From: Patescibacteria group bacterium
GTDB lineage: Bacteria > Patescibacteriota > Minisyncoccia > Phycocordibacterales > UBA1550
Length of the DNA stretch: 64,000 nucleotides
NCBI GenBank assembly: GCA_038063615.1
Contig: JBBTUT010000002.1
Span: 48,746-112,745, forward strand
Direction: 5' to 3'
Every line of letters begins with the position of its first letter. Within the stretch, counting starts at the first letter, position 1. Positions 1 through 64,000 of this stretch are shown in pieces. Below the pieces are notes generated by a model. The model searched no databases and was not told the origin of the DNA. It saw nothing but the letters and a program-made list of their open reading frames with translations. The translations under genes were made by a program, and so were the position numbers.

Positions 1-833
1 CGAAGTTCTGCCATAGCATTTGCGCCCTGCTCTTTATTTGGCGGATTACCATGCCATTTGTAATCGTTTTCAAACATCTCCACACCTTTGCCAGGAATCG
101 TATGCGCGATGATAACCGACGGTTTTTCAAAGATCGCGCGTGCTTCATCTACCGCGTCGACAATCGCTTCCATATTATGTCCATCAATCTCAAGCACATG
201 CCAGCCGAATGCGGACCATTTATCCGCGAGCGGTTCAAGCGGCATTATGTTTTCCGTGAAGCCGTCGATCTGAATGTTGTTGCGGTCCACGATGGCGACG
301 AGGTTGTGAAGTTTTTCTCTCCCCGCGAGCATCGCTGCTTCCCACACTTGCCCTTCGTTCAGCTCGCCGTCACCAAGGAAACAATAGACCGTTCTATTTG
401 AATTTTGCCCGCGGTCAAGGCGGTCTACAATAGCCATCCCCACCGCTTGCGAAAGCCCCTGCCCAAGCGGACCCGAACTCGTCTCAAGCATCGGCAAATA
501 TTCGCGGTGCGGATGCCCCTGCAAACGCGTGCCAAATTTGCGCAGTGTTTTCATTTCTCCCACAGGGAAATACCCCGCATGCGCCATCGCGGAATACAGC
601 ACGGGGCAAATGTGCCCGTTGGAAAGCACGACGCGGTCGCGGTCTTCCCATGTCGGATTCTTTGGGTCTTGTTTGAGAATATGAAAATAAAAAGCGGTAA
701 AAATATCCGCCATACCAAGAGGTCCCGCCGTGTGCCCGCTCTTTGCCTCTACAAGTGCCTCGATAATAGACTTGCGAACCTCAATCGCCTTTTCTTCAAG
801 GAATTTTATTTTATCGTCGTGAAGGTGAGTCAT
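1..833 (-). CDS. Transketolase, N-terminal (TPP-binding) subunit of a split transketolase. 3' end of the gene runs off the window; not in the ORF track because it has no in-window stop.
   Basis: Manual reverse translation from the ATG at 833..831 gives MTHLHDDKIKFLEEKAIEVRKSIIEALVEAKSGHTAGPLGMADIF...GHPHREYLPMLETSSGPLGQGLSQAVGMAIVD...FLGDGELNEGQVWEAAML...IDGHN. These are classic transketolase N-terminal motifs (GH-G / GPLGQG / GDGELNEG). Confidence 0.8.
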   Translation of the reverse strand, partial: MTHLHDDKIKFLEEKAIEVRKSIIEALVEAKSGHTAGPLGMADIFTAFYFHILKQDPKNPTWEDRDRVVLSNGHICPVLYSAMAHAGYFPVGEMKTLRKFGTRLQGHPHREYLPMLETSSGPLGQGLSQAVGMAIVDRLDRGQNSNRTVYCFLGDGELNEGQVWEAAMLAGREKLHNLVAIVDRNNIQIDGFTENIMPLEPLADKWSAFGWHVLEIDGHNMEAIVDAVDEARAIFEKPSVIIAHTIPGKGVEMFENDYKWHGNPPNKEQGANAMAEL

Positions 834-837
834 GTGA

Positions 838-1593
838 CTATGATACCAGATTTTTTAATTCATCAATAGCTGAAACAATGTCCTCACTCTCAAGGATTGC
901 CGACCCTGACACAAGGCGTGTCGCGCCGGCATCGACGAGTCGTTCTGCGGTTTCAAAATTTACCGAGCCGTCGATGCTGATTGGCATTTCGGGACGCAAT
1001 ACGCGAATCGCGCGGATATGTTCAAGCACGCGCTCGTCAAACACTTCACCCTGAAAACCGATCTTTGCGATTCCCATACATTGCACGAAATCGATGCGGT
1101 CGAGATAGAGTTCAAGTGCGGACACAGGCGTTGTAGTATTGATGGCAAGCCCGAGTTCAATCAAGCCCGTCGGCACCGACGCGCGAATGGCCTCAAAACT
1201 TGCCCCGTTAGAGGTAGGTCGTATACGACCGTCAGCTCTAACGGGGTCAATACTCTCCACATGCACAATAATGCGTCGCACTCCCGCACTCACCCACTTT
1301 GGCACAGCGAGCTCGGGGCTCTCGATCATCAAGTCCACCTCAAAATCAATGTCTTCCCACGCAGGCATCCCCTCTTCCTCGGCAACGATCGCATCAAAGT
1401 GTGGCTCGCGCCCAAGCGGATACGGCCAAGTGCGCTCCGGTACAAACTTGCCATCCATAATATCAAGCTGAACAAACGGAACGACCCCGACAAAAAGCCC
1501 CACCTTTTCAACAAGGTCTTCGTAACTCTTTGGCATTATCGCGGGGATGATTTCTGTCATAAAATTGCTTCGCAAACATTTAACAATTGACAT
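838..1593 (-). CDS. rpe: Ribulose-phosphate 3-epimerase, divergent CPR-type. The likely true start is the ATG at 1560 (MTEIIPAIMP).
   Basis: Motifs IIPAIMP, DIMDGKFVP, ISIDGSVN and LVDAGATRLVSGSAIL match the Rpe TIM barrel (IAPSIL, DVMDGHFVP, EVDGGV, AGAD..VAGSAIF). Confidence 0.7.
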   Translation of the reverse strand: MSIVKCLRSNFMTEIIPAIMPKSYEDLVEKVGLFVGVVPFVQLDIMDGKFVPERTWPYPLGREPHFDAIVAEEEGMPAWEDIDFEVDLMIESPELAVPKWVSAGVRRIIVHVESIDPVRADGRIRPTSNGASFEAIRASVPTGLIELGLAINTTTPVSALELYLDRIDFVQCMGIAKIGFQGEVFDERVLEHIRAIRVLRPEMPISIDGSVNFETAERLVDAGATRLVSGSAILESEDIVSAIDELKNLVS

Positions 1594-1663
1594 GTAACAT
1601 TTAACGAATTCCGAATCTTGTACCCGTCAATTGTCCGCGAAGCGGTGTCAACTGTCAATTGTC
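1584..1663. repeat. Cluster of GTCAATTGTC / GACAATTGAC motifs in the rpiB-rpe intergenic region. Same motif family as 14139..14231.
   Basis: Sequence contains caattgacatgtaacat ... gtcaattgtcc ... gtcaactgtcaattgtct. Confidence 0.35.
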
Positions 1664-2095
1664 TAACTTTTGGATTCTCCGCGCATGCCTCTCGTCTCCA
1701 CTAAACGCCGTCTCGAGCCACACGCGCACGACCTCTTTCGCTTCGTCCTCGTCGATGAATCGCGCGCCGAGTGAGAGAATATTCGCATCGTTGTGCTCGC
1801 GGGAAAGTACGGCGATATCAAATGGTCCGCCATAGTACACTGCCGCGCGTGCGCCTTTGACGCGATTCGCGCACATCGCCTCACCTTGCCCCGACCCGCC
1901 GAGAATGATCCCGCGCGCAGTGCTGTCTTTTGCCACCGCCTCCGCAACAGGACGGATAAAATCCGGATAATCATCGAGCGCTTCAAACGAATGCGCGCCC
2001 ATATCCTCCACCTCGTGCCCAAGCACGCGAAGAAAAGGAAGGAGCATCTCCTTTATTTCAAACCCCGCATGGTCACAACCGATGTAAATTTTCAT
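1655..2095 (-). CDS. rpiB: Ribose-5-phosphate isomerase B (RpiB/LacAB family)
   Basis: MKIYIGCDHAGFEIKE...ILGGSGQGEAMCANRVKGARAA is a full-length RpiB signature at 146 aa. Confidence 0.85.
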   Translation of the reverse strand: MKIYIGCDHAGFEIKEMLLPFLRVLGHEVEDMGAHSFEALDDYPDFIRPVAEAVAKDSTARGIILGGSGQGEAMCANRVKGARAAVYYGGPFDIAVLSREHNDANILSLGARFIDEDEAKEVVRVWLETAFSGDERHARRIQKLDN

Positions 2096-2102
2096 GAAAT
2101 TA

Positions 2103-3137
2103 TTATAGAAAGCTTGCTACTCTAACCACATGTTGTACGAGCGTATTCGTATACCCCATCTCATTGTCGTACCATGCCATCACTTTCACGAGATTGCCGT
2201 CCACGACGCGCGTCATCTCAAGGTCGGCGATGGAGCCGTAGAGCTCGCCGATGACATCCGATGAAACGATCGGTTCATCCGTCGCCGTGAAGATGCCCTC
2301 CCAGCGAGGGTCTTTCGCCGCATCGCGGAGGATTTGATTCACTTCTTCGACCGAAGTATTGCGCTTTGCGATGAATGTCACATCGGCGATGGAGCCCGAG
2401 ATTACCGGCACACGCACCGCGATACCGTCAAACTTTCCTTTCAAATCTTTCACGACTTCCGTCACCGATATCGCCGCACCCGTCGAAGCAGGCACCATAT
2501 TTTGCGCGCCCGCACGACCCCCGCGCAAGTCCTTGCCCCCAGGACCATCAACGATCTTTTGCGTACCCGTATACGCGTGCGTCGTATTCAAGATCGCTTT
2601 TTCGATACCAATCGTCTCGTTCAAAATACACACGACGGGACTTGCGGCGTTCGTGGTGCAAGAAGCATTGGAAGAAATTTTTGCATTTGCAAGTTCGCTA
2701 TCATTGATACCCATAAGCGCGGTCACGCACGGCACTTCGGGGAGGTCCTCTCCTTTTATCGGCGCGGTCACCACAACACGCTTCGCACCCTGCGCAAGGT
2801 GAATGTTCGCCTTTTCCGGGCTCGTGAAAAATCCGGTCGACTCCACCACAATATCAATATCATATTTTGCCCACGGAAGATTGGTCGGTTCTTTTTCCTG
2901 CACAAGGATTACTTTCTGCCCGTCCACGATGAACCCTGGCTCATCACCGCCCACAACCTCAACGACAAAATCCGCCTTGCCATATGCCGTATCGTATTTC
3001 AAAAGGTACGCCATATTCGACGGATCCCCGAGGTCATTCACCGCCACGATCTCAAGCTCCGGCCGTGTCCGCGCCAACTTATAAAACGCCCGCCCAATCC
3101 GCCCAAACCCATTGATCGCCACTCGTACTTTTTTCAT
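2103..3137 (-). CDS. gap: Glyceraldehyde-3-phosphate dehydrogenase
   Basis: VAINGFGRIGR Rossmann N-terminus, the ASCTTNA catalytic Cys motif and the WYDNEMGY C-terminal motif. Confidence 0.9.
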   Translation of the reverse strand: MKKVRVAINGFGRIGRAFYKLARTRPELEIVAVNDLGDPSNMAYLLKYDTAYGKADFVVEVVGGDEPGFIVDGQKVILVQEKEPTNLPWAKYDIDIVVESTGFFTSPEKANIHLAQGAKRVVVTAPIKGEDLPEVPCVTALMGINDSELANAKISSNASCTTNAASPVVCILNETIGIEKAILNTTHAYTGTQKIVDGPGGKDLRGGRAGAQNMVPASTGAAISVTEVVKDLKGKFDGIAVRVPVISGSIADVTFIAKRNTSVEEVNQILRDAAKDPRWEGIFTATDEPIVSSDVIGELYGSIADLEMTRVVDGNLVKVMAWYDNEMGYTNTLVQHVVRVASFL

Positions 3138-3249
3138 GTAAATTCGTGATTATTTCAACTATTAAATTATCTGTCTATTTTAGCATACCCAACAAAAAAG
3201 ACACGCGTTTCGTTCCTTTTTTAAAATACCTTCAGAAAAGATCCTGCAC

Positions 3250-3468
3250 CTACCTTCTCTTGGATTGGTCGGCACGCGCGGCGCGAATAACTCGCTCCGA
3301 AAACGGGGTCGGACCTAAAAGTGAAAACGAAATTGATTTATTCCGTACTAAATCTTTAAGCAACGCATTTATGATCGCCGAAAGAGAGAGGCCGAGCTCG
3401 TCAGCAACTTTCTGCGCTTCATTTTTTACCTTTGGGTCTATTTTGATATTTAATACTGCTGTTTTCAT
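3250..3468 (-). CDS. DinJ/RelB-like ribbon-helix-helix antitoxin, apparently an orphan with no adjacent toxin ORF
   Basis: IKIDPKVKNEAQKVADELGLSLSAIINALLKDLV resembles the DinJ N-terminal RHH. The 3138..3249 and 3469..3517 flanks are too short for a RelE/YafQ partner. Confidence 0.5.
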   Translation of the reverse strand: MKTAVLNIKIDPKVKNEAQKVADELGLSLSAIINALLKDLVRNKSISFSLLGPTPFSERVIRAARADQSKRR

Positions 3469-3477
3469 ATACGCTAA

Positions 3478-3506
3478 AGTATATACTTTGTCATTATTGC
3501 TGTCAA
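3478..3506 (-). promoter_or_regulatory. Sigma70-like promoter for the DinJ-like gene: TTGACA, 17 nt spacer, TATACT on the minus strand
   Basis: The minus strand reads TTGACAgcaataatgacaaagtaTATACT about 10 nt upstream of the ATG at 3468. Confidence 0.35.
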
Positions 3507-3517
3507 CGGCAACACTA

Positions 3518-4927
3518 CTATTTCAACCCCTCCTCAAACAGCACCTTGAGCGTTCCCGGGTTTGCGGAGCCTTTGCTTGCTTTCATCCCCTGCCCGATGA
3601 AAAATTGGAAGAGGGCGGTTTTTCCGGATTTGTAATCGGCGACGATGGTTGGGTTTGCGGCGACGATTTCGGCGACGATCTTTTTGAGCGCTTCGATGTC
3701 GTTTTTCTGGATGAAATTGTGTTTTTGCGCAATCTCGTGCGGGTGCCCGCCTTCGGCGTACAAGATGGCGAGCGTGTCTTTCGCACCGCGCGAAGAGAGG
3801 TCGCCTGCTTTGATCATCGTCACGAGGTCGGCAAGCCCCGCCCCTGTCACACCACCAAGAGTCCCATTCTCCTTCATTAAGCCAGCGAGGTCAGAGGTGA
3901 TGTAGTTTTCAATAAGCGCGATCGAGGGACGGTCGCTACCCGTAGCGACCACCGCATCTTCAAAAAGCCCGCCGAGTGTTGCGTCTATGGTAAATATCTC
4001 CGCATTCTCCGGCTTCACGCCGTATTCGCGCACGAGACGCGCGCGTTTCTCCCACGGGAGCTCCGGCAGTGTCGCCGAGAGTGCTTCTTTTGAAAATTCG
4101 GGAATCTCGCTCAACTTCAATTTTGGCAAGTCAGGGTCAGGGAAATAGCGATAGTCGTGCGCGCTTTCTTTCTTGCGTTGCGAAAATGTCGCCTGTTTGT
4201 TCTCGTCCCATCCGCGCGTCTCCTGTACTATCGTTTCGCCCTTGTCCAACATCTTCGTCATTCGTTCCACCTCATATGCGATAGCGCGCTCCACCGAGCG
4301 AAATGAATTCAAGTTTTTCACCTCCACTTTCGTACCGAGCGCATCGGTTTTTGATATTGAAATATTAGCCTCGACACGCATTTCGCCTTTTTCCATATTC
4401 GCATCGGACACACCGAGTGTGCGAAGGAGAAGCTGAAGCTCGCGCGCAAAGTTTCCCGCCTCTTCCGCACTCTTGATTGTGGGTGTCGTCACGAGCTCCA
4501 TGAGCGGCACACCTGCGCGATTGAAGTCCACAAGACTTCCCTCCGAGCCCTCATGCGACGAGCTCGCCGTATCTTCTTCGAGATGCACGCGCTCAATAAC
4601 GACACCGTTCAAAGCGCCCCCCGACACGAGCGGATATTTGTACTGGCTAATCTGGTACCCCTTTGGAATGTCAGGATAAAAATAGTTCTTGCGGTCAAAC
4701 TCGGTAAAGTCCGCAAGTGTACTCCCGAGTGCCACGCCCACGCGCAAAACATGCTTCACCGCCTCGCGGTTGATTACCGGCAATGTCCCCGGATGCGCCA
4801 TACACACGGGGCAAATATTCACATTCGGCTCTGCATTGAAAGGATCATTCGCCGAATTGCAGAACATCTTCGTCTTTGTTTTCAGCTCGGCGTGGACCTC
4901 GAGACCCACGGTTAGTTTATAACTCAT
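3518..4927 (-). CDS. gatB: Asp-tRNA(Asn)/Glu-tRNA(Gln) amidotransferase subunit B
   Basis: MSYKLTVGLEVHAELKTKTKMFC...YFYPDIPKGYQISQ, with a GatB/YqeY C-terminal domain. Confidence 0.9.
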   Translation of the reverse strand: MSYKLTVGLEVHAELKTKTKMFCNSANDPFNAEPNVNICPVCMAHPGTLPVINREAVKHVLRVGVALGSTLADFTEFDRKNYFYPDIPKGYQISQYKYPLVSGGALNGVVIERVHLEEDTASSSHEGSEGSLVDFNRAGVPLMELVTTPTIKSAEEAGNFARELQLLLRTLGVSDANMEKGEMRVEANISISKTDALGTKVEVKNLNSFRSVERAIAYEVERMTKMLDKGETIVQETRGWDENKQATFSQRKKESAHDYRYFPDPDLPKLKLSEIPEFSKEALSATLPELPWEKRARLVREYGVKPENAEIFTIDATLGGLFEDAVVATGSDRPSIALIENYITSDLAGLMKENGTLGGVTGAGLADLVTMIKAGDLSSRGAKDTLAILYAEGGHPHEIAQKHNFIQKNDIEALKKIVAEIVAANPTIVADYKSGKTALFQFFIGQGMKASKGSANPGTLKVLFEEGLK

Positions 4928-4947
4928 AAAATTTTATTTAATCGAGA

Positions 4948-5892
4948 CTAAGCACTGTATCTCGTTGGCTGAACCATAGTTAACAAGTATCCCCTATCTT
5001 CTGCTGTAGTAAGCAATTCAGTCCTAAACCCAATATCCGAAAGCAACTTTGTAACAACAGATTCACTAAACTTTTTTGAGCGAGCAAGTAAAAGGTTTTC
5101 TCCTTGTTTCAAAGTGAATTTTTCTCCTGCTATTTCCAGCGAGATATCTTTTTGAAGTGTAACCCTAATCTCAACTTGATTCTCAATAGCATTCCACGAA
5201 ACCTCCATTTTATAATCTTGACGAAACACCTTTAAATAATCGAGTGTAGCAAAAACAAAATTTTCTATATTTTCACCTTCGTAGTGATGAATAATATTCT
5301 GTGCTTTAACTAAATTTGTTAATTCGACTCCAACAATCATATAGTCCTTCGAGGTCATTGAATCCCTAAAGTTTGTAAGTACCCTGTGTAGGTCTGAATG
5401 ATTTCCTAATGTACTTCCAAAGAAAAGCATGAGATTGACTGAGCCGTTTTTCTTTAGGTCATACATTACATCTGAAAATTGACCCAACTCAAAATCTATT
5501 TGGAATGGATTACACTCTGTTCCACTAAATTCTTTTGTTACCGTTGTGACAGCTAGGTCGAGCAATTCTTGTGATATATCGATGGGTACATAAGTAAATT
5601 TTATATTCCTCTTTGTGAGATACGACAAAATAGGAAAAACAGGGTAACCGTTACCGCAACCAATATCAACAATATTTATTCCCTGACTGGTTGCCAATGT
5701 TTGAACAAAATCCTCAACTCTTTTTTGTAACAATATAGCCTCTGCGGAGTTAATTCCCCCTTCTTTGGCGCGTTGGGTCGCAATCTTGTCCCAATGTTTT
5801 GCTCCTTCACCCAAATAAGCAAACTTTAGAGGAACCTCTCCTCGCCCTTGGATTGCAGTCACTAATTCAGCTTCTTGTCTTTTTGATAACAT
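4948..5892 (-). CDS. EgtD-like (Methyltransf_33 family) SAM-dependent methyltransferase in a locally AT-rich segment
   Basis: VDIGCGNGYPV...YVPIDISQELL...LFFGSTLGNHS resemble the histidine N-alpha-methyltransferase (EgtD) family motifs. GC is clearly lower than in the flanking genes. Confidence 0.45.
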   Translation of the reverse strand: MLSKRQEAELVTAIQGRGEVPLKFAYLGEGAKHWDKIATQRAKEGGINSAEAILLQKRVEDFVQTLATSQGINIVDIGCGNGYPVFPILSYLTKRNIKFTYVPIDISQELLDLAVTTVTKEFSGTECNPFQIDFELGQFSDVMYDLKKNGSVNLMLFFGSTLGNHSDLHRVLTNFRDSMTSKDYMIVGVELTNLVKAQNIIHHYEGENIENFVFATLDYLKVFRQDYKMEVSWNAIENQVEIRVTLQKDISLEIAGEKFTLKQGENLLLARSKKFSESVVTKLLSDIGFRTELLTTAEDRGYLLTMVQPTRYSA

Positions 5893-5957
5893 ATGCGAAG
5901 TATATCATAAAATATCCCCACTCGCCCCAACCTCTCCTGTATCAAAAATTAATGCTT

Positions 5958-6001
5958 CAAAATCACCAAGTTTGACCTATAGGTCAAACTTGGTGATTTT
6001 G
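5958..6001. terminator. Perfect 20 bp stem with a 4 nt loop (caaaatcaccaagtttgacc tata ggtcaaacttggtgattttg) between hicA and the methyltransferase. Terminator-like or an operator palindrome.
   Basis: Perfect inverted repeat read directly in the sequence. There is no clean T-run after it on either strand. Confidence 0.4.
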
Positions 6002-6034
6002 AGGAAATTAATACGCCACACAAAAGTACTGTTA

Positions 6035-6265
6035 TTATTTTAACCAAAGATTTTGCGGGATTCCCGACTGCACAATGACCGACTTGAGAGTGCGCGGGTG
6101 GATCGACTTTTGTCCGTGATACTGAATGTGTGTTTGTCTCACTTTCCCACCATAATGACCAACATAATAAAAATGACTTCCGCCGGAGTGAGAGAGCTGG
6201 AACCTGTGCTCCTTCAAAAAATCAACAACATTTTTAAAGGTCCAATTGTTGAGTCCGCGAGGCAT
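6035..6265 (-). CDS. hicA: HicA-family toxin (YcfA-like mRNA interferase)
   Basis: FLKEHRFQLSHSGGSHFYYVGHYGGKVRQTHIQYHGQKSIHPRTLKSVIVQSGIP matches the HicA dsRBD-like consensus (GSH..Y ... V.V..H ... GTL..I..Q.G). Confidence 0.6.
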   Translation of the reverse strand: MPRGLNNWTFKNVVDFLKEHRFQLSHSGGSHFYYVGHYGGKVRQTHIQYHGQKSIHPRTLKSVIVQSGIPQNLWLK

Positions 6266-6271
6266 AATTCT

Positions 6272-6604
6272 TTACGCGAAGGCGAGGTTAAATTGACCCG
6301 AGCTCAACACATAAGGAGACTTGGTCGCTCGTGCGACGCGTTTGCCAACCCCCTGAACACTTTGCCACATTTGCTCATATTCAGGTTCAATAGCTTGGTT
6401 GAGCACATGCGGACGCAATTTGAATTTACGCGCAGACTCAAGGTAGCCCTGCACCGCCTCATTTAAAAGAACAATGGCTTCAATCTGAGACGCCGCCTCA
6501 ACAATAACATTGAATTCCAGGGCAACACCAAAAAAAACATCTCTTTCCTTAAATACCACATACCGCACTGACCCTTTTTGCAAAGTATTTTTAAAAGCTT
6601 TCAT
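6272..6604 (-). CDS. hicB: HicB-like antitoxin (UPF0150 / RNase-H-like N-terminal domain)
   Basis: VRYVVFKERDVFFGVALEFNVIVEAASQIEAIVLLNEAVQGYLE resembles the HicB N-terminal domain. It lies directly upstream of hicA on the same strand. Confidence 0.45.
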   Translation of the reverse strand: MKAFKNTLQKGSVRYVVFKERDVFFGVALEFNVIVEAASQIEAIVLLNEAVQGYLESARKFKLRPHVLNQAIEPEYEQMWQSVQGVGKRVARATKSPYVLSSGQFNLAFA

Positions 6605-6636
6605 ATCGCAATACTATCACGACCGTTCTCTGGAGT

Positions 6637-7611
6637 CTATACCACCACTTTCAAAAGTTTTAGCAACTCGTCTTGGAATGATTTCATCACCGCATCATCG
6701 AGAATTGAGATTGCGAAGACCTCCGGGCGAATTTTTTTTATCTGCTTTGTCACTTCGGCAACGCGTTCGGGCGTGACCATATCGGTTTTTGTGAGGACAA
6801 TAATCTCGCGCTTGTCGGCGAGCACTTTGTCAAAAGCGGAGAGTTCTTTGCGGACGGTTTCGTAGACAGCCATCGGGTCTTCGTTTTCGAGCGACACCAA
6901 GTGCGCGAGCATTTTTGTGCGCTTCACATGGCGGAGGAATTTATGCCCGAGCCCCTTCCCCTCGCTTGCGCCCTCGATAAGTCCCGGGATGTCCGCGATG
7001 ATGAAGCCGAAACATTCGCCGAGATTCGGCTCGAGTGTCGTAAAGGCATAGTCTGCAGTTTTTGCGCTCGCACGAGTGAGAGCGTTCAGCAAGCTCGACT
7101 TCCCCGCGTTCGGAAGACCAATGAGCCCGATGTCCGCGACTATTTGAAGCTCTATATGGAAATCCGCCTCGTGCCCTTTTGTGCCGGGGATGTGCTCCTT
7201 TGGCGAACGGTTGGTCGAGCTTTTGAAATGCTCGTTACCATACCCGCCACGACCACCCGTAAGCAAGACAATCTCCTCGCCTTCTTTCAAAAGCGACACC
7301 TCCTCGCCCGTATTCAAGTTGCACACGATAGAGCCGATAGGCAGATCAAGTACAAGGTCCTCCCCATTTTTCCCATGGAGACTGTCGCTTCCCCCATCTC
7401 CGCCTCGTTCGGCGAGAAACTCTTTCTGGTGACGATATTTTGAAAGTATGTGCACATCGCGCACGGCGCGCACATGCACCTCGCCTCCGTGTCCGCCGTC
7501 GCCGCCGGAAGGACCGGCAAATTCTTTGCTTTTGATATGCTTCCAGCGCTCGACGCCATTTCCGCCGTCGCCCGCTTTCATATGAATTGTCATTTCGTCG
7601 ATAAAGGCCAT
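6637..7611 (-). CDS. obg: GTPase Obg/CgtA
   Basis: Obg fold with GDGGNG repeats and IADIGLIGLPNAGKSSLLNALT...DIPGLIEGASEGKGLG. Confidence 0.9.
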   Translation of the reverse strand: MAFIDEMTIHMKAGDGGNGVERWKHIKSKEFAGPSGGDGGHGGEVHVRAVRDVHILSKYRHQKEFLAERGGDGGSDSLHGKNGEDLVLDLPIGSIVCNLNTGEEVSLLKEGEEIVLLTGGRGGYGNEHFKSSTNRSPKEHIPGTKGHEADFHIELQIVADIGLIGLPNAGKSSLLNALTRASAKTADYAFTTLEPNLGECFGFIIADIPGLIEGASEGKGLGHKFLRHVKRTKMLAHLVSLENEDPMAVYETVRKELSAFDKVLADKREIIVLTKTDMVTPERVAEVTKQIKKIRPEVFAISILDDAVMKSFQDELLKLLKVVV

Positions 7612-7648
7612 AGGGGTAGTTAATAGTTAAATAGTTAATAGCCAATAG

Positions 7649-8530
7649 TTAATTCGCGTCCACAGCAATCCTTGCGAGCATCATCGCTCCCTCCTTCGAC
7701 CCTGCGACGGCGATGAATCGTTTATTGTGACAGAAGAGTGCATCAGGGACGCCGGAGATCTCGGCGAGCTCTCCGTCAAATTTGCCCGCCCATGCGATCG
7801 GCAGATCCTTTCTGTTTTTGAACGAATGCGCGTCGCTCCGCACCGCTTCGACTTTCCACATGTTGTCGTCGCCACGCGCGGGCTTCACTACGAACAACGG
7901 TTCCGGGCGCGCGCCGAGCGACTCGTACCACGGATAATGATGGTCGAGAACGATGATGCGCTTGTCGACGGCGCGCGCGTACGCTTCTTCAGCGCGGAGC
8001 TTCCCCTCTTCCTCACTGCGTGCGTGAATGATCTCGCGCGCAAGAATTTTCTTTGCGACCTCAAACGCTTCAAAAAAACCTTCTTCCTCGGTGCGCGCCT
8101 CATTCCACGCAGGGCGGAAAGCGCTCACGACATCGTGAAGAAAATACGGCACCACTTCGCCGTGTGCGGCGAATGTTTCAACGCCGTTGTCTCCCGCATC
8201 GACCGGCTGTGCTATCAGTCCATCGATCATTTTTGCCGCATATACAGAGCCCGTGATTTTCTCGCCGTAATGTTTCCATACGAGACCGAACGATGAGTAC
8301 GGAATATTGTTTTCCCTCACCCCCGCGCCACCTATTTGATGATGGTCAAATCGCCCGGCATCTGCATCATAGACTCCGCCCACATCGACGACAAAATCCC
8401 CCGTCGCCCAAACTTCGGGGTCGCGACTGCGCACGACCTCGACTGCTCCATCGTGCAAGAGCGCAAGTGTGGCGCAGGAAAAAACCTCGTCTGTGTGGAA
8501 GTTACCGCTGTGGGTTACGATCTTTTTCAT
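7649..8530 (-). CDS. MYG1/UPF0160-family metal-dependent hydrolase. The start is set at MKKIVTHSG (ATG at 8530); the ORF track start at 8563 runs into the repeat element.
   Basis: IVTHSGNFHTDEVFSCATL is the MYG1 hallmark. Confidence 0.8.
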   Translation of the reverse strand: MKKIVTHSGNFHTDEVFSCATLALLHDGAVEVVRSRDPEVWATGDFVVDVGGVYDADAGRFDHHQIGGAGVRENNIPYSSFGLVWKHYGEKITGSVYAAKMIDGLIAQPVDAGDNGVETFAAHGEVVPYFLHDVVSAFRPAWNEARTEEEGFFEAFEVAKKILAREIIHARSEEEGKLRAEEAYARAVDKRIIVLDHHYPWYESLGARPEPLFVVKPARGDDNMWKVEAVRSDAHSFKNRKDLPIAWAGKFDGELAEISGVPDALFCHNKRFIAVAGSKEGAMMLARIAVDAN

Positions 8531-8632
8531 CCCGTTAGAAGTTTTGTTGTTAAAATTAGTCATAGTGATTTATCCAGCCCTTTGATTATTTCCTTGTCTT
8601 CTGATTAAAGTACATGGAAACTTCTAACGGGA
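8531..8632. repeat. MITE-like cassette, copy 1. About 102 bp, bounded by inverted repeats cccgttagaagtt / aacttctaacggg, abutting the MYG1 start codon and overlapping the DedA stop.
   Basis: The left arm at 8531-8543 is immediately 3' of cat (the ATG on the minus strand). The right arm is at 8619-8632. The interior is AT-rich and carries a conserved aaggaaa-aataat core shared with copy 2. Confidence 0.5.
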
Positions 8633-9235
8633 TTCAAGTTTTTGATGTTCGAGCCGTTCATAATAAGAGGTAATGAGTTTCTGAAGCAAAATGAATCCTA
8701 CCACGAAAACCACGATGAGCAAAACGAAGTGCGACGCTTTTCTCGTAAAGACGACCGCGGCATGCCCAAACATATAGCCCGCAACCGCATAGATAGCCAC
8801 CCATGCGAACGAAGCAATCGCTTCCGCTTTCATAAAAAGCGGGAACGATATGCGGAGAACCCCCGATAGCACCAGCACCGCATGGTTTACGCCGTAGATA
8901 AACTTGGAAAGGAATATCGAGAGGAACGGCTTTTCACGAAATCGCGGTAAGAAATAGAAGACGCTTTTTTCTGCAAAACGAGCGATGTACGCGAGCTTTT
9001 CCATCCGCGCGATGAACATGCCGAAAACATACCAAAACGCATCACCCAAAAGCACACCGACGAATGCGACCCAGAGTACATCGCCGAAATCAAGAGCGCG
9101 CAAGCTCGCGAGCATTCCCGCGATGATCAAAAACGCCTCCCCCTCTATGAGCATCGCTACAAAAAGAGCGCCATACGCCAAAAAGCGATGGTCTTGGACA
9201 AGCGGGATAAAAAAGTCAATGGATTGCTCGAGCAT
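8624..9235 (-). CDS. DedA-family (VTT/SNARE-associated) membrane protein
   Basis: AMLIEGEAFLIIAGMLAS is the DedA motif, with multiple transmembrane segments. Confidence 0.6.
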   Translation of the reverse strand: MLEQSIDFFIPLVQDHRFLAYGALFVAMLIEGEAFLIIAGMLASLRALDFGDVLWVAFVGVLLGDAFWYVFGMFIARMEKLAYIARFAEKSVFYFLPRFREKPFLSIFLSKFIYGVNHAVLVLSGVLRISFPLFMKAEAIASFAWVAIYAVAGYMFGHAAVVFTRKASHFVLLIVVFVVGFILLQKLITSYYERLEHQKLESR

Positions 9236-9238
9236 AAT

Positions 9239-9580
9239 TTAATCTTGAGAGAGAAGTTTGTCCGCGATAAAGCCAGCTACTGAAACAACGAGCGACCCCA
9301 AAAGTGCCGGCACGAATCCAGAAACATGGACACCTGTTATGAATGAGCCGATCCCCCAAAAGAGGAGCGCGTTGATGACGAACGAAAAAAGTCCGAGCGT
9401 GAGGATATTGACCGGTAAAAGGATGATGTTGAGAATCGGACGCACTGTGAGCATCACGAGCCCCCAGAAAAACGCGATAATGAGCGCAGTTGTGAACGAA
9501 GCGATACTGATACCGTCGATAACGCTCGGCAGAGCGAGGAATGCGAGTGCGACGAGGATCCATTTTGCAAGAAGCCGCAT
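9239..9580 (-). CDS. Small 3-4 TM membrane protein, YvlD/DUF360 (phage-holin-4_2-like) family
   Basis: LIIAFFWGLVMLTVRPILNIILLPVNILTLGLFSFVINALLFWGI closely resembles B. subtilis YvlD-type proteins. Confidence 0.5.
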   Translation of the reverse strand: MRLLAKWILVALAFLALPSVIDGISIASFTTALIIAFFWGLVMLTVRPILNIILLPVNILTLGLFSFVINALLFWGIGSFITGVHVSGFVPALLGSLVVSVAGFIADKLLSQD

Positions 9581-9590
9581 AAAAAATAAA

Positions 9591-10601
9591 CTATGCTTGG
9601 GGAATAAGATTTTTTATCTCACCATTGCTGAACGCAGTGACATTTTCGACCGTCGTGTCGAGGATGCGCTTGATCGCCTCTTCGGTATTGAATGCATTGT
9701 GCGGTGCGATGATCGCGCGCGGATGCTCGATCAAATAGTGATTGGCGAGTGTGGTTTTCAAGCTTGCTTCGTTCGGATGCGCGCTGAAAAGCAATCTCGT
9801 CTCGTCTTCGACAAAGCCCTCTTCTTCGAGCACATCGAGGCCGACGCCGAGGAGGATCCCCTCGCGGAGGCCTTTCACGAGCGCTTCCGTTTCTACGAGC
9901 GCGCCGCGTGCGGTATTGATGAGCACGCTCCCCCTTTTCATTTTTGCGATATTGTCGACATTCAAAATATGATGAGTTTCCTTCATATAAGGAAGATGCA
10001 CACTCACGATGTCGGACTGAGCGAGGAGGTCGTCGAACGATACATACGAAAAGCCGAGCTCTTGCGCGAGGTTGTCTTTCGGGTGCGCATCGAATGCGAT
10101 GACCTTCATATCAAATCCTTTCACCATTTTGATCATATGCACACCGATGCGCCCCGTGCCGAGAATGCCGATTGTCTTCCCCTTGAGGTCGAAACCGCGA
10201 AGCCCCGCCTGCGAAAAGAGCCCCTCTTCTTGAACTTTTTTCACGCACTCATACAGTTTGCGTGAGACCATGAGGAGGAGCCCGACCGCAAACTCGGCGA
10301 CAGTGTTTTCTCCGTAACCGGGAACGAACGAAACTGTGATCCCGCGCGCCTGCGTTTCAGTACGGTCGATGTGGTCGTACCCCGTCGAGCGCGCCGCGAT
10401 GTGTTTCAGGTTCGGGAACCGGTCGAGCTCCGTTTTTCCAACGGGAGAATTCACGAACACCGAGAGCACTTCCGCTTGCTCATCGCGCATATCCGGATAG
10501 TCGGTGGTGATGCCTTTCAAAAAAGTTATCTCGTGCCCAACAAGGCGCTCCTTCACATACCCCGCCTCCCAATCTTCATTGTAAAAATATATGATTTTCA
10601 T
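9591..10601 (-). CDS. D-isomer-specific 2-hydroxyacid dehydrogenase (glycerate/hydroxypyruvate reductase or D-lactate dehydrogenase-like)
   Basis: GILGTGRIGVHMIKMVKGFDMKVIAFD NAD-binding motif, and the catalytic region VSVHLPYMKETHHILN ... NTARGALVE. Confidence 0.8.
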   Translation of the reverse strand: MKIIYFYNEDWEAGYVKERLVGHEITFLKGITTDYPDMRDEQAEVLSVFVNSPVGKTELDRFPNLKHIAARSTGYDHIDRTETQARGITVSFVPGYGENTVAEFAVGLLLMVSRKLYECVKKVQEEGLFSQAGLRGFDLKGKTIGILGTGRIGVHMIKMVKGFDMKVIAFDAHPKDNLAQELGFSYVSFDDLLAQSDIVSVHLPYMKETHHILNVDNIAKMKRGSVLINTARGALVETEALVKGLREGILLGVGLDVLEEEGFVEDETRLLFSAHPNEASLKTTLANHYLIEHPRAIIAPHNAFNTEEAIKRILDTTVENVTAFSNGEIKNLIPQA

Positions 10602-10702
10602 CCCGTTAGAAGTTTAATTGATAAAATTTACTACAAAAATGATTTAACCTATTATTTGTTTCCTTACCATCTTTAAAAACTCTCGGGAAACTTCTAATGG
10701 GA
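10602..10702. repeat. MITE-like cassette, copy 2. About 101 bp, arms cccgttagaagttt / aaacttctaatggg, abutting the start codon of the 2-hydroxyacid dehydrogenase.
   Basis: Same arm sequence as copy 1 with one mismatch, and a similar interior (tgattta-cc...atttgtttcctt...ggaaacttcta). Confidence 0.5.
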
Positions 10703-10742
10703 TTCATAAAATTAACTTACTATGTAGTACATTGTACCACAA

Positions 10743-12014
10743 TCACGCCGTCAGCGTAAAATACCAATCCGACACATTCGCGCCTGTGCGCCCCGTGTCG
10801 ATATGCGAGCCGACTTTTTCGAAAAATGCATACGACTGACTCTCGGCGATTGCCGTCTTTGGGTCCACACTTATTTCCTGCGCGCGGAGCAAAACCTCCG
10901 TATCGCCAAGAGCTCCCGCGAAAGGCGTATTGTCCCATCCGTCCGATGTTGCCGCGACGACAACGACCCCTTCGCGCATCGCTCCAAGCGCGCCGAGTAC
11001 GACCTCGAGGCACCGCCCGCCCTTGCCCTCTCCTTTCACCGTCACCGTAGTTTCCCCGCCAAACAAACGACATGTTTTCGGGGCGACCGCATCACGCGCG
11101 AGCATTTCACCCACTTCGCGCGCCTCACCCTGAAGTTCCGCATTCTCTATTTTCGTACCATACCCAAGCTTCTCTGCCGCGCTTTTCATCGCGTCAAGCG
11201 CCTTCATATTGGTCACAAATAATATGTTGCGGACTCGTTCAAAGTAGCGATCTTCCTTTGGGGTCTCCAGAAGATTGGGAATGTTCGTGATTCCATACTT
11301 TTCCAAGACAGCGCGCGCATCGTCGACGGTAGTCTGATCAAGGACCGTCGGTCCGGACGCCACCGTCCCCATATCGTTTCCCGGCACATCGGAAAAGATA
11401 AGCGCCGCCACAATCGCCGGATACGCGAGTTTTGCAAATTGTCCGCCCTGTATTTGAGATGTGTGCTTCCGCACCGTGTTCAATTCGACGATGGTCGCTC
11501 CTTTGTCCATGAGCGTTTTTGTCACCGTCGCGAGATTGTCACAAGAAATATCGTACGGCAAACACAAGAGCGACGACGCACCGCCCGATATCACCGTAAT
11601 CAACAGGTCGCGCTCGGTGAGCCCTTCGAGAAGTTTTGCGATCGATTTCGTCGCTTCAACATTCGCCTCTGAGGGGAACGGGTGCGTGCCGATGTGCGAG
11701 CGCAGTTTTTGCAGTGGCGCCCCGCGCACATCGAGGATGATGCCGTCCGTGAGCCACCCGTGAAGCTTCTCTTCAAACACTTCTCCCGCATCAAACGCGC
11801 ATTTCCCGATCCCGACAAAAAAGATGCGCTCGTACGCATTGAGCGCGAAAAATTGCTCGCCGATCCTCAAAAATTTCCCATCGACCTCTACTTGCGACCG
11901 CACCACCTCTTTGGTCAAGACCGCTTGATACCCCGCCTCAAGGATCTCAAGCGCATCGCGCCGAAGCCCCGTCGTCGCAAGCTCATCGGCATTTTTGATG
12001 ACAGAGAAAGACAT
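10743..12014 (-). CDS. Glycerate 2-kinase (MOFRL family)
   Basis: GGETTVTVKGEGKGGRCLEVVLGA and VISGGASSLL, with typical MOFRL length and architecture. Confidence 0.75.
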   Translation of the reverse strand: MSFSVIKNADELATTGLRRDALEILEAGYQAVLTKEVVRSQVEVDGKFLRIGEQFFALNAYERIFFVGIGKCAFDAGEVFEEKLHGWLTDGIILDVRGAPLQKLRSHIGTHPFPSEANVEATKSIAKLLEGLTERDLLITVISGGASSLLCLPYDISCDNLATVTKTLMDKGATIVELNTVRKHTSQIQGGQFAKLAYPAIVAALIFSDVPGNDMGTVASGPTVLDQTTVDDARAVLEKYGITNIPNLLETPKEDRYFERVRNILFVTNMKALDAMKSAAEKLGYGTKIENAELQGEAREVGEMLARDAVAPKTCRLFGGETTVTVKGEGKGGRCLEVVLGALGAMREGVVVVAATSDGWDNTPFAGALGDTEVLLRAQEISVDPKTAIAESQSYAFFEKVGSHIDTGRTGANVSDWYFTLTA

Positions 12015-12148
12015 AATCGTAATTTATGCTATTATACTTTGAATTACAAAGCTCGTCGAGGCGTGCTGTTTTGAGGGGGTTTCGAGCGTGACGACGCGAG
12101 AACTTCAGACTTTTTTAAGCTTCAAAAAAGTCGTACCCTCAAAATAGC

Positions 12149-13429
12149 ATGCCGAGTAAGAGTTTTGAAATTCAAAGTTCCACTCTCATGATCGAGACAT
12201 TTTTCGACAGCATCCTCTATACATTCCTCTTTGTCACCCTCTACCTCGAGGTGTTTTTCCTCATCACCTTTTTCGAAGAACGATTGAAGCTTGCCGTAAA
12301 ATCCTCAAGCGCAAAACTTTCCTACTACCCATCGACCACCATTATCGTCCCCTGCTGGAACGAGGAAAAAACTGTTTCAAAAACAGTAGACTCGCTCCTC
12401 GGCTTGCACTATCCAAAAGACAGACTGCAAATTTTCATCATTGACGACGGCTCGACCGATAGCACTTGGGAAGTCATCCAAAAATTTGCAGATAATCCTC
12501 AGATCAAACTTTTCAAAAAAGAAAACGGTGGGAAACATACCGCGGTCAATCTCGGTATCGAAAATTCCACGAGCGAGCTCATCGGATGTCTCGACGCAGA
12601 CTCTTTCGTAGATAAAAACGCGCTCCATGAAATAGCGCGCGCCTTCAATGAAGACCCGCACATGATGGCTGGAATTCCTACAATTATAATCCATGAGCCA
12701 AAAACGATTCTCCAAAAAATGCAGAGAACAGAATACCACAACATCGCATTTTTTAAGCGTATGCTTTCACCACTTGATGCAATCCACATCACTCCTGGAC
12801 CATTTTCATTTTTCCGCCGTGAAGTGTTCAAAAAGATCGGCCTTTTCAAAAAGGCGCACAATACTGAGGATATGGAGTTGGCGCTTCGTATGCAAAAACA
12901 TCACTTGCGCATCAGGAGTGTGCACACCGCCCTCGTTCACACCACCTCCCCGGAAACACTCTACAAGCTCTACCGCCAACGACTTCGCTGGGCATATGGC
13001 GGAATGAAAAACACCCTCGACTATCGCTTTATGATGTTCCGCCGAGAATACGGCATCCTTGGGATGATTACGCTCCCCCTTTCATTTTTCGGCGTCTTCA
13101 TTTTTCTCTATAATTTCGGCTTTGTCGCATTCCATGCCACGCGCACCATTGCCGACAAAGCACTCCAAATAAGCACGGTGGGGATCTCGTTCGCACTCCC
13201 GCGCTTTGACTCATTCTTTTTCAACACAAACTTTATGGCAATTCTTTCCTATGTCTTTCTCGGACTCGGGCTCGTCATCATTTGGAATGGCACCAAGCTC
13301 GCCGAGGGTCGTTTCCGCCCCAGCATGGGCATCTTTTATTACATCTTCCTTTATGGTATTGTGGCACCAATCTGGTTCACCCGCGCGGTCATCAATCTAG
13401 TCTTTTCCCGTGGAACCAAGTGGCGATAA
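12149..13429 (+). CDS. Processive family-2 glycosyltransferase (PgaC/NodC/cellulose-synthase-like) with N- and C-terminal TM helices
   Basis: IIVPCWNEE, IFIIDDGSTD, CLDADS (DXD) and the QRLRWAYGG (QxxRW) motif. Confidence 0.75.
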   Translation: MPSKSFEIQSSTLMIETFFDSILYTFLFVTLYLEVFFLITFFEERLKLAVKSSSAKLSYYPSTTIIVPCWNEEKTVSKTVDSLLGLHYPKDRLQIFIIDDGSTDSTWEVIQKFADNPQIKLFKKENGGKHTAVNLGIENSTSELIGCLDADSFVDKNALHEIARAFNEDPHMMAGIPTIIIHEPKTILQKMQRTEYHNIAFFKRMLSPLDAIHITPGPFSFFRREVFKKIGLFKKAHNTEDMELALRMQKHHLRIRSVHTALVHTTSPETLYKLYRQRLRWAYGGMKNTLDYRFMMFRREYGILGMITLPLSFFGVFIFLYNFGFVAFHATRTIADKALQISTVGISFALPRFDSFFFNTNFMAILSYVFLGLGLVIIWNGTKLAEGRFRPSMGIFYYIFLYGIVAPIWFTRAVINLVFSRGTKWR

Positions 13430-14135
13430 TATGAGAGCAAAAATAGAAACAAAAAAATATGTAATTGCCTTTGCCACCACCGCCACGGTGTTTTTTGGCG
13501 CGCTCCTCGTAAGCAACCGTTTTGAGGCACAAAGACTTGCTGAAATAAAAAATGTCGAGAGCAAAATTTCACTTGACATACTCTCCTCTGAAACACAGTT
13601 CGCACTTCTCAAGGAGTCCTCTTGCAAGGCAATCGATCACTCGACCACATTCTCAGAAGAGCTCAGTTCTCTTGCCGCGAAACTTTCATATATGGAAGAT
13701 AATCTGGGCGACAGCAATGCCGAGGTGATCAACCTCAAAAAATACTACTCGCTCCTCCAGATTAAAGACTATCTCTTGGTCGCGCAGGTCAAAGAAAAAT
13801 GCGGGGTCAAGCCCATCACCATCATTTACTTTTATTCGAATAAAGGCGACTGTACTGACTGCAAAAAAGAGGGCTATGTTTTAACAAAGCTGCGTGAAGA
13901 GTTCCCCGAGCTCCGTATCTATGCATTCGATTACAATCTCGACCTCTCGGCGGTCAAAACGATGAAGTCTATCCAAGGCGTCAGAAACACCCTCCCCGCC
14001 CTCGTCATCTGGGAAGAAAATTATTACGGTTTCAAGAGCACCGAGGATATCGAAAAGATCATTCCCCAGCTCAAAAAGCTCCGCGCCACCCGCGAAAAAG
14101 CCGCGACCGCGACGAGCACGAAGGGAAACAATTGA
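13410..14135 (+). CDS. Membrane-anchored thioredoxin-like (CxxC) protein. Alternative start MRAKIETKK at 13431.
   Basis: N-terminal TM helix, then ITIIYFYSNKGDCTDCKK ... LPALVIWEE, which resembles a thioredoxin-fold CxxC motif and cis-Pro region. Confidence 0.3.
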   Translation: MEPSGDNMRAKIETKKYVIAFATTATVFFGALLVSNRFEAQRLAEIKNVESKISLDILSSETQFALLKESSCKAIDHSTTFSEELSSLAAKLSYMEDNLGDSNAEVINLKKYYSLLQIKDYLLVAQVKEKCGVKPITIIYFYSNKGDCTDCKKEGYVLTKLREEFPELRIYAFDYNLDLSAVKTMKSIQGVRNTLPALVIWEENYYGFKSTEDIEKIIPQLKKLRATREKAATATSTKGNN

Positions 14136-14138
14136 CAT

Positions 14139-14231
14139 GTGACAATTGACCGTAGACACAAAAGCGCGCCCTATGGGCGCGCTTTTTAAGTTTGCATTGG
14201 TCAAATGTCAATTGTCACATGTCAATTGTCA
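14139..14231. repeat. 22 nt inverted repeats (caattgacatgtgacaattgacc / ggtcaattgtcacatgtcaattg) bracketing the bidirectional terminator. The right side also carries a tandem ATGTCAATTGTCA pair.
   Basis: Read directly from the sequence. The motif is shared with 1584-1663. Confidence 0.45.
14163..14188. terminator. Bidirectional rho-independent terminator (agcgcgccc tat gggcgcgct + TTTTT, with an A-run upstream) between convergent genes
   Basis: GC stem of 9 bp, 3 nt loop, and T/A runs on both sides. Confidence 0.75.
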
Positions 14232-14238
14232 GTTGTCC

Positions 14239-14763
14239 CTACTCCCCCCTCTCAATCAAATCCATAAACTTTAAAATCTCTTTTGTATAAGTCGGAATGA
14301 CCGATGTATTGTAGTGCCAGAGTTTCTCTTGCGTCGTCTTGTCTTTGTAGTAGCGCGCGGTGTTTGGATTGTTCCCGCCCAAATTGCGCGCCACGGTTTC
14401 GATGGCATCATCAAAACTCTTAAACTCGATGTTGCACGAGCCCCAGCCGAAAGGATTGTTGTCACAGGCAAATTTCCCGCCTGTGGACTCCTTGATCGCG
14501 ATTGCGGGCAAAAGGCGCCAATCGAGATTATTCTTCTCGGCTTCTTTTACCATCTTTGCGCCAAAGCCCTCGAGTGGCATGTCGCGCTTTGCGAAGTATG
14601 CATCGATTTTTTTTGCATGCTCGTCAGAAAGCGAGATATAGGTCCCCTGCCCCTCATTGTTCACGAGAGAGAGAAAACTGCTATGAAGCATTGCGAGCGG
14701 TGATCCGGTTGTTAAAAACGGAATGAGCACCAGCCCTCGCATGAATTGTTTTGTTTGTTCCAT
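14239..14763 (-). CDS. Secreted lysozyme-like protein, possibly glucosaminidase (FlgJ C-terminal) family
   Basis: N-terminal signal-like segment. LLPAIAIKESTGGKFACDNNPFGWG resembles the glucosaminidase core. Confidence 0.3.
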   Translation of the reverse strand: MEQTKQFMRGLVLIPFLTTGSPLAMLHSSFLSLVNNEGQGTYISLSDEHAKKIDAYFAKRDMPLEGFGAKMVKEAEKNNLDWRLLPAIAIKESTGGKFACDNNPFGWGSCNIEFKSFDDAIETVARNLGGNNPNTARYYKDKTTQEKLWHYNTSVIPTYTKEILKFMDLIERGE

Positions 14764-15168
14764 AGATAGCGGTTTAGCTCCGCAAAACTCCGTGTTGGTG
14801 TGATCCTAAAGTCTCTCTAAAGAAAAAGGCACCATATAAAGGTGCACTTAGTCTCTATTGAAGATGAGTCAATCCTAGCATAGTCGAGCTAAAAAGTCAA
14901 TGATTTTAGGGTGTTTTAAAACACTAGTTTTAGAAAATTTGTCATTATATCCTTATCCTACAATGGTATTATAGGACAGCCATTTACAAACCCAACTTGG
15001 TGTTTTGCGGTCAAAAACTGTCCTTGCGCCTGTTTTTTAACAATTTCAAAGATCCCCCCACTCACATAATTTCCAAGATACAAACCCGCACCAAAACTTG
15101 ACAAAAATTCACCAAAAAGGTAAGGTTGCCGTAGATTTTGTTTTAAATTTCCGTTTAAAGGAGGAGCC

Positions 15169-15732
15169 ATGAGGAAAATAATCACGATTTCCGGAGTTTC
15201 TTGCTCAGGAAAAACAACATTGTGTAAGTACCTGTTTTTAAGTGGAGACTGTCGTATCGTGGAAAGCGTCACCGCGAGAGCTCCTCGCGCGCGCGACCAA
15301 AACGGCGAATTCTTCTACCTTTCGAAAGAAGAATTCGCTCAAAAGGAAAGTTCGCAAGAGTTTCTCTGGGTGACTCCATGGATTCATGGTGCCCAATATG
15401 GGACGCTCAAAAAATCCATTGATGATGCCGTCGCGTCGAACAAAACCTCACTGATGGACATCACAATAGGGAGTGTCCCCGACCTCGTTGATTATGTTGG
15501 AGACAGCGCTGAAGTTATTGCTCTCCACATCCTCTCGCCGGGACCAAAGATTCTGCGAGAGCGGATGAGAAAAAGAGGAGAGACTCTCAATGATATCGAA
15601 CAAAGGATTTCTGAAGGTCAGGATTGGGATTTTCAGGCTCAGATGTTCGTGGCGGATTGTCCAATTCAATGTATCTCGAACGCGGGGACATTGATTGATT
15701 TTCTCGCCGAGGCAAAATCAAAAATTCCCTAG
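15169..15732 (+). CDS. Guanylate-kinase-like P-loop kinase, preceded by a strong Shine-Dalgarno sequence (aaaggaggagcc ATG)
   Basis: ISGVSCSGKTTL Walker A, and TARAPRARDQNGEFFYLSKEEF resembles Gmk TTRPPR..E.DG.DY.FVS.EEF. Confidence 0.55.
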   Translation: MRKIITISGVSCSGKTTLCKYLFLSGDCRIVESVTARAPRARDQNGEFFYLSKEEFAQKESSQEFLWVTPWIHGAQYGTLKKSIDDAVASNKTSLMDITIGSVPDLVDYVGDSAEVIALHILSPGPKILRERMRKRGETLNDIEQRISEGQDWDFQAQMFVADCPIQCISNAGTLIDFLAEAKSKIP

Positions 15733-15771
15733 TTCCCTAGCAAAATGCCCACTGATTTTAGTGGGTATTTT

Positions 15772-16248
15772 TTATATTAGAATATCCACCTCCTCAATAT
15801 TCTTTTCCAAAATACAATCCCCTTCCCCAAAAAGAAACCTTCCTTTGAATTTTTTGCCGGCAAAAAAGAGCGGCATCCAGTGCGGGTCATCCGGCCACAT
15901 CTCGGCAAAAGGGATCTCGTCGCGGGAGAACCACTGCGGGAGCATTTCCTCACTTTCTGTCGGCTCCCCATGATATTCGCGTGCGCGAAAGATGTGTACC
16001 TCAAGAATCTCCGGATTCCCTTCAAATTCAAAATCCATAAGCCCCGCTTTTTCAAGAATAGGTATCTCTATCCCCGCCTCCTCGCGAAATTCCCTCCGCG
16101 CCGCCTCCTCTATCGTCTCTCCATCTTCCACTTTCCCGCCAAACCCATTCCACCTCCCCGCCCCAAACCCGCGCTTCTTTTTCCCCAAAAGCACATGAGT
16201 ATCAGTATGAAGGAGGCACAAAGTTAAAACTTTTTTCTTTTGCTCCAT
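15772..16248 (-). CDS. NUDIX hydrolase (MutT/MTH1-like). Start set at MEQKKKVL.
   Basis: Nudix box GGKVEDGETIEEAARREFREEAGI. Confidence 0.8.
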   Translation of the reverse strand: MEQKKKVLTLCLLHTDTHVLLGKKKRGFGAGRWNGFGGKVEDGETIEEAARREFREEAGIEIPILEKAGLMDFEFEGNPEILEVHIFRAREYHGEPTESEEMLPQWFSRDEIPFAEMWPDDPHWMPLFFAGKKFKGRFLFGEGDCILEKNIEEVDILI

Positions 16249-16325
16249 AGTTGGTAAATATACCACGCACCCCAACACAAAACAATCCTCCCCCAAATAA
16301 TACCTCTCTCTTCCTCCACATCCGC

Positions 16326-16369
16326 CACCATTATCTATTCCAAGTCATGACTTGGAATAGATAATGGTG
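16326..16369. repeat. Perfect 44 nt palindrome, family P1, 22 nt upstream of the PaaX-like gene 1 start
   Basis: caccattatctattccaagtca|tgacttggaatagataatggtg is its own reverse complement. Confidence 0.8.
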
Positions 16370-16391
16370 TATAATACAAAGTAAATACACC

Positions 16392-16946
16392 ATGGACAAA
16401 TACGAAAAAGGCGAACTTGCAAAAGAGATACTGCTTGGCATTGCGGCTTGTGGTTTCATCGTCGCAATGGCGGCGATGCCTGGGCTCGGTAAAGTAGTGC
16501 CACTTTTTAAAAATTTCAAAAGGGCAAAAGACCGCCACCGGATAAATCAAGCATTCCAAAAACTTCAAAAAAGAAAGCTGGTAAACATTTATACAAAAAA
16601 TAGTACCGAAGTCGTAGAGATTACCGAAGCGGGAAAGAAAAAAGTTCTTGAATACAATCTTGGCGAGATGAGATTAAAAGTCCCAAAGAAATGGGATGGC
16701 TGGTGGAGAATCGTGATGTTCGACATTCCACAGCCAAAGAAGAAAGCACGCGACGCGGTGAGCTGGAAGATAAAAGAGCTTGGTTTGTACCCGATCCAAA
16801 AGTCAGTTTTTGTATCACCATACTTATGTAAAAATGAAATTGATTTTATTGGAGAATTTTTTGGAGTACGCGACCACATCATCTACATCAAAGCAAAAGA
16901 GATCGAGGGTGTACGCAAACTCAAAGAATATTTTAACCTTGAATGA
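16392..16946 (+). CDS. PaaX-family-like transcriptional regulator, paralog 1 (wHTH N-terminal domain plus PaaX_C-like WDGxW domain; short form)
   Basis: C-terminal KKWDGWWRIVMFDIPQPKKKARDAVSWKIKELGLYPIQKSVFVSP parallels E. coli PaaX WDGKWLLLL...QL.W.GFG.L. The N-terminal half parallels PaaX_N. It is 45% or so identical to the ORF at 47433..48017. Confidence 0.5.
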   Translation: MDKYEKGELAKEILLGIAACGFIVAMAAMPGLGKVVPLFKNFKRAKDRHRINQAFQKLQKRKLVNIYTKNSTEVVEITEAGKKKVLEYNLGEMRLKVPKKWDGWWRIVMFDIPQPKKKARDAVSWKIKELGLYPIQKSVFVSPYLCKNEIDFIGEFFGVRDHIIYIKAKEIEGVRKLKEYFNLE

Positions 16947-17009
16947 CGCATCGGCACCAATTGACCCCATCGCAAACAAAAACCGCAACGAGTTAACTCA
17001 GTTGTCTCT

Positions 17010-17047
17010 TGTTATCTATTTCAAGCCATGACTTGAAATAGATAACA
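17010..17047. repeat. 38 nt palindrome, family P1, one central mismatch, 63 nt downstream of the PaaX-like gene 1 stop
   Basis: tgttatctatttcaagcca|tgacttgaaatagataaca. Confidence 0.75.
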
Positions 17048-17077
17048 GGGGGAACCGACAAAAAACTAATTCCATTT

Positions 17078-17380
17078 CTAAGACTCGTCTAAAATAATGC
17101 GCTTGGCAAACCCACCGCGCTCGCACGCTTTCTTTTCCTGTTCAGCGCGAAGCGCTTCTTTTGAAAACCCTTTATATGCCATCACGGCATCCAAGACCTC
17201 GGCGATATCGGCAAGCTCTTCGATGTTTTCAGCCATTAAAAACTCCTCCACCTCCTCGCGTAGCTTTTCCTTGAGTTTCATCCCATATTCCGCCTCATCG
17301 GCAATATGAAAGACCGCCTTCTCTCCTTTCGCCTCGATTCGCTCAACGATCTTGTCCCGCACGAGTTTATTGTAGTGCAT
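17078..17380 (-). CDS. MazG-like all-alpha NTP pyrophosphohydrolase (HisE/YpjD-like, about 100 aa)
   Basis: MHYNKLVRDKIVERIEAKGE...ENIEELADIAEVLDAV is the typical MazG/NTP-PPase small-protein pattern. Confidence 0.6.
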   Translation of the reverse strand: MHYNKLVRDKIVERIEAKGEKAVFHIADEAEYGMKLKEKLREEVEEFLMAENIEELADIAEVLDAVMAYKGFSKEALRAEQEKKACERGGFAKRIILDES

Positions 17381-17381
17381 A

Positions 17382-18002
17382 TTATAAATTGCTTAATTTC
17401 CTCCCCACGATCTGTATCCACTTTATTCTACCAGATGGAGTGACGGTACTGGAAACGACTTCAAATCCGGCATCAGAAAAATATTGCTCCAACTCGCCCT
17501 GTGTAAAGTAGCTGAAAAATAATTCATACGGATAACCATAGTCATCCATATCTTTTATTTCCTCTTCTGACTTGTCGGCGCGCTGTTCTTTCACCGCCAC
17601 ATAGAGATATCCGCCTTCTTTTATTTTCTCTTTAAATTTCTTGATGAGTGGCACGATCTCTTTCTTCGGAATATGGAGAAGTACTGCCTGCGCAAATATG
17701 CCGTCAAATGTTTCGGGAAGCGTGTCTATATCGCGCGCATCAAGGGTAGCGAACCGCGCTTGCGGGACTTCCCTCTTCGCGATGCTTATCATATTCTCCG
17801 AAAGATCCGCGCCGACAACGGTCATTCCTTTTTCGATAAAATATTTTGACTTCACTCCCCCTCCGCACCCAACATCCAAAACAAGCGAACCTTTCGGAAG
17901 AAGCGAGCAAAAATGCTCGGTCCCCGATACCCACCAATCATCATCCTTGTGGGTCCGGTGCCAATCCTCGGCGATTTTATTGTAGGTGTCTTTGATATTC
18001 AA
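17382..18002 (-). CDS. Class I SAM-dependent methyltransferase
   Basis: VLDVGCGGGVKSKYF motif I and VVGADLSENMI motif II. Confidence 0.75.
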   Translation of the reverse strand: MNIKDTYNKIAEDWHRTHKDDDWWVSGTEHFCSLLPKGSLVLDVGCGGGVKSKYFIEKGMTVVGADLSENMISIAKREVPQARFATLDARDIDTLPETFDGIFAQAVLLHIPKKEIVPLIKKFKEKIKEGGYLYVAVKEQRADKSEEEIKDMDDYGYPYELFFSYFTQGELEQYFSDAGFEVVSSTVTPSGRIKWIQIVGRKLSNL

Positions 18003-18008
18003 AGTATT

Positions 18009-20468
18009 TTACGCCCCGTGGCACTTCTTGTATTTCTTGCCAGATCCGCATGGGCACAAATCGTTCCTGCCTGTCTTGTCGGAGTGAATGGGTTCTGTGG
18101 CGGATGCGGTGTCCTCTCCCTCGCCGACTTCCTTTGCCTGCGCCACGCGCACGCGTGCTTCGGCTTCTTCTTTTGCAAAGCTACCCTCGCCGATGGCGGG
18201 AAGCAAGCGCAAAATTTCATTCTGCACCGATTCTTTCATCTCGCGAAACATGCGCAGTCCGTCTTTTTTATATTCCACGAGCGGATCGCGCTGACCGTAG
18301 GCGCGCAAGTTTACGGATGATTTCAAGTACTCCATCGCATCCAAGTGCTCCATCCACATCATATCGATGACCTGAAGGATGAGGCGTTTCACCGCATGGT
18401 AGAACTCCGCTTCACCGAGCACGGCGATTTTTTCATCAATTTGTTTCGTGAGCTCCGGGTCGCCCGCAACGATCTCGGTGATATATACCTTTGCCCCACC
18501 GTCCCCCATCAAAACATCCCGACGAACTCCATACACGAACGCGCGCTGTTTGGTCATCACATCATCATAGGAGAGCACATGCTTGCGCGCGTCAAAATGG
18601 AACCCTTCGATTTTTTCCTGAGCGGTCTCGAGGGAGCGCGAGATGAGCTTGTTTTGGATTGCTTCATCCTCGGGGATGCCGAGCCGTCCCATCATCTTTT
18701 TTACAATATCCGAAGCAAAGACGCGCATCAAGCTGTCTTCCATTGAAACGAAAAACTGCGTCTCGCCCGGGTCCCCTTGGCGTCCCGCGCGACCGCGGAG
18801 CTGGTTGTCGATGCGGCGCGCCTCGTGGCGCTCGGTACCAAGCACAAAAAGTCCGCCCAGAGATTTGATCTCCTCATACGCTTCGGGAGTCGCGGGGATA
18901 CCGCCGAGCTTGATGTCCACGCCACGCCCCGCCATATTGGTCGCGATGACGACGCTCCCTTTGCGCCCCGCTTGCGCGATGATCTCGCCTTCTCGTTCGT
19001 GATTTTTCGCATTGAGCAATTCATGCGGTACTCCTTCTTGCCTGAGATACCCCGAGAGGAGCTCGTTCTTTTCGATAGAAACCGTGCCGATGAGCACCGG
19101 CTGTCCTTTTTCATTGAGCTCTTTCACTTTGCGCGCGATCGCTTGAAACTTCCCGCTCTCCGTCTGAAAGATGAGGTCCGAGCGATCGATGCGCGCGACG
19201 GTGCGATTGGTCGGGATGGGAGAAACTTCGAGACCGTAGACCTTGAAAAATTCTTCGCTCGATGTCTCGGCGGTGCCCGTCATCCCCGCGAGCTTGCCGT
19301 AGAGGCGGAAATAATTTTGAAATGTAATCGACGCAAAAGTGCGCGACTCTTGCTGTATCTTCACGCCCTCTTTCGCCTCGACGGCTTGGTGAAGACCCTC
19401 CGACCAACGACGGCCCGGCTGGAGACGCCCTGTGAATTCATCCACAATCATCACCTCGTCGTTTTGCACGACATACTCCTTGTCGCGACGAAAGAGCGCC
19501 TGAGCACGGACAGCCGTTTCCAAATGATGCACATACTTCACCCCGCGCTCGGTATAGATATTTTCAATACCCAAAAGCTCCTCGGCGCGCGTGATGCCTA
19601 GATCCGTGAGCTGAATCGCTTTCAGCTTTTCGTCAACCGTATAGTGCTCGCCCTCGCTGAGCTTGGATGCGATGCCCGCAAATACCGTATACAGATTTTC
19701 CGCATCGCCCGACGGCGCGGAAATGATGAGCGGGGTGCGCGCCTCGTCGATGAGAATGGAATCGATCTCGTCCACGATCGCATAGTGGTAGTCTCTTTGT
19801 GAAAGATCCTCCGGCGTGTACGCGATATTGTCGCGCAGATAATCAAAACCAAATTCGTTGTTCGTGCCGTAGGTAATGTCAGCACGGTATGCATCACGCT
19901 TCGAGCACGGACGCATAAACTCGTGGATGACTTTAAATGAGCCGAGCTCGTCTCGCGCGGTGTCGAGGTCTTGATGGTTCGGATCATAGAGGTACGAAGT
20001 AGCGTGGTTGAGGACGCCGACCGAGAGACCGAGGAATGAATAGATCTGCCCCATCCATGTCGCATCACGGCGAGAGAGGTAGTCATTCACGGTGACGATG
20101 TGCACGCCCTTGCCGACGAGCGCATTCAAATATGCGGGAAGCGTTGCGACGAGTGTCTTTCCTTCGCCCGTCATCATCTCGGCAATCTTGCCCTCATGGA
20201 GCGCGATGCCGCCCAAAAGCTGGACATCGTAGTGGCGCTGACCAAGCGTACGGCGCGATGCCTCGCGAACGGCCGCAAACGCCTCGGGGAGAATGTCTTC
20301 CAGAGTTGCTCCCGAAGCGAGTCGTGCGCGAAACTCCACCGTTTTCTCACGGAGCGCATCGTCCGAAAGCGCCTGAAATGCAGGCTCAAAACTATTGATT
20401 TTCTTTACCAATGGAGCATATGTTGAAGCCGCCCCACCCCCACTGAATAAGGTTTTCAGAAATGACAT
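18009..20468 (-). CDS. secA: Preprotein translocase ATPase SecA
   Basis: Full-length SecA with DEAD motor motifs and a C-terminal zinc finger CPCGSGKKYKKCHG. Confidence 0.95.
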   Translation of the reverse strand: MSFLKTLFSGGGAASTYAPLVKKINSFEPAFQALSDDALREKTVEFRARLASGATLEDILPEAFAAVREASRRTLGQRHYDVQLLGGIALHEGKIAEMMTGEGKTLVATLPAYLNALVGKGVHIVTVNDYLSRRDATWMGQIYSFLGLSVGVLNHATSYLYDPNHQDLDTARDELGSFKVIHEFMRPCSKRDAYRADITYGTNNEFGFDYLRDNIAYTPEDLSQRDYHYAIVDEIDSILIDEARTPLIISAPSGDAENLYTVFAGIASKLSEGEHYTVDEKLKAIQLTDLGITRAEELLGIENIYTERGVKYVHHLETAVRAQALFRRDKEYVVQNDEVMIVDEFTGRLQPGRRWSEGLHQAVEAKEGVKIQQESRTFASITFQNYFRLYGKLAGMTGTAETSSEEFFKVYGLEVSPIPTNRTVARIDRSDLIFQTESGKFQAIARKVKELNEKGQPVLIGTVSIEKNELLSGYLRQEGVPHELLNAKNHEREGEIIAQAGRKGSVVIATNMAGRGVDIKLGGIPATPEAYEEIKSLGGLFVLGTERHEARRIDNQLRGRAGRQGDPGETQFFVSMEDSLMRVFASDIVKKMMGRLGIPEDEAIQNKLISRSLETAQEKIEGFHFDARKHVLSYDDVMTKQRAFVYGVRRDVLMGDGGAKVYITEIVAGDPELTKQIDEKIAVLGEAEFYHAVKRLILQVIDMMWMEHLDAMEYLKSSVNLRAYGQRDPLVEYKKDGLRMFREMKESVQNEILRLLPAIGEGSFAKEEAEARVRVAQAKEVGEGEDTASATEPIHSDKTGRNDLCPCGSGKKYKKCHGA

Positions 20469-20541
20469 TGGGCCAGTTTAGCACAAAAAACGACCTCCGC
20501 CGAATTTTACGAAGGACCGCCCTTCGTAAAATTACAAAAAC

Positions 20542-20569
20542 AAAAACCCCGCCGAAGCGGGGTTTTTGT
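20542..20569. terminator. Rho-independent terminator-like hairpin (ccccgc cgaa gcgggg + T-run, A-run upstream; bidirectional) inside a 1 kb non-coding region
   Basis: Read from the sequence. Preceded by a second hairpin at 20505-20531 (ttttacgaagg...ccttcgtaaaa). Confidence 0.5.
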
Positions 20570-20595
20570 TTGAGCGAAATATTATTTACGCTTTG

Positions 20596-20662
20596 TAGTC
20601 TTCTTTGCTTTCTTTGCTACTTTCTTTGCCTTCTTTGCTACTTTCTTTGCTTTCTTTTTTGC
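20596..20662. repeat. Short tandem repeat of 9-12 nt units (ttctttgct / actttctttgct), about 6 units
   Basis: tcttctttgct ttctttgct actttctttgcc ttctttgct actttctttgct ttctttttt. Confidence 0.7.
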
Positions 20663-21114
20663 TGCCATTTTTTTATGTGCTATTCGCTGATGCAGTGATG
20701 CATCCTCGAACATGTATGCAAATTATTTTATCTACAACAATTACTCGACCCGATCGTGTATGAGTAAATCTCATCATCAATCGCGTACAATTATTGGATC
20801 ATGTCTTGTGTGAAAATTCTCTCACACGGTGTACTGTGATCTACTACTATTATCGCGCATACAAAAATCAAACACAATACTTTTTAAAAATAAAACTGTG
20901 GATAACTTTTTTTCTTTGTCGTGAAGAAAATTTTTTTGAAACAAAAAAAATTTTACATCTGCTCCACGAAATTTTAATTTCATAAATTTAATTTCGCATT
21001 CCATTTTCCAATTTCAAATTTAAACTTCCCTTTCACTGCACACGCATCCGGACCTATGGGCCCGAATGCGTGTGCAGTGAAAAAATTTCAAAACATACCA
21101 GACAAAAATTAAAT

Positions 21115-21154
21115 CTTCCGCCTTCTATGTCCTATAGGACATAGAAGGCGGAAG
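21115..21154. repeat. Perfect 18 bp stem with a 4 nt loop (cttccgccttctatgtcc tata ggacatagaaggcggaag). An imperfect 14 bp hairpin lies just upstream at 21034-21079.
   Basis: Read from the sequence. Confidence 0.7.
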
Positions 21155-21172
21155 AACTTGGAAATTAAAAAA

Positions 21173-21196
21173 ATCCGCCAAATTGGCGGATTTTTT
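21173..21196. terminator. Bidirectional rho-independent terminator (atccgcc aaatt ggcggat with flanking A and T runs)
   Basis: Read from the sequence. Confidence 0.6.
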
Positions 21197-21380
21197 ACTC
21201 CTGTACTCTTAAGGCCAGCGGGGGCGAGCTCCAAAACAAATGTCTATGAGTGCAGCCGCTAGCCATAGGAACACACGATACTATTTAATACGATGAGCGT
21301 AGAGTACCGGGCAGTGTCTAGCCGACGCGAAACTCACCATTCACCATATGTTCTGTATTATAAACAATTTATACAAAAAC
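21197..21380. ncRNA. Candidate small structured RNA, about 185 nt, GC-rich relative to its surroundings and bracketed by terminators. Identity unknown.
   Basis: No ORF. The segment lies between the terminators at 21173-21196 and 21381-21408 and has GC-rich stems (ggccagcgggggcgagctcc ... ccgggcagtg). Confidence 0.2.
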
Positions 21381-21408
21381 AAAAAGCCCCGCTTTCGCGG
21401 GGCTTTTT
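21381..21408. terminator. Bidirectional rho-independent terminator (gccccgc tttc gcggggc + TTTTT, A-run upstream)
   Basis: Read from the sequence. Confidence 0.65.
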
Positions 21409-21491
21409 GTAGACATTCGTTTGTTTTGGAAGTACCTAGAGGTTTCCCTCACTGCACTCATGTAACCAATATAGCAAATTCACAGGAAAAG

Positions 21492-22133
21492 TCAAGCTCC
21501 AATCAATTTTACCTGTTTCGTAACCTCGCGCACAACACCTTTAATGATGCCTGAAACATCCTTATTTCTAAAATCTTCGGCTATTTCCAAAGGTACTTTT
21601 TGTATCGAGTCTACTGCGGACAAAGCAACGACCCAGCTCATGATATCTTGTTCCGGATAAACATCTTGCCACCACGATATCCACGAACGCACATCCGTTT
21701 CTTTCGCAATGCACGCAAGATCGAAATAATCTTTATACTCTTCCCTCCCGCATATCGCGACAAGCTTCATTACCGTTATGTCTTTGATGCTTGCAAGCCG
21801 AAAAAAATCCGTAGAATTTACCGGCTCCAAAAGCGTATTGAACCGAGAGATGAATGATATTTTCACGCCGTCGATAACACACCACAAGGTATCCTTAGTT
21901 TCAAAAAGAATCTCTACTGTGGTTTTTTGGAAAATATCAACAAGACTCTTTTTTAAAGCAAGCGTGTCTATCGGCTTCGCGATAAAATAATCGAGGTCCA
22001 CGCTTTTTCGATGCCCGACATAAAGCGCGAGCGCTGTTCCTCCGGCAAGATAATACTCTGGATCAATATTTTCAAAAACAAGGCGCGCAACAGTACACAT
22101 GGTGTCGGTAATTGTTTCTTGGTGAAGTGTCAT
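21492..22133 (-). CDS. AbiEii/AbiGii-family nucleotidyltransferase toxin (type IV TA / abortive infection)
   Basis: YLAGGTALALYVGHRKSVDLDYF matches the AbiEii nucleotidyltransferase motif (GG.A...R.S.D.D). Confidence 0.6.
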   Translation of the reverse strand: MTLHQETITDTMCTVARLVFENIDPEYYLAGGTALALYVGHRKSVDLDYFIAKPIDTLALKKSLVDIFQKTTVEILFETKDTLWCVIDGVKISFISRFNTLLEPVNSTDFFRLASIKDITVMKLVAICGREEYKDYFDLACIAKETDVRSWISWWQDVYPEQDIMSWVVALSAVDSIQKVPLEIAEDFRNKDVSGIIKGVVREVTKQVKLIGA

Positions 22134-22363
22134 GACAAAAGAAAATTTTTGAGATAGTGATATTTCCGTGCTGGGATACTCGTCGGCTTCATTGTTTCAA
22201 ACACTTGCGTCACTTTGGCATTCCCATATTCTCGTATCGCTTTCACAAGCAAAATGAGTCCACCGTACGAGAGAATCCTCTGTATTACAAAATCCGTGGA
22301 GAGCGTGTCAATGCTTTCCACACTGATGTCCCACAAGACTTTTTGGAGATCTTGCTTGTTCAT
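22130..22363 (-). CDS. Small 77 aa partner protein, translationally coupled to the AbiEii toxin. Putative cognate antitoxin (AbiEi-like fragment).
   Basis: Its stop overlaps the toxin start by 4 nt. There is no confident domain call. Confidence 0.3.
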   Translation of the reverse strand: MNKQDLQKVLWDISVESIDTLSTDFVIQRILSYGGLILLVKAIREYGNAKVTQVFETMKPTSIPARKYHYLKNFLLS

Positions 22364-22399
22364 AGATGTTTTTATTGTACCATATTTTCTGGATTTATC

Positions 22400-24424
22400 C
22401 TAGAGTTTTATTCCCGATATCGGATAAGCTTTCAATACCTTTTCCGCTTCGGCGCGCTTGCCGTTTGCCATCAAGATTTGTAAATAATATTTTTCAGCAA
22501 CCTCAAACTCCGGTGCAAGCTCGAATGCGCGTTTGAACAACTCCTCTGTTTTCGCCGTGTCTTTCTTGCGGTAATAAGCGCTTCCCAATTCAAAAAGCAT
22601 GGTTTGTTTTGCCGGAGAGAGTTCAACAGCCCTCGTGAGATACGGCAATGCTTTGTCCATCTCCCCCATCTTCGCGAAGTATGATCCCGCAAAAAGCTGG
22701 TAGCGCGCATCGCTGGGAAGCTCTTTCACCTGTTTCTCAAGCTCCTCTCCAGCGAGAACAATATACTGTTTCTGCAAATCCGATATTCCTTTTGTTTGGT
22801 CAAAGGCGGTCGTTGAGAACGATGCAAGCTGTTCGCGTGCTTCAGCCGTTCCAAATGAATCGTATGCAATGGTGTCCTTGAAGAGCTTGAGGTTATTCAA
22901 TGGGTCCGCAGATCGCTCCGTCAGCGCGCGAATGAGCGTCGTGTTTTGCTTGAAACCATTGTAATTCACGGTGTAGATGAGTACGAGCGCGAGGATGAAA
23001 GCCCCGCCTGAAACAAAGATAGTCAGGTCTTCCTCTTCCGTCACTTTCTTCTTACTTTCCACTTTCGACTTCGAATCAGCTGATTTCGTGGCTCGGCCAT
23101 AAACACTTTCCATTTGTGGGTGGCTCATACTTTCAACGAATGCAAGAATCGTTCCAAAATAAATGAGCGACGAAATACTGTCGAACACAAAAAGATTTTG
23201 AAAAAAGTATCCGCCGAGGAGACCCGTGAGCACACTTTTTTCAACGACCGAAAGCTCGTCCGCGCGACGCCAGATGCAATACACCGCGCATCCAAAAAGT
23301 GAAATATACCCGAGAGCACCGAGAATACCGCCCGCGATAAGCCAGTCAAAAAACACATTGTGTGCGCGATCGAACCACTGCTCCTGCCCCCACATATTCG
23401 GGTCATAGTATTTATTGAAAACGAAATTGAAATTCTCCATCCCCCAGCCGAGGATTGGGCGCTCCTTGAACCCTTCGTATGCCATACCCCAGACCATGAG
23501 GCGCGCTTTGCCTGTCCCCTCGCTTGGCGAAATAGCCGCAAGACGCGAGAGGATAGGACTCTGCTGTATGAACGATGCGTCGCGAAGCGCAATGAAACCG
23601 CCGACAAAAATAAACATCGCGAGTAAAATACCGATAGCCCCTCTTCGCACCGCTTTATTGTTTCTCTCAAAGATCGCGACGAGAAGCGTGATGAGTCCGA
23701 GTCCCGCAAAAAGCCCGAGCACCGCCCCGCGAGTCCCCGAATGGTAGAGCACGAACATTTGCAAAAGAATGATCGCGCCGTATATCGCCACACGCACTCT
23801 TTCTCCTGCTGTCGTAAAACTTTGGCGAACGAGAAAAAATCCCGCGAGAAAAATATTGAAGAGCGCGTAGGTGCTCATGTACTCGGCATTGCCGAGTGTG
23901 CCATTGATACGGATGCCGTCCTGCACAACTTTAAACACTCCCGCCCACTGCATGACGCCATAGAGCGCCATGATTACGCCGACGCCAAGGTGGAAGTTTA
24001 AATACGGGCGCCACATGTCGCGCGCCGTAAGTACGGTAGACGCGACGACAAAATATGCGAAAAGATGAAAGTAGGTCACCACGCCCTCCATGCGCTCAAA
24101 GTTGGACCAAAAACTTTTTGTAGGATTTTCGCCAAAAATAGCAGAAAGTGTGATGATACCGAGAAATGCTACAAACGCACCGAGGAGCCAGCCGAACCAG
24201 CTGGTTCGTGTCTTGGATATAAACTTTAATCGATATGCGGGGTCGATGAAAGCGAGAACGAGCCATGCAGAAAACATTATCTCAACGACAATCCGAAACG
24301 CGAAATTCTTCCCCACAATAAACGGGAAAAAAGTAGTTTGCGAAAGAATGACGAACGGGATAAACGGCACCGCCACAAACCCCGCCAAAACCACCGCATT
24401 CGCCAAAATTTTGTGTATGTTCAT
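22400..24424 (-). CDS. O-antigen ligase / Wzy_C-family polymerase-like membrane protein with C-terminal TPR repeats. Start set at MNIHKIL.
   Basis: About 12 TM segments with the YHSGTRGAVLGL Wzy_C/WaaL motif. The C-terminal 230 aa have TPR-like periodicity (AYYRKKDTAKTEELFKRAFELAP). Confidence 0.7.
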   Translation of the reverse strand: MNIHKILANAVVLAGFVAVPFIPFVILSQTTFFPFIVGKNFAFRIVVEIMFSAWLVLAFIDPAYRLKFISKTRTSWFGWLLGAFVAFLGIITLSAIFGENPTKSFWSNFERMEGVVTYFHLFAYFVVASTVLTARDMWRPYLNFHLGVGVIMALYGVMQWAGVFKVVQDGIRINGTLGNAEYMSTYALFNIFLAGFFLVRQSFTTAGERVRVAIYGAIILLQMFVLYHSGTRGAVLGLFAGLGLITLLVAIFERNNKAVRRGAIGILLAMFIFVGGFIALRDASFIQQSPILSRLAAISPSEGTGKARLMVWGMAYEGFKERPILGWGMENFNFVFNKYYDPNMWGQEQWFDRAHNVFFDWLIAGGILGALGYISLFGCAVYCIWRRADELSVVEKSVLTGLLGGYFFQNLFVFDSISSLIYFGTILAFVESMSHPQMESVYGRATKSADSKSKVESKKKVTEEEDLTIFVSGGAFILALVLIYTVNYNGFKQNTTLIRALTERSADPLNNLKLFKDTIAYDSFGTAEAREQLASFSTTAFDQTKGISDLQKQYIVLAGEELEKQVKELPSDARYQLFAGSYFAKMGEMDKALPYLTRAVELSPAKQTMLFELGSAYYRKKDTAKTEELFKRAFELAPEFEVAEKYYLQILMANGKRAEAEKVLKAYPISGIKL

Positions 24425-24531
24425 AGTTTCCCTATCGTACCATAAATTTACGAAAATCGAGAGCGAATTTTGTCCGTATGTTCGCAAAAAAACTCAGTCG
24501 TAATTACTTCTATTTTTGCTTCTTTATACTG

Positions 24532-24807
24532 TTAAACCCCGCCAATCTCTTTCAATAATTCCAATGTTGTTTTAACAGACGGATTTTCTGTGTTTAAAAA
24601 TACCACTCGATCCTTAAATTTTTTAGCTATAGGACCCAGGAACTCCGCTCCCCACGATGGAGAAAAAGCGACAACTCCGTCAAAATCGATCATGACAGGT
24701 TCGTCTTTTTTTATTTCGTTCAACAATGGGGAAAAAGCGAGAGAGGCCTCTCTTCCTGCTGGGCGGGACATTAGTATTGTTCCAAATTTTTTTAAATAAA
24801 TTTTCAT
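24532..24807 (-). CDS. STAS-like DUF4325-family protein (putative anti-anti-sigma-type partner)
   Basis: 91 aa with GTILMSRPAGRE...IDFDGVVAFSPSWGAEFLG, the DUF4325/STAS-like pattern. Sits immediately downstream of a GHKL-ATPase protein. Confidence 0.45.
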   Translation of the reverse strand: MKIYLKKFGTILMSRPAGREASLAFSPLLNEIKKDEPVMIDFDGVVAFSPSWGAEFLGPIAKKFKDRVVFLNTENPSVKTTLELLKEIGGV

Positions 24808-24811
24808 ATAT

Positions 24812-25531
24812 TTAGAATGTTATATATGCAAGACACCCGCGAATAATATTTTTAGTTGCCTTCATGTTCAGAATACCATCATCCTTATGAAGGAGCACTT
24901 CCGTATTGCCAGACTGAAACACAAGTCCTATAGGATTTTCAGTAATAACCTTCTTCACAAACTTTAGACCGTTCCCCCTCTCTTCTGGAGCACGACCTGA
25001 CAAAATTTCCATAAAAGCCACAGAGAGTGCCGCCTCATCAGTATTCAAACTTGGTCTCACTCGCTTTAAACTTGCGAGCACCCCGATACCGCGATCCGCC
25101 AACACTATCTGTCGTCTTGAAATATCGTATCCGAAAAATATACCTGGGACATCCGGCCAATTTCCAATATTGTGGTCAAAAGAATTATTTCCTATTTCTC
25201 CAGTAACTGCAAGTACAAGGGAAGAGATATGAGCAAGGGCAGGCACCGTTGCAATTTCGTCGTACATTCTTTTGATCCGCGCCTGAAAAACACCGCTGTT
25301 TTGACAATAAAACATTTCTGGTATTTCTGTCTCGTTCACACACCAATCCTTTGCCAAAACGAAGATATCCTTCAAGTAAATCCCCACTTTTGCTTTTGAA
25401 TACAATCGATGTCCACCTTCCGATTTTTCAGCATGAAAACGACCGGATTTATCCCAGCGACGGAGAGTATCAATGGAAACACCTAGTATTTCTGCCGCTT
25501 CCCCAATAGAGATAAGGTCTTTCTCGTTCAT
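24812..25531 (-). CDS. Fusion of a MerR-type HTH (N-terminal) and a GHKL/HATPase_c (RsbW-like serine-kinase-type) ATPase domain. Start set at MNEKDLISIG.
   Basis: ISIGEAAEILGVSIDTLRRWDKSGRF...HRLYS is a canonical MerR HTH. The C-terminal part has an N-box EIGNNSFDHN, G1 LADRGIG and G2 GNGL. Confidence 0.55.
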   Translation of the reverse strand: MNEKDLISIGEAAEILGVSIDTLRRWDKSGRFHAEKSEGGHRLYSKAKVGIYLKDIFVLAKDWCVNETEIPEMFYCQNSGVFQARIKRMYDEIATVPALAHISSLVLAVTGEIGNNSFDHNIGNWPDVPGIFFGYDISRRQIVLADRGIGVLASLKRVRPSLNTDEAALSVAFMEILSGRAPEERGNGLKFVKKVITENPIGLVFQSGNTEVLLHKDDGILNMKATKNIIRGCLAYITF

Positions 25532-25557
25532 CCCTAACATGATAACATAACAAAAAA

Positions 25558-25629
25558 ATCTATGCAAGAATTCAAAAATCTATGCACTCATCGAGCAGTC
25601 ATGCATAGATATTTGGCAAAATCTATGCA
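25558..25629. promoter_or_regulatory. Cluster of ATCTATGCA repeats (three direct, one inverted forming ATCTATGCA-N15-TGCATAGAT) immediately upstream of the MerR-GHKL gene. Candidate operator.
   Basis: Sites at 25558, 25578 and 25621, and an inverted copy at 25602. Confidence 0.4.
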
Positions 25630-25743
25630 TGACTATTTTAATAACTGTTCCAGCATACCCCATTGTTGCCAAAATATAACATTTTGACCTCAACGGGATT
25701 CATGGTGCCACTATCGTAACATAATTGCAGAAAACGAGAAATC

Positions 25744-26418
25744 CTATTTGTTGTATTTTTTTAGTAACCATGAGCTTGACTGCACTTTCCCACCACCAAC
25801 ATTAAAAACCATCTCCACGCCAAGTTCTTTACAGATCTTTGCCTCAGGAATATCCGCCTCCGCCTTGCGGTCGCCACCATTCGCAAATACCTGTGGTCTG
25901 ATTTTCTCAATTGCTTCTCCAACATCTTCGCGCTCAGTCTCAAGAATAAACACATCATCAACACAACTAAATCCTCGAATAATCCCCGCGCGTTCTTCTT
26001 GATTCATAAAGTTTTTCCCTTTCTTGCGGATGAGCCAGTTATCGCAATTTAACACTACGACCAATCTGTCACCAAGCTTCTTTGCCTCTTCAAACATTTG
26101 CAAATGGCCGATATGAACAGGATCAAACCCTCCACTTACAATTACTACGCGCTTTGCAGTTTCACGCCCATAATCATCTTCGTAGCGAATAATATCATCT
26201 TCTTGCGGATTACCATAAACAAACTCGAAATATGCGCCGGGCAATAATCTATGTTTCTGCATCGGTTCTACTTTATAAAAACCAAAATGCCACTCGGTGC
26301 GTTGGCTATGCGACTGCAAGCTTGTGCGACCCCGCACAAGGATAAATTTAAGCCAAGTATGCTTGGTGTTAAAAAGTTTCCACATCGTCCCCCAAGGTCG
26401 TACGATTTTCATGCCCAA
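25744..26418 (-). CDS. Cytidylyl/adenylyltransferase (RfaE domain II / TagD-like) with an N-terminal cupin-like extension
   Basis: VVIVSGGFDPVHIGHLQMFEEAKKLGDRLVVVLNCD is the (H/T)xGH nucleotidyltransferase motif. Confidence 0.5.
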   Translation of the reverse strand: MGMKIVRPWGTMWKLFNTKHTWLKFILVRGRTSLQSHSQRTEWHFGFYKVEPMQKHRLLPGAYFEFVYGNPQEDDIIRYEDDYGRETAKRVVIVSGGFDPVHIGHLQMFEEAKKLGDRLVVVLNCDNWLIRKKGKNFMNQEERAGIIRGFSCVDDVFILETEREDVGEAIEKIRPQVFANGGDRKAEADIPEAKICKELGVEMVFNVGGGKVQSSSWLLKKYNK

Positions 26419-26484
26419 TACTATAACATAAAAAAATGCGCAAAACTATCAAAATAAGCAAAAATATTGTAGTATATTCAATAT

Positions 26485-27519
26485 ATGAAAAAAGCACTCA
26501 TCACCGGCATCACGGGGCAAGACGGTTCATATCTCGCGGAACTTCTCCTTGAAAAAGGATATGAAGTTCACGGTATAATCAGACGCGCAAGTACATTCAA
26601 TACCTCACGCATCGATCATCTTTATCAAGATCCCCACATCAAGGGCGTAAAATTATTCCTACACTATGGAGATCTCTCCGACGGAAGCAACATCAACAGA
26701 CTTCTCACGCAAATAAAACCGGACGAAATTTATCATCTCGGCGCTCAAAGTCATGTGCGCGTAAGTTTTGATATACCGGAATATACCGGCGATGTAACGG
26801 GGCTCGGAACACTCCGCATCCTTGACGCAATTCAAGAAACGGGAATCAAAACAAAATTTTACCAGGCATCATCAAGCGAAATGTTTGGAAAAGCGCTTGA
26901 GATCCCCCTCAAAGAAACCACACCATTTTATCCTCGCTCGCCATACGGCTGCGCAAAAGTATATGCGTACTGGATAGCAAAAAATTACCGTGAATCCTAC
27001 GGTGTTTTTGCCTCGAACGGCATACTTTTTAACCATGAGTCCCCTCGTCGCGGAGAAACATTTGTGACTCGTAAGATCACGCGAGGACTCGCGCGTATCA
27101 AACTCGGCAAGGAGGAAAAACTTTATCTTGGGAACCTCGATGCAAAAAGAGACTGGGGGTATGCAAAAGACTATGTGTATGGGATGTGGCTGATGCTCCA
27201 ACACACAGAGCCGGATGATTTCATTCTCGCCACAAACGAAACGCACAGTGTTCGTGAATTCATCGAAGAAGCATGCAAGCATCTTGGTTTTGAACTTAAA
27301 TGGAAAGGAGAGGGTGTAAATGAAAAAGGTATCGATAAAAAATCAGGAAAAACTATCGTAGAAATTGACGCAAAATACTTTAGGCCTGCCGAAGTTGATA
27401 TTCTCCTTGGGGACTACTCAAAAGCAAAAAATAAGCTCGGGTGGGAACCAGAAACAAAATTCAAGGAGCTGGTGAAACTTATGGCTGAAGAAGATCTTAA
27501 AAATGAACAAAAATTCTAA
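26485..27519 (+). CDS. gmd: GDP-mannose 4,6-dehydratase
   Basis: [34 protein letters not shown]...[10 protein letters not shown] match Gmd over the full length. Confidence 0.95.
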
Positions 27520-28435
27520 AATTTTTGTTGCAGGGCATCGCGGGCTTGTTGGCTCCGCTATTGTACGCGTGCTCCAAAAAAATGGCTTCACGAACCTCGT
27601 TCTCAAAACACACAAGGACATGGACCTCACCGACCAACACGCGGTCACTGAATTTTTTGCAGAAGAGAAACCTGAGTATGTTTTTCTTTCCGCGGCAAAA
27701 GTGGGCGGTATTATGGCAAACAAAACTATGCCTGCCGACTTTGCCTATAACAATCTCGCAATCCAGACAAACATCATCCATAGCGCCTACATACACAAAG
27801 TAAAAAAGTTGTTATTTCTCGGAAGCTCCTGCATCTATCCAAAACTCTGCCCACAGCCGATAAAAGAGGAATATCTTTTATCCGGAGAACTTGAGTCATC
27901 GAACAAAGCGTATGCAATAGCAAAAATAGCGGGCATCATTATGTGCCAATCCTACAACGAACAATACGGCACAAATTTCATTTCATTGATGCCGACCAAC
28001 CTCTATGGACCCCACGATAACTTCGATCTCGAAAACTCGCATGTCCTCCCTGCGATGATTCGAAAATTCCACGAGGCAAAAGTTAACGATGCACCAAGTG
28101 TTACTTTATGGGGCACAGGAAGCGCGAAGCGCGAGTTTCTCCATGTGGACGACCTCGCGGAAGCAAGTTTATTCTTGATGCAGAATTACAACGACTCCTC
28201 CATTATCAATGTCGGCACTGGCGAAGATGTGACTATTAAAGAACTCGCGGAAAAAATAAAAGAAGTTGTTGGATACAGGGGTGAAATCATTTGGGATATC
28301 ACCAAGCCCGACGGCACCCCAAGAAAACTCCTTGATGTCAGCAAGCTTCATACACTTGGATGGGGACACTCTATATCGCTCAATGATGGTATCTCCTCGA
28401 CATATAAATGGTTTAAGGAAAACCATAAATACTAA
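27503..28435 (+). CDS. fcl: GDP-L-fucose synthase (GDP-4-keto-6-deoxymannose 3,5-epimerase/4-reductase)
   Basis: [16 protein letters not shown]...[10 protein letters not shown]...YAIAKIAGI are Fcl/WcaG motifs. Confidence 0.9.
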
Positions 28436-29298
28436 ATCCTAACCCACCCTTCTGGAATTATATTTGGCTGCGGGTCTGGCTCCTTATTCACCCATTTCTT
28501 TGGCGCAATAACTATTTTGTTTGGATTTTGATTGAGGTATGCACCCCACCATGAAAAAGAGGAGTTTGCGATAATATTGTGGGCGCACGAGGACATGAGA
28601 ACTAACTCTTCGTAATCCTGAAGGGTTGGATTTGAAACATACCTAAAATCAGAATGTTCGCCAAATTCTTTTTTGACCCAGTCGATATCGTCAGAAAAAA
28701 AGTAAAAGACCGGTGATTCTACTTTTGCCTTAATCAGATTGATGGTCTTTTCATAATACTCCTTGGAACAAAGTCCATGAGCGATATTGGTTTTGGGGTC
28801 GCTCACATAATCTCCCCGTCGAATATGCACCGAGACGCTCCTTGTTTTATCAATCTTATTTTTCTCCGTGAGAAAGACCTCAGATTCAAGTTCTTTTTTG
28901 AGAGCAAACTCTTTGAAAACTTTATCTTTAACATCTATGAAGTTTTTCTCTGACTGAAAGTACCCTTCAATATAGTTATGGCTTTTCTTAAAAAAGTTTG
29001 GGTCATAATCCACATAATACCTCTTTAAAATCCTAAAGTTAAAAAACCTCATAGCTTTTGAAAAAATCCCGAAGGGATACTTATAGGACTTGACCTCATC
29101 CGGAGTCGCAATAACTGCCGAAAGATTAAATGGGAACATTCTGTACTGCCGTGGCGTATCGGCTGTTACATAACGAGGATCATCATACCCAGTAATATCA
29201 AGTTTTAGCGTTTGACTACACACCGAAACAACCTCAAGCCCAGTGGCGTACTGAAACATCTGGTTCCCTAACCCGCCTTTTAATTTAACGACAATCAT
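28432..29298 (-). CDS. Alpha-1,2-fucosyltransferase (GT11). Start set at MIVVKLKGG.
   Basis: [11 protein letters not shown] and HIRRGDY, the GT11 motifs I and II. Confidence 0.8.
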
Positions 29299-29300
29299 AG

Positions 29301-30026
29301 TTATTTTTTGAACAAAAAACACCCACATGCGTAATTTTGAGATTGAACAAGTTTTGGGTCAGCGTGTTCAATAAAATCTCCCTGCTCGACTGTATCAGTA
29401 ATTAAAGAAAACTCAGCAAGTTTCAAATCTTGGAACATGCCCAAAACTTGGTCATAACTATAAATTCTATGCGCATTGAATTCTATTTTTGGCTTACCAA
29501 CAGGGACAACAAATAACAAGTAGCCACCAGAGGAAAGGACGCGGCTAAGCTCTTTAGTTGCTTTTATATCACCATCTGGATCGATTGCATCACCATACCT
29601 ACCAAGACCAACATGCTCAACAGTGTGCATACATGAAAGTGATTTCATTGAACTATCTGCAAATGGGAGATTCGTGAGGTCAGCCACACCACTTTCAATG
29701 CCGGAGAGTTTCAATTGTGCCGGCCGATAATCGTAAAATTTTATATGGACAAACGCGGACACGATGCTAGAAAAATAGAGTGATGAAGAAATATCAGTAT
29801 GAAACCCCGAGTTTATCTCCTTCACTTTTCGCGCCGCCCACGCTGTATGATAAACATAATGCCGATCAAACCCCGTTTTAACCGTTTTATCTTTTACTTG
29901 CGGGTAAAAATCCTCAAACGCCAAGCTGAAGCGACAGCTTTTATCCATACTCATAAACTGAAAGTAATCCCTTAAGACAAATGGTGTGAGAAATAAACGA
30001 ATTACTTTTTTAATTATTTTTTTCAT
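29301..30026 (-). CDS. DUF268-like putative SAM-dependent methyltransferase
   Basis: HTVEHVGLGRYGD..DPDGD resembles DUF268 methyltransferase-fold proteins. Confidence 0.35.
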   Translation of the reverse strand: MKKIIKKVIRLFLTPFVLRDYFQFMSMDKSCRFSLAFEDFYPQVKDKTVKTGFDRHYVYHTAWAARKVKEINSGFHTDISSSLYFSSIVSAFVHIKFYDYRPAQLKLSGIESGVADLTNLPFADSSMKSLSCMHTVEHVGLGRYGDAIDPDGDIKATKELSRVLSSGGYLLFVVPVGKPKIEFNAHRIYSYDQVLGMFQDLKLAEFSLITDTVEQGDFIEHADPKLVQSQNYACGCFLFKK

Positions 30027-30036
30027 ACAATAATAC

Positions 30037-31134
30037 TTATTCTACAATAGAAAGTAGAGCATCAATCTCTTTTTTAACATCTGCGACGCTTATATTTTTT
30101 ATACACGGAGCTGGCTCTCCTTTTGAGAGACCTTCTGCGCATTTCCATCCATCCCCTCTACACTTCATGTTGGGATTAAATACGATCCTATTTATATCTA
30201 GATTACCATAAGGAAAGAAGCGCCCAAAATGACCACCACCCATTATCGCAATTGATGGGGTCCCGACGGCAACGGCTAAGTGAAGCGTTCCTGTATCGTT
30301 TCCAAAATACAGCTTTGCACCAGCAAGCAAATGCGCGAGGGAAGGTAGACTTGTTCTACCTATAAGGTTGATAACCTTATCTCTGTGTTTCGATTGTTTC
30401 ATTATTTCTTCTCCGAGCAATTGTTCTTCCGTTGTCCCCGAAAGAACTACGGACAACCCTTTTTCTACTAAATAATCCACAATTTCAAACATTTTGTTCA
30501 ATTGCCACATCTTGTACGTCGCCCCAGCTCCAGGAACGACAGCAACATATTTTCCAGATTCTAAGGCATATTCTTTGTAAATTTGTTCATAGTGTTTCTT
30601 GTCCAGAAGAGAAACATCGATTGTTGGGAACAATGCCTCACATGGCTTGCCTACGACATTTGAAACAAAGGCCATATTTTTGTCTAGCTCATTTAGACTG
30701 TCCGGGATTGCAATTGTTTTAAAATCCAAGACTTTCGGTGCTCTTGTATCCTTCATTATGATGTCTCCAATTTTTTCACTGGTGTAAACAGGATAAATAG
30801 CGACATCAAATCCTTTCTGTGCAAGATTTTTTATAAATGCCCTTCGGTGCCAAAAATTTGTTCGAAATTTTTTCTGATCAAAAATAATTACATCATCTAT
30901 AAAGGGAAATAACGGAGTGAGCTCTGCGCATACACTATTCACTACTAAGCTAATGTCGTAATCTTTATAGTACTCACGATAATACTTTAGTGTTGGTATA
31001 AAAATTACAAAATCACCCAGTACATCTTTTCTGAAAATTAATACGCGTCTTTTTTTATGTATTTCTTGTCGAACAAACCGACACTCAAGTGCGATAAGAT
31101 TATCCATAATATTTTTTACAATTTGCCTCAACAT
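30037..31134 (-). CDS. Glycosyltransferase family 9 (heptosyltransferase-like)
   Basis: VLIFRKDVLGDFVIFIPTLKYY...AVVPGAG...LIGRTSL...FGNDTGTLHLAVAVGTPSIAIMGG, the GT9 pattern. Confidence 0.7.
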   Translation of the reverse strand: MLRQIVKNIMDNLIALECRFVRQEIHKKRRVLIFRKDVLGDFVIFIPTLKYYREYYKDYDISLVVNSVCAELTPLFPFIDDVIIFDQKKFRTNFWHRRAFIKNLAQKGFDVAIYPVYTSEKIGDIIMKDTRAPKVLDFKTIAIPDSLNELDKNMAFVSNVVGKPCEALFPTIDVSLLDKKHYEQIYKEYALESGKYVAVVPGAGATYKMWQLNKMFEIVDYLVEKGLSVVLSGTTEEQLLGEEIMKQSKHRDKVINLIGRTSLPSLAHLLAGAKLYFGNDTGTLHLAVAVGTPSIAIMGGGHFGRFFPYGNLDINRIVFNPNMKCRGDGWKCAEGLSKGEPAPCIKNISVADVKKEIDALLSIVE

Positions 31135-31135
31135 A

Positions 31136-31912
31136 TTATGTGTTCTCTTGATTTACAAGCATCACATTGTCCGAAACTGTTTTACTCTTGAGTAATTTTC
31201 GCACTATCAAATCAACCTGAACAGTGGTCAATGAAAGCAACAATTTAAAAAGCCAATTAGTAATTATCTTCTTCGTAAATAAATGGAGGTTTGCACCATC
31301 ACTATATATATTCACATTATATTTATTAGCAATATATTCAAGAGTTTTTAATGAATAAAAGGAGACATGCTGTCCGTGGTTTAAACCATAATATTCCCAA
31401 TCATCTGATGGTGCCTCTTTCCCTGAAAACAAAACGGTTGAAAAGAATATATTCGGAGAAATGGAAAATATTTTACCAATTTCATTTTTCGGATCTGCGA
31501 GATGTTCGAAGCATTCAAAACATGTCACTGCTTCAATTTTTTGATTGTTATATTCAAGCCCTTTCATAAACAAATTCGGTGTGTATGCGTCATCAGTCAG
31601 GAAATCCAGACCGTAGTCGCGCATCAGGCGCGCGAGCATCCCGTATCCACCGGCAAAATCAAGGAAGGTCGCTTTCGTGTTAAAAAGGAATAAAAAAAGT
31701 ACCAGAGTTTTGCGAGATAAATACACATTGCGCAACACATATCCCGTATCGGTTGTGTTTATCGGTTCTTTGTAGGCCTCACTAAGCCATATTGGGCTAC
31801 CAACAAACATAAACCCACACTCATCGCATAAATAATACTCGGCATTGTAAACACCCCTTACCTTCAAGGTTTTTACAAGAATTGCTTCAGATTGGCAGAT
31901 CTTACATTTCAT
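31136..31912 (-). CDS. SAM-dependent methyltransferase with N-terminal CxxC...CxxC zinc ribbon
   Basis: MKCKICQS...CDECG, then FLDFAGGYGMLAR motif I. Confidence 0.45.
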   Translation of the reverse strand: MKCKICQSEAILVKTLKVRGVYNAEYYLCDECGFMFVGSPIWLSEAYKEPINTTDTGYVLRNVYLSRKTLVLFLFLFNTKATFLDFAGGYGMLARLMRDYGLDFLTDDAYTPNLFMKGLEYNNQKIEAVTCFECFEHLADPKNEIGKIFSISPNIFFSTVLFSGKEAPSDDWEYYGLNHGQHVSFYSLKTLEYIANKYNVNIYSDGANLHLFTKKIITNWLFKLLLSLTTVQVDLIVRKLLKSKTVSDNVMLVNQENT

Positions 31913-31923
31913 AAGTTATGAAT

Positions 31924-32874
31924 TCAATTTAACACAAACTGTAGCTTTCTCAATATTCTCACAAAAACGGTTTTAACAAGTAAAGAACTATAATTTGTAT
32001 CCGCCTCTTCATTTACCACAATCGAAGCTGGGTGAACAATTGTTCCAATCTTGCCAGTCGGTATTTCACTAAAGATACCATCTAACTTCTTCGTATGCGT
32101 GGCATTTTCATCAAAACCAATATTTGATACTAGATTTACATTTGGAAGAATAACTACACCATTGTTGTTATATACAGAATAGACCCATTGCCCATCCCAT
32201 GTATCAATTTTATTATCATAAAGTCTATCAAAAAGATTAAGCCAGTATTTTTGAACCCTCTTATCTTCAAATATTTGTGCAATACGATTCCTCTTTTTGA
32301 ATTCCGGGTAGGTTTTCATATCAATATCATATTCCCTCCATGCTCTCCGCCATGTCGCCCACCCCCAAATATGTGGAAAATTTGAAAAGTAATAGCTCGC
32401 ATCTCCGTATTTTTTACCAAATTGGAAATTATCACCCGAAATCATTTTTACTTTATCGATATTTCTGTATTTACCCAGCAACTCTTGACAGAAAGAGAAG
32501 AAGGACTGATCAGGCAAGCAATCATCCTCTAAAACAATCCCCTCTTCAACATTATCAAAAAACCATGTGATAGCGCTTGATACCCCTTTTTTGCAACCTA
32601 AATTTTGGTCAGAATATTTTCTATGCACTTCGCATGCCCAATCAATATTCTCTGTTACCATTCTTGTATCTTCGCAGAGCTTTGATTCATCTTCTCTGTT
32701 CATCCTTGGCCCATCGGTGGCAATATACAATTTTGAAGGTTTAATTTTTCGTATAACTTCAAAAACCCGCTTAGTCGTATCGGGCCGATTAAAAACTACA
32801 AAAAGAATTGGCACGGGAAATAAGCTTATATCTTTATTTGCAGACAAATCTTGTATTGTGTAAGTATCATCCAT
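31924..32874 (-). CDS. GT-A-fold putative glycosyltransferase, paralog A (same family as 38830..39795)
   Basis: ILFVVFNRPDTTKR...YIATDGP...HIWGWATWRRAW. The paralog shares GGGWGTWKNRW and VAIFVYNRLDNT. Confidence 0.4.
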   Translation of the reverse strand: MDDTYTIQDLSANKDISLFPVPILFVVFNRPDTTKRVFEVIRKIKPSKLYIATDGPRMNREDESKLCEDTRMVTENIDWACEVHRKYSDQNLGCKKGVSSAITWFFDNVEEGIVLEDDCLPDQSFFSFCQELLGKYRNIDKVKMISGDNFQFGKKYGDASYYFSNFPHIWGWATWRRAWREYDIDMKTYPEFKKRNRIAQIFEDKRVQKYWLNLFDRLYDNKIDTWDGQWVYSVYNNNGVVILPNVNLVSNIGFDENATHTKKLDGIFSEIPTGKIGTIVHPASIVVNEEADTNYSSLLVKTVFVRILRKLQFVLN

Positions 32875-32890
32875 AAAAATAAATCCTTAT

Positions 32891-33862
32891 CTATTTCCTT
32901 TTACAAAATAAATAATAATTATCTTTTACATACTCTGTCTCTTCGTCATAAATCTTGTCATATATTTCTGTAACATTTTTTATATCTTCTGCAAAAGCGA
33001 ATGTATCTGCTGATTTCTGATATGCAAGAAGTAGGTATTTTGCCTTGAAGTAATCAATACTCTTTACATAGCTTTGCATAGCTTCATTTGACTCTGAGAG
33101 TGCCCAAGTGCTTATAAATAGATCAACACCGCTTATTATCTTGCTTATTTCACCAAAAATCTTTTTGTTTAAAGGGATGACATTTATTGAGCCCTTTTTA
33201 ATATAAATTTTATTATTATGCACAATATGAACTGCTTCCCTCCCGAATATTGTCTTTAAATACACTGCTTGTATGTATGAAAAGATAGGGATATCAATTA
33301 TAATATATGTTGATTCCTTATTCATTTTTTTATATATCTTGGACATATTGCCATAACCACCACCAACTTCAACCACAGTATTGATGTTCGATGAATTAGT
33401 TTCAGTTTCTTTAAAAAACTTAATCAGGTGATACAGATGATGGATATTATTTCCTGATGTAACATACCCAATATCATTTAGAAGAGGTTTGCCAATATTA
33501 TATTCACGAAGGATTTCTTTTGCCTTGTTTCTTGTTAAATATGTAGAAATAAGTTCCTTCTGGATATTTTTCCACTCACTATGTGTATACATGAACATAG
33601 TTGCTTTAATAACTTGATGGTTTAAAAATGAAAATGAAAAGTTATTTGAAAAATATTTTTCAATTTCAAGCATATTTTTGTTCCACTGAGGTACAATAAA
33701 CTCCGAGAAATCATAATTATCTTTATTAACTAAATATAAATTTTTCATTTCAGAATAAATTACCTCAAAATCTTTTTTACTAATACGCCTCTCGAATGGT
33801 GCCGTGAGAACAGAATAAGAATATCGATATATTTTAGAAATGATTTGCTTTACTTTTTGCAT
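32891..33862 (-). CDS. Class I SAM-dependent methyltransferase (putative sugar O-methyltransferase), very AT-rich
   Basis: VVEVGGGYGNMSKIY motif I. Confidence 0.45.
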   Translation of the reverse strand: MQKVKQIISKIYRYSYSVLTAPFERRISKKDFEVIYSEMKNLYLVNKDNYDFSEFIVPQWNKNMLEIEKYFSNNFSFSFLNHQVIKATMFMYTHSEWKNIQKELISTYLTRNKAKEILREYNIGKPLLNDIGYVTSGNNIHHLYHLIKFFKETETNSSNINTVVEVGGGYGNMSKIYKKMNKESTYIIIDIPIFSYIQAVYLKTIFGREAVHIVHNNKIYIKKGSINVIPLNKKIFGEISKIISGVDLFISTWALSESNEAMQSYVKSIDYFKAKYLLLAYQKSADTFAFAEDIKNVTEIYDKIYDEETEYVKDNYYLFCKRK

Positions 33863-34812
33863 AATATTTTTTTAAGTTTATACTTGATTCTTAAATAGTA
33901 ACCCTTGGTGCTGTTTCTTTTAATATATGTCGGTTTCGAAAATTTTATTTGTAAGGGTGGATATATTTTCCCAAAAGTGCTTTCATAGTTTGATATTAAA
34001 ATATTATCTCTGTTTATTAATTCATCCATAATATTTTTAGTGAAGTCGCTGCAGTCAAATGTGCATATAAAAGAAAGAGTTTCATTATTAAAAATATAAT
34101 AGTGCTCTAGGAAAATATCTCTCCAATTATAATTCATTTTACCATTATTATATTCTCTCATAAAATATGATTCGTTGAAGTGTATGCGATGTAAGTATTC
34201 AGAATCTGGGCAGGTATAAGCACTTAGTCCAGCACATAAGAATCTCCAAGCAAACCCTTGTGTGTCATAACCATGCGAAGTTGGATAACCACCCGTTTTG
34301 TTGAATGCACTTTTGGTATACAAAAAATTTACATAAAGCGGAGAAAAATTTTTATTTTTTGAAAGTAAAGATGCAAGTTGTATTTTCCCCCCAGGATAAG
34401 GAGATTTTTCTATGTGATGTATATTGTGAATATTATTACCACTGAACTTAACCGATCTATCTATGGTTACCCCATCACATCTTTTTTCTTTCAAAAATTT
34501 TATCATTTTTGAAAGTGTTCCATCTGGCAACACATCATCGCTATCAAGACAAAAGATAACATCCCCTTCGGCACTAGATATGGCGGTGTTGCGAGCGGCC
34601 CCACCACCAAGATTTTTATCGTGCCAAAAATACTTTATGGAGGAATTTTTTTTTGCCAATTCAACAATCAATTTTCGTGTATTGTCGGTCGAACCATCAT
34701 CAACAAGCACTACCTCAAAAGGAATATCTAAATCCTGCCTGTAAGCTGAAGCAACTGCTTCCTCAAGCGTTCTTACGCAATTATAACAAGGGATGATGAT
34801 GGAGAGTTTCAT
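33850..34812 (-). CDS. Family-2 glycosyltransferase. Start set at MKLSIIIPCYN.
   Basis: SIIIPCYNCVRTLEEAVASAYRQ...VVLVDDGSTDNT...CLDSDD. Confidence 0.8.
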   Translation of the reverse strand: MKLSIIIPCYNCVRTLEEAVASAYRQDLDIPFEVVLVDDGSTDNTRKLIVELAKKNSSIKYFWHDKNLGGGAARNTAISSAEGDVIFCLDSDDVLPDGTLSKMIKFLKEKRCDGVTIDRSVKFSGNNIHNIHHIEKSPYPGGKIQLASLLSKNKNFSPLYVNFLYTKSAFNKTGGYPTSHGYDTQGFAWRFLCAGLSAYTCPDSEYLHRIHFNESYFMREYNNGKMNYNWRDIFLEHYYIFNNETLSFICTFDCSDFTKNIMDELINRDNILISNYESTFGKIYPPLQIKFSKPTYIKRNSTKGYYLRIKYKLKKILCKK

Positions 34813-34823
34813 TTTTAAAGTGG

Positions 34824-35720
34824 TTACAAAAACATCCAATTTGCAGGGATATAATCTGTCGATGGAAGATTGGGGCAAGAATGGTGTGATTTTGGAGAAA
34901 AAACAATTTGCCCTTCTTTTTTGCCGAGCCAAGCACCCCACCAACTGAAAGTACTATTACCGAGAATATGATGCTTGCAGTGAGTCATGAGCCTCATGTC
35001 CTCATGGTTTTTTTTATCACCATTGTGCGAAACATAAATAGTTGGATATTTTAACTTTAAATTATTGCGCGCCCATTCTGGATCATCGGAAAAAACATAA
35101 AAAATGGGATCTTTTATTTTTAAGGCAATTTCCATTACTGCGCGGTGATAATATTCCAGCGGAAGAACCCCATTGATCATCTTTGTATTATCTCCATGAC
35201 GAACATGGAGACTGACTGAATTGCTTCCATCTATATCTTTTATCATTCGGCTGTTTATTTCATCAGGGACCTCTTTGAAAGAAAGTTCTTTTCTTATGAT
35301 ATTTTCAATATTTTTGAAATATTTCTCTGACTGCCAGTATCCTTCAACATAGACATCATTTTGTTGCTTTGTCGCCAAGATACATGGATCAAATTTAAAA
35401 TAATTTTTTTCCGGTTCTAAAATATATTTTCTCTTATAATAAGAATCTGGCTTACTGTAGAAACGAATGAGGTGTCTAAAAATTTTATTTTTAAGCAGAA
35501 AATTAAACTTAACCATGTCTTCTTTTGATGCCTGCTTTGCTGTAATATTGAAATTATCAAGACCGCAGACCCTAACCCCACGAATTGGATCTGGCTCAAT
35601 TTCCTTGTATCCAGAAATATCGACCTTGTGTTCTGTTTTATTAAGTACCGCTAAGTGGCACCCAAATGCGTATTGGAATAATTGATTTCCTAGCCCAGCA
35701 CTTATGTTGCTTATGATCAT
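34824..35720 (-). CDS. Alpha-1,2-fucosyltransferase (GT11), second copy
   Basis: AGLGNQLFQYA and HVRHGDN, the GT11 motifs. Confidence 0.8.
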   Translation of the reverse strand: MIISNISAGLGNQLFQYAFGCHLAVLNKTEHKVDISGYKEIEPDPIRGVRVCGLDNFNITAKQASKEDMVKFNFLLKNKIFRHLIRFYSKPDSYYKRKYILEPEKNYFKFDPCILATKQQNDVYVEGYWQSEKYFKNIENIIRKELSFKEVPDEINSRMIKDIDGSNSVSLHVRHGDNTKMINGVLPLEYYHRAVMEIALKIKDPIFYVFSDDPEWARNNLKLKYPTIYVSHNGDKKNHEDMRLMTHCKHHILGNSTFSWWGAWLGKKEGQIVFSPKSHHSCPNLPSTDYIPANWMFL

Positions 35721-35725
35721 GAATA

Positions 35726-36364
35726 CTAGTTAGATTCAATCACCATAATATCTCTTTCTATTTTAAATGAAAGATAACTATAATTAGCCACCAAATCTTG
35801 GATTTGTTTTACGGTTGGATAATCATGTGTCCCATCAAAACATCTAGCATCGTCGATTAAAATAATATCTTTTGCATTTTTTCTCGAAAAAATCGTGAGT
35901 AATTCTTTTATAACCGGCGTTTCTACCTCCCCTTTCGCGGTACCTTCGCCGGAATAATGAGCATCGAGCCAGAACAAAGCTGGCTCACTAATTGTGGGCA
36001 ATATTTCTATAAGTTTTTCTCCGCTGTCACCATGTATTAAGGTGACATTTTTATAATTAGCAAAATTATTTTTTGCATTTTCAAACAAAAAGTTGTCGAG
36101 CTCTATTGATACAATCTTAGAAAAGATATTTTTTACAGCGTTTATCATCAACCCCCCAGCTGTGCCAGTTTCTATAAAAGTTTTTAATTTGTTTTTTTTA
36201 CCAAACCTTCTAACGATTTTTTGTTTAATTAAATCTGGAGGAGGAACCGGCTGGCCTTCAAGAGACCATCTTAGTACAGCTTTTTCGTCCCGGATTCTTT
36301 TGATTATAGATTGTGGGATTATTTTTTTAAAAAATGCTTTTATTTTTTTATTCATATTTTTCAA
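35726..36364 (-). CDS. Class I SAM-dependent methyltransferase (TylF/MycF-like O-methyltransferase fold)
   Basis: FIETGTAGGLMINA motif I and ILIDDAR. Confidence 0.45.
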   Translation of the reverse strand: MKNMNKKIKAFFKKIIPQSIIKRIRDEKAVLRWSLEGQPVPPPDLIKQKIVRRFGKKNKLKTFIETGTAGGLMINAVKNIFSKIVSIELDNFLFENAKNNFANYKNVTLIHGDSGEKLIEILPTISEPALFWLDAHYSGEGTAKGEVETPVIKELLTIFSRKNAKDIILIDDARCFDGTHDYPTVKQIQDLVANYSYLSFKIERDIMVIESN

Positions 36365-36412
36365 GTTAATTTAAAGCCCTTATTCAAGAATAACGCCTAT
36401 TTTCCATGATAC

Positions 36413-37270
36413 TTAAAAAGTGCCATTTCTGCAAATTATTTTCTTAGAAAGGTCAAAAACCGTGCATTCTCGAATATTAATCCTTGGAATGCCTAAACTA
36501 TTTTTTGTCTTCTTTGCGAGTTTTTGCGTGTTTGAATACGCAAAATCAAAACCGGCCTGCTCAACTATTTCTTTTGAAAAATTATTAAAATCATAGATTC
36601 CACCAAAAGGATAGGCAAAACTTCTTACTTTTTCTCCAATTATATATTCAAGTGTAAGCTTGCTTTTTAAAATTTCTTTTTTCTGTTCTTCTGGGGTTGC
36701 GCTCGCAAGCCTTTGGTGTGTTTCTGTATGAGCGCCTATTTCTATCAATGGGTGTTCATAGAGTGATTTTATTTCTGTTTCACTTAAAAAAACTGCTCGG
36801 TCAGATTCTTTATATTTCATATCCCATTCAAACGATGCTTTTCTCCCGAGTGCGCCAGTTGTTATGAATATTGTTGCTGGTATATTATATTTTTCAAGTA
36901 AAGGAAGGGCATTGATTATGTTGTCGCGGTATCCATCATCAAAAGTAACCGCGGCCTCATTCCCTTTAAGTGTTCCCGCTATGAGTAGCCCGCTTAATTC
37001 TGAAAGAGGTATAATATTGTAATGTTTTTTGAGGAACTGTAGGTGATTTTCAAAACACACAGGTGTCACACATAGCATAAGTGGATCAGCAGATGTTGTC
37101 GAGATACGATGGTAAAGTAAAATTGGCGCGGTCTTGTAAAAAGTTTTATAAAATATATTAGCGATTTTTGCCTGAGTATGTAGTAGCAGAAAAAATAAAC
37201 GATGCATCGATACATAAAGACCGGTTGCTTCAAAAAAGGGTTTTATATAAATCTTTAAAATTCTTTTCAC
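36413..37270 (-). CDS. Polysaccharide deacetylase (NodB / CE4)
   Basis: AAVTFDDGYRDN...ATIFITTG...EIGAHTETHQRL, the CE4 motifs. Confidence 0.75.
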   Translation of the reverse strand: MKRILKIYIKPFFEATGLYVSMHRLFFLLLHTQAKIANIFYKTFYKTAPILLYHRISTTSADPLMLCVTPVCFENHLQFLKKHYNIIPLSELSGLLIAGTLKGNEAAVTFDDGYRDNIINALPLLEKYNIPATIFITTGALGRKASFEWDMKYKESDRAVFLSETEIKSLYEHPLIEIGAHTETHQRLASATPEEQKKEILKSKLTLEYIIGEKVRSFAYPFGGIYDFNNFSKEIVEQAGFDFAYSNTQKLAKKTKNSLGIPRINIRECTVFDLSKKIICRNGTF

Positions 37271-37992
37271 GGTTTTACTGCTTTAACTGTTATAATTAAC
37301 GGAAAATTTGGATCATTTTTCCCAAGTATCCTGCTCGAAGTATCCTCTTGCGCAAGACCCGCATAAAAATATATTCCCGAACGAGCGTTTCCATAGGTGG
37401 AGATGTTCAATTGTTTGGAGCTAAATTTTTTTTCAAATAGATACTTCGCTGACGCCTCAGTAAATCTCCAATAATCACCCTCAACACCCGAAACACAATC
37501 AATTCTACTTATGGAAGGCAATGTCACGAGAAGGACGCCACCGCTCTTAAGTATTCGGTGGCACTCAGAAATCCCCGCATCAACATTATCAATAAACTGA
37601 AATACCTGAGTAAGTATTATGCAGTCGTAAGAATTATCAGCTATTTTTTTAAGATGTCGCAAGTCATCGAAAATGTTTGCCATCTTGTTTTTTTCATCAA
37701 GATCCAAAACATCGCTTTTAACAACCTTCTCTTTCCCGTAGGTTGTGGTGTAGTTATTGTTTAACAGTTCGAGACATGTCCCATGGATGTCTTTCTGGTT
37801 TTGTTTAAGGAAATTCTCAATATAAAAACGGTCAATTGGTACTCCTCGGTCAAACCCATAGTAGTTGCTGAGTGGACCAGTTGTACTTCTGCAAAAATAG
37901 AATGCCGCAGGTTTTATTATTCGTCGCAGAAGTTTTCTTGTACTTTCAGAAAATGGAAGTTTTTTAATGATTTTTTTTAAATATGAGTACAT
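37267..37992 (-). CDS. Putative SAM-dependent methyltransferase
   Basis: HGTCLELLNNNY...DCIILTQVFQFIDN...LKSGGVLLVTLP, the Methyltransf_11/23-like pattern. Confidence 0.4.
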   Translation of the reverse strand: MYSYLKKIIKKLPFSESTRKLLRRIIKPAAFYFCRSTTGPLSNYYGFDRGVPIDRFYIENFLKQNQKDIHGTCLELLNNNYTTTYGKEKVVKSDVLDLDEKNKMANIFDDLRHLKKIADNSYDCIILTQVFQFIDNVDAGISECHRILKSGGVLLVTLPSISRIDCVSGVEGDYWRFTEASAKYLFEKKFSSKQLNISTYGNARSGIYFYAGLAQEDTSSRILGKNDPNFPLIITVKAVKP

Positions 37993-38015
37993 AATATTGA
38001 AAAGTTTATCACTTT

Positions 38016-38789
38016 TTACATTTTTTTTACAAACAGGTAATCTTTTTCATCTATTTCATCAACAAAGGAATACCCTCGAGGTTCCAGAAAATCGGTAATC
38101 TTTTCCAATCTGTCAGAATTTTGAGACTCCAAAAGAATATGGGTGGGTAAATTTCTAGAAAAATCGAGTCCATGCAATATTTGAAGTTCATATCCCTCAA
38201 CATCCGCAACAAAAAGATCAATAGGCCTATTGCATGAAGTTATTGCTTGCCCGTCTATTATCGACTGAATTGTTTGCGCTGGTACAGTGATTTCTCTGCA
38301 ATCTATATTTTGTGCTTGCTCACTATCTTTAATCCACTCTGAACTATTCTCAATACTACTTTTTACGAAAGACATAAAATTACAATCAATAAAAGACACC
38401 GTGCTCTCACGGTAGTCAAATGAGACACAAGCACTTTGTATTACCACCGAATTTTTACGATTTCTTTGACACAATTTACTTATAGGTAAGGGTTCAACAA
38501 TAATCCCTTCCCACCCCATAAACTTTTCGAGATAATAGGTAGGATCAAAACCATAACCATCATTACCCCCGCATTGTACAAAAAACCCATTTTTCTTGGT
38601 AATATGTTTCAGTAGTGCCTCATGACCAGAGTACGGCTTTGAATATTTTTCTGAACCAAAAAACTCATACAAATCCCTCTTGTATGGCGCAATTTTACTT
38701 CTTATAAATGGGAAGATTTTACCGATATTCTTTCGCGGGTTTTGTATCAGTTTCTTTATTTTTTGAAGATTTGTCTCTTGATATGCCAT
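38016..38789 (-). CDS. FkbM-family methyltransferase
   Basis: FFVQCGGNDGYGFDPTYY and DLFVADVEGYELQIL. Confidence 0.55.
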   Translation of the reverse strand: MAYQETNLQKIKKLIQNPRKNIGKIFPFIRSKIAPYKRDLYEFFGSEKYSKPYSGHEALLKHITKKNGFFVQCGGNDGYGFDPTYYLEKFMGWEGIIVEPLPISKLCQRNRKNSVVIQSACVSFDYRESTVSFIDCNFMSFVKSSIENSSEWIKDSEQAQNIDCREITVPAQTIQSIIDGQAITSCNRPIDLFVADVEGYELQILHGLDFSRNLPTHILLESQNSDRLEKITDFLEPRGYSFVDEIDEKDYLFVKKM

Positions 38790-38829
38790 AGGTTTTTATA
38801 TTTTTTATTACAATACTTAAAATTAATCT

Positions 38830-39795
38830 TTACGCAAGGATGCGTTTTAATAGTTTTGTAATTCTTAGTGCCACCAGTATCTTTACAAAATAATGCAATA
38901 CTCTGTCTCTTTTCCTTTTACCTATTTTACTATAAAATTCTTTTAATAACCTTACTGCTTCTGTATTTTCAACAATATTATCTTCAAAAATTATTTCTTC
39001 TTCATCGCTCAATTCAACCTCAAATTGGTGCTTCCCAAGAATTTTATTAATTGCAGAAAAGTGAGTGCCATTAAATAACCCGTTATTCTTTATTAAAGGT
39101 TTCGGTGAATTTACCGCAAGTCCATTGTTGCGTGTAATCGCAACATACCAACATATATCCCAAGGGATTGGATTTAATTTCAAGCTAGATAAACAATTAA
39201 ATGCGCCATCTAATTCCATTTTTCCCCTCTGTTCAATCGATAAAGCGTCTAATCCCTCTGCTTCATTTTGAAACCACTTGAATTTATCCCAGCGATTTTT
39301 CCAAGTACCCCACCCACCTCCAGTATTTTCTGAGTATCTCCAGAAAAATACTTTGTTGTACCCAGCTGGCATTTTAATAAATGTGAAGGTTGCAATATGC
39401 ATGACCTTCTCTTTGTCTTCATAAAAATCGAGAGCATTATTCATAAATGTGAGAAAGTTTTTTGCAGACACACCATCGTCCTCTAAAACGATAATTTTGC
39501 CATATCTGTTTACTATTTCAGTCACACCTTCAATTATATTTCTTTCGATATAGAAATTTTCTTTCCGTTCAATTATATTTACAGACTTAAAACCGGTTAT
39601 TGTTTTTATATACTGACGCACAGCATCAACAGCTTTCTTATTTTTTGCAGTTTTCGGCGCATCAGAAAAAATAAAGATATCTGTTTTTTGGGCTAGATAA
39701 TTATTTTTTAGCGCTTCTATTGTCTGCCTTGTATTATCCAAGCGATTGTACACAAAAATGGCGACAGGAGCTTGCGTTTTATTTAGATTATCCAT
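38830..39795 (-). CDS. GT-A-fold putative glycosyltransferase, paralog B (same family as 31924..32874)
   Basis: VAIFVYNRLDNTRQ...IFSDAP...GGGWGTWKNRW. Confidence 0.4.
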   Translation of the reverse strand: MDNLNKTQAPVAIFVYNRLDNTRQTIEALKNNYLAQKTDIFIFSDAPKTAKNKKAVDAVRQYIKTITGFKSVNIIERKENFYIERNIIEGVTEIVNRYGKIIVLEDDGVSAKNFLTFMNNALDFYEDKEKVMHIATFTFIKMPAGYNKVFFWRYSENTGGGWGTWKNRWDKFKWFQNEAEGLDALSIEQRGKMELDGAFNCLSSLKLNPIPWDICWYVAITRNNGLAVNSPKPLIKNNGLFNGTHFSAINKILGKHQFEVELSDEEEIIFEDNIVENTEAVRLLKEFYSKIGKRKRDRVLHYFVKILVALRITKLLKRILA

Positions 39796-40582
39796 GTTTT
39801 TGTAACGCTCGAGGATGATTACCTGGCGTGCTAATAAGTATTGATTTTGCGCGAGTAATGCGTTTTTCTGGTGGCGGTGGGGTTATATAATCTTTGCCAT
39901 ACATCAAAGATAAATATTCATGTACTTTTTTAGGTGCAGGATATAATTTACTCTCAAACTCAATATAATTAAGCGGGTAAATATAAGATTTTGGTATTGC
40001 ATAATAATACCAATTATCCTCAACAGTTTGGGCTACCTTGTCACTTTTAAATGGAGAAAGTAACAGCCAAATAAATTTGCACAATAGGTAGATAGAATAA
40101 TTAAAAAAGACATTTTCTCTGGAAATAACAGCTTTAGCGCGTGATCGACCAGTAAAGTACAGTAATCCCTTTCTCAAAAAGTCAGGCATCTTAGGATAAA
40201 TTACTGATGGGAAAATATCGATGTAGATTCCCTGATGATACGACTCTTCACCTGTTTCATTTTCGTGTAAAAATGTAGAATAACAATCACAGAGTTTTGC
40301 GAAGTGCTGCTTATATGCTTTGTCTGTTTTGGCGGTCTGCAGGAAAATATCTTGCGGGAGTTCTTTCTCTGCTATTTTTAAGAATTTTTTATAATCCTCT
40401 ACTGGCATTGACACATCAATGTCATCATCCCAAGGAATAAATCCTTTTTGTCGTACCGCACCAAGCAGGGTCCCAAAATCTATCCAAAAGACCAACCCAT
40501 GTTTGTCACAAATTTCTTTCAACGCATCCAGAAGATATATCTCTTTTTTCCTATACTCAATGTAGTCTTTTTCGCTTATCAT
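39788..40582 (-). CDS. LicD-family phosphotransferase (cholinephosphotransferase / fukutin-like)
   Basis: YLLDALKEICDKHGLVFWIDFGTLLGAVRQKGFIPWDDDIDVSM, the LicD nucleotidyltransferase-fold motif. Confidence 0.75.
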   Translation of the reverse strand: MISEKDYIEYRKKEIYLLDALKEICDKHGLVFWIDFGTLLGAVRQKGFIPWDDDIDVSMPVEDYKKFLKIAEKELPQDIFLQTAKTDKAYKQHFAKLCDCYSTFLHENETGEESYHQGIYIDIFPSVIYPKMPDFLRKGLLYFTGRSRAKAVISRENVFFNYSIYLLCKFIWLLLSPFKSDKVAQTVEDNWYYYAIPKSYIYPLNYIEFESKLYPAPKKVHEYLSLMYGKDYITPPPPEKRITRAKSILISTPGNHPRALQKHG

Positions 40583-40592
40583 ATATTTTATG

Positions 40593-41219
40593 TTATTTTT
40601 TTACCGCAATCACCCTTATGAATGTATAGTCAGTATCCCCAAATGGGGCAAAACCAGACTTTTCCTCTTTAAATACGACTTCAAATCCTGCCTTTATTAG
40701 TTTTTTGTGCAATCTGTCTATATCTATGAATCTACGAAAATGGCCTTCATAAATGTAGGCGTCTGGCTCACCATGAACAGGATCTCCTAATTTGTATATT
40801 TCGTTCTTCTTCCCCCTTGTTTCGATTAGTAGTTTACCATTGTTTTCTATGTGTTCATATGTCCACTTAATAACATCATCTTCCTCTTTTTCTGTAATAG
40901 AATGTAGCGTAAAACGAGAATAAACATTGTCAAAAAAGCCTATTTCGCCTAATTTTGTAAAATCAGCACACATAAATTTTAAATTGGGGATGTTATTTTT
41001 TTCTGCTAACACAGATATTTCATTTTCACATTGATCTACTGCTAAAACGTCAACGCCATGATCACTAAAAAGAAAACTATCTCTGCCATTTCCGCAACCA
41101 AGTTCTAATAAAGAATTTTTTTCTTTTATATAATTTTCTAATACGAACTGCGCGAATAAAGACGCTTGTAAAGGCGCATTCTTTATTTTATAATAATTTT
41201 CCCAATATTTTTTGTCCAT
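40593..41219 (-). CDS. Class I SAM-dependent methyltransferase
   Basis: LLELGCGNGRDSFLF, VLAVDQCENEI and MCADF. Confidence 0.7.
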   Translation of the reverse strand: MDKKYWENYYKIKNAPLQASLFAQFVLENYIKEKNSLLELGCGNGRDSFLFSDHGVDVLAVDQCENEISVLAEKNNIPNLKFMCADFTKLGEIGFFDNVYSRFTLHSITEKEEDDVIKWTYEHIENNGKLLIETRGKKNEIYKLGDPVHGEPDAYIYEGHFRRFIDIDRLHKKLIKAGFEVVFKEEKSGFAPFGDTDYTFIRVIAVKK

Positions 41220-41264
41220 GTTTTATATTATTACCTAATTAACTGCGTAAATTCTTGTATATTT

Positions 41265-42566
41265 TTAATTTTTTTGGGTGAAAATTTTAATTATACCATC
41301 TCTTGATCTTTTAAAAAGGAGCAAGCTGGCTACAACCACAAGATATGATATCATAGTCCCCCATGCAGATCCTTTGGGGCCAAACTGCGGAATCAGAATA
41401 ACATTAAGCAGAATATTTGCTGTAGCGCCAATAATGCTTGTGTATAAAAATATTCTGCTAAGATTTTCGACGATGAGGTAATGTTGCGCAAGAACTACTA
41501 GCGTTATAGCGATACTTGTCCATAGGTATATTCGAAGAATCGGAGATGATTCAGCAAAGGCTCCTCCAAAAACAATTTGGATAATTAATGGCGCAAAAAT
41601 AAACAGCGGAAGAGCAATTACGGCTGTTGCCACCACGGTAACCCATGATAGAGCTCGAAATCTTTTTGCATACAATGAAAAATTTGTTTTTTTTGCATTT
41701 ACTATTGCTGGAAACATTGAACTAATAATTAACCCAGGCAAGAATGCCCAAATTTGAGTAAGCTTAACAGCGGCGCCGTAAATTCCGACAGTTGCAGAAT
41801 CGAGATAGTGTAAAAGTAACACCTGATCCATTTTTGCATATATATATCCAGAAAATCCAGCTAGAAGTAACGGCCATGAGTCTCGCATTAGTTGTTTAAA
41901 TATATCTAAACGAAAATTCCACAAAAAAGGACTGTTGTTAAAACGAACAATATAAATATAAAGATACCATGCGACAGATATGATTGCTTCAATAAAAATT
42001 ATTACAGCAAAGTATATAATACCTTTGTTTAGAAACACGACAAGAATCTTAAGCGCAGGTATGAAAAAAGCTAGGAAAATGGAAATTTGGGAGCTAAATT
42101 TTGCTTTTACTTGAGCGTTGAAAAGAATTCCGACTGTGCCTATTGGGCTAATGATGAAAGCTAACGCGCAAATACCAATTAATATAGTTAAGATTGAATC
42201 ATTGCCTAAGAGAAGTGAGATCACAATTGACAATAAGAACGCGAGTATCCCAAAAATTAATTTTGAAAATATAGCAGTTCCAAGTAGCTCATTTTCTTTT
42301 TCTGGATTAGTAATAAGATCACGATATAAGATTTGATCAATACCCAATGATGCAAATACTGAAATAATGGCTACAAAACTTTGGGCATAATCAAGTTTCC
42401 CAAGGTTCTCTGGCCCAAGGTAGCGTGCAACAATTGCAACAGTAAGAAATGATGTAAAGAAAGTAGTAATACGCGCAGCAAACATCCACCCCATGTTTCT
42501 GAAGTACTTCTGAAAGCCAGCATGTGCCCATGTTTCTTTTATGTATGAGGCGGTAATTGGGGGCAT
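41265..42566 (-). CDS. Wzx-type polysaccharide flippase (MOP/PST family)
   Basis: 433 aa with about 12-14 TM segments and the typical PST N-terminus. Confidence 0.7.
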   Translation of the reverse strand: MPPITASYIKETWAHAGFQKYFRNMGWMFAARITTFFTSFLTVAIVARYLGPENLGKLDYAQSFVAIISVFASLGIDQILYRDLITNPEKENELLGTAIFSKLIFGILAFLLSIVISLLLGNDSILTILIGICALAFIISPIGTVGILFNAQVKAKFSSQISIFLAFFIPALKILVVFLNKGIIYFAVIIFIEAIISVAWYLYIYIVRFNNSPFLWNFRLDIFKQLMRDSWPLLLAGFSGYIYAKMDQVLLLHYLDSATVGIYGAAVKLTQIWAFLPGLIISSMFPAIVNAKKTNFSLYAKRFRALSWVTVVATAVIALPLFIFAPLIIQIVFGGAFAESSPILRIYLWTSIAITLVVLAQHYLIVENLSRIFLYTSIIGATANILLNVILIPQFGPKGSAWGTMISYLVVVASLLLFKRSRDGIIKIFTQKN

Positions 42567-42650
42567 AATATTGGGACTTTATTGGAGGATAATACCATTT
42601 TCCCTACTTATTTTCTATAGGGGATGGTATATTAAACAGGAAAGAATATC

Positions 42651-43421
42651 ATGAAATTTAGCATAATTACCCCAACATACAAGAGGAGAAAATTGCTTGA
42701 GCGAGCTGTTCAGTCGGTTCTTCGCCAGACCTATACCGAATGGGAAATGATCATTGTGAACGATTCTCCGGATGATTCTTCATACCAAGTGCTTCCTTTC
42801 TCCGTCTCTGACCCGCGAATTCATTACCTTGCGAATGATACAAATCGTGGTGTAAACTATTCTCGTAATCGGGCTCTCGACAGTATTTCCGAAGATTCAG
42901 ACTGGGTTGTTTTTTTGGATGATGACGACTACCTAGCGCCTGACACACTTACGACTTTTCACAAACTAGTCACTTCTCACCCAAAGGGAATGTGGTTCGT
43001 CACCAATCGCGCATACGCAGGAGGAAAGCTAGTCACAAAATACCCAAAGCTGGAAACATGGTATTCATATATCAAAGATGTTCTCATCTTAAAACGATGC
43101 AAAGGCGATGTAACACATTGTATAAAAGCAAACCTACTTACCAACATTAGATATTCAAAACACATCAAGCAAGCCGAGGAATGGTTATTCTACTACCAAA
43201 TTGCGCTTCGAGAAAAAATATTCTACCACGACCACAATAGTACTTTGACTGATGGGTATGATAAAGTTTCTGGGCTCAACTTCCGTAAACGCACTCGCGC
43301 CGAGCAATTCAAAACGCTCCGTGTCTTTATCCGCGAAGGGTCTGAACTTCACCTTCTCCATCACCCAACATTTCTCATTTATCTTTTCATGCGGTTCGTG
43401 CGACTGTGCCTCAAACCGTAG
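42651..43421 (+). CDS. Family-2 glycosyltransferase
   Basis: FSIITPTYKRRKLLERAVQSVLRQTY...IIVNDSPDD...VFLDDDD. Confidence 0.8.
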   Translation: MKFSIITPTYKRRKLLERAVQSVLRQTYTEWEMIIVNDSPDDSSYQVLPFSVSDPRIHYLANDTNRGVNYSRNRALDSISEDSDWVVFLDDDDYLAPDTLTTFHKLVTSHPKGMWFVTNRAYAGGKLVTKYPKLETWYSYIKDVLILKRCKGDVTHCIKANLLTNIRYSKHIKQAEEWLFYYQIALREKIFYHDHNSTLTDGYDKVSGLNFRKRTRAEQFKTLRVFIREGSELHLLHHPTFLIYLFMRFVRLCLKP

Positions 43422-43426
43422 GAGAA

Positions 43427-43502
43427 AGCGCCTTCACCATATAAGTCCCCTCAAGCACATATCCCCACTTGCGGTAGTATTCGCGGACGCCGATGCCGGA
43501 GA
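43427..43502. repeat. Displaced duplicate of the elp3 3' coding end, about 76 bp and about 88% identical to 44767..44842
   Basis: Minus-strand translation keeps the Elp3 C-terminal frame ISGIGVREYYRKWGYVLEGTYMVKAL, versus ...WGYRLEGTYMVKAL* in the intact gene. Confidence 0.7.
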
Positions 43503-43546
43503 TAGCTTTGAATACCTGATTTTAGTCTAATTCCCCCAAATAGGTA

Positions 43547-43595
43547 TATTACGGGGAGTTTGACTCCCCGTAATTGACATATTACGGGGAGTTTG
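43547..43595. promoter_or_regulatory. Direct repeat tattacggggagtttga (twice) with an internal inverted repeat (attacggggag / ctccccgtaat), upstream of the AAA+ ATPase gene
   Basis: Read from the sequence. Contains TTGACA at 43575-43580. Confidence 0.3.
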
Positions 43596-43611
43596 ATACC
43601 CTTAAAGGTAT

Positions 43612-44745
43612 ATGAGGATTCCAAGACTATATGCTGACATAGGAAGCCGTCTCCAACCAAACAAGGTCTTGGTTATCTTTGGTCCGCGTCGTGTCGGCAA
43701 AACGACCCTTATCACCGACTTTCTCTCAACATACAAAGGAAAATATCGCTTAGAATCCGGTGACGATATTCGTGCGCGTGAAGTCCTTGGATCAGAAGAT
43801 CTTTCCTTGTTGAAAGAGTATGCGGCAGGATACGACCTCATCGTAATTGATGAAGCACAGCGCATACCTAAGATTGGCTGGGGACTGAAACTGCTTGTTG
43901 ATCATATCCCGGGAATTCGCATCATTGCTACCGGCTCATCATCGTTTGAGCTTGCCGGGCAGATTGGCGAGCCACTCACCGGGCGCAAAAACACAATAAC
44001 ACTCTTCCCTATTTCTCAGCTCGAGTTGCTCGCCTATCACGGTGGGAACCGCCACGACCTCTCCGTAGAAATTACTGAGCGGCTTGTATTTGGCAGCTAT
44101 CCAGAAGTTGTCTCTACTAAAAACACAGGCGAAAAAAAAGATATTCTTGGAGAAATTGTCGGATCATACTTGCTCAAAGATATCTTGGAGCTTGACCGTA
44201 TTCGCAATACAAAAATATTAAGCGACCTCGTACGGCTTGTCGCGCTTCAAGTGGGAAATGAAGTATCTTTGAGCGAGCTCGCGACAATACTTGGAATAGA
44301 CAGGAAGACGGTCGCTCGATATCTCGACCTTCTCGAGAAATCATTCATCCTTTACAATCTACGCGGATATAGCCGTAACCTTCGCAAAGAGGTGACCAAG
44401 AAAAGCAAATACTATTTCTACGACACGGGTGTACGAAATGCGGTCATTTCAAACTTCAACGATCTTTCTCACCGCGATGACGCTGGAGCGCTGTGGGAAA
44501 ACTTTATGGTAATCGAGCGACTTAAAACGCGTTCATACAAAAACATACCTGCAAATGATCACTTTTGGCGCACATGGGATCAAAACGAAATTGACTTCGT
44601 TGAAGAGCGCGACGGAAAACTTTTTGGTTATGAATTTAAGTGGAAAAATCTAAAAGCGAAAGAACCGAAGGGTTGGCGCGAAACATATCCTGAGGCAAGC
44701 TACGAGGTAATCACTCCCGAGAATTATCTAAAAATACTCGAATAG
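43612..44745 (+). CDS. AAA+ ATPase with C-terminal DUF4143 (AAA_14 / DUF4143 family)
   Basis: VLVIFGPRRVGKTTL Walker A, LIVIDEAQRIP Walker B, and a C-terminal DUF4143-like region (FFYDTGVRNAV...). Confidence 0.75.
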   Translation: MRIPRLYADIGSRLQPNKVLVIFGPRRVGKTTLITDFLSTYKGKYRLESGDDIRAREVLGSEDLSLLKEYAAGYDLIVIDEAQRIPKIGWGLKLLVDHIPGIRIIATGSSSFELAGQIGEPLTGRKNTITLFPISQLELLAYHGGNRHDLSVEITERLVFGSYPEVVSTKNTGEKKDILGEIVGSYLLKDILELDRIRNTKILSDLVRLVALQVGNEVSLSELATILGIDRKTVARYLDLLEKSFILYNLRGYSRNLRKEVTKKSKYYFYDTGVRNAVISNFNDLSHRDDAGALWENFMVIERLKTRSYKNIPANDHFWRTWDQNEIDFVEERDGKLFGYEFKWKNLKAKEPKGWRETYPEASYEVITPENYLKILE

Positions 44746-44762
44746 TTAGAGAAAAGAGTGCG

Positions 44763-46448
44763 CTACAGTGCCTTCACCATATATGTCCCCTCGAGCCGGT
44801 ATCCCCATTTGCGGTAATATTCGCGGACGCCGATGCCGGAGATGATGGCGAGTTTGGCGTAGCCGGCTTCGCGCGCGATGCGTTCTGCTTCGACGAGGAG
44901 GCGGCGGCCGAAGCCGATGTGCTGGCTTTGCGTGCCTGCGGTGCCGATTGGGGTGAGCTGCCCGTAGGTGTGGAGCTCGCGCACGAGTGCGGCGTCGCGG
45001 AGGACCTCGAGTGGTCCGCCGACGAATTCTTCGCCGTGATTGTCGGGGAGGCGCAGGCGAAGAAAAGCGGCGAGTTTGCCCTCGTTCGGCTCTTCAAAAC
45101 TAAGAAAGATCTCGCGCCCTGTTTTAGTGCGATACTCGGTCGTCGTGAGCGGAAACTTTTCCAAGTCAATGACGGCGCCACGCACTTCGCGACAGCGGAT
45201 GCATACGCAGTGCCAGTTGTGCTTTTTCATATCATTAAAAAGCCATTGGCGGAGATTTGAAATTTTGCTTCCCGCTTGAATGTAGGTCGCGGGGATGTCG
45301 CGGATGACCCGAATGATGCGCACATATTTCGGCACCTGTTTTTTTGCGCCGACGAGCACGCGAAAAAGCTCCTCGTCCGTGTACGGCTTGAACCCGCCTT
45401 CCTTCCATATTTGAAAAAGCTCACTCCCCTCGAGCACCATACACGGATACACCTTGAGCATATCGGGTTGAAAATCCTCGCCGGAAAAAAGCTCGCCAAA
45501 CATTTCGATGTCGCGCTCCACGGTCGAGCCGGGAAGATTGGGCATCATATGGTATACGACTTTGAGTCCCGCATTGCGGAGGCGCTCAGTTGCCTGTGCC
45601 ACCTGCGCAATCTTCATATCGCGTTTTGTTTGTTTGAGGACAGCATCATCAAGATGCTGAACACCAATCTCGACTTTGGTCACACCGAGCAGACGCAGTC
45701 GTTCAATTTCGTAAGTCGTAATGTAATCGGGACGCGTCTCTATTGAAAGTCCGATGATGCGCGTTCCCGCCGTTTCGTTTTCATTTTGTAATTCCGCAAG
45801 AGACTTTACACCCTTTGGTGTCTGCATGTCTTTCTGTTTTCCAAAATTGTTGCATGCGCGATAGCATTCAGCGAGAAATTCTTCCTGATATTTCGGATGA
45901 TAAAAACTCCAAGTCCCGCCGATGACGATCATCTCTATCTTGTCGGTCGCGTGTCCGTTCATCACGAGCGCAGAGAGACGGCTCGTCACTTGGTCGTACG
46001 GATCGAAGTCGTTGGCAAGGGCGCGCGCGGCGGCCGGCTCTTTTGAAAGATAGCTCTTCGGCATTTTCTCTTCGGTCGGACAATAGGTACACCGCCCCGG
46101 ACAGGGATACGGTTTGGTAAGGAGCGACACGACCGCAACGCCGGAATTGCTTCGTGTCTTTATTTTTTTCAAAACAAGCTCCGCGTCAAGATTTGGCATC
46201 TCATCCCCTGTTGCGATGACCTCTTTGTACAAGGCAAGCATTTCCGCATTGGTAGGCATTTTTGGACCCAATCCATCCTCAGAAACCGCCGTATTCGGCT
46301 CATTTTGCCCCATAGAAGCGGGTTTGTTCTGTCGAGAGGGGATGTTTTGGCGAAGCTCCAAAATACGCGCATAGAGCACCGGATTGGTGGCGATGCGCCG
46401 TTTGAGCTTGTCCAAGTCCTTTTCGGTTTTTATGTCGGTGAAAAGCAT
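44763..46448 (-). CDS. elp3: Elp3-type radical-SAM / GNAT tRNA uridine(34) acetyltransferase. Start set at MLFTDIKTEK.
   Basis: CPGRCTYCP radical SAM cluster motif, a C-terminal GNAT domain (GFGRRLLVEAERIAREAGYAKLAIISGIGVREYYRKWGY), and typical Elp3 length. Confidence 0.85.
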   Translation of the reverse strand: MLFTDIKTEKDLDKLKRRIATNPVLYARILELRQNIPSRQNKPASMGQNEPNTAVSEDGLGPKMPTNAEMLALYKEVIATGDEMPNLDAELVLKKIKTRSNSGVAVVSLLTKPYPCPGRCTYCPTEEKMPKSYLSKEPAAARALANDFDPYDQVTSRLSALVMNGHATDKIEMIVIGGTWSFYHPKYQEEFLAECYRACNNFGKQKDMQTPKGVKSLAELQNENETAGTRIIGLSIETRPDYITTYEIERLRLLGVTKVEIGVQHLDDAVLKQTKRDMKIAQVAQATERLRNAGLKVVYHMMPNLPGSTVERDIEMFGELFSGEDFQPDMLKVYPCMVLEGSELFQIWKEGGFKPYTDEELFRVLVGAKKQVPKYVRIIRVIRDIPATYIQAGSKISNLRQWLFNDMKKHNWHCVCIRCREVRGAVIDLEKFPLTTTEYRTKTGREIFLSFEEPNEGKLAAFLRLRLPDNHGEEFVGGPLEVLRDAALVRELHTYGQLTPIGTAGTQSQHIGFGRRLLVEAERIAREAGYAKLAIISGIGVREYYRKWGYRLEGTYMVKAL

Positions 46449-46456
46449 GATAAATG

Positions 46457-46550
46457 GTAGAATGTTGAATATCGAATATGGAATGTCGAATTGGATGCAA
46501 TTCAATACGGGCTTGATTCAATATTCAATATTCTACATTCGATATTCTAC
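46457..46550. repeat. Low-complexity imperfect inverted repeat of GAATAT/CGAAT-rich arms in the divergent elp3 / methyltransferase promoter region
   Basis: ggtagaatgttgaatatcgaatatggaatgtcgaattg ... caatattcaatattctacattcgatattctacc. Confidence 0.5.
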
Positions 46551-46562
46551 CCCATACTACCA

Positions 46563-47297
46563 ATGCGCAAAGAATATGCAAATGAAGTACTCTCGGCGTC
46601 AAAAGCGGGATACGAAATAATAGCGGAGGATTTTTCGCGGACGCGAGGAAAATTTTGGAAAGAGCTTCTTTTTGTGCGGGACATGATTCCAAAAGGGGCG
46701 CGACTTCTCGATGTTGGCTGCGGGAACGGAAGATTCCTTGGTTCTCCACTCGACGAGTCGATTGACTACACAGGAATTGATTTCTCGGAAGGATTGATCA
46801 GTGTCGCACGGGAACGCTACGATTCACGAGCACACACCACATTCGTCGCTGGCGATGCTCTTACCCTCCCCTTCCCCGACCACTCATTTGATATCGTGGT
46901 TTCTTTTGCCGTGCTTCACCATATCCCCTCGCGCGCATACCGCGTGGAATTTTTGCGTGAGGTGGCGCGCGCAGTGAAACCCGGCGGACTCATTATTATC
47001 ACCGCATGGAATGTGTGGCGCGCGAAACCGCGGATAATTTTAAAATACGCATTCAAAAAGATCTGCGGGCTTGCCAGCCTAGATTTTGTACTTAAAAATT
47101 TTTGCGGGCTTTCGCGTCTCGATTTCGGCGATGCATTCCTCGGTTTTGGAAAAGAAAAAAACGCGCGCTTCGTGCACGCGCTTTCGAAACGCGAACTCTT
47201 CTCCCTCGCGCGCGAAGCAGGGCTTACGGTAGAAAAATTCGACATCATCCGCCGCCCCTTCGGAGAAGAAAACTTTTTTATGATCATGCGCAGCTAA
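46563..47297 (+). CDS. Trm9-like (Methyltransf_11) SAM-dependent methyltransferase, divergent from elp3. Start set at MRKEYANEV.
   Basis: LLDVGCGNGRFL ... GIDFSEGLISVAR ... FVAGDALTLPFPDHSFDIVVSFAVLHHIPSRAYRVEFLREVARAVKPGGLIIITAWNVW parallels the Trm9/ALKBH8 methyltransferase motifs (AV.HH.ST...R...L.E..RVLKPGG...WA.EQ). Confidence 0.5.
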   Translation: MRKEYANEVLSASKAGYEIIAEDFSRTRGKFWKELLFVRDMIPKGARLLDVGCGNGRFLGSPLDESIDYTGIDFSEGLISVARERYDSRAHTTFVAGDALTLPFPDHSFDIVVSFAVLHHIPSRAYRVEFLREVARAVKPGGLIIITAWNVWRAKPRIILKYAFKKICGLASLDFVLKNFCGLSRLDFGDAFLGFGKEKNARFVHALSKRELFSLAREAGLTVEKFDIIRRPFGEENFFMIMRS

Positions 47298-47343
47298 CCC
47301 CGTAACCCCTATCTCCACAACTATCTCCCCAATCTTATCTTTT

Positions 47344-47389
47344 TCTCTTCAGCCTGTTTGATACTATAGTATCAAACAGGCTGAAGAGA
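47344..47389. repeat. Perfect 46 nt palindrome, family P2, 44 nt downstream of the PaaX-like gene 2 stop
   Basis: tctcttcagcctgtttgatacta|tagtatcaaacaggctgaagaga. Confidence 0.8.
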
Positions 47390-47432
47390 AATTCAACGAG
47401 ACCTCCTCGAAACGAGTGCTCCTGCGGATAAT

Positions 47433-48017
47433 TTAAAGCTTGAATGTCTTCTTAATCTGCTCCACGCCTTCAACATCATGGGCGACAACAATACGAATAT
47501 ATTTTCGAACATCAAAACATTCTCCAACAAAATCAATCTCCTTGGTGCAAGGAAACGGCGTAATAAACACTGACTTTTGATACTGCGCACAACCAAGCTT
47601 CTTGAGGGCGAGATTGACTGCTCGACGCGCCATCTTTTTTTCTTCAGGAACATCGAACATAATTAAACGCCATGTTCCATCCCATTTTTTTTGAGGAGAT
47701 ATTTTCATCAAATCAAGCTGATTTCGCTTTGCGCGATTATACCCTAAGTCGGTAAGCGAATAATAATCATCTCCATTTTTCGTACTCTTTTTTACAAACC
47801 CTCTTTTCTCAAGCCGTGAAAATGAGCGGTGAACCTCCCATCTATCTTGAGAGTTTCGCGGAAGAAAATATTTAAAAAGTTGCACGGCGTTGGGAGCAAC
47901 GATTGCTGTTGTTAAAAGCCCAACACCAAGCAAAATATTCAGAATCATCTCCTGTCGTTCTTGTTTTTTCAAAATCATCTCCTGCTTCTTTTGTTTTTCT
48001 TTTTCTTGTTTTTTCAT
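47433..48017 (-). CDS. PaaX-family-like transcriptional regulator, paralog 2, with a K/E/Q-rich N-terminal extension
   Basis: SFSRLEKRGFVKKSTKNGDDYYSLTDLG (PaaX_N-like wHTH) and KKWDGTWRLIMFDVPEEKKMARRAVNLALKKLGCAQYQKSVFITP (PaaX_C-like). Homologous to the ORF at 16392..16946. Confidence 0.5.
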   Translation of the reverse strand: MKKQEKEKQKKQEMILKKQERQEMILNILLGVGLLTTAIVAPNAVQLFKYFLPRNSQDRWEVHRSFSRLEKRGFVKKSTKNGDDYYSLTDLGYNRAKRNQLDLMKISPQKKWDGTWRLIMFDVPEEKKMARRAVNLALKKLGCAQYQKSVFITPFPCTKEIDFVGECFDVRKYIRIVVAHDVEGVEQIKKTFKL

Positions 48018-48026
48018 ATTAAATCA

Positions 48027-48068
48027 TTTACAGCCTGTTTGATACTATAGTATCAAACAGGCTGTAAA
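48027..48068. repeat. Perfect 42 nt palindrome, family P2, 10 nt upstream of the PaaX-like gene 2 start
   Basis: tttacagcctgtttgatacta|tagtatcaaacaggctgtaaa. The 34 nt core is identical to the 47344..47389 copy. Confidence 0.8.
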
Positions 48069-48178
48069 TGTAAACAGGGATGAACAGGGAATTAAGGAAC
48101 TTACAAAAATCTACTGATTCGTCTATTTCGCTGACAAACTCACAAAAGTGACCCGTACAATTAAGGTCGAGCAACTTC

Positions 48179-49564
48179 TTAAAAAATATCGGCCTTTTTG
48201 TCTTCGTCGCTTTCTTCGACGATTTCAAAATCGTCTGTATTCGCTTCTGAGGAAGAATCAATTCCGCGTTCTTCCTTTTCTCGCGTGAGGCGAATGCCGC
48301 CGAGCGCAAAAACTCCGAGGAATGCGGCGCCGATATACCATGGCCACAAGCTCCCCTCTTTTTGTGTCAGCGGTGTTTGAGTATCGGGAAGCGCGACGAT
48401 GGCAGAAGCTTCTTGTTGTTGCGGTATTGATGCGGTGCGCGGTTGAGTGACAGCTTTCACTTTTGGTTTTTCTTCTGCTTTTGGAGCTGGCGCTTCTGCG
48501 GTTGCCGTTTCATTTTTGGTCTCAACGCGCGAGCCGTTCGGAAAACGGAGCTCGATGACGCTCCCCTCCGGCGTCGCAAGCCCCGTCACTTCGCTTGCAA
48601 AAGTCGCGTTCTTTTTTACACCGAGAATCGTATTTTTAGGAAATGTAAAAATTTTTTCAGCACTTGCAACTTGCCATCCCGACAAATCGATTTCGTCCCC
48701 TCCGCGATTTTGGATTGTAAAAAATGAGCGCGCCGTATCGCCACCCGCGTTCAAGGAGAGGACTGGCAAGACAACGCGCACGAGCATTCGGTCTGTCGCC
48801 GTCATGCTCCCCGACACGACATCGAGGACTGCGGTGTATTCGCCGGGATAATAATAGGTGTGCGAAACACTGCTGCCTTCCGCCGATGCGCCATCGCCAA
48901 ACGACCATGTCGTGCGCGCGGGCGCTGAATAACCATTTTCGAGGCCGGCAATTTTACCTTCAAAAATTATTGGCGCGCCCGCAAGCACCACCCGCGTTTG
49001 CGGTCCTGCTTGGGCGGTCATTTGAGAGCTTGTCGGCGCGGATGATGTGTTTGTATTTGCCACAGGCATCGTAGCGGTGTTTTGTGGAGCGACGCTTGTA
49101 CCCGGTGAAATTGCGTTTGCAACACCTGGTGTCGGTATTGCTTCGCTCCACACTCCGCCAATTTTCTGAGTAGAATTTTTGCTTCCTTTAATTCCGGTGT
49201 ACGAAACGGTGTCAATAGTATTTGTGTCTGACGACTTGATGCTGATTGTCTCGCCTACATCAAGCAATGAAAATGAGCTATCAAAAAGTATTCCAGAAAA
49301 TCCACTGTGTTCAGTTAAAAATGCTGTCGCATCGTCTGCTATAATCGCGTAACCGCCAGAAGCGAGTGTTACATCTCCCTGCACTGATTTTAATTTGTGA
49401 TTTGTTCCCCCTTCAAAAAATTTCCACAGAGACAAATCGGCTGACGCTCCGCTGTTTGAAATCTCAATCCATTCATTTCCCGTGTATTTTATTTCTGAAA
49501 TCAAAACCTGCGCGGACACCATCCGCGCAAAAAATAATATTGAAATAACTGCTATCGTTTTCAT
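48179..49564 (-). CDS. Secreted, membrane-anchored surface protein with two lamin-tail (LTD) domains and a PKD domain. Start set at MKTIAVISILFF (signal peptide).
   Basis: VLISEIKYTGNEWIEISN is an LTD motif, SFGDGASAEGSSVSHTYYYPGEYTAVLDV is a PKD motif, and there is a C-terminal TM helix plus acidic tail. Confidence 0.55.
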   Translation of the reverse strand: MKTIAVISILFFARMVSAQVLISEIKYTGNEWIEISNSGASADLSLWKFFEGGTNHKLKSVQGDVTLASGGYAIIADDATAFLTEHSGFSGILFDSSFSLLDVGETISIKSSDTNTIDTVSYTGIKGSKNSTQKIGGVWSEAIPTPGVANAISPGTSVAPQNTATMPVANTNTSSAPTSSQMTAQAGPQTRVVLAGAPIIFEGKIAGLENGYSAPARTTWSFGDGASAEGSSVSHTYYYPGEYTAVLDVVSGSMTATDRMLVRVVLPVLSLNAGGDTARSFFTIQNRGGDEIDLSGWQVASAEKIFTFPKNTILGVKKNATFASEVTGLATPEGSVIELRFPNGSRVETKNETATAEAPAPKAEEKPKVKAVTQPRTASIPQQQEASAIVALPDTQTPLTQKEGSLWPWYIGAAFLGVFALGGIRLTREKEERGIDSSSEANTDDFEIVEESDEDKKADIF

Positions 49565-49723
49565 AAAGACCCGCTGTGTAAAAATTTTTGTAACGAAACT
49601 TTCAATTTTCTCGGCGAGGCGAAGAGAAAATTCTAAAGAATATCGGGATATTTTGAAGAATTTTATCGAAGCCATAGCCGAAAATTTAAAGTTGTAGTAA
49701 AAATTTTTACACAGCGGGTCTTT
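49565..49723. repeat. 25 bp perfect inverted repeats (aaagacccgctgtgtaaaaattttt / aaaaatttttacacagcgggtcttt) separated by 109 nt. The left arm abuts the LTD-gene start codon and the right arm overlaps the stop of the upstream ATPase gene.
   Basis: Read from the sequence. Confidence 0.7.
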
Positions 49724-51696
49724 TAATCATCCCCGCGCAAGATTGCGGTGAGCACATCTTCGGGAACTTCTCTGACTTTCGGTTCTTCGCGTTTTTGTTC
49801 CGGTGCGCGCGGCGACTCCGCACGGTTTCCTTCGCTTGCTTGCGGTACTGCTTTTGGCGCATGCGCTGATTGTGTGCGCGCATGCGGTGGCGGTGGAACA
49901 ACCGAGGCAACGGGTTTCTTTTCTGTCCCAATGACTCCCGCGAGCGCATCTTTCAAGCTCCCCAAATTCCCCACGCTCGGACCTTTGCTTTTCACGGGCA
50001 CAAAACCGCCATTCTCCGGTCTTGATTGAGCGAGGGTTGAAAGGGGGACGGCTTTTCCTGCGTCCTTTTGTGCGGAATAATTTTCGCGAGCCTCAATTTT
50101 CGGGATGTCCTTGAATGCCTGCGCAAACGGCTTTTCGAGCTTCTCCGGTCTGGATATTTCCTCTCGTTTTGGTTGTGGCTTTTCAATTCGCTCGGCTTGT
50201 CCGCCTAGGTTTTTCTCAGCAAAATTTTGACGAGGTCGCTCGAACATCGCATTGCTGTTTCGCTTTACAAGTGGCGCGCGTTCCGCCGGCGTTTCTTTTT
50301 TTGGTACATAGTCCGTGCGCGGAGCAGTGCGTTCAGGTACTTGCGCATGTCGCGCTTCAATGGACACTGCACGACGCGATTCTGCAGAATCGTCATTTCC
50401 TCCGCCAAACCATTCGGCAATATCCTTTTCCACTTTCTCGCGCGGATGCCCATAGAGCTCGCGCGACGACTTGATGACTTCATCGCGAAGCGATTTTGCA
50501 GGTGCCGCGATAGGTCCGAGCGTGACCGCCGAGAATGGGTGCGAAGCAACGCCATCGATCATGAGTTTCAGATAAATCTGCGTGAAGCCCAGGCTCACCA
50601 TATCCTCTGCTGTAAAAACGGGAGCATATTCTTTTTCAAGTTCCTCTGCATCCGGCGCGCCGACGCGAAACATAATCTGTGTGCCGACATTGCCAAAAAC
50701 CGCATCGGCAACCTTCTCATCCATTTGTTTGATGTACTGGTGCGCAATAGTCAAAGCGAGCTTGTATTTGCGCGCCTCGGACAAAATATCCGCAAATGAC
50801 TCGTTGGCAAAGTTCTGAAACTCATCCACATACATATAAAAGTTGGGGAGCTTTTTGAGCTCACCCTCGGTGAGGTCCGCGCGCGACATCGCCGCAAGAT
50901 AGATCTTGGTAATAATCATGCCTCCCAAAAGGGCAGCGTTCCCCTCGCCAAGCTGACCTTTTGAAAGATTCACAATGAGGATCTTTCGCTCGTCCATCAT
51001 TGTGCGCAGGTCAAAGCTCGAGTGTGGCTGTCCGATGATATTTCTGATGAGCGGATTTGAGGTGAACTGCCCGAGCTTGTTTTGCACAGCGGGAGTCGCC
51101 TCTGCTGCAAACTTTTCGGTATACTTTGCAAACTCCTCAACCCAATAGGCCTTTACCGACGGGTCCTTCACATTGTCCACGACTTTCTTTCGGTACACTT
51201 TGTCGGTGAGCATTCTGTTCACGCCAAGAAGTGTCGAGTCTGGGTATTCAAGAAGAGCGAGGAGGCAGTTCATAAGAATGTATTGCATTCTGTCTGAGAA
51301 AGATTCTGCTCCAAAAATCTTTTTGAACGCACTGAGAAGGCCATTGGCAACGAGATGTCGCTTGTCTTTACCTACATCCTCCATCACATTGAAAGAAATA
51401 GGGTAATCAGAATCAAACGGTGCAAAGTAAACAACATCTTTTATTCGGTCTTCTGGAATATAATCAAGAAGGAGCGCTGCGGATTTGCCGTGCGGGTCGA
51501 TGAACGCAAACCCTTCGCCGTTCTTGATATCCTGTACCACCATGTTTTCAATACAGGTCGACTTCCCCATACCGGTCTTCCCGATGATGTACATATGCCG
51601 CGTGCGGTCCTCCGCCTTGATCCCAAACGGAATTCGTTTGTTGCGCCGATCCGTCTCGGCGAAATAGGTGATGCGATTTTTGTCGTAGAGGTACAT
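49723..51696 (-). CDS. TraD/VirD4/TrwB-family (type IV coupling-protein-like) P-loop ATPase, soluble, with a long low-complexity C-terminal tail
   Basis: YIIGKTGMGKST Walker A, FAFIDPHGK, and YMYVDEFQNF Walker B. The last 250 aa are P/E/K/A-rich and likely disordered. Confidence 0.5.
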   Translation of the reverse strand: MYLYDKNRITYFAETDRRNKRIPFGIKAEDRTRHMYIIGKTGMGKSTCIENMVVQDIKNGEGFAFIDPHGKSAALLLDYIPEDRIKDVVYFAPFDSDYPISFNVMEDVGKDKRHLVANGLLSAFKKIFGAESFSDRMQYILMNCLLALLEYPDSTLLGVNRMLTDKVYRKKVVDNVKDPSVKAYWVEEFAKYTEKFAAEATPAVQNKLGQFTSNPLIRNIIGQPHSSFDLRTMMDERKILIVNLSKGQLGEGNAALLGGMIITKIYLAAMSRADLTEGELKKLPNFYMYVDEFQNFANESFADILSEARKYKLALTIAHQYIKQMDEKVADAVFGNVGTQIMFRVGAPDAEELEKEYAPVFTAEDMVSLGFTQIYLKLMIDGVASHPFSAVTLGPIAAPAKSLRDEVIKSSRELYGHPREKVEKDIAEWFGGGNDDSAESRRAVSIEARHAQVPERTAPRTDYVPKKETPAERAPLVKRNSNAMFERPRQNFAEKNLGGQAERIEKPQPKREEISRPEKLEKPFAQAFKDIPKIEARENYSAQKDAGKAVPLSTLAQSRPENGGFVPVKSKGPSVGNLGSLKDALAGVIGTEKKPVASVVPPPPHARTQSAHAPKAVPQASEGNRAESPRAPEQKREEPKVREVPEDVLTAILRGDD

Positions 51697-51756
51697 TGGT
51701 ATCAGTATACGAAAAAAATAGCGACCTGTACATTACGCAGGTCGCTATTTTCGTTT

Positions 51757-53016
51757 TTACTCCCCTCTCAGCGCCTCCTTCGTATACACATTCCTCGGGT
51801 CCCAGAGGAACCAGGAGTTGAGGCCGGAGTCGTAGGTGGCTTGGATCTGCGCGCGGACTTCCGTGGCGCCGTAGTTGCCACCGTAGTCAAAATCTTGGAG
51901 CCACGGACGGAGCTTGTTTCGGCTGTATGGTTCTTTTGTATAAAGTGCGGGCGTCGAGGTGCCGATGCGCTGTGCTCCAAGGTGAAGCGCGGGGGTCGTC
52001 GTTGCTTCGGCTCTCTCTGCGGCGCGACTCATCGAAAACTGCACAACATCGTACACATGCTGATTTGGATTTTTCCAGCCATTGAAATTTGGCGGATAGT
52101 GCGACGGGTACACCATCGGCGAAACGAAATCAAAGTATGGGAGCGCGCGCTCGAGCACTTGCCCGATATTCAGGTCGTCGGTATTGGTCGCGGTCATTCC
52201 AAAAAGATCGGCGGAAAGCTTTGCTCCCGTATCTTTGAGCGCGTCGTGCAAGTATGCGAAAAAATGCTCGAGCGCCTCCTCCTTGCTCACCCCTTTTTCT
52301 CCCCACGAAAAATAAATGTTCTTCATATCGCCGTCCGAAGGAAAACGAATGTAATCAAAATTGAGTTCGTCGAAACCCAGCGCATACGACTCTTTGCCGA
52401 GTGCTGCGATGTAGTCCCAAAACGGCTTCGCGCTCACATCCACGAAACTCAAACCTTTTTTGTCTTTCCATACCCCGCCATCGCTCGCGCGCTTGACCGC
52501 GAACTCAGGGTGAATCTTTGTATAATAGGGATCCTGAAACACCGTGATGCGCGCGATGGCATAGATTCCCTTTTCGTGAAGATGCGCGATGAATTCACGG
52601 AGGTCTTTCGTACGGCACCCCAGACCAACATTGTCTTTGAGGAGCGGGTCTGTCGCTGGAAACACGATTGTACCGCTGAAATCCTTCACATCGATGATGA
52701 TGCTGTTCACCTCTGTCATGTCGGCGATATGCACCAGCTTTTCACGAAAGCTCGGCATCGTCGCAACGCATGCGGTCATATAGATTGCCTTCACCGCATC
52801 GGGAGTTTCGATATGGGTCACCTTGACCTCGAGCTTGTCCAATAACACATTCAAAGCGACATCCTCAGAAGTCGTCGCTGTGGTGACGGGGATATCGCCG
52901 GCTTCATCCGAACGATACGCCACCGAGAAAATCGTGGGGATAAAAAAATAAAAGACGGAGAATGCTCCGGCTGCAAAGACACCCCCTATCGCGATGTGCT
53001 TGTGCGCGCGCTTCAT
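51757..53016 (-). CDS. Putative glycoside-hydrolase-like TIM-barrel protein (DUF4015/YngK-like) with an N-terminal TM anchor
   Basis: IIIDVKDFSGTIVFP ... GIYAIARITVFQDP ... FDELNFDYIRFP pattern. The family assignment is tentative. Confidence 0.35.
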   Translation of the reverse strand: MKRAHKHIAIGGVFAAGAFSVFYFFIPTIFSVAYRSDEAGDIPVTTATTSEDVALNVLLDKLEVKVTHIETPDAVKAIYMTACVATMPSFREKLVHIADMTEVNSIIIDVKDFSGTIVFPATDPLLKDNVGLGCRTKDLREFIAHLHEKGIYAIARITVFQDPYYTKIHPEFAVKRASDGGVWKDKKGLSFVDVSAKPFWDYIAALGKESYALGFDELNFDYIRFPSDGDMKNIYFSWGEKGVSKEEALEHFFAYLHDALKDTGAKLSADLFGMTATNTDDLNIGQVLERALPYFDFVSPMVYPSHYPPNFNGWKNPNQHVYDVVQFSMSRAAERAEATTTPALHLGAQRIGTSTPALYTKEPYSRNKLRPWLQDFDYGGNYGATEVRAQIQATYDSGLNSWFLWDPRNVYTKEALRGE

Positions 53017-53249
53017 TATTGTGTATGAGGAGGGACTATTTCACTCTCGGCAGACGGGAGGGCCTGCTCGGCATCGTCGATGAGTTTTTTGCAGTTACTG
53101 CAATAAGTGACCGATGAGAGATACGCGAGAACCACGATACCAAGCCCGCTTGCGACGAGAAGAGTCGTTTGCACCCACGATGGAAGCCCGAGGATAGGGA
53201 GCGCCACCACCAAAGCGCCGAGGAATATCATTGCAGTGTGTTTTGTCAT
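53016..53249 (-). CDS. Small 77 aa two-TM membrane protein with a CxxC near the C-terminus
   Basis: MTKHTAMIFLGALVVALPILGLPSWVQTTLLVASGLGIVVLAYLSSVTYCSNCKK. A family P1 palindrome sits at its start. Confidence 0.3.
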   Translation of the reverse strand: MTKHTAMIFLGALVVALPILGLPSWVQTTLLVASGLGIVVLAYLSSVTYCSNCKKLIDDAEQALPSAESEIVPPHTQ

Positions 53250-53303
53250 AGGGATAGAATACAGGGAATAATGAAAATATTCAATAGCGATGATCGGACC
53301 ACC

Positions 53304-53347
53304 GCCCATTATCTATTTCAAGTCATGACTTGAAATAGATAATGGGC
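53304..53347. repeat. Perfect 44 nt palindrome, family P1, third copy, far from the PaaX-like genes
   Basis: gcccattatctatttcaagtca|tgacttgaaatagataatgggc. Confidence 0.8.
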
Positions 53348-53361
53348 ACATTTACTTTTAA

Positions 53362-54072
53362 CTAGCGCGCAGGCGCCACTATTACCACAAACTCTCCGCG
53401 GACGCGGTCGGGTTTTTGGGCAAAATGAGCGCGCGCCTCGGCGACCGTGCCTCGCACAAATTCCTCATATATTTTGGTCAGCTCACGCGCGACAATGACG
53501 CCACGGTCTGCGCCACAAAATTTCTCGAGCGACTCAAGCGCTTTTTCGATGCGATGCGGTGATTCGTAAAATGCCATTACGCGCTTTGACTCGGCAATCT
53601 CTTTGAACAAAGTTTCCCTGCCTTTCTTGTGCGGAAGAAACCCGAGAAAGGTGAACTCCGCAACCGAGATGCCCGCCGCCGAGAGCGCGGTCACGAGCGC
53701 GGATGGTCCGGGAATTGGGACAATCAAAACCGCGTCGCCAAATTTTTCACGCACCTGCGCGACGAGGAGCATCCCCGGGTCCGAGATGCACGGTGTTCCA
53801 GCATCCGATACGAGCGCGAGATTTTTCCCCTCTTCGAGAAGCGCGAGAATTTTGTCCACCTTCGCGAGCTTCGACTGCGCATGGTAGCTCATCTTGGGCG
53901 TCGCGATGTCATATTTGGAAAGCAACCGCCCCGTCACGCGCGTATCCTCGCACAAAATGAGATCAACCTCTTTGAGCACGCGCAAAGCCCGCAGGGTGAC
54001 ATCCTCGAGGTTTCCTATCGGCGTGCCGATGATGAAAAGTTTGCCTTGAATTTTATTGGAAGGTGTTGCCAT
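53362..54072 (-). CDS. rsmI: 16S rRNA (cytidine1402-2'-O)-methyltransferase
   Basis: LFIIGTPIGNLEDVTLRALRVLKEVDLILCEDTR, a tetrapyrrole-methylase fold of the RsmI type. Confidence 0.85.
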   Translation of the reverse strand: MATPSNKIQGKLFIIGTPIGNLEDVTLRALRVLKEVDLILCEDTRVTGRLLSKYDIATPKMSYHAQSKLAKVDKILALLEEGKNLALVSDAGTPCISDPGMLLVAQVREKFGDAVLIVPIPGPSALVTALSAAGISVAEFTFLGFLPHKKGRETLFKEIAESKRVMAFYESPHRIEKALESLEKFCGADRGVIVARELTKIYEEFVRGTVAEARAHFAQKPDRVRGEFVVIVAPAR

Positions 54073-54078
54073 AGTTTT

Positions 54079-54759
54079 TTATTGAGAAAGTATTTCCTCC
54101 GCACGCTTAATGTCATACGGATACGCGATCGGGATCCAGAGTTCGCTCTCCACCACCTGCATCGGATGGTCGTGTATGTATCGTTCGATCATCTCCGTCA
54201 AATAGTACTCGCCATTTTTTGTATGTTTGGCTTCATAGTCAAAAATTTTAGGAGTGAGCACATATACGCCCGTTGCCACAAGATTTGATTTTGGATGCTC
54301 GGGCTTCTCTTCGATGTTTTGAATTGTGCCATCCTCGCGCATGACCACCACACCAAAAGCGCGCGGATCATCAACAAAAGAGACAAGGAGTGCCGAATCA
54401 TTCTTCATGCATTGAGCAATACTTTCTTTCCCATGAATGTCATCAGCGTACATAAGCAAAAACTTTTCTTCATTCTCGAGATGCAGGCGACAAAGCTTGA
54501 GTGCGTGCGCGGTGCCAAGCGGTTCATCCTGTTCGACATAGGTCACCCGCTTCCCCAAAAATGTATCACCCAAAAAATCGTGCATCATTTCGCTCTTGTA
54601 CCCCACGACGATCACCACTTCGTTGATGACCTCGGGCAACGCTTCCCAGATATGCTGGATGAGCGGTTTGCCGAGGACCTCGACGAGCGGTTTCGGCCGC
54701 TCAAGCGTAAGCGGATGGAGCCGTCTCCCCTCTCCTGCCGCGATGATAACTGCTTTCAT
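54079..54759 (-). CDS. Sugar-phosphate nucleotidyltransferase (NTP_transferase, e.g. glucose-1-phosphate thymidylyl/uridylyltransferase-like)
   Basis: MKAVIIAAGEGRRLHPLT..PKPLV is the G-x-G-T-R nucleotidyltransferase N-terminus. Confidence 0.8.
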   Translation of the reverse strand: MKAVIIAAGEGRRLHPLTLERPKPLVEVLGKPLIQHIWEALPEVINEVVIVVGYKSEMMHDFLGDTFLGKRVTYVEQDEPLGTAHALKLCRLHLENEEKFLLMYADDIHGKESIAQCMKNDSALLVSFVDDPRAFGVVVMREDGTIQNIEEKPEHPKSNLVATGVYVLTPKIFDYEAKHTKNGEYYLTEMIERYIHDHPMQVVESELWIPIAYPYDIKRAEEILSQ

Positions 54760-54925
54760 CCCGTTAGAGACAGGAGATTTGTCCCGTTAGAAGTCGCGAG
54801 GGTTCGCAGCGTGTAGTCACTTCTAACGGGATAAAATCTCCGTGCCTAATTACATTATACTGCCAATAATATTTATTCAACATATGTCTATATTACCAAA
54901 AAATAACATAAGGGTCTCTAACGGG
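54760..54925. repeat. Composite MITE-like cassette. An outer copy (arms cccgttagagac / gtctctaacggg) carries a nested 48 bp mini-copy (cccgttagaagt-gac...gtc-acttctaacggg at 54783..54830). It abuts the start codon of the NTP-transferase gene.
   Basis: All four arms were read from the sequence. The nested copy has extended flanking inverted repeats ggagattt / aaatctcc. Confidence 0.5.
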
Positions 54926-55001
54926 ATTCATACTGATTGCAATCATAGCAAACCCGCACGAACAAAAAAAGGGGCCGGTAGCAACCGACCCCTCGAATAA
55001 C

Positions 55002-55460
55002 TCAAACAGAAGCTTTCTTTAATGCATCTACAGCGATCTTCCCGAGAGTGAAACTTCCACCACAATCTTCTCCTGACCCGATGAAGTCGAGCCCCTCCGC
55101 TTTTGCGAAGCTCTCTTTCTTTTGAAGATCACCTGAGCACCCGACAAGGTGGACATTCTCGCTTCTAACACGGTCCAGCGCTATCTTTATGAATGTTAGC
55201 GTCGTTACGATCTTGTTCTCTTTTTTTAGGGTATCCGTAGATGACGAGAACCCCGCCAAATACACAAAAGCCATCTCGACTTCTTTATCCCATAAAAGAT
55301 CGAGAATCTTTGGAATCTGCACCAGGGTTACATCTTCTTTCCCGGACACAACAACCAAAGAACCTTCCCCGTAAACCCCTGTTTCGAACGGTATGTTGTC
55401 TTCCGGGTTTATAATGGAGTGACAACTCATCAGCAAAGTACACTTCCTCTTTTGATTCAT
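55002..55460 (-). CDS. Hypothetical protein, 152 aa
   Basis: ORF only. Weak resemblance to a DsrE/YchN-like fold (VHLVGCSGDL); not callable. Confidence 0.25.
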   Translation of the reverse strand: MNQKRKCTLLMSCHSIINPEDNIPFETGVYGEGSLVVVSGKEDVTLVQIPKILDLLWDKEVEMAFVYLAGFSSSTDTLKKENKIVTTLTFIKIALDRVRSENVHLVGCSGDLQKKESFAKAEGLDFIGSGEDCGGSFTLGKIAVDALKKASV

Positions 55461-55547
55461 AGCTCCTCCTCCTTCATTTTTTTGATTTACTGTTTCTACC
55501 CAAATACTAGCATTTTAATGGACAAAGTCAAGACTAAAATCTGTGCG

Positions 55548-55617
55548 CGATGGAGGCACTCGAACATGGGACCTCGTCGTTATCAGGGCGACGGGAGTGC
55601 CCGCATCCGTCGCCCGC
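55548..55617 (-). pseudogene. tRNA-Ile-like pseudo-copy D: D-arm 3' part, a 28 nt GC hairpin insert (GGCGACGGATGCGGGCACTCCCGTCGCC), anticodon loop CTGATAA, a degenerate T-arm and a 3' acceptor strand
   Basis: Aligned by eye to the intact tRNA-Ile. The T-stem strands are not complementary and there is no 5' acceptor strand. Confidence 0.4.
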
Positions 55618-55644
55618 TCTATCTAAATTAAGTTCATTGTGCGC

Positions 55645-55670
55645 GATCCAGGACTCGAACATGGGAAACT
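55645..55670 (-). pseudogene. Partial tRNA-Ile copy: T-arm plus 3' acceptor strand (CCCATGTTCGAGTCCTGGATCGCGCA), 17 nt after the intact gene
   Basis: Near-identical to the 3' 26 nt of the tRNA-Ile, with one T-stem mismatch. Confidence 0.5.
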
Positions 55671-55686
55671 TATCTGCTTTTCAAAG

Positions 55687-55760
55687 TGCGCGATCCAGGA
55701 CTCGAACCTGGGACCTCGTCATTATCAGTGACGCGCTCTAACCACCTGAGCTAATCGCGC
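55687..55760 (-). tRNA. tRNA-Ile (anticodon GAU), 74 nt, no encoded CCA
   Basis: GCGCGATTAGCTCAGGTGGTTAGAGCGCGTCACTGATAATGACGAGGTCCCAGGTTCGAGTCCTGGATCGCGCA. A 7 bp acceptor stem, GTGG D-loop, anticodon loop CTGATAA and TTCGAGT T-loop. Confidence 0.85.
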
Positions 55761-55785
55761 ACTTTGAAAACCAATTTTAAAAACC

Positions 55786-55855
55786 TCGTCGTGATTAGGG
55801 CGACGGGAGTGCCCGGCATCCGTCGCCCGCTCTAACCACCTGAGCTAATCGCGCT
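55786..55855 (-). pseudogene. tRNA-Ile-like pseudo-copy A: an intact 5' acceptor strand and D-arm, then a 29 nt GC hairpin insert and an altered anticodon region (CTAATCA), with no T-arm
   Basis: GCGCGATTAGCTCAGGTGGTTAGAGCG is identical to the intact gene's first 27 nt, followed by GGCGACGGATGCCGGGCACTCCCGTCGCC CTAATCA CGACGAGGT. Confidence 0.4.
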
Positions 55856-55917
55856 TTTCAGCACTTGGAGAACATACCATAAAACACCCCTTTACGCAAC
55901 GATTTCGTTAAAAAAGC

Positions 55918-55946
55918 CGGGTACGCAATGCGTACCCGACCATACT
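55918..55946 (-). terminator. Rho-independent terminator on the minus strand (cgggtacgc att gcgtacccg + TTTTTT) after the two mini-ORFs
   Basis: Read from the sequence. Confidence 0.6.
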
Positions 55947-55964
55947 TCATCCTTTTTAAGGGTC

Positions 55965-56108
55965 TCACAGACCTAATCGTTTTGCAACCGATGTTGTAAT
56001 GAGATAGCTTAAAATAAGCACTGCAATAAATAACAACAAGAAGAGCACCTCCCCTATGCCATTGCCACTCCTCAAATCACTTTCCTTCCCCTCATTTCTT
56101 TCTTCCAC
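55965..56108 (-). CDS. Mini-ORF 2: a 47 aa peptide (GTG start) with a charged N-terminus and one C-terminal TM helix, preceded by GGAGGTG
   Basis: Manual translation gives VEERNEGKESDLRSGNGIGEVLFLLLFIAVLILSYLITTSVAKRLGL. It is below the ORF track's 60 aa cutoff. Confidence 0.3.
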   Translation of the reverse strand: MEERNEGKESDLRSGNGIGEVLFLLLFIAVLILSYLITTSVAKRLGL

Positions 56109-56142
56109 AACACACCTCCGTTTTTAATTTATCACCTATTAT

Positions 56143-56310
56143 TTATTTCAGCGTGCTAACGAACCATAAAAGGAAATCTGCCGTTAGGTCTAAAGAAAGA
56201 TAGATCAGAGCGGAAGCCAGCAATGCGGCAATCAGTAGAGTCACCTCCATCTTCACGCCAATACTGCCATCGCTCCATTCTCTTTTCTTCTCGTTAAATT
56301 TCTTCATCAT
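56143..56310 (-). CDS. Mini-ORF 1: a 55 aa peptide with a charged N-terminus and one C-terminal TM helix, preceded by a strong Shine-Dalgarno sequence GGAGGTGG
   Basis: Manual translation gives MMKKFNEKKREWSDGSIGVKMEVTLLIAALLASALIYLSLDLTADFLLWFVSTLK. Confidence 0.35.
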   Translation of the reverse strand: MMKKFNEKKREWSDGSIGVKMEVTLLIAALLASALIYLSLDLTADFLLWFVSTLK

Positions 56311-56382
56311 CCACCTCCGTTAATAGGATAGTAAAAAAACAATCTCCGTCGATTAAAGCACGGCACCGTGCAAAAGTCAAAC

Positions 56383-56410
56383 AAAAAACCCGCCATATGG
56401 CGGGTTTTTT
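56383..56410. terminator. Strong bidirectional rho-independent terminator (cccgcc atat ggcggg with A and T runs) about 255 nt past the 16S 3' end
   Basis: Read from the sequence. Confidence 0.75.
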
Positions 56411-57026
56411 GTTTGAAAAATTGCATGTATGTAATATCTAAAAATTATTTGTTGAGTATTCTTTCTTTTGTTCCGTTCTTCGCCTTGCTTTGCCGTCCGT
56501 TTTAAAAAAACAGGCGATTAAGCAAGGTCTTGCGTACCGGTAACCCTTCCGGTAAGGGAGCCCCTTTTTGAGATGGGAGGGCCTTCATCTTAATTCCTTG
56601 CGGAAAAAACCGACCAATTCAGCGTATCGCAACCACGAGGGCGTACGATACAACATTATATTTTGAATTGATTCACGACCAGCTTCCGCTAGCCGTGCCT
56701 TGTTACGACTTAGTCCTTGTTACCAAGCTTACCTTAGGTCCACGCGAGGTGGAACTTCGGGTACTCTCGGCTCCCCTGACTTGACGGGCGGTGAGTACAA
56801 GACTTGAGAACGTATTCACCGCAGTATAGCTGACCTGCGATTACTAGCGATTCCAACTTCATGAGGTCGAGTTTCAGCCCTCAATCCGAACTGGGGCCAC
56901 CTTTATTAGGATTAGCTCAGGGTTACCCCGTCGCGACCCGTTGTAGTGGCCATTGTATCAAGTGTGCAGCCCAGGGTATCAAAGGGACATGCTGACCTGG
57001 CGTCATCCTCTCCTTCCTCCCCCGCC

Positions 57027-57153
57027 TTTATTCGCGAAGCGAACAAAGGCAAGTCAAAAGTTAAAAGTCACAAGTCGAAAGTAGATGCATTTTGCATTCA
57101 CTTTTTACTTTACACTTTCTACTTTCCACTTGCCTTTGCGCTTCGTGCGCAAA
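57027..57153 (-). other. 16S insertion 1: an AT-rich extended hairpin of about 116 extra nt replacing the small loop before the GGAGGAAGG region (E. coli position about 1165)
   Basis: Sense strand reads TTTGCGCACGAAGCGCAAAGGCAAGTGGAAAGTAGAAAGTGTAAAGT...ACTTTCGACTTGTGACTTTTAACTTTTGACTTGCCTTTGTTCGCTTCGCGAATAAA, full of (G/C)AAAGT repeats. No ORF. Confidence 0.6.
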
Positions 57154-57388
57154 GGCGGGGGCAGTCTCGTCTGACACATATAACAGACAACGAGGGTTGC
57201 GTTCGTTGACCCACTTAAGGGGACAGTTCAAACCACGAACTGACGACGGCCATGCATCACCTGTCCATAAGTCCTTGCGGAGTTACCGAGTTTCCTCGGT
57301 CTTTCTTATGGATTTCTAACCCTGGTGAGGTTCTTCGTTTACCATCGAATTAAGCCACCTGATCCACCGCTTGTGCAAGTCCCCGTCT

Positions 57389-57420
<32 letters not shown>

Positions 57421-57918
57421 TCCCAGGCGGATCTCTTAACGCGTTAGCTTCGCCTCTCAGAGGGTCGATACTCCGAAAAGCTAGAGATCATCGTTTAGGG
57501 CGTAGACTACTGGGGTATCTAATCCCATTCGCTACCTACGCTTTCGTGTTTCAGTGTCAGAAATGTGCCAGTTTGCTGCCTTCGCATTTGGTGTTCCCCA
57601 TGATATCAACGGATTTCACCCCTACACCATGAGTTCCGCAAACCTCTCACACCCTCTAGTCGTGCCGTTTCAGCCGCAATTCTCCGGTTAAGCCGGAGGC
57701 TTTGACGAATGACTAACACGACCACCTACACACCCTTTACGCCCAATAATTCCGGATAACGCTTGGGGTACTCGTATTACCGCTGCTGCTGGCACGAGTT
57801 TAGCAACCCCTTATTCATGAGGTACTATCAAAAATTTCTCCCTCATAAAAGATCTTTACATCCCGAAAGACTTCATCGATCACGCGGCGTCGCTCCATCA
57901 GACTTTCGTCCATTGTGG

Positions 57919-57949
<31 letters not shown>

Positions 57950-58189
57950 ATGGTCCGTGTCTCAGTACCATCGGTGGGGGTCAGGCTCTCACCTCCCCTA
58001 AGCGTCATAGCCTTGGTAAGCCATTACCTTACCAACTAGCTGATACTCAATAAGCCAAGCCCCAAGCGATAAATCTTTACTCCGAAGAGACTATCAAGTA
58101 TTAGCCCGCCTTTCGGCGGGTTATTCCTGACTTGGGGGTTTGTACCTATTTATTACTACCTCGTTCGCAACTCCGAGCATCACGCTACG

Positions 58190-58292
58190 CGCGATACACG
58201 AGTCAAAAGTCGAAAGTCCTTAAAGTCCAAAGTAAATACGAATTGTATTCACTTTTGACTTTCGACTTTATAAACTTTTTGACTTGTGCATC
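58190..58292 (-). other. 16S insertion 2: an AT-rich hairpin expansion of helix 6 (V1 region), about 95 extra nt, with the same AAAGT/GACTTT repeat flavour
   Basis: Stem base CCGAGCATCAC ... GTGATGCTCGG. The interior reads CAAGTCAAAAAGTTTATAAAGTCGAAAGTCAAAAGTGAATACAATTCGTATTTACTTTGGACTTTAAGGACTTTCGACTTTTGACTCG. Confidence 0.6.
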
Positions 58293-58674
58293 ACACCCAA
58301 TGTGATGCTCGGCGTTCTACTTGCATGCCTTATCCACGCCGCCAGCGTTCATCCTGAGCTAGGATCAAACTCTCTTAAAAAGAGCATTTGAATTAACTCT
58401 CAAGAACGGAACAAAAGAAAAAATACTCTTTTGTATTCTTGTTATTTTACTCACAAGATCTGCCCAACTGCTAAAATCGAACAGATCCTTTTTTGGACTT
58501 GCAATCCAAACTTTAGATGTTTACATATATGCAATTGTCAAAGGTCGTTTTGCTTTCGGGCAAATACCCTGAAAGCAAAAGCGCTCATTCCTAAGCGCTT
58601 GAGCAGTATATACTTGTGTCGAAAAGAAGTCAAGCGCGAATTTTAGGCATATTTTATAGGCAAAATAAAGGTTT

Positions 58675-59871
58675 TTAGCTCTTTACCTCCCACAAATCCC
58701 ATACATGCTTTGCGACATCGATCGGCGTCCCCTCGAGGGAAAAATAGTGCAGGTCGATGAACGGGAGCGAGTTGCATTCGATGATCCCCCACCTCTGCGT
58801 ATCGGGGTCTTGCGTAGGGTCCGGAATAATGAGATCGAAACCGAGGACAGGAGCCGAGACCAGCTCGCCGGCCTTTTTGAAAATAGCATACATTTTCGGA
58901 TGCACCTCCGGAAGCATTTCTTTCGTATGCCCGCCACGGAATCTCCCCGTTTTCGCCGACAGGTCGATGACGGTGCCGAGTGGAAGCACGCTGTCCAGAG
59001 TATATCCTTGTCGCTCAATGAAACTGACAAGGTCCTCATCGATGAGAATTTCATTCAGTCGCTCATTTCTCTTGCTATTTTTCTCCACGATCAATTCGCG
59101 AATATTTTTTATTCCATCTCCCGTTGCTTGCGGAGGGTCGCCGCGGAAAAATCCAACCAGCACATTGTCAACGACCGTCGCGCGATAGATGCTGCCGAAG
59201 AGGTGCTCCTGCAATACCATCGCGGGAGTGATCTGACGAGCGATGGAAACAGCTCTTTCCAATTCTTCCACATTTTTTATGTTGGTCGTAGTATGCCGTC
59301 CTCGGGAACCAGACTTCGGCTTGATGATGAGCGGTTTACTCAGTTTTTCAAATGCAAGGATGGCTTCGGACATACTTGATATCTTTCTTGTCGTCGGAGT
59401 TGGAATGCCGGCGGTGTTGAGTCTTTCTGCCAAAATAAATTTATCGTCGATCCAGTCGTATCCTCCTTGAGGAAGCCATGGCGGAATAGGCAAGCTCTGA
59501 AAATAAAAAGTTCCACCATTTATTTTCACCCGATAGTGCTCCAGAGGCCTCCCCAAAAAGACAGATTGCTCCATCTCTATCCCCCTCCTTTGCGCTTCCT
59601 CCCAAACAAGCTTCGAGCGACCGCTCCGCGCTTTCTCTACATCGGTGCTATGACGGAGTATACCCATCAGCCGAAACAGATCGAACGACCGTTTTTCCAA
59701 AAAATCCGCCGCACCCTGAAATTTTTTTGTCGGCAATTTAGGTAAAAAGGACGAAAAAGCATCGCCAAATCTGCCTATGATCTCATCAATAAAGTTTGAT
59801 GTAAAAACAAAGCGATGATTGACAACACTGTTCCCGCACGCACTGCATGTTTTTTCTGCCTTTTTTGTCAT
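58675..59871 (-). CDS. Stand-alone ATP-grasp enzyme related to the cyanophycin-synthetase N-terminal ATP-grasp domain. Start set at MTKKAEKT.
   Basis: KPKSGSRGRHTTTNIKN ... FFRGDPPQATGDGIKNIRELI parallels CphA KP.DGNHGRG.T.NI and VVGDGKSTI.ELI. There is no Mur-ligase domain. Confidence 0.55.
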   Translation of the reverse strand: MTKKAEKTCSACGNSVVNHRFVFTSNFIDEIIGRFGDAFSSFLPKLPTKKFQGAADFLEKRSFDLFRLMGILRHSTDVEKARSGRSKLVWEEAQRRGIEMEQSVFLGRPLEHYRVKINGGTFYFQSLPIPPWLPQGGYDWIDDKFILAERLNTAGIPTPTTRKISSMSEAILAFEKLSKPLIIKPKSGSRGRHTTTNIKNVEELERAVSIARQITPAMVLQEHLFGSIYRATVVDNVLVGFFRGDPPQATGDGIKNIRELIVEKNSKRNERLNEILIDEDLVSFIERQGYTLDSVLPLGTVIDLSAKTGRFRGGHTKEMLPEVHPKMYAIFKKAGELVSAPVLGFDLIIPDPTQDPDTQRWGIIECNSLPFIDLHYFSLEGTPIDVAKHVWDLWEVKS

Positions 59872-59896
59872 AAAATCAAAGGTACCTGATCCCAAT

Positions 59897-60238
59897 TTAT
59901 CCCTGTATAAGCGTGAGCAATTTCCCCTCAACATCATCAGCCACGGCAGGTGGTGCTTTCTCTACAAATACCAAGTCTCGCTTGCTCCAATCCATTGTCC
60001 GTACCTGGTCGGCAAGAATTACTCCCTTAACTTTTTCTCCCTCATATAAAACATCGAAAACATGACCTTTAATTTTTGATGTTATTGGACAAAAAAGAGC
60101 GCGACCACTTATTGCGTTATATGCATCCAAAGAAACAACCATCGCGGGGCGACGACCACTTTGCTCATGCCCCTTTGTCGGATCAAAATCAATCCAAACA
60201 ATATCTCCACGACACGGTATATATTTTACTCTTGCCAT
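59897..60238 (-). CDS. mazF: MazF/PemK-family endoribonuclease toxin
   Basis: RGDIVWIDFDPTKGHEQSGRRPAMVVS is the canonical MazF/PemK motif. Confidence 0.85.
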   Translation of the reverse strand: MARVKYIPCRGDIVWIDFDPTKGHEQSGRRPAMVVSLDAYNAISGRALFCPITSKIKGHVFDVLYEGEKVKGVILADQVRTMDWSKRDLVFVEKAPPAVADDVEGKLLTLIQG

Positions 60239-60483
60239 GGTGGGAGTATCTCGTTGCCAACATCTGGACCCCAGTCAATCAACTCATGCTGATTTTTCTT
60301 ATCAAAATTTTTAAGCAAACCTTCAAGTGTATATTTAGGCTTTTTAGGACTACTCAACACAATCGAGCCATTTTCGACAGAAAAAGAAACGGTGCCCCCC
60401 TCGCGAATTTCCACCTCACGAACAATTTCTTTGGGAATACGCACCGCTAAGCTATTCCCCCATTTTTGATACTTTGTGGTCAT
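60226..60483 (-). CDS. mazE: MazE/AbrB-family (SpoVT-AbrB) antitoxin
   Basis: KWGNSLAVRIPKEIVREV swapped-hairpin motif. Its stop overlaps the mazF start. Confidence 0.8.
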   Translation of the reverse strand: MTTKYQKWGNSLAVRIPKEIVREVEIREGGTVSFSVENGSIVLSSPKKPKYTLEGLLKNFDKKNQHELIDWGPDVGNEILPPWQE

Positions 60484-60490
60484 ATGGGAA

Positions 60491-60634
60491 GTATATACTA
60501 TGTATATACGGTGTCAACTAATTACACCACACAATTCCTAAAACAATGGTGGCTGTCCTCAATTATCCAAGATATCACAAGACCAAATTACACCACACTT
60601 TTGACAAAACAATGGTGGCTGTCCCCATTATCTC
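60491..60634. promoter_or_regulatory. mazEF upstream region: a double 8 bp palindrome GTATATAC-tat-GTATATAC, plus two 49 nt direct repeats (aattacaccacac...aaaacaatggtggctgtcc...attatc)
   Basis: Repeats at 60520-60568 and 60586-60634. Candidate operator sites for MazE/MazF autoregulation. Confidence 0.4.
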
Positions 60635-60637
60635 TGA

Positions 60638-61645
60638 CTATAAACTTGCTTTGAAGAGCGCCATATGGCGAATCATGGCATTATAACCAATATCTCCGAG
60701 ATGAACCATTTGGGGCACACTAGTGAGGGTGAACTGATCGGCAAATTTTGCTATCGTGCAGTTTATTGTTTCTCCATATGTCTGTTTTGGGCCACAACCC
60801 AACTCATCATTTGAAGCCATGCTGGCTATCGTGCCATTAAGGATGGTCATCTTCATCTCTGCCTGCGTAGCAGTAGCAAGCCGAACATTGTCATTATATT
60901 GAACTATATCAGTACCAAGGAAATCAAGTCCTAAAATATTTGATATGCCGCTGTTTGCCAAATTAATATTTCGAGGCAAAAGTCCGCCATTTTTCTCAGC
61001 TAAAACAACAGCTGCTTCAGAATATGCAGTTATATTAACTTCAACACTCTTCGCTACTGCGTCTACAATATCAACAGCAGCGCGGAACCTAAAATCAAGG
61101 GGTAATGGGACATCAACTTTGAGTACCTCATCTTTTTCAATAGAACCGTTGCGCGTAACAACCTGGAGGAGGATGACCCCTTTTGGTTTTGGCATTGAGA
61201 CTGAAAAATCGCCGGACGAACCAATCTCAACTTCTTTTGCGGTCCCACTCATTTTCCCATCAACCATTTCAGTAGCACGAATTTTCGCATTTAAAATTAT
61301 GCCTTTAGCCGCCTTGCCGTGTACTACAACCTCATTTGCTGTCTTTGTGGGGATGACCGAAGGCTGAGTTGGGGTAGCCGATACCACTTTTGTTTTCGTT
61401 GCAGGAACGCTAGTTTGTGCGTTTGTTTTTTGTACAGAAGAAACAACAGTTGAGTTAATTTCTTCTGCAGAAGCAGGGGTTTGAGTTGGATTATTAATCT
61501 TAGTCTGAATGGTTTCAGGCGTTGTTGATACTTGAATACCGACTACTTTTAGTTCTTCACTCTTCACCTGCTGATACGCCCAAAATGCTCTACCCGCAAT
61601 AGCAAGAATTATCACTGCAAAAATTATCAGTATATATTTTTTCAT
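60638..61645 (-). CDS. Secreted, membrane-anchored hypothetical protein (N-terminal signal/TM, T/S/P-rich linker)
   Basis: MKKYILIIFAVIILAIAG signal anchor. No recognisable domain. Confidence 0.4.
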   Translation of the reverse strand: MKKYILIIFAVIILAIAGRAFWAYQQVKSEELKVVGIQVSTTPETIQTKINNPTQTPASAEEINSTVVSSVQKTNAQTSVPATKTKVVSATPTQPSVIPTKTANEVVVHGKAAKGIILNAKIRATEMVDGKMSGTAKEVEIGSSGDFSVSMPKPKGVILLQVVTRNGSIEKDEVLKVDVPLPLDFRFRAAVDIVDAVAKSVEVNITAYSEAAVVLAEKNGGLLPRNINLANSGISNILGLDFLGTDIVQYNDNVRLATATQAEMKMTILNGTIASMASNDELGCGPKQTYGETINCTIAKFADQFTLTSVPQMVHLGDIGYNAMIRHMALFKASL

Positions 61646-61736
61646 TTCCTAAAGTATACCACGTAAACAAAAAAACCTACCCCTTATTCTGTCATCCCAT
61701 TAGAGCTGGGACACGCTGCGTAAAACTCGTGACATC

Positions 61737-62612
61737 TTAACGGGACTGTCGCTTCTCAAGCACCACAAGGAGCGGGCTGGCGATGAATACTGATGAATAT
61801 GTACCGATGGCGATACCGATCCAGAGGATGAGAGAGAAGTCTTTTGTTGACGCGGGACCAAAGAAGAAGAGTGTTGCGAGAACGAGCATCACGGTGAGAG
61901 AGGTATTGATTGAGCGGGTGAATGTTTGGCGAAGTGACATGCCGACAGTTGTTGCAAAATCATTGGAAACGCGATTCTTCAGGTTCTCTCGGATACGGTC
62001 GAACACAACAATCGTGTCATGCACCGAAACGCCCATGATTGAGAGGAGGGCGACCACGAAAAGCGTGTCCACTTCTTTGCCCATCCAAACGAACACGCCT
62101 GCTGGAACAATGATGTCGTGGAGGAGAGTGACCGTTGTAATGGCGCCGTACTTCCATGAGGAGATCGGTTCGGAAACCTTGCGAAATGCGTATGCGACGA
62201 AGAGAACAATACCGAGAATCACCAGAACGATTGCCTTCCACGCATTATTGCGGAGCTCTTTGCCGACTGTTGGTCCGATAGAGTTCAAGCGTTTCTCTTC
62301 CATTTTGAGAGTCCCGTCGAGGCTAAGCGCGGCTACGAGCGCCTGACGGTCCGTCTCGGAAAGAGCTTTGGTCTTGAGCATCACCTCACTCTCCCCTGCC
62401 ATCTGAATGTGCGCGCCTTCAAACCCTGCTTTATCAAGAGAAGCTTTGAGTGTGTCACCGTCGGGGCGTTTCTCGTATGAAACTTCCATGATAGAACCCC
62501 CGGCGAAATCAATACTTGCATTGAAACCCTTGACCACCATCGCATAAAAAGAGAGGGCGATGGTGATTGCCGAGAGAGTAAAGAAAATTTTGCGATATTT
62601 TACGATGAACAT
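61737..62612 (-). CDS. secF: Protein translocase subunit SecF
   Basis: Six-TM SecF pattern, with FAGGSIMEV and a conserved C-terminal TM bundle. Confidence 0.9.
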   Translation of the reverse strand: MFIVKYRKIFFTLSAITIALSFYAMVVKGFNASIDFAGGSIMEVSYEKRPDGDTLKASLDKAGFEGAHIQMAGESEVMLKTKALSETDRQALVAALSLDGTLKMEEKRLNSIGPTVGKELRNNAWKAIVLVILGIVLFVAYAFRKVSEPISSWKYGAITTVTLLHDIIVPAGVFVWMGKEVDTLFVVALLSIMGVSVHDTIVVFDRIRENLKNRVSNDFATTVGMSLRQTFTRSINTSLTVMLVLATLFFFGPASTKDFSLILWIGIAIGTYSSVFIASPLLVVLEKRQSR

Positions 62613-62645
62613 GATAATTAGTTATTAGGTTTTAGCTTTTAGGTG

Positions 62646-64000
62646 TTAGCGAATTCTCAAAAAACCGCTGCCGAACAGGAACCTCACAAAAGTGCCGTGC
62701 CCTTTGACCGGAAGAGCAAAGAGGAATGCGCGGGAGAGGGTGATCGCTGAGAACATCGAGATGACGACACCGAGACCGAAAGTGAGCGCAAATCCCTTGA
62801 TCAAGCTCGTGCCGAACCAGAAGAGGATGACCGCGGTAATAATACTTGAAATATTCGAATCGCGAATCGAAGTCCATGCGCGCGCGAAGCCCTCGATGAT
62901 TGCGTCGTGGACTCCATGCCCTTTGCGGAGCTCCTCTTTCGTGCGCTCGAAGATGAGGATGTTTGCATCCACCGCCATACCCATAGAAAGAATGAAGCCA
63001 GCAATGCCCGCCGCCGTGAGCGTGATGTGGAAGAACTTGAAAAGCGTGAGCATCAAGACTACATAAATGAGGAGAGCGATAGTCGCCACAAATCCTGGGA
63101 GGCGATACCAGACGATGAGGAAGCCGGCGACAATAAGAAGTCCCCATACGCCCGCCCAGATACCCGCATTGAGTGCCTTTGCACCGAGCGGCGCGCTGAT
63201 GGTTTGCGTCGAAACGAGCTCGAGCTTGTCCACGGGGAGCGCGCCTGAGTTGAGGCGACCCACAAGTGTACGCGCTTCGATGGTGGTAAACTTGCCGGTA
63301 ATCTGCGCCTTGCCACCCGTGATGGCCTCGCGCACGACGGGTGCGGAGATGGGCTCGCTATTGCCGAGCTCGCGGTCGAGAAAGATAGCAATCGGCTTGC
63401 CGATATTTTCTTTAGTCAGCTTAGCAAAAAGCTCCGAGCCATGCTCATTGAAGACGAGGGAAATGATAGGCGCGCGCGTCGTCTGGTCAAACTCAAGCAC
63501 GGCGCGCTCAAGGAAACGACCATTGAGCTCGGTCGGCTGGTATGGACCGGCGAGAAGCTCGGCGGGGATATTCAATGGTTTACCGGCTGCTTGGTCGGCT
63601 TTAAACTTCTCGATCGCTTTATTGTACTTTTCGAGCTCTGCAGTAGACCGTTCCTTCATAAACTCTAGCTTTGGCGTCTGACCGATCATCTCGACTGCCT
63701 TTTTCACATCGGTAATACCCGGAAGCTCCACAATAAGGCGCTCTTCGACAGGACCCGTGATCCCGCCTTTTTCCTCGATCTGCACGACCGGCTCCGAGAC
63801 CCCAAAGAGATTGATACGGCGTTCCACCACATCGCGAAGGGATGCCATCGCGTCTTTCACTTCTTCCGGTTTTATCGACGAGACATCTGCCTGATACACG
63901 AGCTGGACCCCGCCAGAAAGGTCGAGACCGAGCTTGAATGGGAACTTTTCCGCAAAGCCCTGACCGTATACCGTTTTGCCCGAGTGGAGCGCCGGCTCCG
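62646..64000 (-). CDS. secD: Protein translocase subunit SecD. The N-terminus lies beyond the window; the reading frame stays open to position 64000.
   Basis: GLDLSGGVQLVYQAD ... a C-terminal 6-TM SecD/RND-type bundle. The ORF track start at 63899 is a GTG inside the continuing frame. Confidence 0.9.
   Translation of the reverse strand, partial: EPALHSGKTVYGQGFAEKFPFKLGLDLSGGVQLVYQADVSSIKPEEVKDAMASLRDVVERRINLFGVSEPVVQIEEKGGITGPVEERLIVELPGITDVKKAVEMIGQTPKLEFMKERSTAELEKYNKAIEKFKADQAAGKPLNIPAELLAGPYQPTELNGRFLERAVLEFDQTTRAPIISLVFNEHGSELFAKLTKENIGKPIAIFLDRELGNSEPISAPVVREAITGGKAQITGKFTTIEARTLVGRLNSGALPVDKLELVSTQTISAPLGAKALNAGIWAGVWGLLIVAGFLIVWYRLPGFVATIALLIYVVLMLTLFKFFHITLTAAGIAGFILSMGMAVDANILIFERTKEELRKGHGVHDAIIEGFARAWTSIRDSNISSIITAVILFWFGTSLIKGFALTFGLGVVISMFSAITLSRAFLFALPVKGHGTFVRFLFGSGFLRIR

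What the first reader, a model, noticed from the sequence alone, without database searches (positions are those of the whole stretch)
44763..47297. Bacterial Elp3 next to a divergently transcribed Trm9-like methyltransferase: a candidate two-step mcm5U-type wobble modification pair
Elp3 (radical SAM plus GNAT) makes cm5U34 in eukaryotes and archaea, and Trm9 methylates it to mcm5U. Here a full Elp3 and a Methyltransf_11 protein whose motifs track Trm9 (AVLHHIPSRAYRVEFLREVARAVKPGGLIIITAWNVW) share one divergent promoter region, which is itself an odd GAATAT/CGAAT low-complexity palindrome (46457-46550).

A linked Elp3-Trm9 pair in a bacterium would point to a eukaryote-like U34 pathway, presumably acquired or retained in this lineage. 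The direct repeat scar next to elp3 supports mobility of the region.
Basis: partly seen in the sequence, partly recalled or inferred. Interest (0 to 1): 0.5.

Follow-up and report, generated by a model that had tools for sequence, protein, structure and literature searches.

The report
Bacterial Elp3 paired with Trm9-like methyltransferase
A candidate-phyla bacterium carries, back to back, the enzyme that puts a carboxymethyl group on the wobble uridine of tRNA (Elp3) and a methyltransferase with the active-site residues of Trm9, and because the same pair recurs in many other bacteria, including cultured Dehalococcoides, a tRNA modification so far reported only in eukaryotes and archaea (mcm5U) is probably made in bacteria too.

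Summary
A complete Elp3 gene (44763-46448, minus strand) and a 244-aa class I methyltransferase gene (46563-47297, plus strand) diverge from a 114-bp spacer.

The main interpretation holds up:
- The methyltransferase is not UbiE/MenG. It scores far below those curated cut-offs.
- A profile of its family hits yeast Trm9 best among all solved structures.
- It keeps 7 of the 8 residues shown by mutagenesis to be essential in yeast Trm9.
- In 50 of 56 assessable genomes, family members lie within 10 kb of Elp3, and 37 are directly divergent. None of 19 generic relatives do (p = 6e-13).
- The linked genomes span Patescibacteria, Anaerolineae and other phyla as labelled.
- The pair also flanks the crystallised Elp3 of Dehalococcoides mccartyi.

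Databases call these proteins generic methyltransferases. A 2017 expert review states that bacteria have no homologues of the methyltransferases that partner with Trm112, which include Trm9.

Two side claims fail:
- The "odd palindrome" is a roughly 94-bp insertion specific to this genome. Three close relatives have only 19-22 bp between the two start codons. It belongs to a dispersed class of GAATRTN heptad repeats.
- Nothing supports mobility of the pair.

No biochemistry exists for any of this. mcm5U formation is inferred.

The parts
44763..46448 (-). elp3: radical-SAM plus GNAT tRNA U34 carboxymethyl synthase, 561 aa, with a roughly 90-aa N-terminal extension
   Evidence: TIGR01211 scores 537.5 bits against a cut-off of 350. 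PDB Elp3 matches reach E 1e-117. The start is fixed by relatives and by the NCBI record MEK7568580.1.
46563..47297 (+). Trm9-like class I SAM methyltransferase, 244 aa. The predicted reaction is methyl esterification of cm5U34 to mcm5U34.
46449..46562 (.). Divergent intergenic spacer, 114 bp here and only 19-22 bp in three close relatives
46457..46550 (.). Genome-specific palindromic insertion made of GAATRTN heptads, with arms at 46456-46491 and 46516-46551
   Evidence: It is absent from L081, L082 and L084. Similar heptad elements occur on 27 metagenome contigs.
47055..47125 (+). In-frame 39-nt tandem duplication (13 codons) inside the variable loop of the methyltransferase, found only in this genome
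   Evidence: The DNA repeat has 39-nt spacing and 75% identity. None of 31 homologues has the extra 13 residues. The model is disordered there, with pLDDT below 50 at residues 172-182.
47342..47391 (.). Perfect 25+25 nt palindrome between the convergent methyltransferase gene and the PaaX-like gene. It is a likely bidirectional terminator hairpin.
   Evidence: The palindrome is shown. The terminator role is an inference.

Best explanation
The two genes form a minimal two-enzyme pathway for the wobble uridine (U34) of tRNA.

Step 1. Elp3 works alone, as in archaea. It uses its radical-SAM [4Fe-4S] domain and its acetyl-CoA-binding GNAT domain to attach a carboxymethyl group to C5 of U34, giving cm5U. 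This chemistry is established for the family and inferred here.

Step 2. The neighbouring methyltransferase is a bacterial orthologue of Trm9. It uses SAM to methylate the carboxylate, giving mcm5U, or mcm5s2U if the tRNA is also thiolated. In yeast Trm9 the following roles were proposed from mutagenesis and docking:
- R28 and H120 would orient the carboxylate.
- H119 and N237 would read the uracil.
- W149 and the aromatic residue at position 195 would stack on bases.
- R202 would contact the carboxylate.

The divergent, nearly abutting arrangement of the two genes probably keeps them co-expressed.

The pair is a conserved module of Patescibacteria and Chloroflexota, and of some other phyla as labelled. 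It is not a peculiarity of this genome.

The palindrome between the genes here is a later insertion of an intergenic heptad-repeat element.
For: Shown by computation:
- Elp3 is intact and above the curated cut-off.
- Trm9 is the best solved-structure match to the family profile. The profile-profile match to fungal Trm9 covers the full length.
- The essential residues of yeast Trm9 (PMC4678810) are conserved in 51 Elp3-linked proteins. Counts: Y17 51/51, R28 51/51, D73 51/51, H119 50/51, H120 50/51, W149 51/51, position 195 W45/F4/Y1, R202 50/51, H205 48/51.
- The 8-residue signature separates linked proteins from unlinked controls.
- A fungal Trm9 HMM scores 57-98 bits for most of the Patescibacteria-like Elp3-linked proteins, from HMM position ~10-18. 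Core-only methyltransferases score 19-41 bits, mostly from position ~40-50.
- Linkage is 50/56 against 0/19, p = 6e-13, and 37 loci are directly divergent.
- Only these two genes are conserved across the loci.
- Three close relatives keep the pair while their other neighbours differ.
- D. mccartyi and four other Dehalococcoidia have the same divergent pair.
- One Crenarchaeota contig has the pair co-directional (L028).

Established knowledge:
- Archaeal Elp3 alone makes cm5U in vitro.
- H. volcanii Trm9-Trm112 makes mcm5U and needs cm5U.
- The Elp3 and Trm9 genes cluster in Sulfolobus (PMC6144793, PMC7663514).

One JGI record of the family already carries the KO name 'alkB family protein 8' (P0030).
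Against: - There is no biochemical or mass-spectrometric evidence for cm5U or mcm5U in any bacterium (PMC7663514).
- The position equivalent to yeast Y243, which is essential in yeast, is variable (V16, Y15, C12 and others; V in this protein).
- By single-sequence search Trm9 ranks only 8th in the PDB. By profile it only just beats 3SM3.
- The neighbour-joining split that groups Trm9 with the linked family has only 13% bootstrap support.
- Eukaryotic and haloarchaeal Trm9 need Trm112. No Trm112-like gene was found in the window or near any pair (a crude test).
- Six family loci with room on both sides show no Elp3 within 10 kb.
Confidence: 0.75

Rival explanations
1. The methyltransferase does work with Elp3 on tRNA but carries out a different reaction. 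It could methylate another atom of the xm5U side chain or a neighbouring nucleotide. The final product could be something other than mcm5U, for example a further-processed derivative.
For: The Y243-equivalent position is not conserved. The bacterial proteins have their own helical insert (residues ~151-190) in place of the Trm9 variable insertion. No Trm112 partner is evident. The chemistry of bacterial Elp3 products has never been measured (PMC7663514).
Against: The residues proposed to hold the cm5U carboxylate and the uracil ring (R29, H115, H116, R241, N271 equivalents) are the ones that are conserved.
Confidence: 0.13
2. It is a generic small-molecule methyltransferase (UbiE/MenG-like or similar) that merely sits next to Elp3.
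For: Pfam and NCBIfam give only generic or sub-threshold UbiE/MenG hits. Public records name it 'class I SAM-dependent methyltransferase' or 'UbiE'.
Against: All UbiE/MenG scores are 2.5 to 7 times below their cut-offs. Adjacency is conserved across phyla at 50/56 against 0/19. The Trm9 signature is absent from generic relatives.
Confidence: 0.04
3. It is a CmoM-like enzyme that methyl-esterifies cmo5U (the bacterial oxyacetic-acid wobble pathway) rather than cm5U.
For: CmoM catalyses the same type of reaction, methyl esterification of a U34 carboxylate, and has the same broad fold class. This rests on my own knowledge and was not tested here.
Against: No chain named CmoM or SmtA appears among the 60 best PDB sequence matches. 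The conserved partner is Elp3, not CmoA/CmoB.
Confidence: 0.03
4. The palindrome between the genes is a conserved regulatory operator or shared bidirectional promoter of the pair.
For: It lies exactly between the two start codons. It is strongly non-random and carries TAGAAT-like hexamers at both ends.
Against: It is absent from three relatives with 68-77% identical methyltransferases, whose spacers are 19-22 bp. Similar heptad elements on other contigs are intergenic but not preferentially upstream of genes, and none is next to Elp3 or the methyltransferase. The promoter scan finds only two weak 9/12 matches.
Confidence: 0.1

Closest known systems
Trm9 / ALKBH8 methyltransferase domain (eukaryotes) and HvoTrm9 (Haloferax volcanii): tRNA (carboxymethyluridine(34)-5-O)-methyltransferase
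   Same: It shares the class I fold, the N-terminal Y-x3-A-x2-FS-x-TR-x3-W motif, the HH motif, and the W after strand 4. It also shares the VPW-like aromatic, the R-x-x-H motif and the C-terminal N. It acts downstream of Elp3.
   Different: It is bacterial. No Trm112 partner is seen nearby. The Y243 equivalent is variable. It has a short helical insert of its own instead of the long eukaryotic insertion. The gene is physically paired with elp3.
Elp3-Trm9 gene cluster of Sulfolobus solfataricus (Grosjean et al. 2008, cited in PMC6144793 and PMC5372719)
   Same: The same two gene families are adjacent. One Crenarchaeota contig (L028) in my set shows this arrangement.
   Different: That cluster is archaeal. 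In the one archaeal locus seen here (L028) the two genes are co-directional, whereas 37 of the 50 linked loci, all bacterial as labelled, have the genes divergent with very short spacers.
DmcElp3, the crystallised bacterial Elp3 of Dehalococcoides mccartyi (PDB 5L7J)
   Same: It is a stand-alone bacterial Elp3. Its gene also has a divergent Trm9-like neighbour 43 bp away.
   Different: The Elp3 here has a ~90-aa N-terminal extension, which DmcElp3 lacks, and scores higher against archaeal M. infernus Elp3 (396 against 359 bits). The Dehalococcoides methyltransferase is a more divergent family member (98 bits to the family HMM).
MnmE/MnmG (and MnmC), the usual bacterial xm5U34 pathway
   Same: It has the same target atom (C5 of U34) and the same role in decoding.
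   Different: The enzymes and chemistry are unrelated. Whether these genomes lack MnmE/MnmG could not be tested from a 64-kb window.

Membership tests
Elp3 (TIGR01211) | Whole-protein score above the curated cut-off | tested here: met
   537.5 bits against a cut-off of 350, covering model positions 51-522 of 522.
Elp3 (TIGR01211) | Radical-SAM cluster cysteines, the CxCxxC zinc motif of prokaryotic Elp3, and the acetyl-CoA (Q/R-x-x-G-x-G) motif in the GNAT domain | tested here: met
   CPGRCTYC, HCVCIRC and QHIGFGRR align with the same motifs of DmcElp3 and MinElp3. The importance of these motifs is taken from PMC6367351.
Elp3 (TIGR01211) | Catalyses cm5U34 formation on tRNA | not testable with these tools
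   Needs enzymology or tRNA mass spectrometry.
Trm9 (tRNA cm5U34 O-methyltransferase) | Class I SAM methyltransferase fold with a SAM-binding aspartate (yeast D72) | tested here: met
   Methyltransf_11 scores 92 bits. The model has pLDDT 90.3. D73 is present in 51/51 linked proteins.
Trm9 (tRNA cm5U34 O-methyltransferase) | Residues essential in yeast Trm9: R29, H116, W145, W168, R241, N271 (plus Y18 and H115) | tested here: met
   In this protein they are R28, H120, W149, F195, R202 and N237, plus Y17 and H119. They are conserved in 50-51 of 51 linked proteins. Position 195 is W in 45, F in 4 and Y in 1. N237 is N in 23, with 18 alignment gaps.
Trm9 (tRNA cm5U34 O-methyltransferase) | Y243 (essential in yeast) | tested here: not met
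   It is V204 here. Across the linked family it is V16, Y15, C12 and others.
Trm9 (tRNA cm5U34 O-methyltransferase) | Closer to Trm9 than to any other characterised methyltransferase | tested here: inconclusive
Trm9 (tRNA cm5U34 O-methyltransferase) | Functional association with Elp3 | tested here: met
   50/56 loci have Elp3 within 10 kb, against 0/19 controls, p = 6e-13. The reverse test gives 5/6.
Trm9 (tRNA cm5U34 O-methyltransferase) | Obligate activation by Trm112 | tested here: inconclusive
   There is no conserved third gene. A regex search found no Zn-knuckle ORF in the window or in the loci. A partner encoded elsewhere in the genome cannot be excluded.
Trm9 (tRNA cm5U34 O-methyltransferase) | Converts cm5U to mcm5U | not testable with these tools
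   Needs an in vitro assay on trm9-delta tRNA, or LC-MS.
UbiE/MenG quinone methyltransferases | Score above the NCBIfam cut-offs | tested here: not met
   The best score is 64.7 bits against a cut-off of 235. TIGR01934 scores 59.3 against 158.

The most novel reading that the evidence does not exclude
Bacteria of at least two large lineages (Patescibacteria and Chloroflexota) make mcm5U-type wobble uridines with a self-sufficient two-protein module: Elp3 plus a Trm112-independent Trm9. This module would take over the role that MnmE/MnmG plays in other bacteria. The 'eukaryotic' Elongator-Trm9 pathway would then be an ancient prokaryotic module shared across all three domains.
Probability: 0.35. 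Interest if true: 0.7.

Novelty: new member of a known kind. Interest (0 to 1): 0.55.

Why it matters
mcm5U and its derivatives are documented in eukaryotes and, since 2018, in one archaeon. For bacteria, reviews say there is no direct evidence of xcm5U derivatives, and that no homologues of the Trm112-dependent methyltransferases exist (PMC7663514, PMC5372719).

A conserved Elp3-Trm9 gene pair in many bacterial genomes predicts that this modification exists in bacteria. It also gives a function to a widespread protein family that is currently annotated only generically, with 1,334 clusters at 50% identity reaching E <= 1e-30.

The prediction is directly testable. The same pair is present in cultured Dehalococcoides mccartyi, whose Elp3 is already expressed and crystallised.

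The pair also bears on how candidate-phyla bacteria with reduced genomes decode split codon boxes, and on the evolutionary origin of the Elongator pathway.

Tried and rejected
- The Glatt 2016 DmcElp3 paper is not held. I could not check whether it mentions the neighbouring gene.
- The first tree script timed out and the second crashed on a distance formula. The third gave the expected topology with weak support. I do not lean on the phylogeny.
- A regex search for Trm112-like zinc-knuckle ORFs found nothing. The test is too crude to prove absence.
- The promoter and terminator scan of the spacer gave only two weak 9/12 matches. I make no promoter claim.
- From memory I took PDB 6F5Z to be the H. 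volcanii Trm9 structure. The entry is actually Hvo_0019, so I dropped it as evidence.
- A second Trm9-HMM hit in the window (17382-18002, 42.7 bits) lacks the HH, W145 and R-x-x-H motifs. It is not a Trm9.
- I tested whether the N-terminal Y-x2-IA motif is specific to Trm9. It is not, because that other methyltransferase has it too. I therefore scored only the mutagenesis-backed residues.
- I considered that the heptad palindrome is a promoter module. I rejected this because similar elements elsewhere often lie between convergent genes.
- Six literature searches found no paper describing a bacterial Trm9 (plus reading). The library is not exhaustive.
Full report
**What is there**

The window is from a Patescibacteria (candidate phyla radiation) MAG. 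The two proteins are NCBI MEK7568580.1 and MEK7568581.1, on a 140-kb contig.

Elp3:
- On the minus strand, 44763-46448 encodes a 561-aa protein.
- It scores 537.5 bits on TIGR01211 ELP3, whose cut-off is 350.
- It matches the crystal structures of archaeal M. infernus Elp3 (E 1.9e-117) and bacterial D. mccartyi Elp3 (E 3e-106).
- The cluster cysteines, the prokaryote-type CxCxxC zinc motif and the acetyl-CoA motif are all aligned.

Methyltransferase:
- On the plus strand, 46563-47297 encodes a 244-aa class I methyltransferase (Methyltransf_11, 92 bits).
- The two start codons are 114 bp apart. Both start positions are fixed by conservation in relatives.

Neighbouring genes are unrelated to tRNA modification. 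They are:
- an AAA_14/DUF4143 ATPase,
- a PaaX-like protein,
- a glycosyltransferase,
- an LTD/PKD surface protein,
- a TraG-like ATPase.

**Is the methyltransferase Trm9-like or generic?**

Curated libraries give no specific family. The UbiE/MenG models score 59-65 bits against cut-offs of 158-420, so it is not a quinone methyltransferase.

Sequence comparisons:
- A single-sequence PDB search puts Yarrowia Trm9 (5CM2_Z) eighth.
- With a profile of 32 family members, Trm9 becomes the best of 177,635 PDB sequences. The alignment runs from the N-terminal TR-x3-W motif to the C-terminal R-Y-x-H motif. The margin over an uncharacterised archaeal protein is small, however.
- I recovered authentic yeast Trm9 (P0121) and 15 other fungal Trm9.
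- BLASTP gives 37% identity over 147 residues.
- hhalign of the two family alignments gives probability 99.9 and E 1.9e-32 over 210 columns, end to end.

Fold comparisons:
- Dozens of methyltransferase families score almost as well. Fold alone does not decide the question.

Active-site residues:
- Létoquart et al. (PMC4678810) showed by mutagenesis that R29, D72, H116, W145, W168, R241, Y243 and N271 of yeast Trm9 are required.
- They also proposed that Y18, H115 and R241 contact the cm5U.
- In this protein the equivalents are R28, D73, H120, W149, F195, R202, V204 and N237, plus Y17 and H119.
- Across 51 Elp3-linked homologues these positions are essentially invariant. The exception is the Y243 position, which varies.
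- I scored an 8-residue signature (RDHHWWRH). It is complete in 46 of 51 linked proteins.
- It is at most 3/8 in 18 of 19 generic Methyltransf_11 proteins drawn from the same scan.

**Co-occurrence**

One scan of a representative genome of each of 185,579 species with the family alignment returned 80 loci.
- tblastn with the window's Elp3 found Elp3 within 10 kb in 50 of them.
- In 37 it lies immediately upstream and divergent.
- The family HMM splits the loci cleanly into full-length members (at least 95 bits) and core-only relatives.
- Of 56 full-length members with room on the contig, 50 are Elp3-linked. Of 19 core-only relatives, none is (Fisher p = 6e-13).
- Linked loci are labelled as many classes of Patescibacteria, Anaerolineae and other Chloroflexota, Fermentibacteria, Multivoraceae and one Crenarchaeota archaeon.
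- All-against-all clustering of every ORF in the linked loci shows that only these two genes are conserved. There is no third partner.
- Three close relatives (68-77% identical methyltransferases) keep the pair while every other neighbour differs.

For the reverse test I rebuilt the DmcElp3 sequence from the PDB alignment and searched with it.
- In D. mccartyi itself (CP019867.1), a 224-aa Methyltransf_11 gene lies divergent, 43 bp from elp3.
- The same is true in four other Dehalococcoidia. One locus lacks it, and one is cut by a contig end.
- The Dehalococcoides protein carries 7-8 of the 8 signature residues.
- It is annotated everywhere as 'class I SAM-dependent methyltransferase' or 'UbiE'.

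**Mechanism**

The best reading has two steps:
- Elp3 makes cm5U34, as stand-alone archaeal Elp3 does in vitro (PMC7663514).
- The Trm9 orthologue then methylates the carboxylate to give mcm5U34, as shown for yeast and H. volcanii Trm9-Trm112 (PMC6144793).

The family assignments, the residue conservation and the linkage are shown here. The two reactions are inferred.

Open points:
- the variable Y243 position;
- the apparent absence of a nearby Trm112;
- whether 2-thiolation follows;
- whether MnmE/MnmG is absent from these genomes.

**What is known**

- Elp3 in bacteria is known but was long described as confined to Dehalococcoides (PMC7663514). A 2026 paper says 'numerous bacteria' (PMC13315578).
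- Elp3-Trm9 gene clustering was noted in Sulfolobus, and mcm5U was shown in H. volcanii (PMC6144793).
- For bacteria, a 2017 review states that no genes similar to the Trm112-dependent methyltransferases could be detected (PMC5372719).
- I found no paper on a bacterial Trm9.
- One JGI record already carries the KO label for ALKBH8.

The pair is therefore a new (bacterial) member of a known pathway, widespread rather than peculiar to this window.

**The palindrome**

- The 94-bp element at 46457-46550 is real and far from random.
- Three relatives have only 19-22 bp between the two start codons, so here it is an insertion.
- A metagenome scan found the same GTAGAAT-(GAATRTN)n heptad runs, often as palindromes, on 27 contigs.
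- These are intergenic in 25 of 29 cases. They are not preferentially upstream of genes, and none is next to elp3.
- I read it as a dispersed intergenic repeat of the REP/MITE kind that landed in the spacer. I do not read it as the pair's operator.

**Mobility**

- The pair's GC content (0.50-0.53) matches the neighbouring GC-richer genes.
- The compositional outlier in the window is a 35% GC polysaccharide gene island at 28-42.6 kb.
- The nearest direct repeats are not adjacent to elp3.
- Nothing suggests that the pair is on a mobile element.

Noticed in passing
window 46457-46550; loci L086-L112: GTAGAAT followed by tandem GAATRTN heptads, often arranged as palindromes with a variable centre. 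The pattern recurs on 27 metagenome contigs, and one 14-kb contig (L109) has six runs. The elements are intergenic but have no consistent position relative to gene starts. They may be an undescribed family of intergenic repeats.
   Followed up: partly
L081 1687-1705, L082 3982-4000, L084 3979-4000: In close relatives the divergent elp3 and methyltransferase start codons are only 19-22 bp apart. Each promoter must therefore lie inside the other gene, or the mRNAs are leaderless. A TATACT-like hexamer sits 4 nt before the methyltransferase ATG in L082 and L084.
   Followed up: partly
window 47055-47125: A 39-nt in-frame tandem duplication adds 13 residues (GLASLDFVLKNFC) to a disordered loop of the methyltransferase. 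None of 31 homologues has it.
   Followed up: yes
window 47342-47391: A perfect 50-nt palindrome (25+25 nt, no loop) lies between the convergent methyltransferase and PaaX-like genes. A 12-nt tandem repeat lies just before it, at 47309-47332.
   Followed up: no
window 43524-43596: A 33-nt direct repeat (76% identity) overlaps a 34-nt inverted repeat in the gap upstream of the AAA_14/DUF4143 ATPase gene. That gene is absent from the equivalent position in relatives.
   Followed up: no
L113, L114, L115, L118, L119 (Dehalococcoidia): The block RuvB - QueH (epoxyqueuosine reductase, another wobble-base enzyme) - GNAT acetyltransferase is conserved 1-3 kb from the Elp3/methyltransferase pair.
   Followed up: no
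window 56661-58380 and 55686-55760: The 16S rRNA gene is 1720 nt against a 1533-nt model, so it probably carries an insertion. It is followed by tRNA-Ile(GAU), but no 23S rRNA gene is found anywhere in the window, so the rRNA genes appear unlinked.
   Followed up: no
window 28000-42600: A low-GC island (0.35, against 0.45 for the whole window) is full of glycosyltransferase and polysaccharide-export genes. It ends about 2 kb before elp3.
   Followed up: partly
window 17382-18002 and 40593-41219: There are two further small Methyltransf_11/23-type methyltransferases. The first gives a weak Trm9-HMM hit and shares the N-terminal Y-x2-IA motif, but it lacks the Trm9 active-site residues.
   Followed up: yes
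NCBIfam TIGR01211 product name: NCBI names Elp3 'tRNA uridine(34) 5-carboxymethylaminomethyl modification ... enzyme'. The literature read here describes its product as 5-carboxymethyluridine (cm5U). The name seems to conflate it with the MnmE/MnmG product.
   Followed up: no
L008, L020, L023, L026, L027, L031, L032, L039: MAGs titled 'uncultured Gammaproteobacteria' or 'Pseudomonadales' carry methyltransferase-family genes like those of the Patescibacteria, and six of the eight also have Elp3 on the same contig, though only three of those six (L023, L026, L031) as the directly divergent pair. These taxonomic labels may be unreliable.
   Followed up: no

What the first reader, a model, noticed from the sequence alone, without database searches (positions are those of the whole stretch)
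47344..48068. Second PaaX-like paralog bracketed by its own, different 42-46 bp perfect palindrome pair (family P2)
The paralog at 47433..48017 is about 45% identical to the 16392 protein. It is flanked by the palindromes tctcttCAGCCTGTTTGATACTATAGTATCAAACAGGCTGaagaga (44 nt past its stop) and tttaCAGCCTG...CAGGCTGtaaa (10 nt before its ATG). The two copies share an identical 34 nt core.

Two paralogs each paired with their own private palindrome looks like co-evolving regulator/operator pairs, or a family of non-autonomous palindrome-ended elements carrying a DNA-binding passenger. I am not aware of this arrangement being described. The C-terminal WDGxW domain is also reminiscent of the Cas2/VapD ferredoxin-like fold, but there is no CRISPR context here.
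Basis: partly seen in the sequence, partly recalled or inferred. Interest (0 to 1): 0.75.

Follow-up and report, generated by a model that had tools for sequence, protein, structure and literature searches.

The report
Mini-PaaX repressor flanked by private palindromes
A small DNA-binding regulator gene in a Candidatus Yonathbacteria (candidate phyla radiation) genome is bracketed on both sides by its own long perfect palindrome, and this gene-plus-palindrome module recurs, with matching changes in protein and DNA, across hundreds of relatives, which most likely marks a large uncharacterised family of self-regulating repressors.

Summary
A minus-strand gene (47433..48017; likely start 47978, 181 aa) is flanked by perfect palindromes of 46 bp (48025-48070) and 50 bp (47342-47391) that share an identical 34-nt core. 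The protein is a truncated PaaX: winged helix plus the Cas2-like PaaX_M domain, with no effector domain. It is 39% (not 45%) identical to the paralog at 16392.

The same palindrome-gene-palindrome module appears at nearly all ~40 homolog loci examined in Patescibacteria. Each palindrome has an invariant centre (TACTA|TAGTA), a variable hinge, and a distal block (positions ~9-20) specific to the protein's recognition-helix type. Half-site centres lie about 29 bp apart, like the E. coli PaaX operator (TGATTC-N27-GAATCA). Two ~90%-identical same-genome paralogs with different arms differ mainly in the helix-turn-helix. Solo cognate copies lie elsewhere, mostly close to gene starts.

Best reading: autoregulated repressors with private long dyad operators. 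They are not terminators, not CRISPR, and not recently mobile.

Two things remain unexplained. Nearly every module has a second copy after the stop codon. The arms evolve mirror-symmetrically (51 double changes against 9.7 expected). I rate this a new variant of a known kind, of moderate interest.

The parts
47433..48017 (-). Mini-PaaX gene 'P2': PaaX-type winged helix plus Cas2-like PaaX_M domain, no PaaX_C. The ORF from the first ATG is 194 aa. The probable start is ATG 47978 (181 aa).
   Evidence: ORF. Pfam PF20803 at 68.6 bits (cut-off 24) and TIGR02277 PaaX E 1e-11 over residues 62-178. AF2 model pLDDT 82; best full-length fold matches are E. coli PaaX 8a39, Rv0674 3kfw and 3l09. P0001 is 100% identical and 181 aa.
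48025..48070 (.). Upstream copy of palindrome P2 (46 bp perfect, zero loop; core 48031-48064). Putative operator overlapping the gene's promoter.
   Evidence: The layout of centre TACTA|TAGTA, hinge and distal GCCT-type block is shared with orthologous modules.
47342..47391 (.). Downstream copy of palindrome P2 (50 bp perfect; core 47350-47383), 41 nt after the stop codon, between convergent genes. Role not established.
   Evidence: No T-run and no -10-like hexamer follows it. As RNA it would fold at -38 kcal/mol. A downstream copy is present in nearly all modules whatever the neighbour's orientation.
48047..48074 (-). Promoter-like site: TTTACA, 16 nt, TG-n-TACTAT. The -10-like hexamer lies at the palindrome centre.
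   Evidence: Consensus scan. This is a pattern match only, not evidence of function.
16392..16946 (+). Paralog 'P1' (184 aa), 39% identical to P2, with the same domain architecture.
16326..16369 (.). P1 upstream palindrome (44 bp perfect; centre TCATGA). Its right arm fills the spacer between a -35-like ATGACT at the centre and a TATAAT at 16370-16375.
17010..17047 (.). P1 downstream palindrome (38 bp, 1 mismatch), 63 nt after the stop codon, between convergent genes.
53304..53347 (.). Solo P1 palindrome (44 bp perfect; 95% identical to the upstream P1 copy). It lies 14 nt after the rsmI-like stop codon and about 53 nt before the ATG of a small membrane protein / DUF4015 gene pair. It is absent from the orthologous spacer in L003 and L006.
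5956..6003 (.). Solo CTATAG-centred perfect palindrome of another family, 63 nt upstream of a histidine-methyltransferase-like gene. Its cognate paralog is not in the window.
21114..21155 (.). Solo CTATAG-centred perfect palindrome. It resembles the upstream palindrome of the L010 module (27 of 34 positions). Its cognate paralog is not in the window.

Best explanation
The gene encodes a truncated PaaX-type transcriptional repressor: an N-terminal winged helix, then the Cas2-like middle domain that serves as the dimerisation module in PaaX, and no C-terminal effector domain.

I infer that a dimer binds the long palindrome through two widely spaced half-sites. These are the family-specific blocks about 9-20 bp from the dyad centre, roughly 29 bp centre to centre. 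The shared AT-rich centre TACTA|TAGTA would act as a common hinge, a common contact, or a -10-like element.

The upstream copy overlaps the gene's own core promoter, so the protein would repress itself. Solo copies of the same palindrome in front of a few other genes would form a small regulon. Paralogs avoid cross-talk because the recognition helix and the distal block have diverged together.

Shown here: domain architecture, fold, the recurrent module, the palindrome layout, helix/arm co-variation, and promoter proximity. Inferred only: actual binding, repression, the dimer geometry, and the job of the second copy after the stop codon. I guess that copy is a second operator for looping or a transcriptional roadblock, and where the next gene is tandem, its operator.
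For: Protein:
- PF20803 PaaX_M at 68.6 and 63.6 bits; TIGR02277 PaaX aligned across the winged helix and middle domain.
- AF2 pLDDT 82, with PaaX structures as the best full-length fold matches.

Known PaaX behaviour:
- E. coli PaaX represses its own promoter by hindering RNA polymerase binding, and binds TGATTC-N27-GAATCA (review PMC9493321).

Recurrence:
- Both-sided palindromes occur at nearly all of 27 genome loci and in 16 further loci of six other proteins, down to 35% protein identity.
- In about 160 kb of loci, CTATAG-type palindromes lie almost only at these genes.

Layout:
- Invariant centre, variable hinge at positions 6-8, and a group-specific distal block at positions 9-20, in four recognition-helix groups.

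Co-variation:
- L014 and L016 are same-genome paralogs with 17 differences in 181 aa. Seven fall in residues 45-65, the helix-turn-helix; an eye count of 8 of 18 gave hypergeometric p of about 3e-4 to 8e-4 and was not recomputed for 7 of 17. Their arms are unrelated.
- L012 and L016 share both helix and arms.

Promoter overlap:
- A strong -10-like hexamer follows the gene-ward arm in 9 of 25 upstream copies against 5 of 65 controls (p = 0.002).
- Promoter-like sites overlap both window modules.
- -10-like hexamers in this genome end 0-9 nt before many ATGs.

Solo copies:
- They keep centre and distal block.
- In tandem spacers they lie nearer the start-facing gene in about 7 of 10 cases.
- There are roughly 2-3 solos per module.

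Stability:
- Identical genomic context in 19 and 13 contigs.
Against: - No binding data exist; every protein-DNA pairing rests on adjacency and co-variation, both confounded by shared descent. The overall Mantel correlation is weak (r = 0.11, p = 0.08; partial r = 0.16, p = 0.01).
- A simple operator model does not explain why arms stay perfectly symmetric at positions that vary freely: 51 double changes against 9.7 expected.
- It does not explain a second copy after the stop codon when the next gene is convergent (8 of 18 modules).
- The centre is shared by paralogs in one genome, so specificity must rest on the distal blocks alone.
- Solo-copy positions are not conserved between genera. The P1 solo is in front of different genes in the window and in L164, and is absent in L003/L006.
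- About 80% of random intergenic sites would also face a gene start, so that statistic is weak.
- No effector domain or ligand is evident.
- The invariant Asp at the Cas2 catalytic position is not needed by this model.
Confidence: 0.65

Rival explanations
1. A REPIN/RAYT-like or otherwise selfish system. The palindromes would be miniature mobile or recombining DNA. The flanked gene would encode the factor that moves or maintains them, using the Cas2-like domain as a nuclease on extruded hairpins or cruciforms. Solo copies would be transposed copies or scars left after excision.
For: - The gene is flanked by its own palindrome family, as RAYT genes are flanked by their REPs (PMC3116915, PMC3337134).
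- The solo P1 copy is a 44-bp unit absent from the orthologous spacer in L003/L006, so it was copied in whole.
- Module positions differ between genera.
- One syntenic slot (PGK / HIT-RecJ) holds different paralog types in opposite orientation.
- A strain-level indel breakpoint lies at a palindrome edge.
- Mirror-symmetric evolution points to hairpin formation.
- The Asp at the Cas2 catalytic position is invariant here, whereas E. coli PaaX lacks it.
Against: - There is no HUH/Y1 or other transposase or recombinase domain; the protein is robustly PaaX-like.
- Only 2-3 copies per family, not tens to hundreds.
- No target-site duplications were seen.
- Identical contexts in all 19 and 13 contigs that carry identical proteins.
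- None found in viral contigs.
- Distal blocks are conserved between genera far beyond flanking intergenic DNA, and they co-vary with the helix-turn-helix, which fits recognition by a winged helix.
- The L072 'empty site' test failed.
Confidence: 0.12
2. The palindromes act mainly as RNA hairpins at the 5' and 3' ends of the transcript. They would serve as a stability element, an RNase III site or a factor-independent stop, possibly bound by the ferredoxin-fold domain. Their DNA-level symmetry would be secondary.
For: - Very stable predicted hairpins (-28 to -38 kcal/mol, z of -9 to -12).
- Compensated changes maintain pairing.
- The downstream copy sits just after the stop codon in nearly every module.
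- Cas2 relatives include RNases (general knowledge; 3exc hit).
Against: - Symmetry runs through the centre. Central 4-mers are almost always self-complementary in several different versions (TATA, CATG, GATC, CTAG), which a hairpin loop does not require.
- L013 and L020 keep perfect distal half-sites with an unpaired asymmetric inner 12-mer.
- Upstream copies overlap promoter-like elements, so only half of the palindrome may be transcribed.
- Solo copies lie in front of genes.
- There are no T-runs, while the genome has ordinary GC-rich terminators with T-runs elsewhere.
Confidence: 0.1
3. Cassette exchange. A circle carrying the gene and one palindrome would integrate by recombination into a solo cognate palindrome. 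That would produce the two flanking copies, and excision would leave a solo copy (integron/attC-like logic without a dedicated integrase).
For: - A single crossover predicts exactly a gene flanked by two copies.
- Solo copies exist.
- Different paralogs occupy the same slot in L155-160 and L164.
- Three palindrome families are found at the VTT/MBL locus.
Against: - The both-sided architecture is retained down to 35% identity, so it is maintained rather than a transient integration product.
- In L013 the two copies are in inverted, not direct, orientation.
- No integrase is associated.
- Contexts are stable at population level.
- No occupied/empty pair was found.
Confidence: 0.06
4. Ordinary intrinsic terminators or chance palindromes.
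For: They are intergenic and form stable hairpins. The terminator scan lists the upstream copy because an A/T-rich tail follows it.
Against: - Shuffles give no such palindromes.
- No T-runs; AT-rich stems of 20-30 bp.
- The genome's real terminator-like hairpins are short, GC-rich and flanked by A/T runs (14160, 20538, 21168, 21379, 56377).
- Copies occur upstream of starts.
- The association with one gene family is nearly exclusive.
Confidence: 0.02

Closest known systems
PaaX, the phenylacetyl-CoA-responsive repressor of E. coli and Pseudomonas (PDB 8a39, 3l09; TIGR02277)
   Same: - Winged helix followed by the Cas2-like middle (dimerisation) domain.
- Best sequence and fold match.
- PaaX represses its own promoter.
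- It binds a long dyad with distal half-sites, TGATTC-N27-GAATCA (PMC9493321), comparable to the roughly 29-bp half-site spacing here.
   Different: - About 181 aa instead of about 316, with no C-terminal effector domain.
- Scores 44.8 bits against the 264.55-bit equivalog cut-off.
- No paa genes nearby.
- The inner part of the operator is itself a perfect palindrome with a conserved centre.
- A second copy follows the stop codon.
- Several paralogs per small genome.
- The Cas2-type Asp is retained (E. coli PaaX has Ser-Glu there).
Cas2 (CRISPR adaptation protein; PF09827, TIGR01573)
   Same: - Ferredoxin-like beta-alpha-beta start with Asp at the end of beta1 and a 'Q.SVF' strand.
- Weak hits (E 1e-4 to 3e-6) restricted to residues ~103-140.
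- The C-terminal half superposes on Cas2 chains.
- Some database records name these proteins Cas2.
   Different: - No CRISPR array in the window; cas1 was not searched for.
- Fused to a winged helix.
- Better matched by PaaX_M.
- The Cas2 names in the databases are probably over-annotation.
REPIN-RAYT systems (PMC3116915, PMC3337134)
   Same: A single-copy gene flanked by its own family of palindromic repeats, with further copies elsewhere, vertical inheritance, and each gene family paired with its own repeat family.
   Different: - RAYTs are HUH/Y1 transposases, whereas this protein is a PaaX-type winged-helix protein.
- REPs are imperfect, 20-40 nt, and present in tens to hundreds of copies, often at gene ends.
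- Here the palindromes are 34-60 bp perfect dyads, 2-3 per family, and mostly near gene starts.
Autoregulated repressors with paired operators that act by DNA looping (for example gal or lac; comparison from general knowledge)
   Same: Two copies of a dyad operator bracket the regulated promoter or gene. Self-repression is the expected outcome.
   Different: - Here the two sites bracket the whole regulator gene (609-681 bp apart) and are near-identical long perfect palindromes.
- Tetramerisation or looping is untested.

Membership tests
PaaX family (TIGR02277 / PF07848 + PF20803 + PF08223) | Central Cas2-like PaaX_M domain | tested here: met
   PF20803 at 68.6 bits (P2) and 63.6 bits (P1) against a cut-off of 24.
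PaaX family (TIGR02277 / PF07848 + PF20803 + PF08223) | N-terminal PaaX-type winged helix | tested here: inconclusive
   PF07848 gives only E 0.15, below cut-off. However, TIGR02277 aligns residues 62-178 to model positions 37-150, E. coli PaaX aligns over helix 3 and the wing, and the AF2 model shows helix, wing hairpin and helix, with PaaX as the best fold match.
PaaX family (TIGR02277 / PF07848 + PF20803 + PF08223) | C-terminal helical effector (acyl-CoA-sensing) domain PaaX_C, and a full-length equivalog score | tested here: not met
   The protein ends after the middle domain (181-194 aa against 316). There is no PF08223 hit. TIGR02277 scores 44.8 bits against a cut-off of 264.55.
PaaX family (TIGR02277 / PF07848 + PF20803 + PF08223) | Genomic association with the paa catabolic operon | tested here: not met
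   Neighbours are a methyltransferase, an LTD/PKD protein, a TrwB-like ATPase, Nudix and a MazG-like protein. Other loci show pilus, glycogen or glycolysis genes.
PaaX family (TIGR02277 / PF07848 + PF20803 + PF08223) | Binds a dyad operator with distal half-sites and represses its own promoter | not testable with these tools
   In silico only: distal conserved blocks about 29 bp apart and promoter overlap. Binding needs an experiment.
Cas2 (CRISPR-Cas adaptation) | Cas2 ferredoxin fold with catalytic Asp at the end of beta1 | tested here: met
   The invariant MFD aligns with the VYDV of 3exc. TIGR01573 scores 24.7 bits against a cut-off of 24.5 for P2 and 22.6 for P1. PADLOC Cas2 models give E 3e-6. 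Only the first ~40 residues of the domain match.
Cas2 (CRISPR-Cas adaptation) | Encoded with cas1 next to a CRISPR array | tested here: not met
   No repeat-spacer array appears in the repeat, tandem-repeat or Rfam searches of the window. The L014 repeat is a plain 78-nt tandem repeat. No cas1 appears among the called neighbour genes of loci L149-L164; window ORFs were not screened for cas1.
REPIN-RAYT | Flanked gene encodes an HUH/Y1 (IS200/IS605-like) transposase | tested here: not met
   Pfam, NCBIfam, PADLOC and PHROGs give only PaaX, Cas2 and winged-helix hits. No HUH motif is present in the alignment.
REPIN-RAYT | Repeat family present in many copies per genome | tested here: not met
   The 64-kb window holds three P1 copies and two P2 copies. 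The palindrome-first scan gives roughly 2-3 solos per module. Whole genomes were not available.
REPIN-RAYT | Gene flanked on both sides by its cognate palindromic repeat | tested here: met
Intrinsic (Rho-independent) terminator | Short GC-rich stem-loop followed by a T-run, located at gene 3' ends | tested here: not met
   The stems are AT-rich, 20-25 bp, without a T-run, and copies occur upstream of starts.
Insertion sequence / MITE | Terminal inverted repeats with target-site duplication, variable location among close strains | tested here: not met
   No duplications were seen at copy borders. Contexts are identical in 19 and 13 contigs. Only genus-level differences exist.

The most novel reading that the evidence does not exclude
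The modules may be more than repressor-operator pairs. They could be a domesticated palindrome-maintenance or mobility system. In it, a winged helix would target a Cas2-like nuclease (invariant catalytic-position Asp) to extruded cruciforms or hairpins of its own palindrome family. Processing and templated repair at these sites would keep the arms perfectly symmetric, copy whole palindromes into new promoter regions, and let paralog cassettes swap between palindrome-marked slots. This would be a non-HUH analogue of REPIN-RAYT and a free-living relative of the Cas2 lineage acting on palindromic repeats outside CRISPR.
Probability: 0.12. Interest if true: 0.85.

Novelty: new variant of a known kind. 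Interest (0 to 1): 0.55.

Why it matters
Candidate phyla radiation bacteria have tiny genomes, cannot be cultured easily, and almost nothing is known about how they regulate genes.

This analysis defines a large family (488 clusters at E <= 1e-30 and 2683 at E <= 1e-10) of effector-less mini-PaaX proteins. Each member's probable binding site can be read directly next to the gene. Natural helix/half-site pairs therefore give a ready-made recognition code, and solo copies give candidate regulons: pilus, glycogen, DNA-repair and envelope genes.

It also corrects database names ('Cas2', 'PaaX phenylacetic acid regulator') for these proteins.

The mirror-symmetric evolution of 40-60 bp perfect palindromes, and the conserved second copy behind the gene, are unexplained. 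They could expose either a new regulatory geometry or a DNA-level symmetrising process.

Tried and rejected
- **CRISPR link.** The 27-nt palindromic repeat next to the L014 homolog is a plain 78-nt tandem repeat with identical 'spacers'. The window has no arrays.
- **Empty site.** L072 and L144 carry a solo L003-like palindrome after a 440-aa ORF that I hoped was murC. It is not, so I found no occupied/empty pair.
- **Transmembrane N-terminus.** The hydrophobic stretch aligns with the first helix of the PaaX winged helix and is modelled as a helix. I did not pursue it as a membrane anchor.
- **Equal 681-nt spacing as a constraint.** Other modules range from about 609 to 681 nt with no helical phasing.
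- **'TGAC' in outer arms as a -35 box paired with the central TACTAT.** The spacing is only about 10 nt, so I rejected it.
- **Start-facing position of solos as proof of operator function.** About 80% of random intergenic sites would also face a start. Only the shorter distance to the start-facing gene remains as weak support.
- **Phage origin.** No relatives were found in IMG/VR, and PHROGs gives only a weak generic regulator hit.
- **Global Mantel test of arm against protein distance.** It is weak. The group-wise and paralog-pair comparisons are more informative.
- **Population microevolution.** Contigs with identical proteins had identical palindromes, so they gave no information.
- **Literature.** Searches for PaaX with Cas2-like, and PaaX with candidate phyla radiation, found nothing; perfect palindromes with Patescibacteria returned one unrelated paper on LexA.
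Full report
**1. The observation**

The region reads as described. A minus-strand ORF at 47433..48017 is bracketed by two copies of CAGCCTGTTTGATACTATAGTATCAAACAGGCTG, at 47350-47383 and 48031-48064. No matches are expected by chance. Each copy extends to a longer perfect zero-loop palindrome, 50 bp at 47342-47391 and 46 bp at 48025-48070. The extensions differ between the copies, yet each is self-complementary.

Shuffled windows give no palindromes of this size. The real window has eight long zero-loop palindromes:
- two P2 copies;
- three P1 copies (16326-16369, 17010-17047, and a solo at 53304-53347);
- two other CTATAG-centred solos (5956-6003 and 21114-21155);
- one ordinary-looking GC-rich terminator after the 16S rRNA gene (56377-56416).

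Only two paralogs are encoded in the window. They are 39% identical, not 45%. A 30-nt tandem duplication at 47938-47999 lengthens the 5' end of the ORF. Database gene calls and homolog lengths point to ATG 47978 as the start, giving 181 aa.

**2. The protein**

Both paralogs match Pfam PF20803, 'PaaX protein central Cas2-like domain', well above threshold. TIGR02277 PaaX aligns across the winged helix and the middle domain. Cas2 models match weakly, and only over the first beta-alpha-beta. There is no PaaX C-terminal domain.

The AF2 model (pLDDT 82) shows a helix, a recognition helix, a wing hairpin, a linker helix and then a ferredoxin-like domain. Its best full-length structural matches are E. 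coli PaaX (8a39), Rv0674 (3kfw) and a Jannaschia PaaX-like protein (3l09). The C-terminal half also superposes on Cas2 chains.

In a 24-sequence alignment, WDGxW, MFD, K, R and QKSVF are invariant. The Asp aligns with the beta1 Asp of a Cas2 structure; E. coli PaaX has Ser-Glu at that position.

The family is large: 488 50%-identity clusters at E <= 1e-30 and 2683 at E <= 1e-10. Named members come from Yonathbacteria, Paceibacterota and other Patescibacteria. None was found in viral contigs.

**3. The module is general**

In 27 loci from reference genomes, CTATAG-type long palindromes lie almost exclusively on the immediate flanks of the homolog. The upstream copy ends 0-100 nt before the ATG. 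The downstream copy starts 7-122 nt after the stop codon. Where only one perfect copy was seen, a degenerate second copy was usually found. Only L010 and L014 lack a downstream copy.

The same holds for six further proteins in 16 loci. One of these is a true P1 ortholog (L164) with the same TCAAGTCATGACTTGA centre, both flanks and a solo 8 kb away. The architecture persists down to about 35% protein identity.

The downstream copy is present whether the next gene is convergent (8 loci) or tandem (10 loci). It therefore belongs to the module.

**4. Anatomy of the palindrome**

I grouped modules by recognition-helix sequence and aligned all half-arms. Every group shows the same three parts:
- an invariant centre TACTA|TAGTA (positions 1-5 from the dyad);
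- a hinge at positions 6-8 that varies freely;
- a group-specific block at about positions 9-20.

| Recognition helix | Distal block |
|---|---|
| W-E-x-[HK]-[RK]-S (includes window P2) | C.GCCT.T |
| W-[KN]-I-K-Q-S-F-V | TGACTatGTATA |
| W-K-I-K-R-S | TATCTACtTATA |
| W-R-I-R-R-S-A-D | TCCAAT |

Half-site centres are thus about 29 bp apart. The E. coli PaaX operator is TGATTC-N27-GAATCA, with centres 33 bp apart, and PaaX represses its own promoter (review PMC9493321).

L013 and L020 keep perfect distal half-sites around an asymmetric inner 12-mer. This fits half-site recognition rather than an obligatory hairpin.

**5. Co-variation**

L014 and L016 are paralogs in one genome with 17 differences in 181 residues. 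Seven fall in residues 45-65, the helix-turn-helix. An earlier eye count of 8 of 18 gave a hypergeometric p of about 3e-4 to 8e-4; I did not recompute it for 7 of 17. Their palindrome arms are unrelated. L012 and L016 share both the helix and the arms.

A global Mantel test is weak (r = 0.11, p = 0.08). The partial correlation of arm distance with the N-terminal domain, given the C-terminal domain, is r = 0.16, p = 0.01. Shared descent confounds all of this, so I treat it as supportive and not proof.

**6. Promoter proximity**

Promoter-like sites overlap the upstream copies in both window modules:
- P1: ATGACT, 17 nt, TATAAT, with the right arm as spacer;
- P2: TTTACA, 16 nt, TG-n-TACTAT, with the -10 at the centre.

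In the distant subfamily the centre reads TTGCNA, followed after 17-18 nt by TATAAT, TATTAT or TAATAT. Across modules, a strong -10-like hexamer follows the gene-ward arm of 9 of 25 upstream copies, against 5 of 65 control positions (p = 0.002).

In this genome, -10-like hexamers often end 0-9 nt before start codons. Leaders are therefore short, and a palindrome ending 1-46 nt before the ATG must cover the core promoter.

**7. Solo copies**

A protein-independent scan of metagenomes for the 16-mer TGGTACTATAGTACCA returned 122 matches. Of these, 23 are long palindromes, and only 6 lie next to a homolog. Solos therefore outnumber modules by roughly 2-3 to 1.

All solos are intergenic, and in 13 of 17 cases a gene start faces them within 8-150 nt. 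About 80% of random intergenic sites would also face a start, so only the shorter distance to the start-facing gene counts, and only weakly.

Genes behind solos include UvrD, a PriA-like helicase, dUTPase, a VTT/DedA and metallo-beta-lactamase divergent pair, a histidine methyltransferase, and a small membrane protein with DUF4015.

The VTT/MBL locus carries three different palindrome families in three genomes. One of them shares its inner 22-nt core with the palindrome of a paralog module on another contig of the same genome, with two substitutions forming one mirrored change; the distal arms differ. Solos keep the centre and the distal block.

**8. Mobility**

Between genera, module positions differ. 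P2 orthologs in L003 and L006 lie between murC and rsmI, while in the window the NTP-transferase and rsmI genes are adjacent and the module is about 6 kb away. P1-like genes sit in glycogen, pilus or glycolysis neighbourhoods. The PGK / HIT-RecJ slot holds a P2-like gene in one lineage and a P1-like gene, inverted, in another. The window's solo P1 is absent from the orthologous spacer in L003 and L006.

Within populations, however, identical proteins always have the same context, in 19 and 13 contigs. I saw no target duplications, no transposase and no viral copies. I conclude that rearrangement at or near palindromes happens on long time scales, but this is not an active mobile element.

**9. 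What stays unexplained**

Across 24 same-family copy pairs (497 mirrored position pairs), 51 positions differ on both arms. In 49 of those, both copies remain complementary. Independence predicts 9.7 (Fisher p = 2e-38; the pairs are not fully independent). This includes hinge positions that are not conserved. Symmetry also runs through the centre in several versions (TATA, CATG, GATC, CTAG).

A dimer-binding site alone does not predict this. Intrastrand pairing, or templated 'quasipalindrome correction' during replication, would; that is my inference from general knowledge.

The function of the copy behind the stop codon is also open. It has no T-run, and only 1 of 20 downstream copies is followed by a -10-like hexamer. 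It would fold into a -38 kcal/mol RNA hairpin. The genome's ordinary terminators look quite different.

**10. Verdict**

The most likely explanation (about 0.65) is a family of effector-less mini-PaaX repressors. Each would repress itself and a few other genes through a private long dyad operator. Specificity would be encoded in a recognition helix / distal half-site pair, and a shared central element would be common to the paralogs.

Rivals:
- a REPIN-RAYT-like maintenance or mobility system using the Cas2-like domain (about 0.12);
- a mainly RNA-level hairpin function (about 0.10);
- cassette exchange (about 0.06);
- ordinary terminators (about 0.02).

Relative to what is known, this is a new variant of the PaaX kind of regulator. 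It fails the PaaX equivalog test (no effector domain, no paa context) and the Cas2 test (no CRISPR array; cas1 was not searched for). My literature searches found no prior description.

Noticed in passing
window 47938-47999: A 30-nt tandem duplication (2.1 copies, 85% matches) inside the 5' end of the P2 gene duplicates the peptide QEMILKKQER. It explains the unusually long N-terminus of the 194-aa ORF.
   Followed up: partly
window 49565-49589 and 49699-49723: A perfect 25-nt inverted repeat with 109 nt between the arms lies between the stop codon of the TrwB/TraD-like gene and the probable true start of the LTD/PKD protein (an internal Met followed by a signal-peptide-like stretch). It is a different kind of dyad from P1 and P2.
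   Followed up: no
window 43427-43503 and 44767-44843; 43526-43596: A 77-nt direct repeat (90%) brackets an ATPase-like ORF (43612-44745; not run through a family search) and duplicates the 3' end of a 580-aa minus-strand ORF (44763..46505) that I guessed to be ELP3-like radical SAM but did not run through a family search. An imperfect 34-nt-arm palindrome sits just upstream of the ATPase-like ORF. It looks like an insertion with a duplicated target.
   Followed up: no
window, upstream regions of 61 ORFs: -10-like hexamers (TATACT, TAGTAT, TATAAT, TATAGT) are enriched upstream of genes and often end only 0-9 nt before the ATG. This suggests that many mRNAs in this organism are leaderless or have very short leaders.
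   Followed up: partly
window 55558-55860: Several mutually similar tRNA-like segments (repeat families D5, D11, D15, D19) lie next to the 16S rRNA gene. ARAGORN and Rfam call only one tRNA (tRNA-Ile, 55686-55760).
   Followed up: no
window 21492-22363: An AbiEii-type nucleotidyltransferase toxin gene (21492-22133) has an overlapping small upstream ORF (22130-22363). This is probably an AbiE toxin-antitoxin pair. The solo palindrome at 21114-21155 lies 336 nt beyond its 3' end.
   Followed up: no
window 14128-14229, 14200-14231 and 1576-1605: Repeated ACAATTGACATGTGACAATTGAC-type motifs form a 30-nt inverted repeat with a 42-nt spacer. A related copy lies 12.6 kb away. This may be another regulator's site.
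   Followed up: no
L155-L160 (around 3850-4000): Strains with identical PaaX-like protein differ by a ~300-bp indel (an 89-aa ORF). Its breakpoint coincides with the outer edge of the upstream palindrome, and sequence beyond the palindrome is unrelated between the two variants.
   Followed up: partly
L155-L160 versus L164 (10001-10552): The syntenic slot between PGK/TIM and HIT-RecJ-RNaseH-ComEC holds a P2-like paralog in one lineage. In another lineage it holds a P1-like paralog (72% to window P1, with P1-type palindromes) in the opposite orientation.
   Followed up: partly
L014 4581-4652; L100 1716-1755; L164 18118-18157: The VTT/DedA and metallo-beta-lactamase locus carries a long palindrome in three genomes, and each belongs to a different family. 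L014's 72-76-bp palindrome shares the core AACTGWAGTTATAACTWCAGTT with the L161 module of the same genome. In L014 and L100 a non-palindromic GGTACTAT lies 9-12 nt upstream of the MBL start codon.
   Followed up: partly
L014 3652-3834: Three copies of a 78-nt tandem repeat, each containing a 27-nt palindrome, lie directly downstream of the homolog that lacks a downstream palindrome copy. It is not a CRISPR array.
   Followed up: yes
L013 2950-2995 and 3580-3625; L020 600-660: These are imperfect palindromes with perfect distal half-sites and an asymmetric inner 12-mer. The two copies are in inverted orientation in L013 but in direct orientation in the ortholog L020.
   Followed up: partly
L149-L154 and L163: Some modules sit inside type IV pilus gene clusters, for example T2SSE ATPase, module, 607-aa protein, T2SSF, pilin. 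The downstream palindrome then lies 68 nt before the next pilus-cluster gene. In L163 a solo copy lies next to an rve integrase gene.
   Followed up: no

What the first reader, a model, noticed from the sequence alone, without database searches (positions are those of the whole stretch)
53304..53347. Orphan third copy of the family-P1 palindrome in front of a small membrane-protein gene, 36 kb away from its PaaX-like gene
A perfect 44 nt copy (gcccATTATCTATTTCAAGTCATGACTTGAAATAGATAATgggc) overlaps the start region of the 77 aa TM protein gene 53016..53249, downstream of rsmI. This is what a regulon member of the P1-type PaaX-like regulator would look like. Alternatively it is a solo end left by a cassette excision.
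Basis: inference. Interest (0 to 1): 0.55.

Follow-up and report, generated by a model that had tools for sequence, protein, structure and literature searches.

The report
Solo copy of a regulator's palindrome
This perfect 44-base palindrome is a recently inserted extra copy of the site that flanks a small PaaX-like DNA-binding gene, and it belongs to an apparently undescribed pattern in ultra-small groundwater bacteria in which such genes carry their own fast-evolving palindromes and scatter solo copies between unrelated genes.

Summary
Positions 53304-53347 are a perfect 44-nt palindrome, and two more copies flank the 184-aa PaaX_M/Cas2-like gene at 16392-16946. None is expected by chance.

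The regulon reading is weak.
- The palindrome lies 54 nt before the membrane-protein ATG and outside that gene's conserved core promoter.
- It is absent from the same intergenic site in three syntenic relatives, one with a neighbouring protein 94% identical.
- P1-type solos elsewhere sit beside unrelated housekeeping genes, some between convergent gene ends.

The wider picture is more interesting.
- Across 80 Paceibacteria loci, long zero-loop palindromes are 45-fold enriched at the ends of PaaX-like genes.
- Each gene has its own palindrome sequence, and that sequence tracks protein divergence.
- Upstream and downstream copies differ by two-sided changes (83) far more often than by one-sided ones (31).
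- The upstream P1 copy overlaps the gene's own promoter, as in E. coli PaaX autoregulation.

Best reading: a lineage-specific solo copy of the P1 protein's cognate binding palindrome, spread by an unknown copy-and-insert process. The logic resembles REP/RAYT, but the protein is different. How the copies move, and any effect on the neighbouring gene, are inferred and not shown.

The parts
53304..53347 (.). Solo ('orphan') P1 palindrome, 22-nt perfect arms, no loop
   Evidence: Absent from the syntenic site in L046, L059 and L101.
16326..16369 (.). Upstream P1 palindrome (perfect 44 nt). Probable autoregulatory operator of the P1 gene.
   Evidence: The promoter-like site ATGACT-17-TATAAT spans its centre and right arm.
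16347..16375 (+). Promoter-like site of the P1 gene. The -35 is at the palindrome centre and the -10 TATAAT follows the palindrome directly.
   Evidence: 10 of 12 matches. This is a consensus match only.
16392..16946 (+). P1 gene: 184-aa short PaaX-like protein (winged helix plus Cas2-like PaaX_M domain, no PaaX_C domain)
   Evidence: Pfam PF20803 at 1.8e-17. AlphaFold model has pLDDT above 90 for residues 100-184. Top Foldseek hit is E. coli PaaX 8a39, followed by Cas2 structures.
17007..17050 (.). Downstream P1 palindrome (imperfect), lying between the convergent ends of the P1 gene and ORF 17078-17380(-)
   Evidence: It differs from the upstream copy at 4 positions changed on both arms.
53016..53249 (-). 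77-aa predicted membrane protein gene downstream of the solo (neighbour; not shown to be regulated by it)
   Evidence: Kyte-Doolittle 19-residue maximum 2.2. Conserved in L046, L059 and L101 without the palindrome.
53256..53284 (-). Candidate core promoter of the 77-aa gene (TTGAAT-17-TATTCT). It begins 19 nt beyond the palindrome.
   Evidence: Read from the sequence. The block is conserved in L101 while everything upstream of it is unrelated. It scores 8 of 12, below the scan threshold, so it is inferred.
53362..54072 (-). rsmI (16S rRNA C1402 2'-O-methyltransferase). Its stop codon is 15 nt before the solo.
   Evidence: TIGR00096 at 1.2e-71.

Best explanation
The 44-nt palindrome is a solo, lineage-specific copy of the cognate DNA site of the P1 protein. 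P1 is a short PaaX-family protein with a winged helix and a Cas2-like dimerisation domain.

By analogy with E. coli PaaX, a P1 dimer reads the two arms of the palindrome. PaaX binds TGATTC-N27-GAATCA and represses its own promoter. The upstream gene-flanking copy covers the -35 and spacer of the P1 promoter and so serves autoregulation.

The solo at rsmI/TM is one of at least four extra copies in this organism. These copies were pasted into intergenic DNA by a copy-and-insert process that has not been identified. The overall logic is that of REP elements and their RAYT genes: a single-copy gene flanked by its own palindromes, plus dispersed extragenic copies that differ between close strains.

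Any influence on the neighbouring membrane-protein gene, such as blocking read-through from rsmI, would be a secondary consequence and not a conserved regulon link.

Shown: family membership, the association of gene and palindromes, its generality, the two-sided changes, the absence of the solo in relatives, and the promoter overlap of the upstream copy.
Inferred: protein binding, how the copies are moved, and their effect on transcription.
For: (1) Three P1 copies in the window against 0 expected by chance.

(2) Generality. In 80 loci from genome contigs, 23 PaaX-like genes have long zero-loop palindromes on both sides and 26 more on one side. The density is 2.46 per kb at gene ends against 0.055 per kb elsewhere, a 45-fold difference.

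(3) The palindrome sequence is gene-specific and tracks protein divergence: Spearman 0.46, Mantel p = 0.001. For most solos for which a cassette from the same genome had been sampled, the best match among 80 gene-flanking palindromes is a cassette of the same genome, for example L007, L036 to L008, L041 to L007, L043, L052 and the window.

(4) Upstream versus downstream copies of the same gene: 373 arm positions are the same, 83 are changed on both arms, and 31 are unpaired in one copy.

(5) The upstream copy overlaps ATGACT-17-TATAAT, 17 nt before the ATG. PaaX binds a 39-bp site made of widely spaced inverted hexamers and autorepresses its promoter Px (PMC9493321). The fold search ranks PaaX first.

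(6) The solo is missing at the syntenic site in L046, L059 and L101. A second P1 solo, in L082, is missing in L103, whose Dus protein is 95% identical.

(7) Census. Of the 11 metagenome contigs with the P1 core, none has a PaaX-like gene beside the palindrome; the only such gene (L087) lies about 6.9 kb from it. L082, L085 and L087 come from the same sample as the window's contigs, at 45-46x against 42-46x. In two other samples, contigs holding the same two sites (L083, L088-L090) track the window's contigs in depth. With the three copies in the window, that gives at least 6 copies in this organism.

(8) All 27 solos examined are intergenic: 14 tandem, 7 convergent, 4 divergent and 2 at contig edges.
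Against: No binding data exist, so the link between protein and palindrome is correlative. No transposase, recombinase or other conserved partner gene accompanies the cassettes. The protein has no demonstrated catalytic activity.

Copy number is low, about 6 per family. Some ortholog groups keep their synteny (L004, L005, L006, L010), so movement, if real, is infrequent.

No clean insertion boundary or target-site duplication could be defined, because the intergenic DNA of relatives is unalignable.

All four solos assigned to this organism lie 35-125 nt upstream of a co-directional gene start, so a regulatory role at these sites is not excluded.

Assigning L082, L085 and L087 to the window's genome rests on co-abundance. 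Tetranucleotide composition did not discriminate.

The two-sided changes could come from template-switch mutation in quasi-palindromes and not from selection.
Confidence: 0.55

Rival explanations
1. Regulon operator. The P1 protein binds the solo and controls the 77-aa membrane-protein gene, either by blocking read-through from rsmI or by acting from about -55 to -98 relative to the start site. This would make the gene a true regulon member.
For: The solo is cognate to the autoregulatory site. It lies upstream of a co-directional gene start, as do the other three solos assigned to this organism (35-125 nt). PaaX-family proteins are repressors with operators of about 40 bp.
Against: No promoter-like site overlaps the solo on the coding strand. 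The candidate core promoter lies 19 nt beyond it and is conserved in L101, which has no palindrome. The site is absent in three syntenic relatives. The neighbours of P1-type solos are functionally unrelated (dus, argS, dgkA, tsaD-like). Two of seven distinct metagenome sites and the cassette's own downstream copy lie between convergent gene ends.
Confidence: 0.2
2. Excision scar. A P1 cassette (palindrome, gene, palindrome) once sat between rsmI and the TM gene and was deleted by recombination between its two flanking palindromes, leaving one copy, as with a solo LTR.
For: The flanking copies are both direct and inverted repeats, so recombination between them would leave exactly one palindrome. 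Cassette positions differ between related genomes: the P2-type cassette is next to rsmI in L046 and L059 but 6 kb away in the window.
Against: No relative has a cassette at this site. A simple crossover between the upstream and downstream copies would give an asymmetric product. The solo is perfectly symmetric for 22 nt, including its private GCCC/GGGC flanks. At the two variable arm positions it is a symmetric mosaic, with upstream-type A/T at the outer position and downstream-type T/A at the inner one. Solos (at least 4) outnumber cassettes (1) for this family.
Confidence: 0.15
3. Protein-independent hairpin. The palindrome is simply a transcription terminator or RNA-stabilising stem-loop at the 3' end of rsmI, and its similarity to the P1 sites is incidental or due to shared ancestry.
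For: It begins 15 nt after the rsmI stop and would form a 20-22 bp stem. Many solos lie just after gene ends.
Against: There is no T-run after the stem on the coding (minus) strand; the only terminator-like call is on the antisense strand. The upstream cassette copy and several solos lie in divergent intergenic regions with no upstream transcript to terminate. The 45-fold association with PaaX-like genes and the gene-specific sequences are left unexplained.
Confidence: 0.07

Closest known systems
E. coli PaaX repressor and its operators (TGATTC-N27-GAATCA; autorepression of Px)
   Same: The protein shares the PaaX central Cas2-like domain (Pfam PF20803), and PaaX is the best structural match. 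The target is about 40 bp with dyad symmetry. One copy overlaps the gene's own promoter.
   Different: The protein is 184 aa and lacks the PaaX_C ligand-binding domain. No paa catabolic genes are nearby. The whole 44 nt is palindromic, not only the outer hexamers. A second copy follows the gene, and solos are scattered in the genome. The N-terminus is unusually hydrophobic.
REP elements and RAYT genes (REP-associated tyrosine transposases; from my own knowledge of the literature)
   Same: A single-copy, largely vertically inherited gene is flanked by its own palindromes. Each paralog has its own palindrome family. Further copies are dispersed and strictly extragenic. Presence or absence differs between close relatives. 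Stem pairing is maintained by two-sided changes.
   Different: The protein is not an HUH/Y1 transposase (no PF01797 match). Copy number is a handful, not tens to hundreds. The palindromes are longer, perfect and have no loop. No cleavage or mobilisation activity is known for PaaX_M or Cas2-like domains in this setting.
Solo LTRs and MITE-type non-autonomous copies
   Same: A short terminal repeat of a gene-bearing unit is found alone at other genomic sites and is polymorphic between strains.
   Different: No target-site duplication or clean boundary could be defined. No transposase is present.
CRISPR-associated Cas2
   Same: The C-terminal domain has the Cas2 ferredoxin-like fold, with an acidic residue (D111) at the end of strand 1.
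   Different: Matches fall below the curated cut-offs (22.4 against 23.8 bits, and 22.6 against 24.5). The window has no Cas1 and no CRISPR array. The domain is fused to a winged helix.

Membership tests
PaaX-family transcriptional repressor with operator | Central Cas2-like PaaX_M domain | tested here: met
   PF20803 at E 1.8e-17, 63.6 bits against a cut-off of 24.
PaaX-family transcriptional repressor with operator | N-terminal winged-helix DNA-binding domain of PaaX type | tested here: inconclusive
   The model shows helix 45-60 plus a beta-hairpin at 64-77, and the top Foldseek hit is PaaX 8a39 (E 2e-3, TM 0.38). There is no Pfam PaaX N-terminal hit, and residues 1-37 have pLDDT below 50.
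PaaX-family transcriptional repressor with operator | C-terminal PaaX_C domain (phenylacetyl-CoA response) and full-length match to the equivalog model | tested here: not met
   The protein ends at residue 184 and has no PaaX_C hit. Paralog P2 scores 44.8 bits on TIGR02277 against a cut-off of 264.55, and P1 has no hit at all.
PaaX-family transcriptional repressor with operator | Dyad-symmetric operator of about 40 bp overlapping the regulated promoter | tested here: inconclusive
   Met for the upstream copy. Not met for the solo at 53304-53347, which overlaps no promoter-like site on the coding strand. Binding itself was not tested.
REP/RAYT system | Gene encodes an HUH/Y1 (IS200/IS605-like) transposase | tested here: not met
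   The Pfam scan gives only PaaX_M and a weak Cas2 match.
REP/RAYT system | Gene flanked by its cognate palindromes, with further extragenic copies in the same genome | tested here: met
   Copy number is low, at least 6.
REP/RAYT system | High copy number (tens to hundreds) of short imperfect palindromes | tested here: not met
   Seven class-type palindromes in 64 kb, three of them P1. The palindromes are 40-74 nt and mostly perfect. No closed genome was available for a full count.
Intrinsic (Rho-independent) terminator | G+C-rich stem-loop followed by a T-run on the transcribed strand | tested here: not met
   The terminator-like call is only on the + strand, antisense to rsmI and the TM gene. 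The minus-strand tail is GGTGGTCCGA.
MITE / transposon end | Target-site duplication and a clean empty site in relatives | tested here: inconclusive
   Relatives lack the element, but the surrounding intergenic DNA is unalignable.
CRISPR-Cas adaptation module | Cas2 together with Cas1 and a repeat-spacer array | tested here: not met
   Cas2 models score below their cut-offs. No array appears among the direct repeats. PADLOC gives only weak Cas2 matches.

The most novel reading that the evidence does not exclude
The short PaaX_M/Cas2-like proteins of Paceibacteria are the active or domesticated agents of a new kind of palindrome-propagating element. Each paralog recognises its own perfect palindrome, possibly as an extruded hairpin or cruciform, with the conserved Cas2-type acidic residue D111 acting in cleavage. 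Each paralog then copies that palindrome into new intergenic sites. This would be a REP/RAYT-like system built on a completely different protein fold, in organisms with minimal genomes.
Probability: 0.2. Interest if true: 0.85.

Novelty: new variant of a known kind. Interest (0 to 1): 0.6.

Why it matters
Candidate Phyla Radiation bacteria have tiny genomes and few recognisable regulators or mobile elements. Here a family of small PaaX-like proteins, with several paralogs per genome, each carries a private palindrome of 40-70 bp. These palindromes stay symmetric, evolve several times faster than their surroundings, and seed solo copies that differ between near-identical strains.

If the proteins only bind these sites, this is a compact and experimentally tractable model of co-evolution between a regulator and its operator, and of how binding sites spread. 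If the proteins also move the sites, it is a new class of mobile DNA.

In practice, these palindromes also explain why metagenome assemblies of these organisms break into pieces of about 1 kb around these genes.

Tried and rejected
- Rfam scan of the whole window: only 16S rRNA and one tRNA. Nothing at the palindromes.
- PHROGs and PADLOC: no informative hits beyond weak Cas2 matches.
- Viral contigs: no relatives of the protein, so a phage origin is not supported.
- Literature searches found nothing describing this association: PaaX + Cas2 + palindrome; PaaX + crystal structure + Cas2; CPR + REP; Patescibacteria + palindromic repeat; PaaX + CPR terms.
- Exact look-up of the 77-aa protein failed because public gene calls use the 97-aa start.
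- Exact look-up of the L082 Dus protein failed, so I could not place L082 in the same NCBI MAG as the window.
- Tetranucleotide composition does not separate Yonathbacteria genomes, so the same-genome assignment of L082, L085 and L087 rests on coverage.
- The identical 681-nt spacing in the P1 and P2 cassettes looked meaningful. Spacing in 23 cassettes ranges from 616 to 753 nt, so it mostly reflects gene length.
- G-U-type pairs in the downstream copy were checked for a strand bias that would indicate an RNA hairpin. The flank favours the sense strand and the centre favours the antisense strand, so there is no consistent signal.
- An inversion of the cassette between strains was considered because the downstream-copy centres are reverse complements of each other. 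It was rejected because both flanks of L100 are collinear with the window.

Full report
**1.

Positions 53304-53347 read GCCCATTATCTATTTCAAGTCA|TGACTTGAAATAGATAATGGGC, a perfect palindrome with 22-nt arms and no loop. Its 36-nt core recurs at 16330-16365 (2 mismatches) and 17011-17046 (3 mismatches). No match appeared in 100 shuffles of the window.

Those two copies bracket ORF 16392-16946(+). This 184-aa protein matches Pfam PaaX_M, 'PaaX central Cas2-like domain', at 1.8e-17.

The solo lies 15 nt after the stop codon of rsmI (53362-54072, minus strand; TIGR00096 at 1.2e-71). It ends 54 nt before ATG 53249 of a 77-aa hydrophobic protein gene. So it is in front of that gene's start and does not overlap it. 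Only a longer 97-aa ORF, whose ATG is created by the palindrome itself, overlaps the site. The conserved ATG and upstream block in relative L101 support the short form.

**2. The organism**

Homologues and exact-match look-ups place the window in a Candidatus Yonathbacteria population (Paceibacteria, CPR). It comes from Hainich groundwater well H41. Contigs run at 42-46x in sample ERZ1292625, and the population is also in NCBI MAG GCA_964357725.1.

**3. The protein**

The AlphaFold model is confident for residues 100-184, a Cas2-like ferredoxin fold with pLDDT above 90. It is moderate for a winged-helix region (helix 45-60, hairpin 64-77) and poor for residues 1-37.

The best Foldseek hit in the PDB is E. 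coli PaaX (8a39). Next come the PaaX-like Rv0674 and several Cas2 structures. The protein lacks the PaaX_C domain and fails the PaaX and Cas2 equivalog cut-offs. It is therefore a short PaaX-like protein and not PaaX itself.

A review states that E. coli PaaX binds TGATTC(N27)GAATCA and represses its own promoter by steric hindrance (PMC9493321). A dyad site of about 40 bp is therefore what this family would be expected to read.

**4. The cassette**

The upstream P1 palindrome overlaps a promoter-like site. ATGACT sits at the palindrome centre, then a 17-nt spacer, then TATAAT immediately after the palindrome, then the ATG 17 nt further on. This is the geometry of an autoregulatory operator.

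The downstream copy lies between the convergent ends of the P1 gene and ORF 17078-17380(-). It cannot be a promoter operator.

A second paralog, 39% identical, sits at 47433-48017(-). It is flanked in the same way by a different perfect palindrome, at 47342-47391 and 48025-48070.

**5. The pattern is general**

A protein-profile scan of species-representative genomes returned 80 loci, with several paralogs per genome.
- My palindrome scan found long palindromes with no or a short loop on both sides of 23 genes, and on one side of 26 more.
- Density is 2.46 per kb within 150 nt of gene ends against 0.055 per kb elsewhere, a 45-fold difference.
- Centre-to-centre spacing runs from 616 to 753 nt. 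The shared 681 nt of P1 and P2 therefore mostly reflects gene length.
- Sequences differ from gene to gene, and arm similarity tracks protein identity (Spearman 0.46, Mantel p = 0.001).
- One subgroup of homologues, 45-51% identical and 196-200 aa long, has few or no such palindromes.
- No partner gene is conserved next to the cassettes, although some ortholog groups keep their synteny.
- No relatives occur on viral contigs.

**6. Symmetry is actively maintained**

I compared the upstream and downstream copies of the same gene at each arm position.

| Outcome | Positions |
|---|---|
| Identical in both copies | 373 |
| Changed on both arms, so each copy stays a palindrome | 83 |
| Unpaired in one copy | 31 |

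- The outer flanks are private to each copy yet symmetric. In the P1 family they are cacc/ggtg, gccc/gggc and ccccact/agtgggg. They are often G+C-rich.
- Between two strains that are 96% identical overall, the downstream palindrome differs at 8 of about 50 positions.
- A protein reading only conserved half-sites would not produce symmetric divergence at unread positions. Either pairing matters, as a DNA hairpin or cruciform, or template-switch mutation in quasi-palindromes keeps re-symmetrising the arms. The second idea rests on established knowledge and was not tested here.
- An RNA-only explanation fails for upstream copies and solos in divergent intergenic regions.

**7. Census of P1 copies**

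A scan of metagenome contigs with the 30-nt P1 core (four positions free) found 11 contigs, which represent 7 distinct sites. None has a PaaX-like gene beside the palindrome; the only such gene, in L087, lies about 6.9 kb from it.

L082, L085 and L087 come from the same sample as the window's own contigs, at 45-46x against 42-46x. In two further samples, contigs holding the same sites as L085 and L087 track the window's contigs in depth: 13 against 14, and 14-18 against 21. They most likely belong to the same organism. That gives at least 6 P1 copies, 2 flanking the gene and 4 solos. Composition could not confirm the assignment.

Neighbouring genes of P1-type solos:

| Locus | Neighbours | Arrangement |
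|---|---|---|
| window | rsmI \| 77-aa TM gene | tandem |
| L082 | POTRA-domain (ftsQ-like) gene \| dus | tandem |
| L085 | dut-like \| argS-like | tandem |
| L084, L087 | upstream of a dgkA-like gene | at contig edge |
| L081 | tsaD-like \| 90-aa ORF | convergent |
| L091 | 329-aa ORF \| 660-aa ORF | convergent |
| L086 | two divergent ORFs | divergent |

The dut, argS, dgkA and tsaD labels come from my reading of the protein sequences and were not scanned against profile libraries.

Across all families, the 27 solos examined are all intergenic: 14 tandem, 7 convergent, 4 divergent and 2 at contig edges. One 'divergent' call, window 5955, is really tandem, because the true neighbour is hicA on the minus strand.

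For most solos whose genome also supplied a sampled cassette, the best match among 80 gene-flanking palindromes is a cassette of the same genome.

**8. The solos are recent**

L046 and L059 are syntenic with window 50.4-63.9 kb, at about 74-78% nucleotide identity.
- At the rsmI/TM junction, L046 has about 58 nt with no palindrome.
- L059 has about 290 nt of unrelated sequence.
- In L101 the DUF4015 neighbour is 94% identical. The about 40 nt before the ATG, which contain TTGAAT-17-TATTCT, are conserved. Everything between that block and rsmI is an unrelated AT-rich 78 nt with no palindrome.
- The two adjacent solos between the ftsQ-like gene and dus in L082 are likewise missing from L103, whose Dus is 95% identical.

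A perfect 44-58 nt palindrome cannot arise stepwise as an operator. These copies were pasted in. No clean boundaries or target duplications could be defined, because the intergenic DNA has turned over.

**9. Interpretation**

The most economical reading is that the solo is a lineage-specific extra copy of the P1 protein's cognate palindrome. It belongs to a small dispersed family whose founding pair flanks the P1 gene.

The regulon reading is weakened in four ways: the site is absent from relatives that keep the gene and its promoter, it lies outside the core promoter, the contexts of sister copies are unrelated, and some sites are convergent. It is not excluded, because all four solos in this organism do lie upstream of a co-directional gene.

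The excision-scar reading explains a solo in principle. No cassette is seen at this site in any relative, and the solo's symmetric mosaic of upstream-type and downstream-type bases is not a simple crossover product.

A plain terminator is ruled out by the missing T-run on the coding strand.

**10. Comparison with known systems**

The system works like a PaaX-type autoregulated repressor, in its domain, its site size and its promoter overlap. It is organised like a REP/RAYT system: a gene flanked by cognate palindromes, family-specific dispersed extragenic copies, and strain-level polymorphism.

It fails defining tests of both. It has no PaaX_C domain and no paa gene context. It has no HUH transposase, its copy number is low, and its palindromes are perfect and without a loop.

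Five literature searches found no description of it. I therefore rate it a new variant of a known kind, with a minority possibility of a new palindrome-mobilising protein class.

Noticed in passing
window 47342-48070: Second cassette (family P2). Paralog gene 47433-48017(-) is flanked by perfect 50-nt and 46-nt palindromes (core CAGCCTGTTTGATACTA|TAGTATCAAACAGGCTG), with the same 681-nt spacing as P1. In syntenic relatives L046 and L059 a P2-type cassette sits at a different place, between the NTP-transferase gene and rsmI.
   Followed up: partly
window 5955-6004 and 21114-21155: Two more solo perfect palindromes of the same class (centre CCTATAGG) whose cognate genes are not in the window. 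One lies between hicA (6035-6265, minus strand) and a methyltransferase gene. The other lies in a 1-kb intergenic stretch between secA and an AbiEii-like gene.
   Followed up: partly
window 16392-16505 (P1 residues 1-37) and 47900-48017 (P2 N-terminus): Both PaaX-like proteins have a strongly hydrophobic N-terminal stretch (Kyte-Doolittle 19-residue maxima 2.14 and 2.06) that AlphaFold models with pLDDT below 50. It could be a membrane anchor that tethers the DNA-binding protein, or unusually greasy helices 1-2 of the winged helix.
   Followed up: partly
L082 8000-8116: Two solos of related families lie 17 nt apart in one intergenic region. They share the ATCTATTTCAAG core but have centres GTCATGAC and GCTATAGC. 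Both are absent in close relative L103. L086 (14.5 kb) carries three solos of three families and no PaaX-like gene.
   Followed up: partly
L100 1-918 versus window 16146-17063: Between strains 96% identical overall, the downstream palindrome differs at 8 of about 50 nt. A 5-nt indel separates the upstream palindrome from the TATAAT box, which shifts which -35-like hexamer is usable.
   Followed up: yes
many homolog contigs; L087, L088, L098, L099: Many assemblies carry these genes on contigs of only 0.7-1.1 kb, and several contigs end at or inside a palindrome. The flanking palindromes evidently break short-read assemblies.
   Followed up: no
window 28400-41200: Low-GC island (GC 0.34 against 0.45-0.49 elsewhere) made of a long run of minus-strand genes. 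It may be a horizontally acquired cluster.
   Followed up: no
window 56661-58380: The 16S rRNA gene spans 1720 nt for a 1533-nt model, which implies an insertion, as is often seen in CPR bacteria.
   Followed up: no
window 6035-6604: A hicA/hicB-like toxin-antitoxin pair on the minus strand, judged from the sequences only and not scanned against profile libraries.
   Followed up: no
window 43427-43503 and 44767-44843; 43524-43596: A 77-nt direct repeat (90% identical) lies at two gene ends 1.3 kb apart. Beside it is a pair of 33-nt tandem units that contain TATTACGGGG.
   Followed up: no
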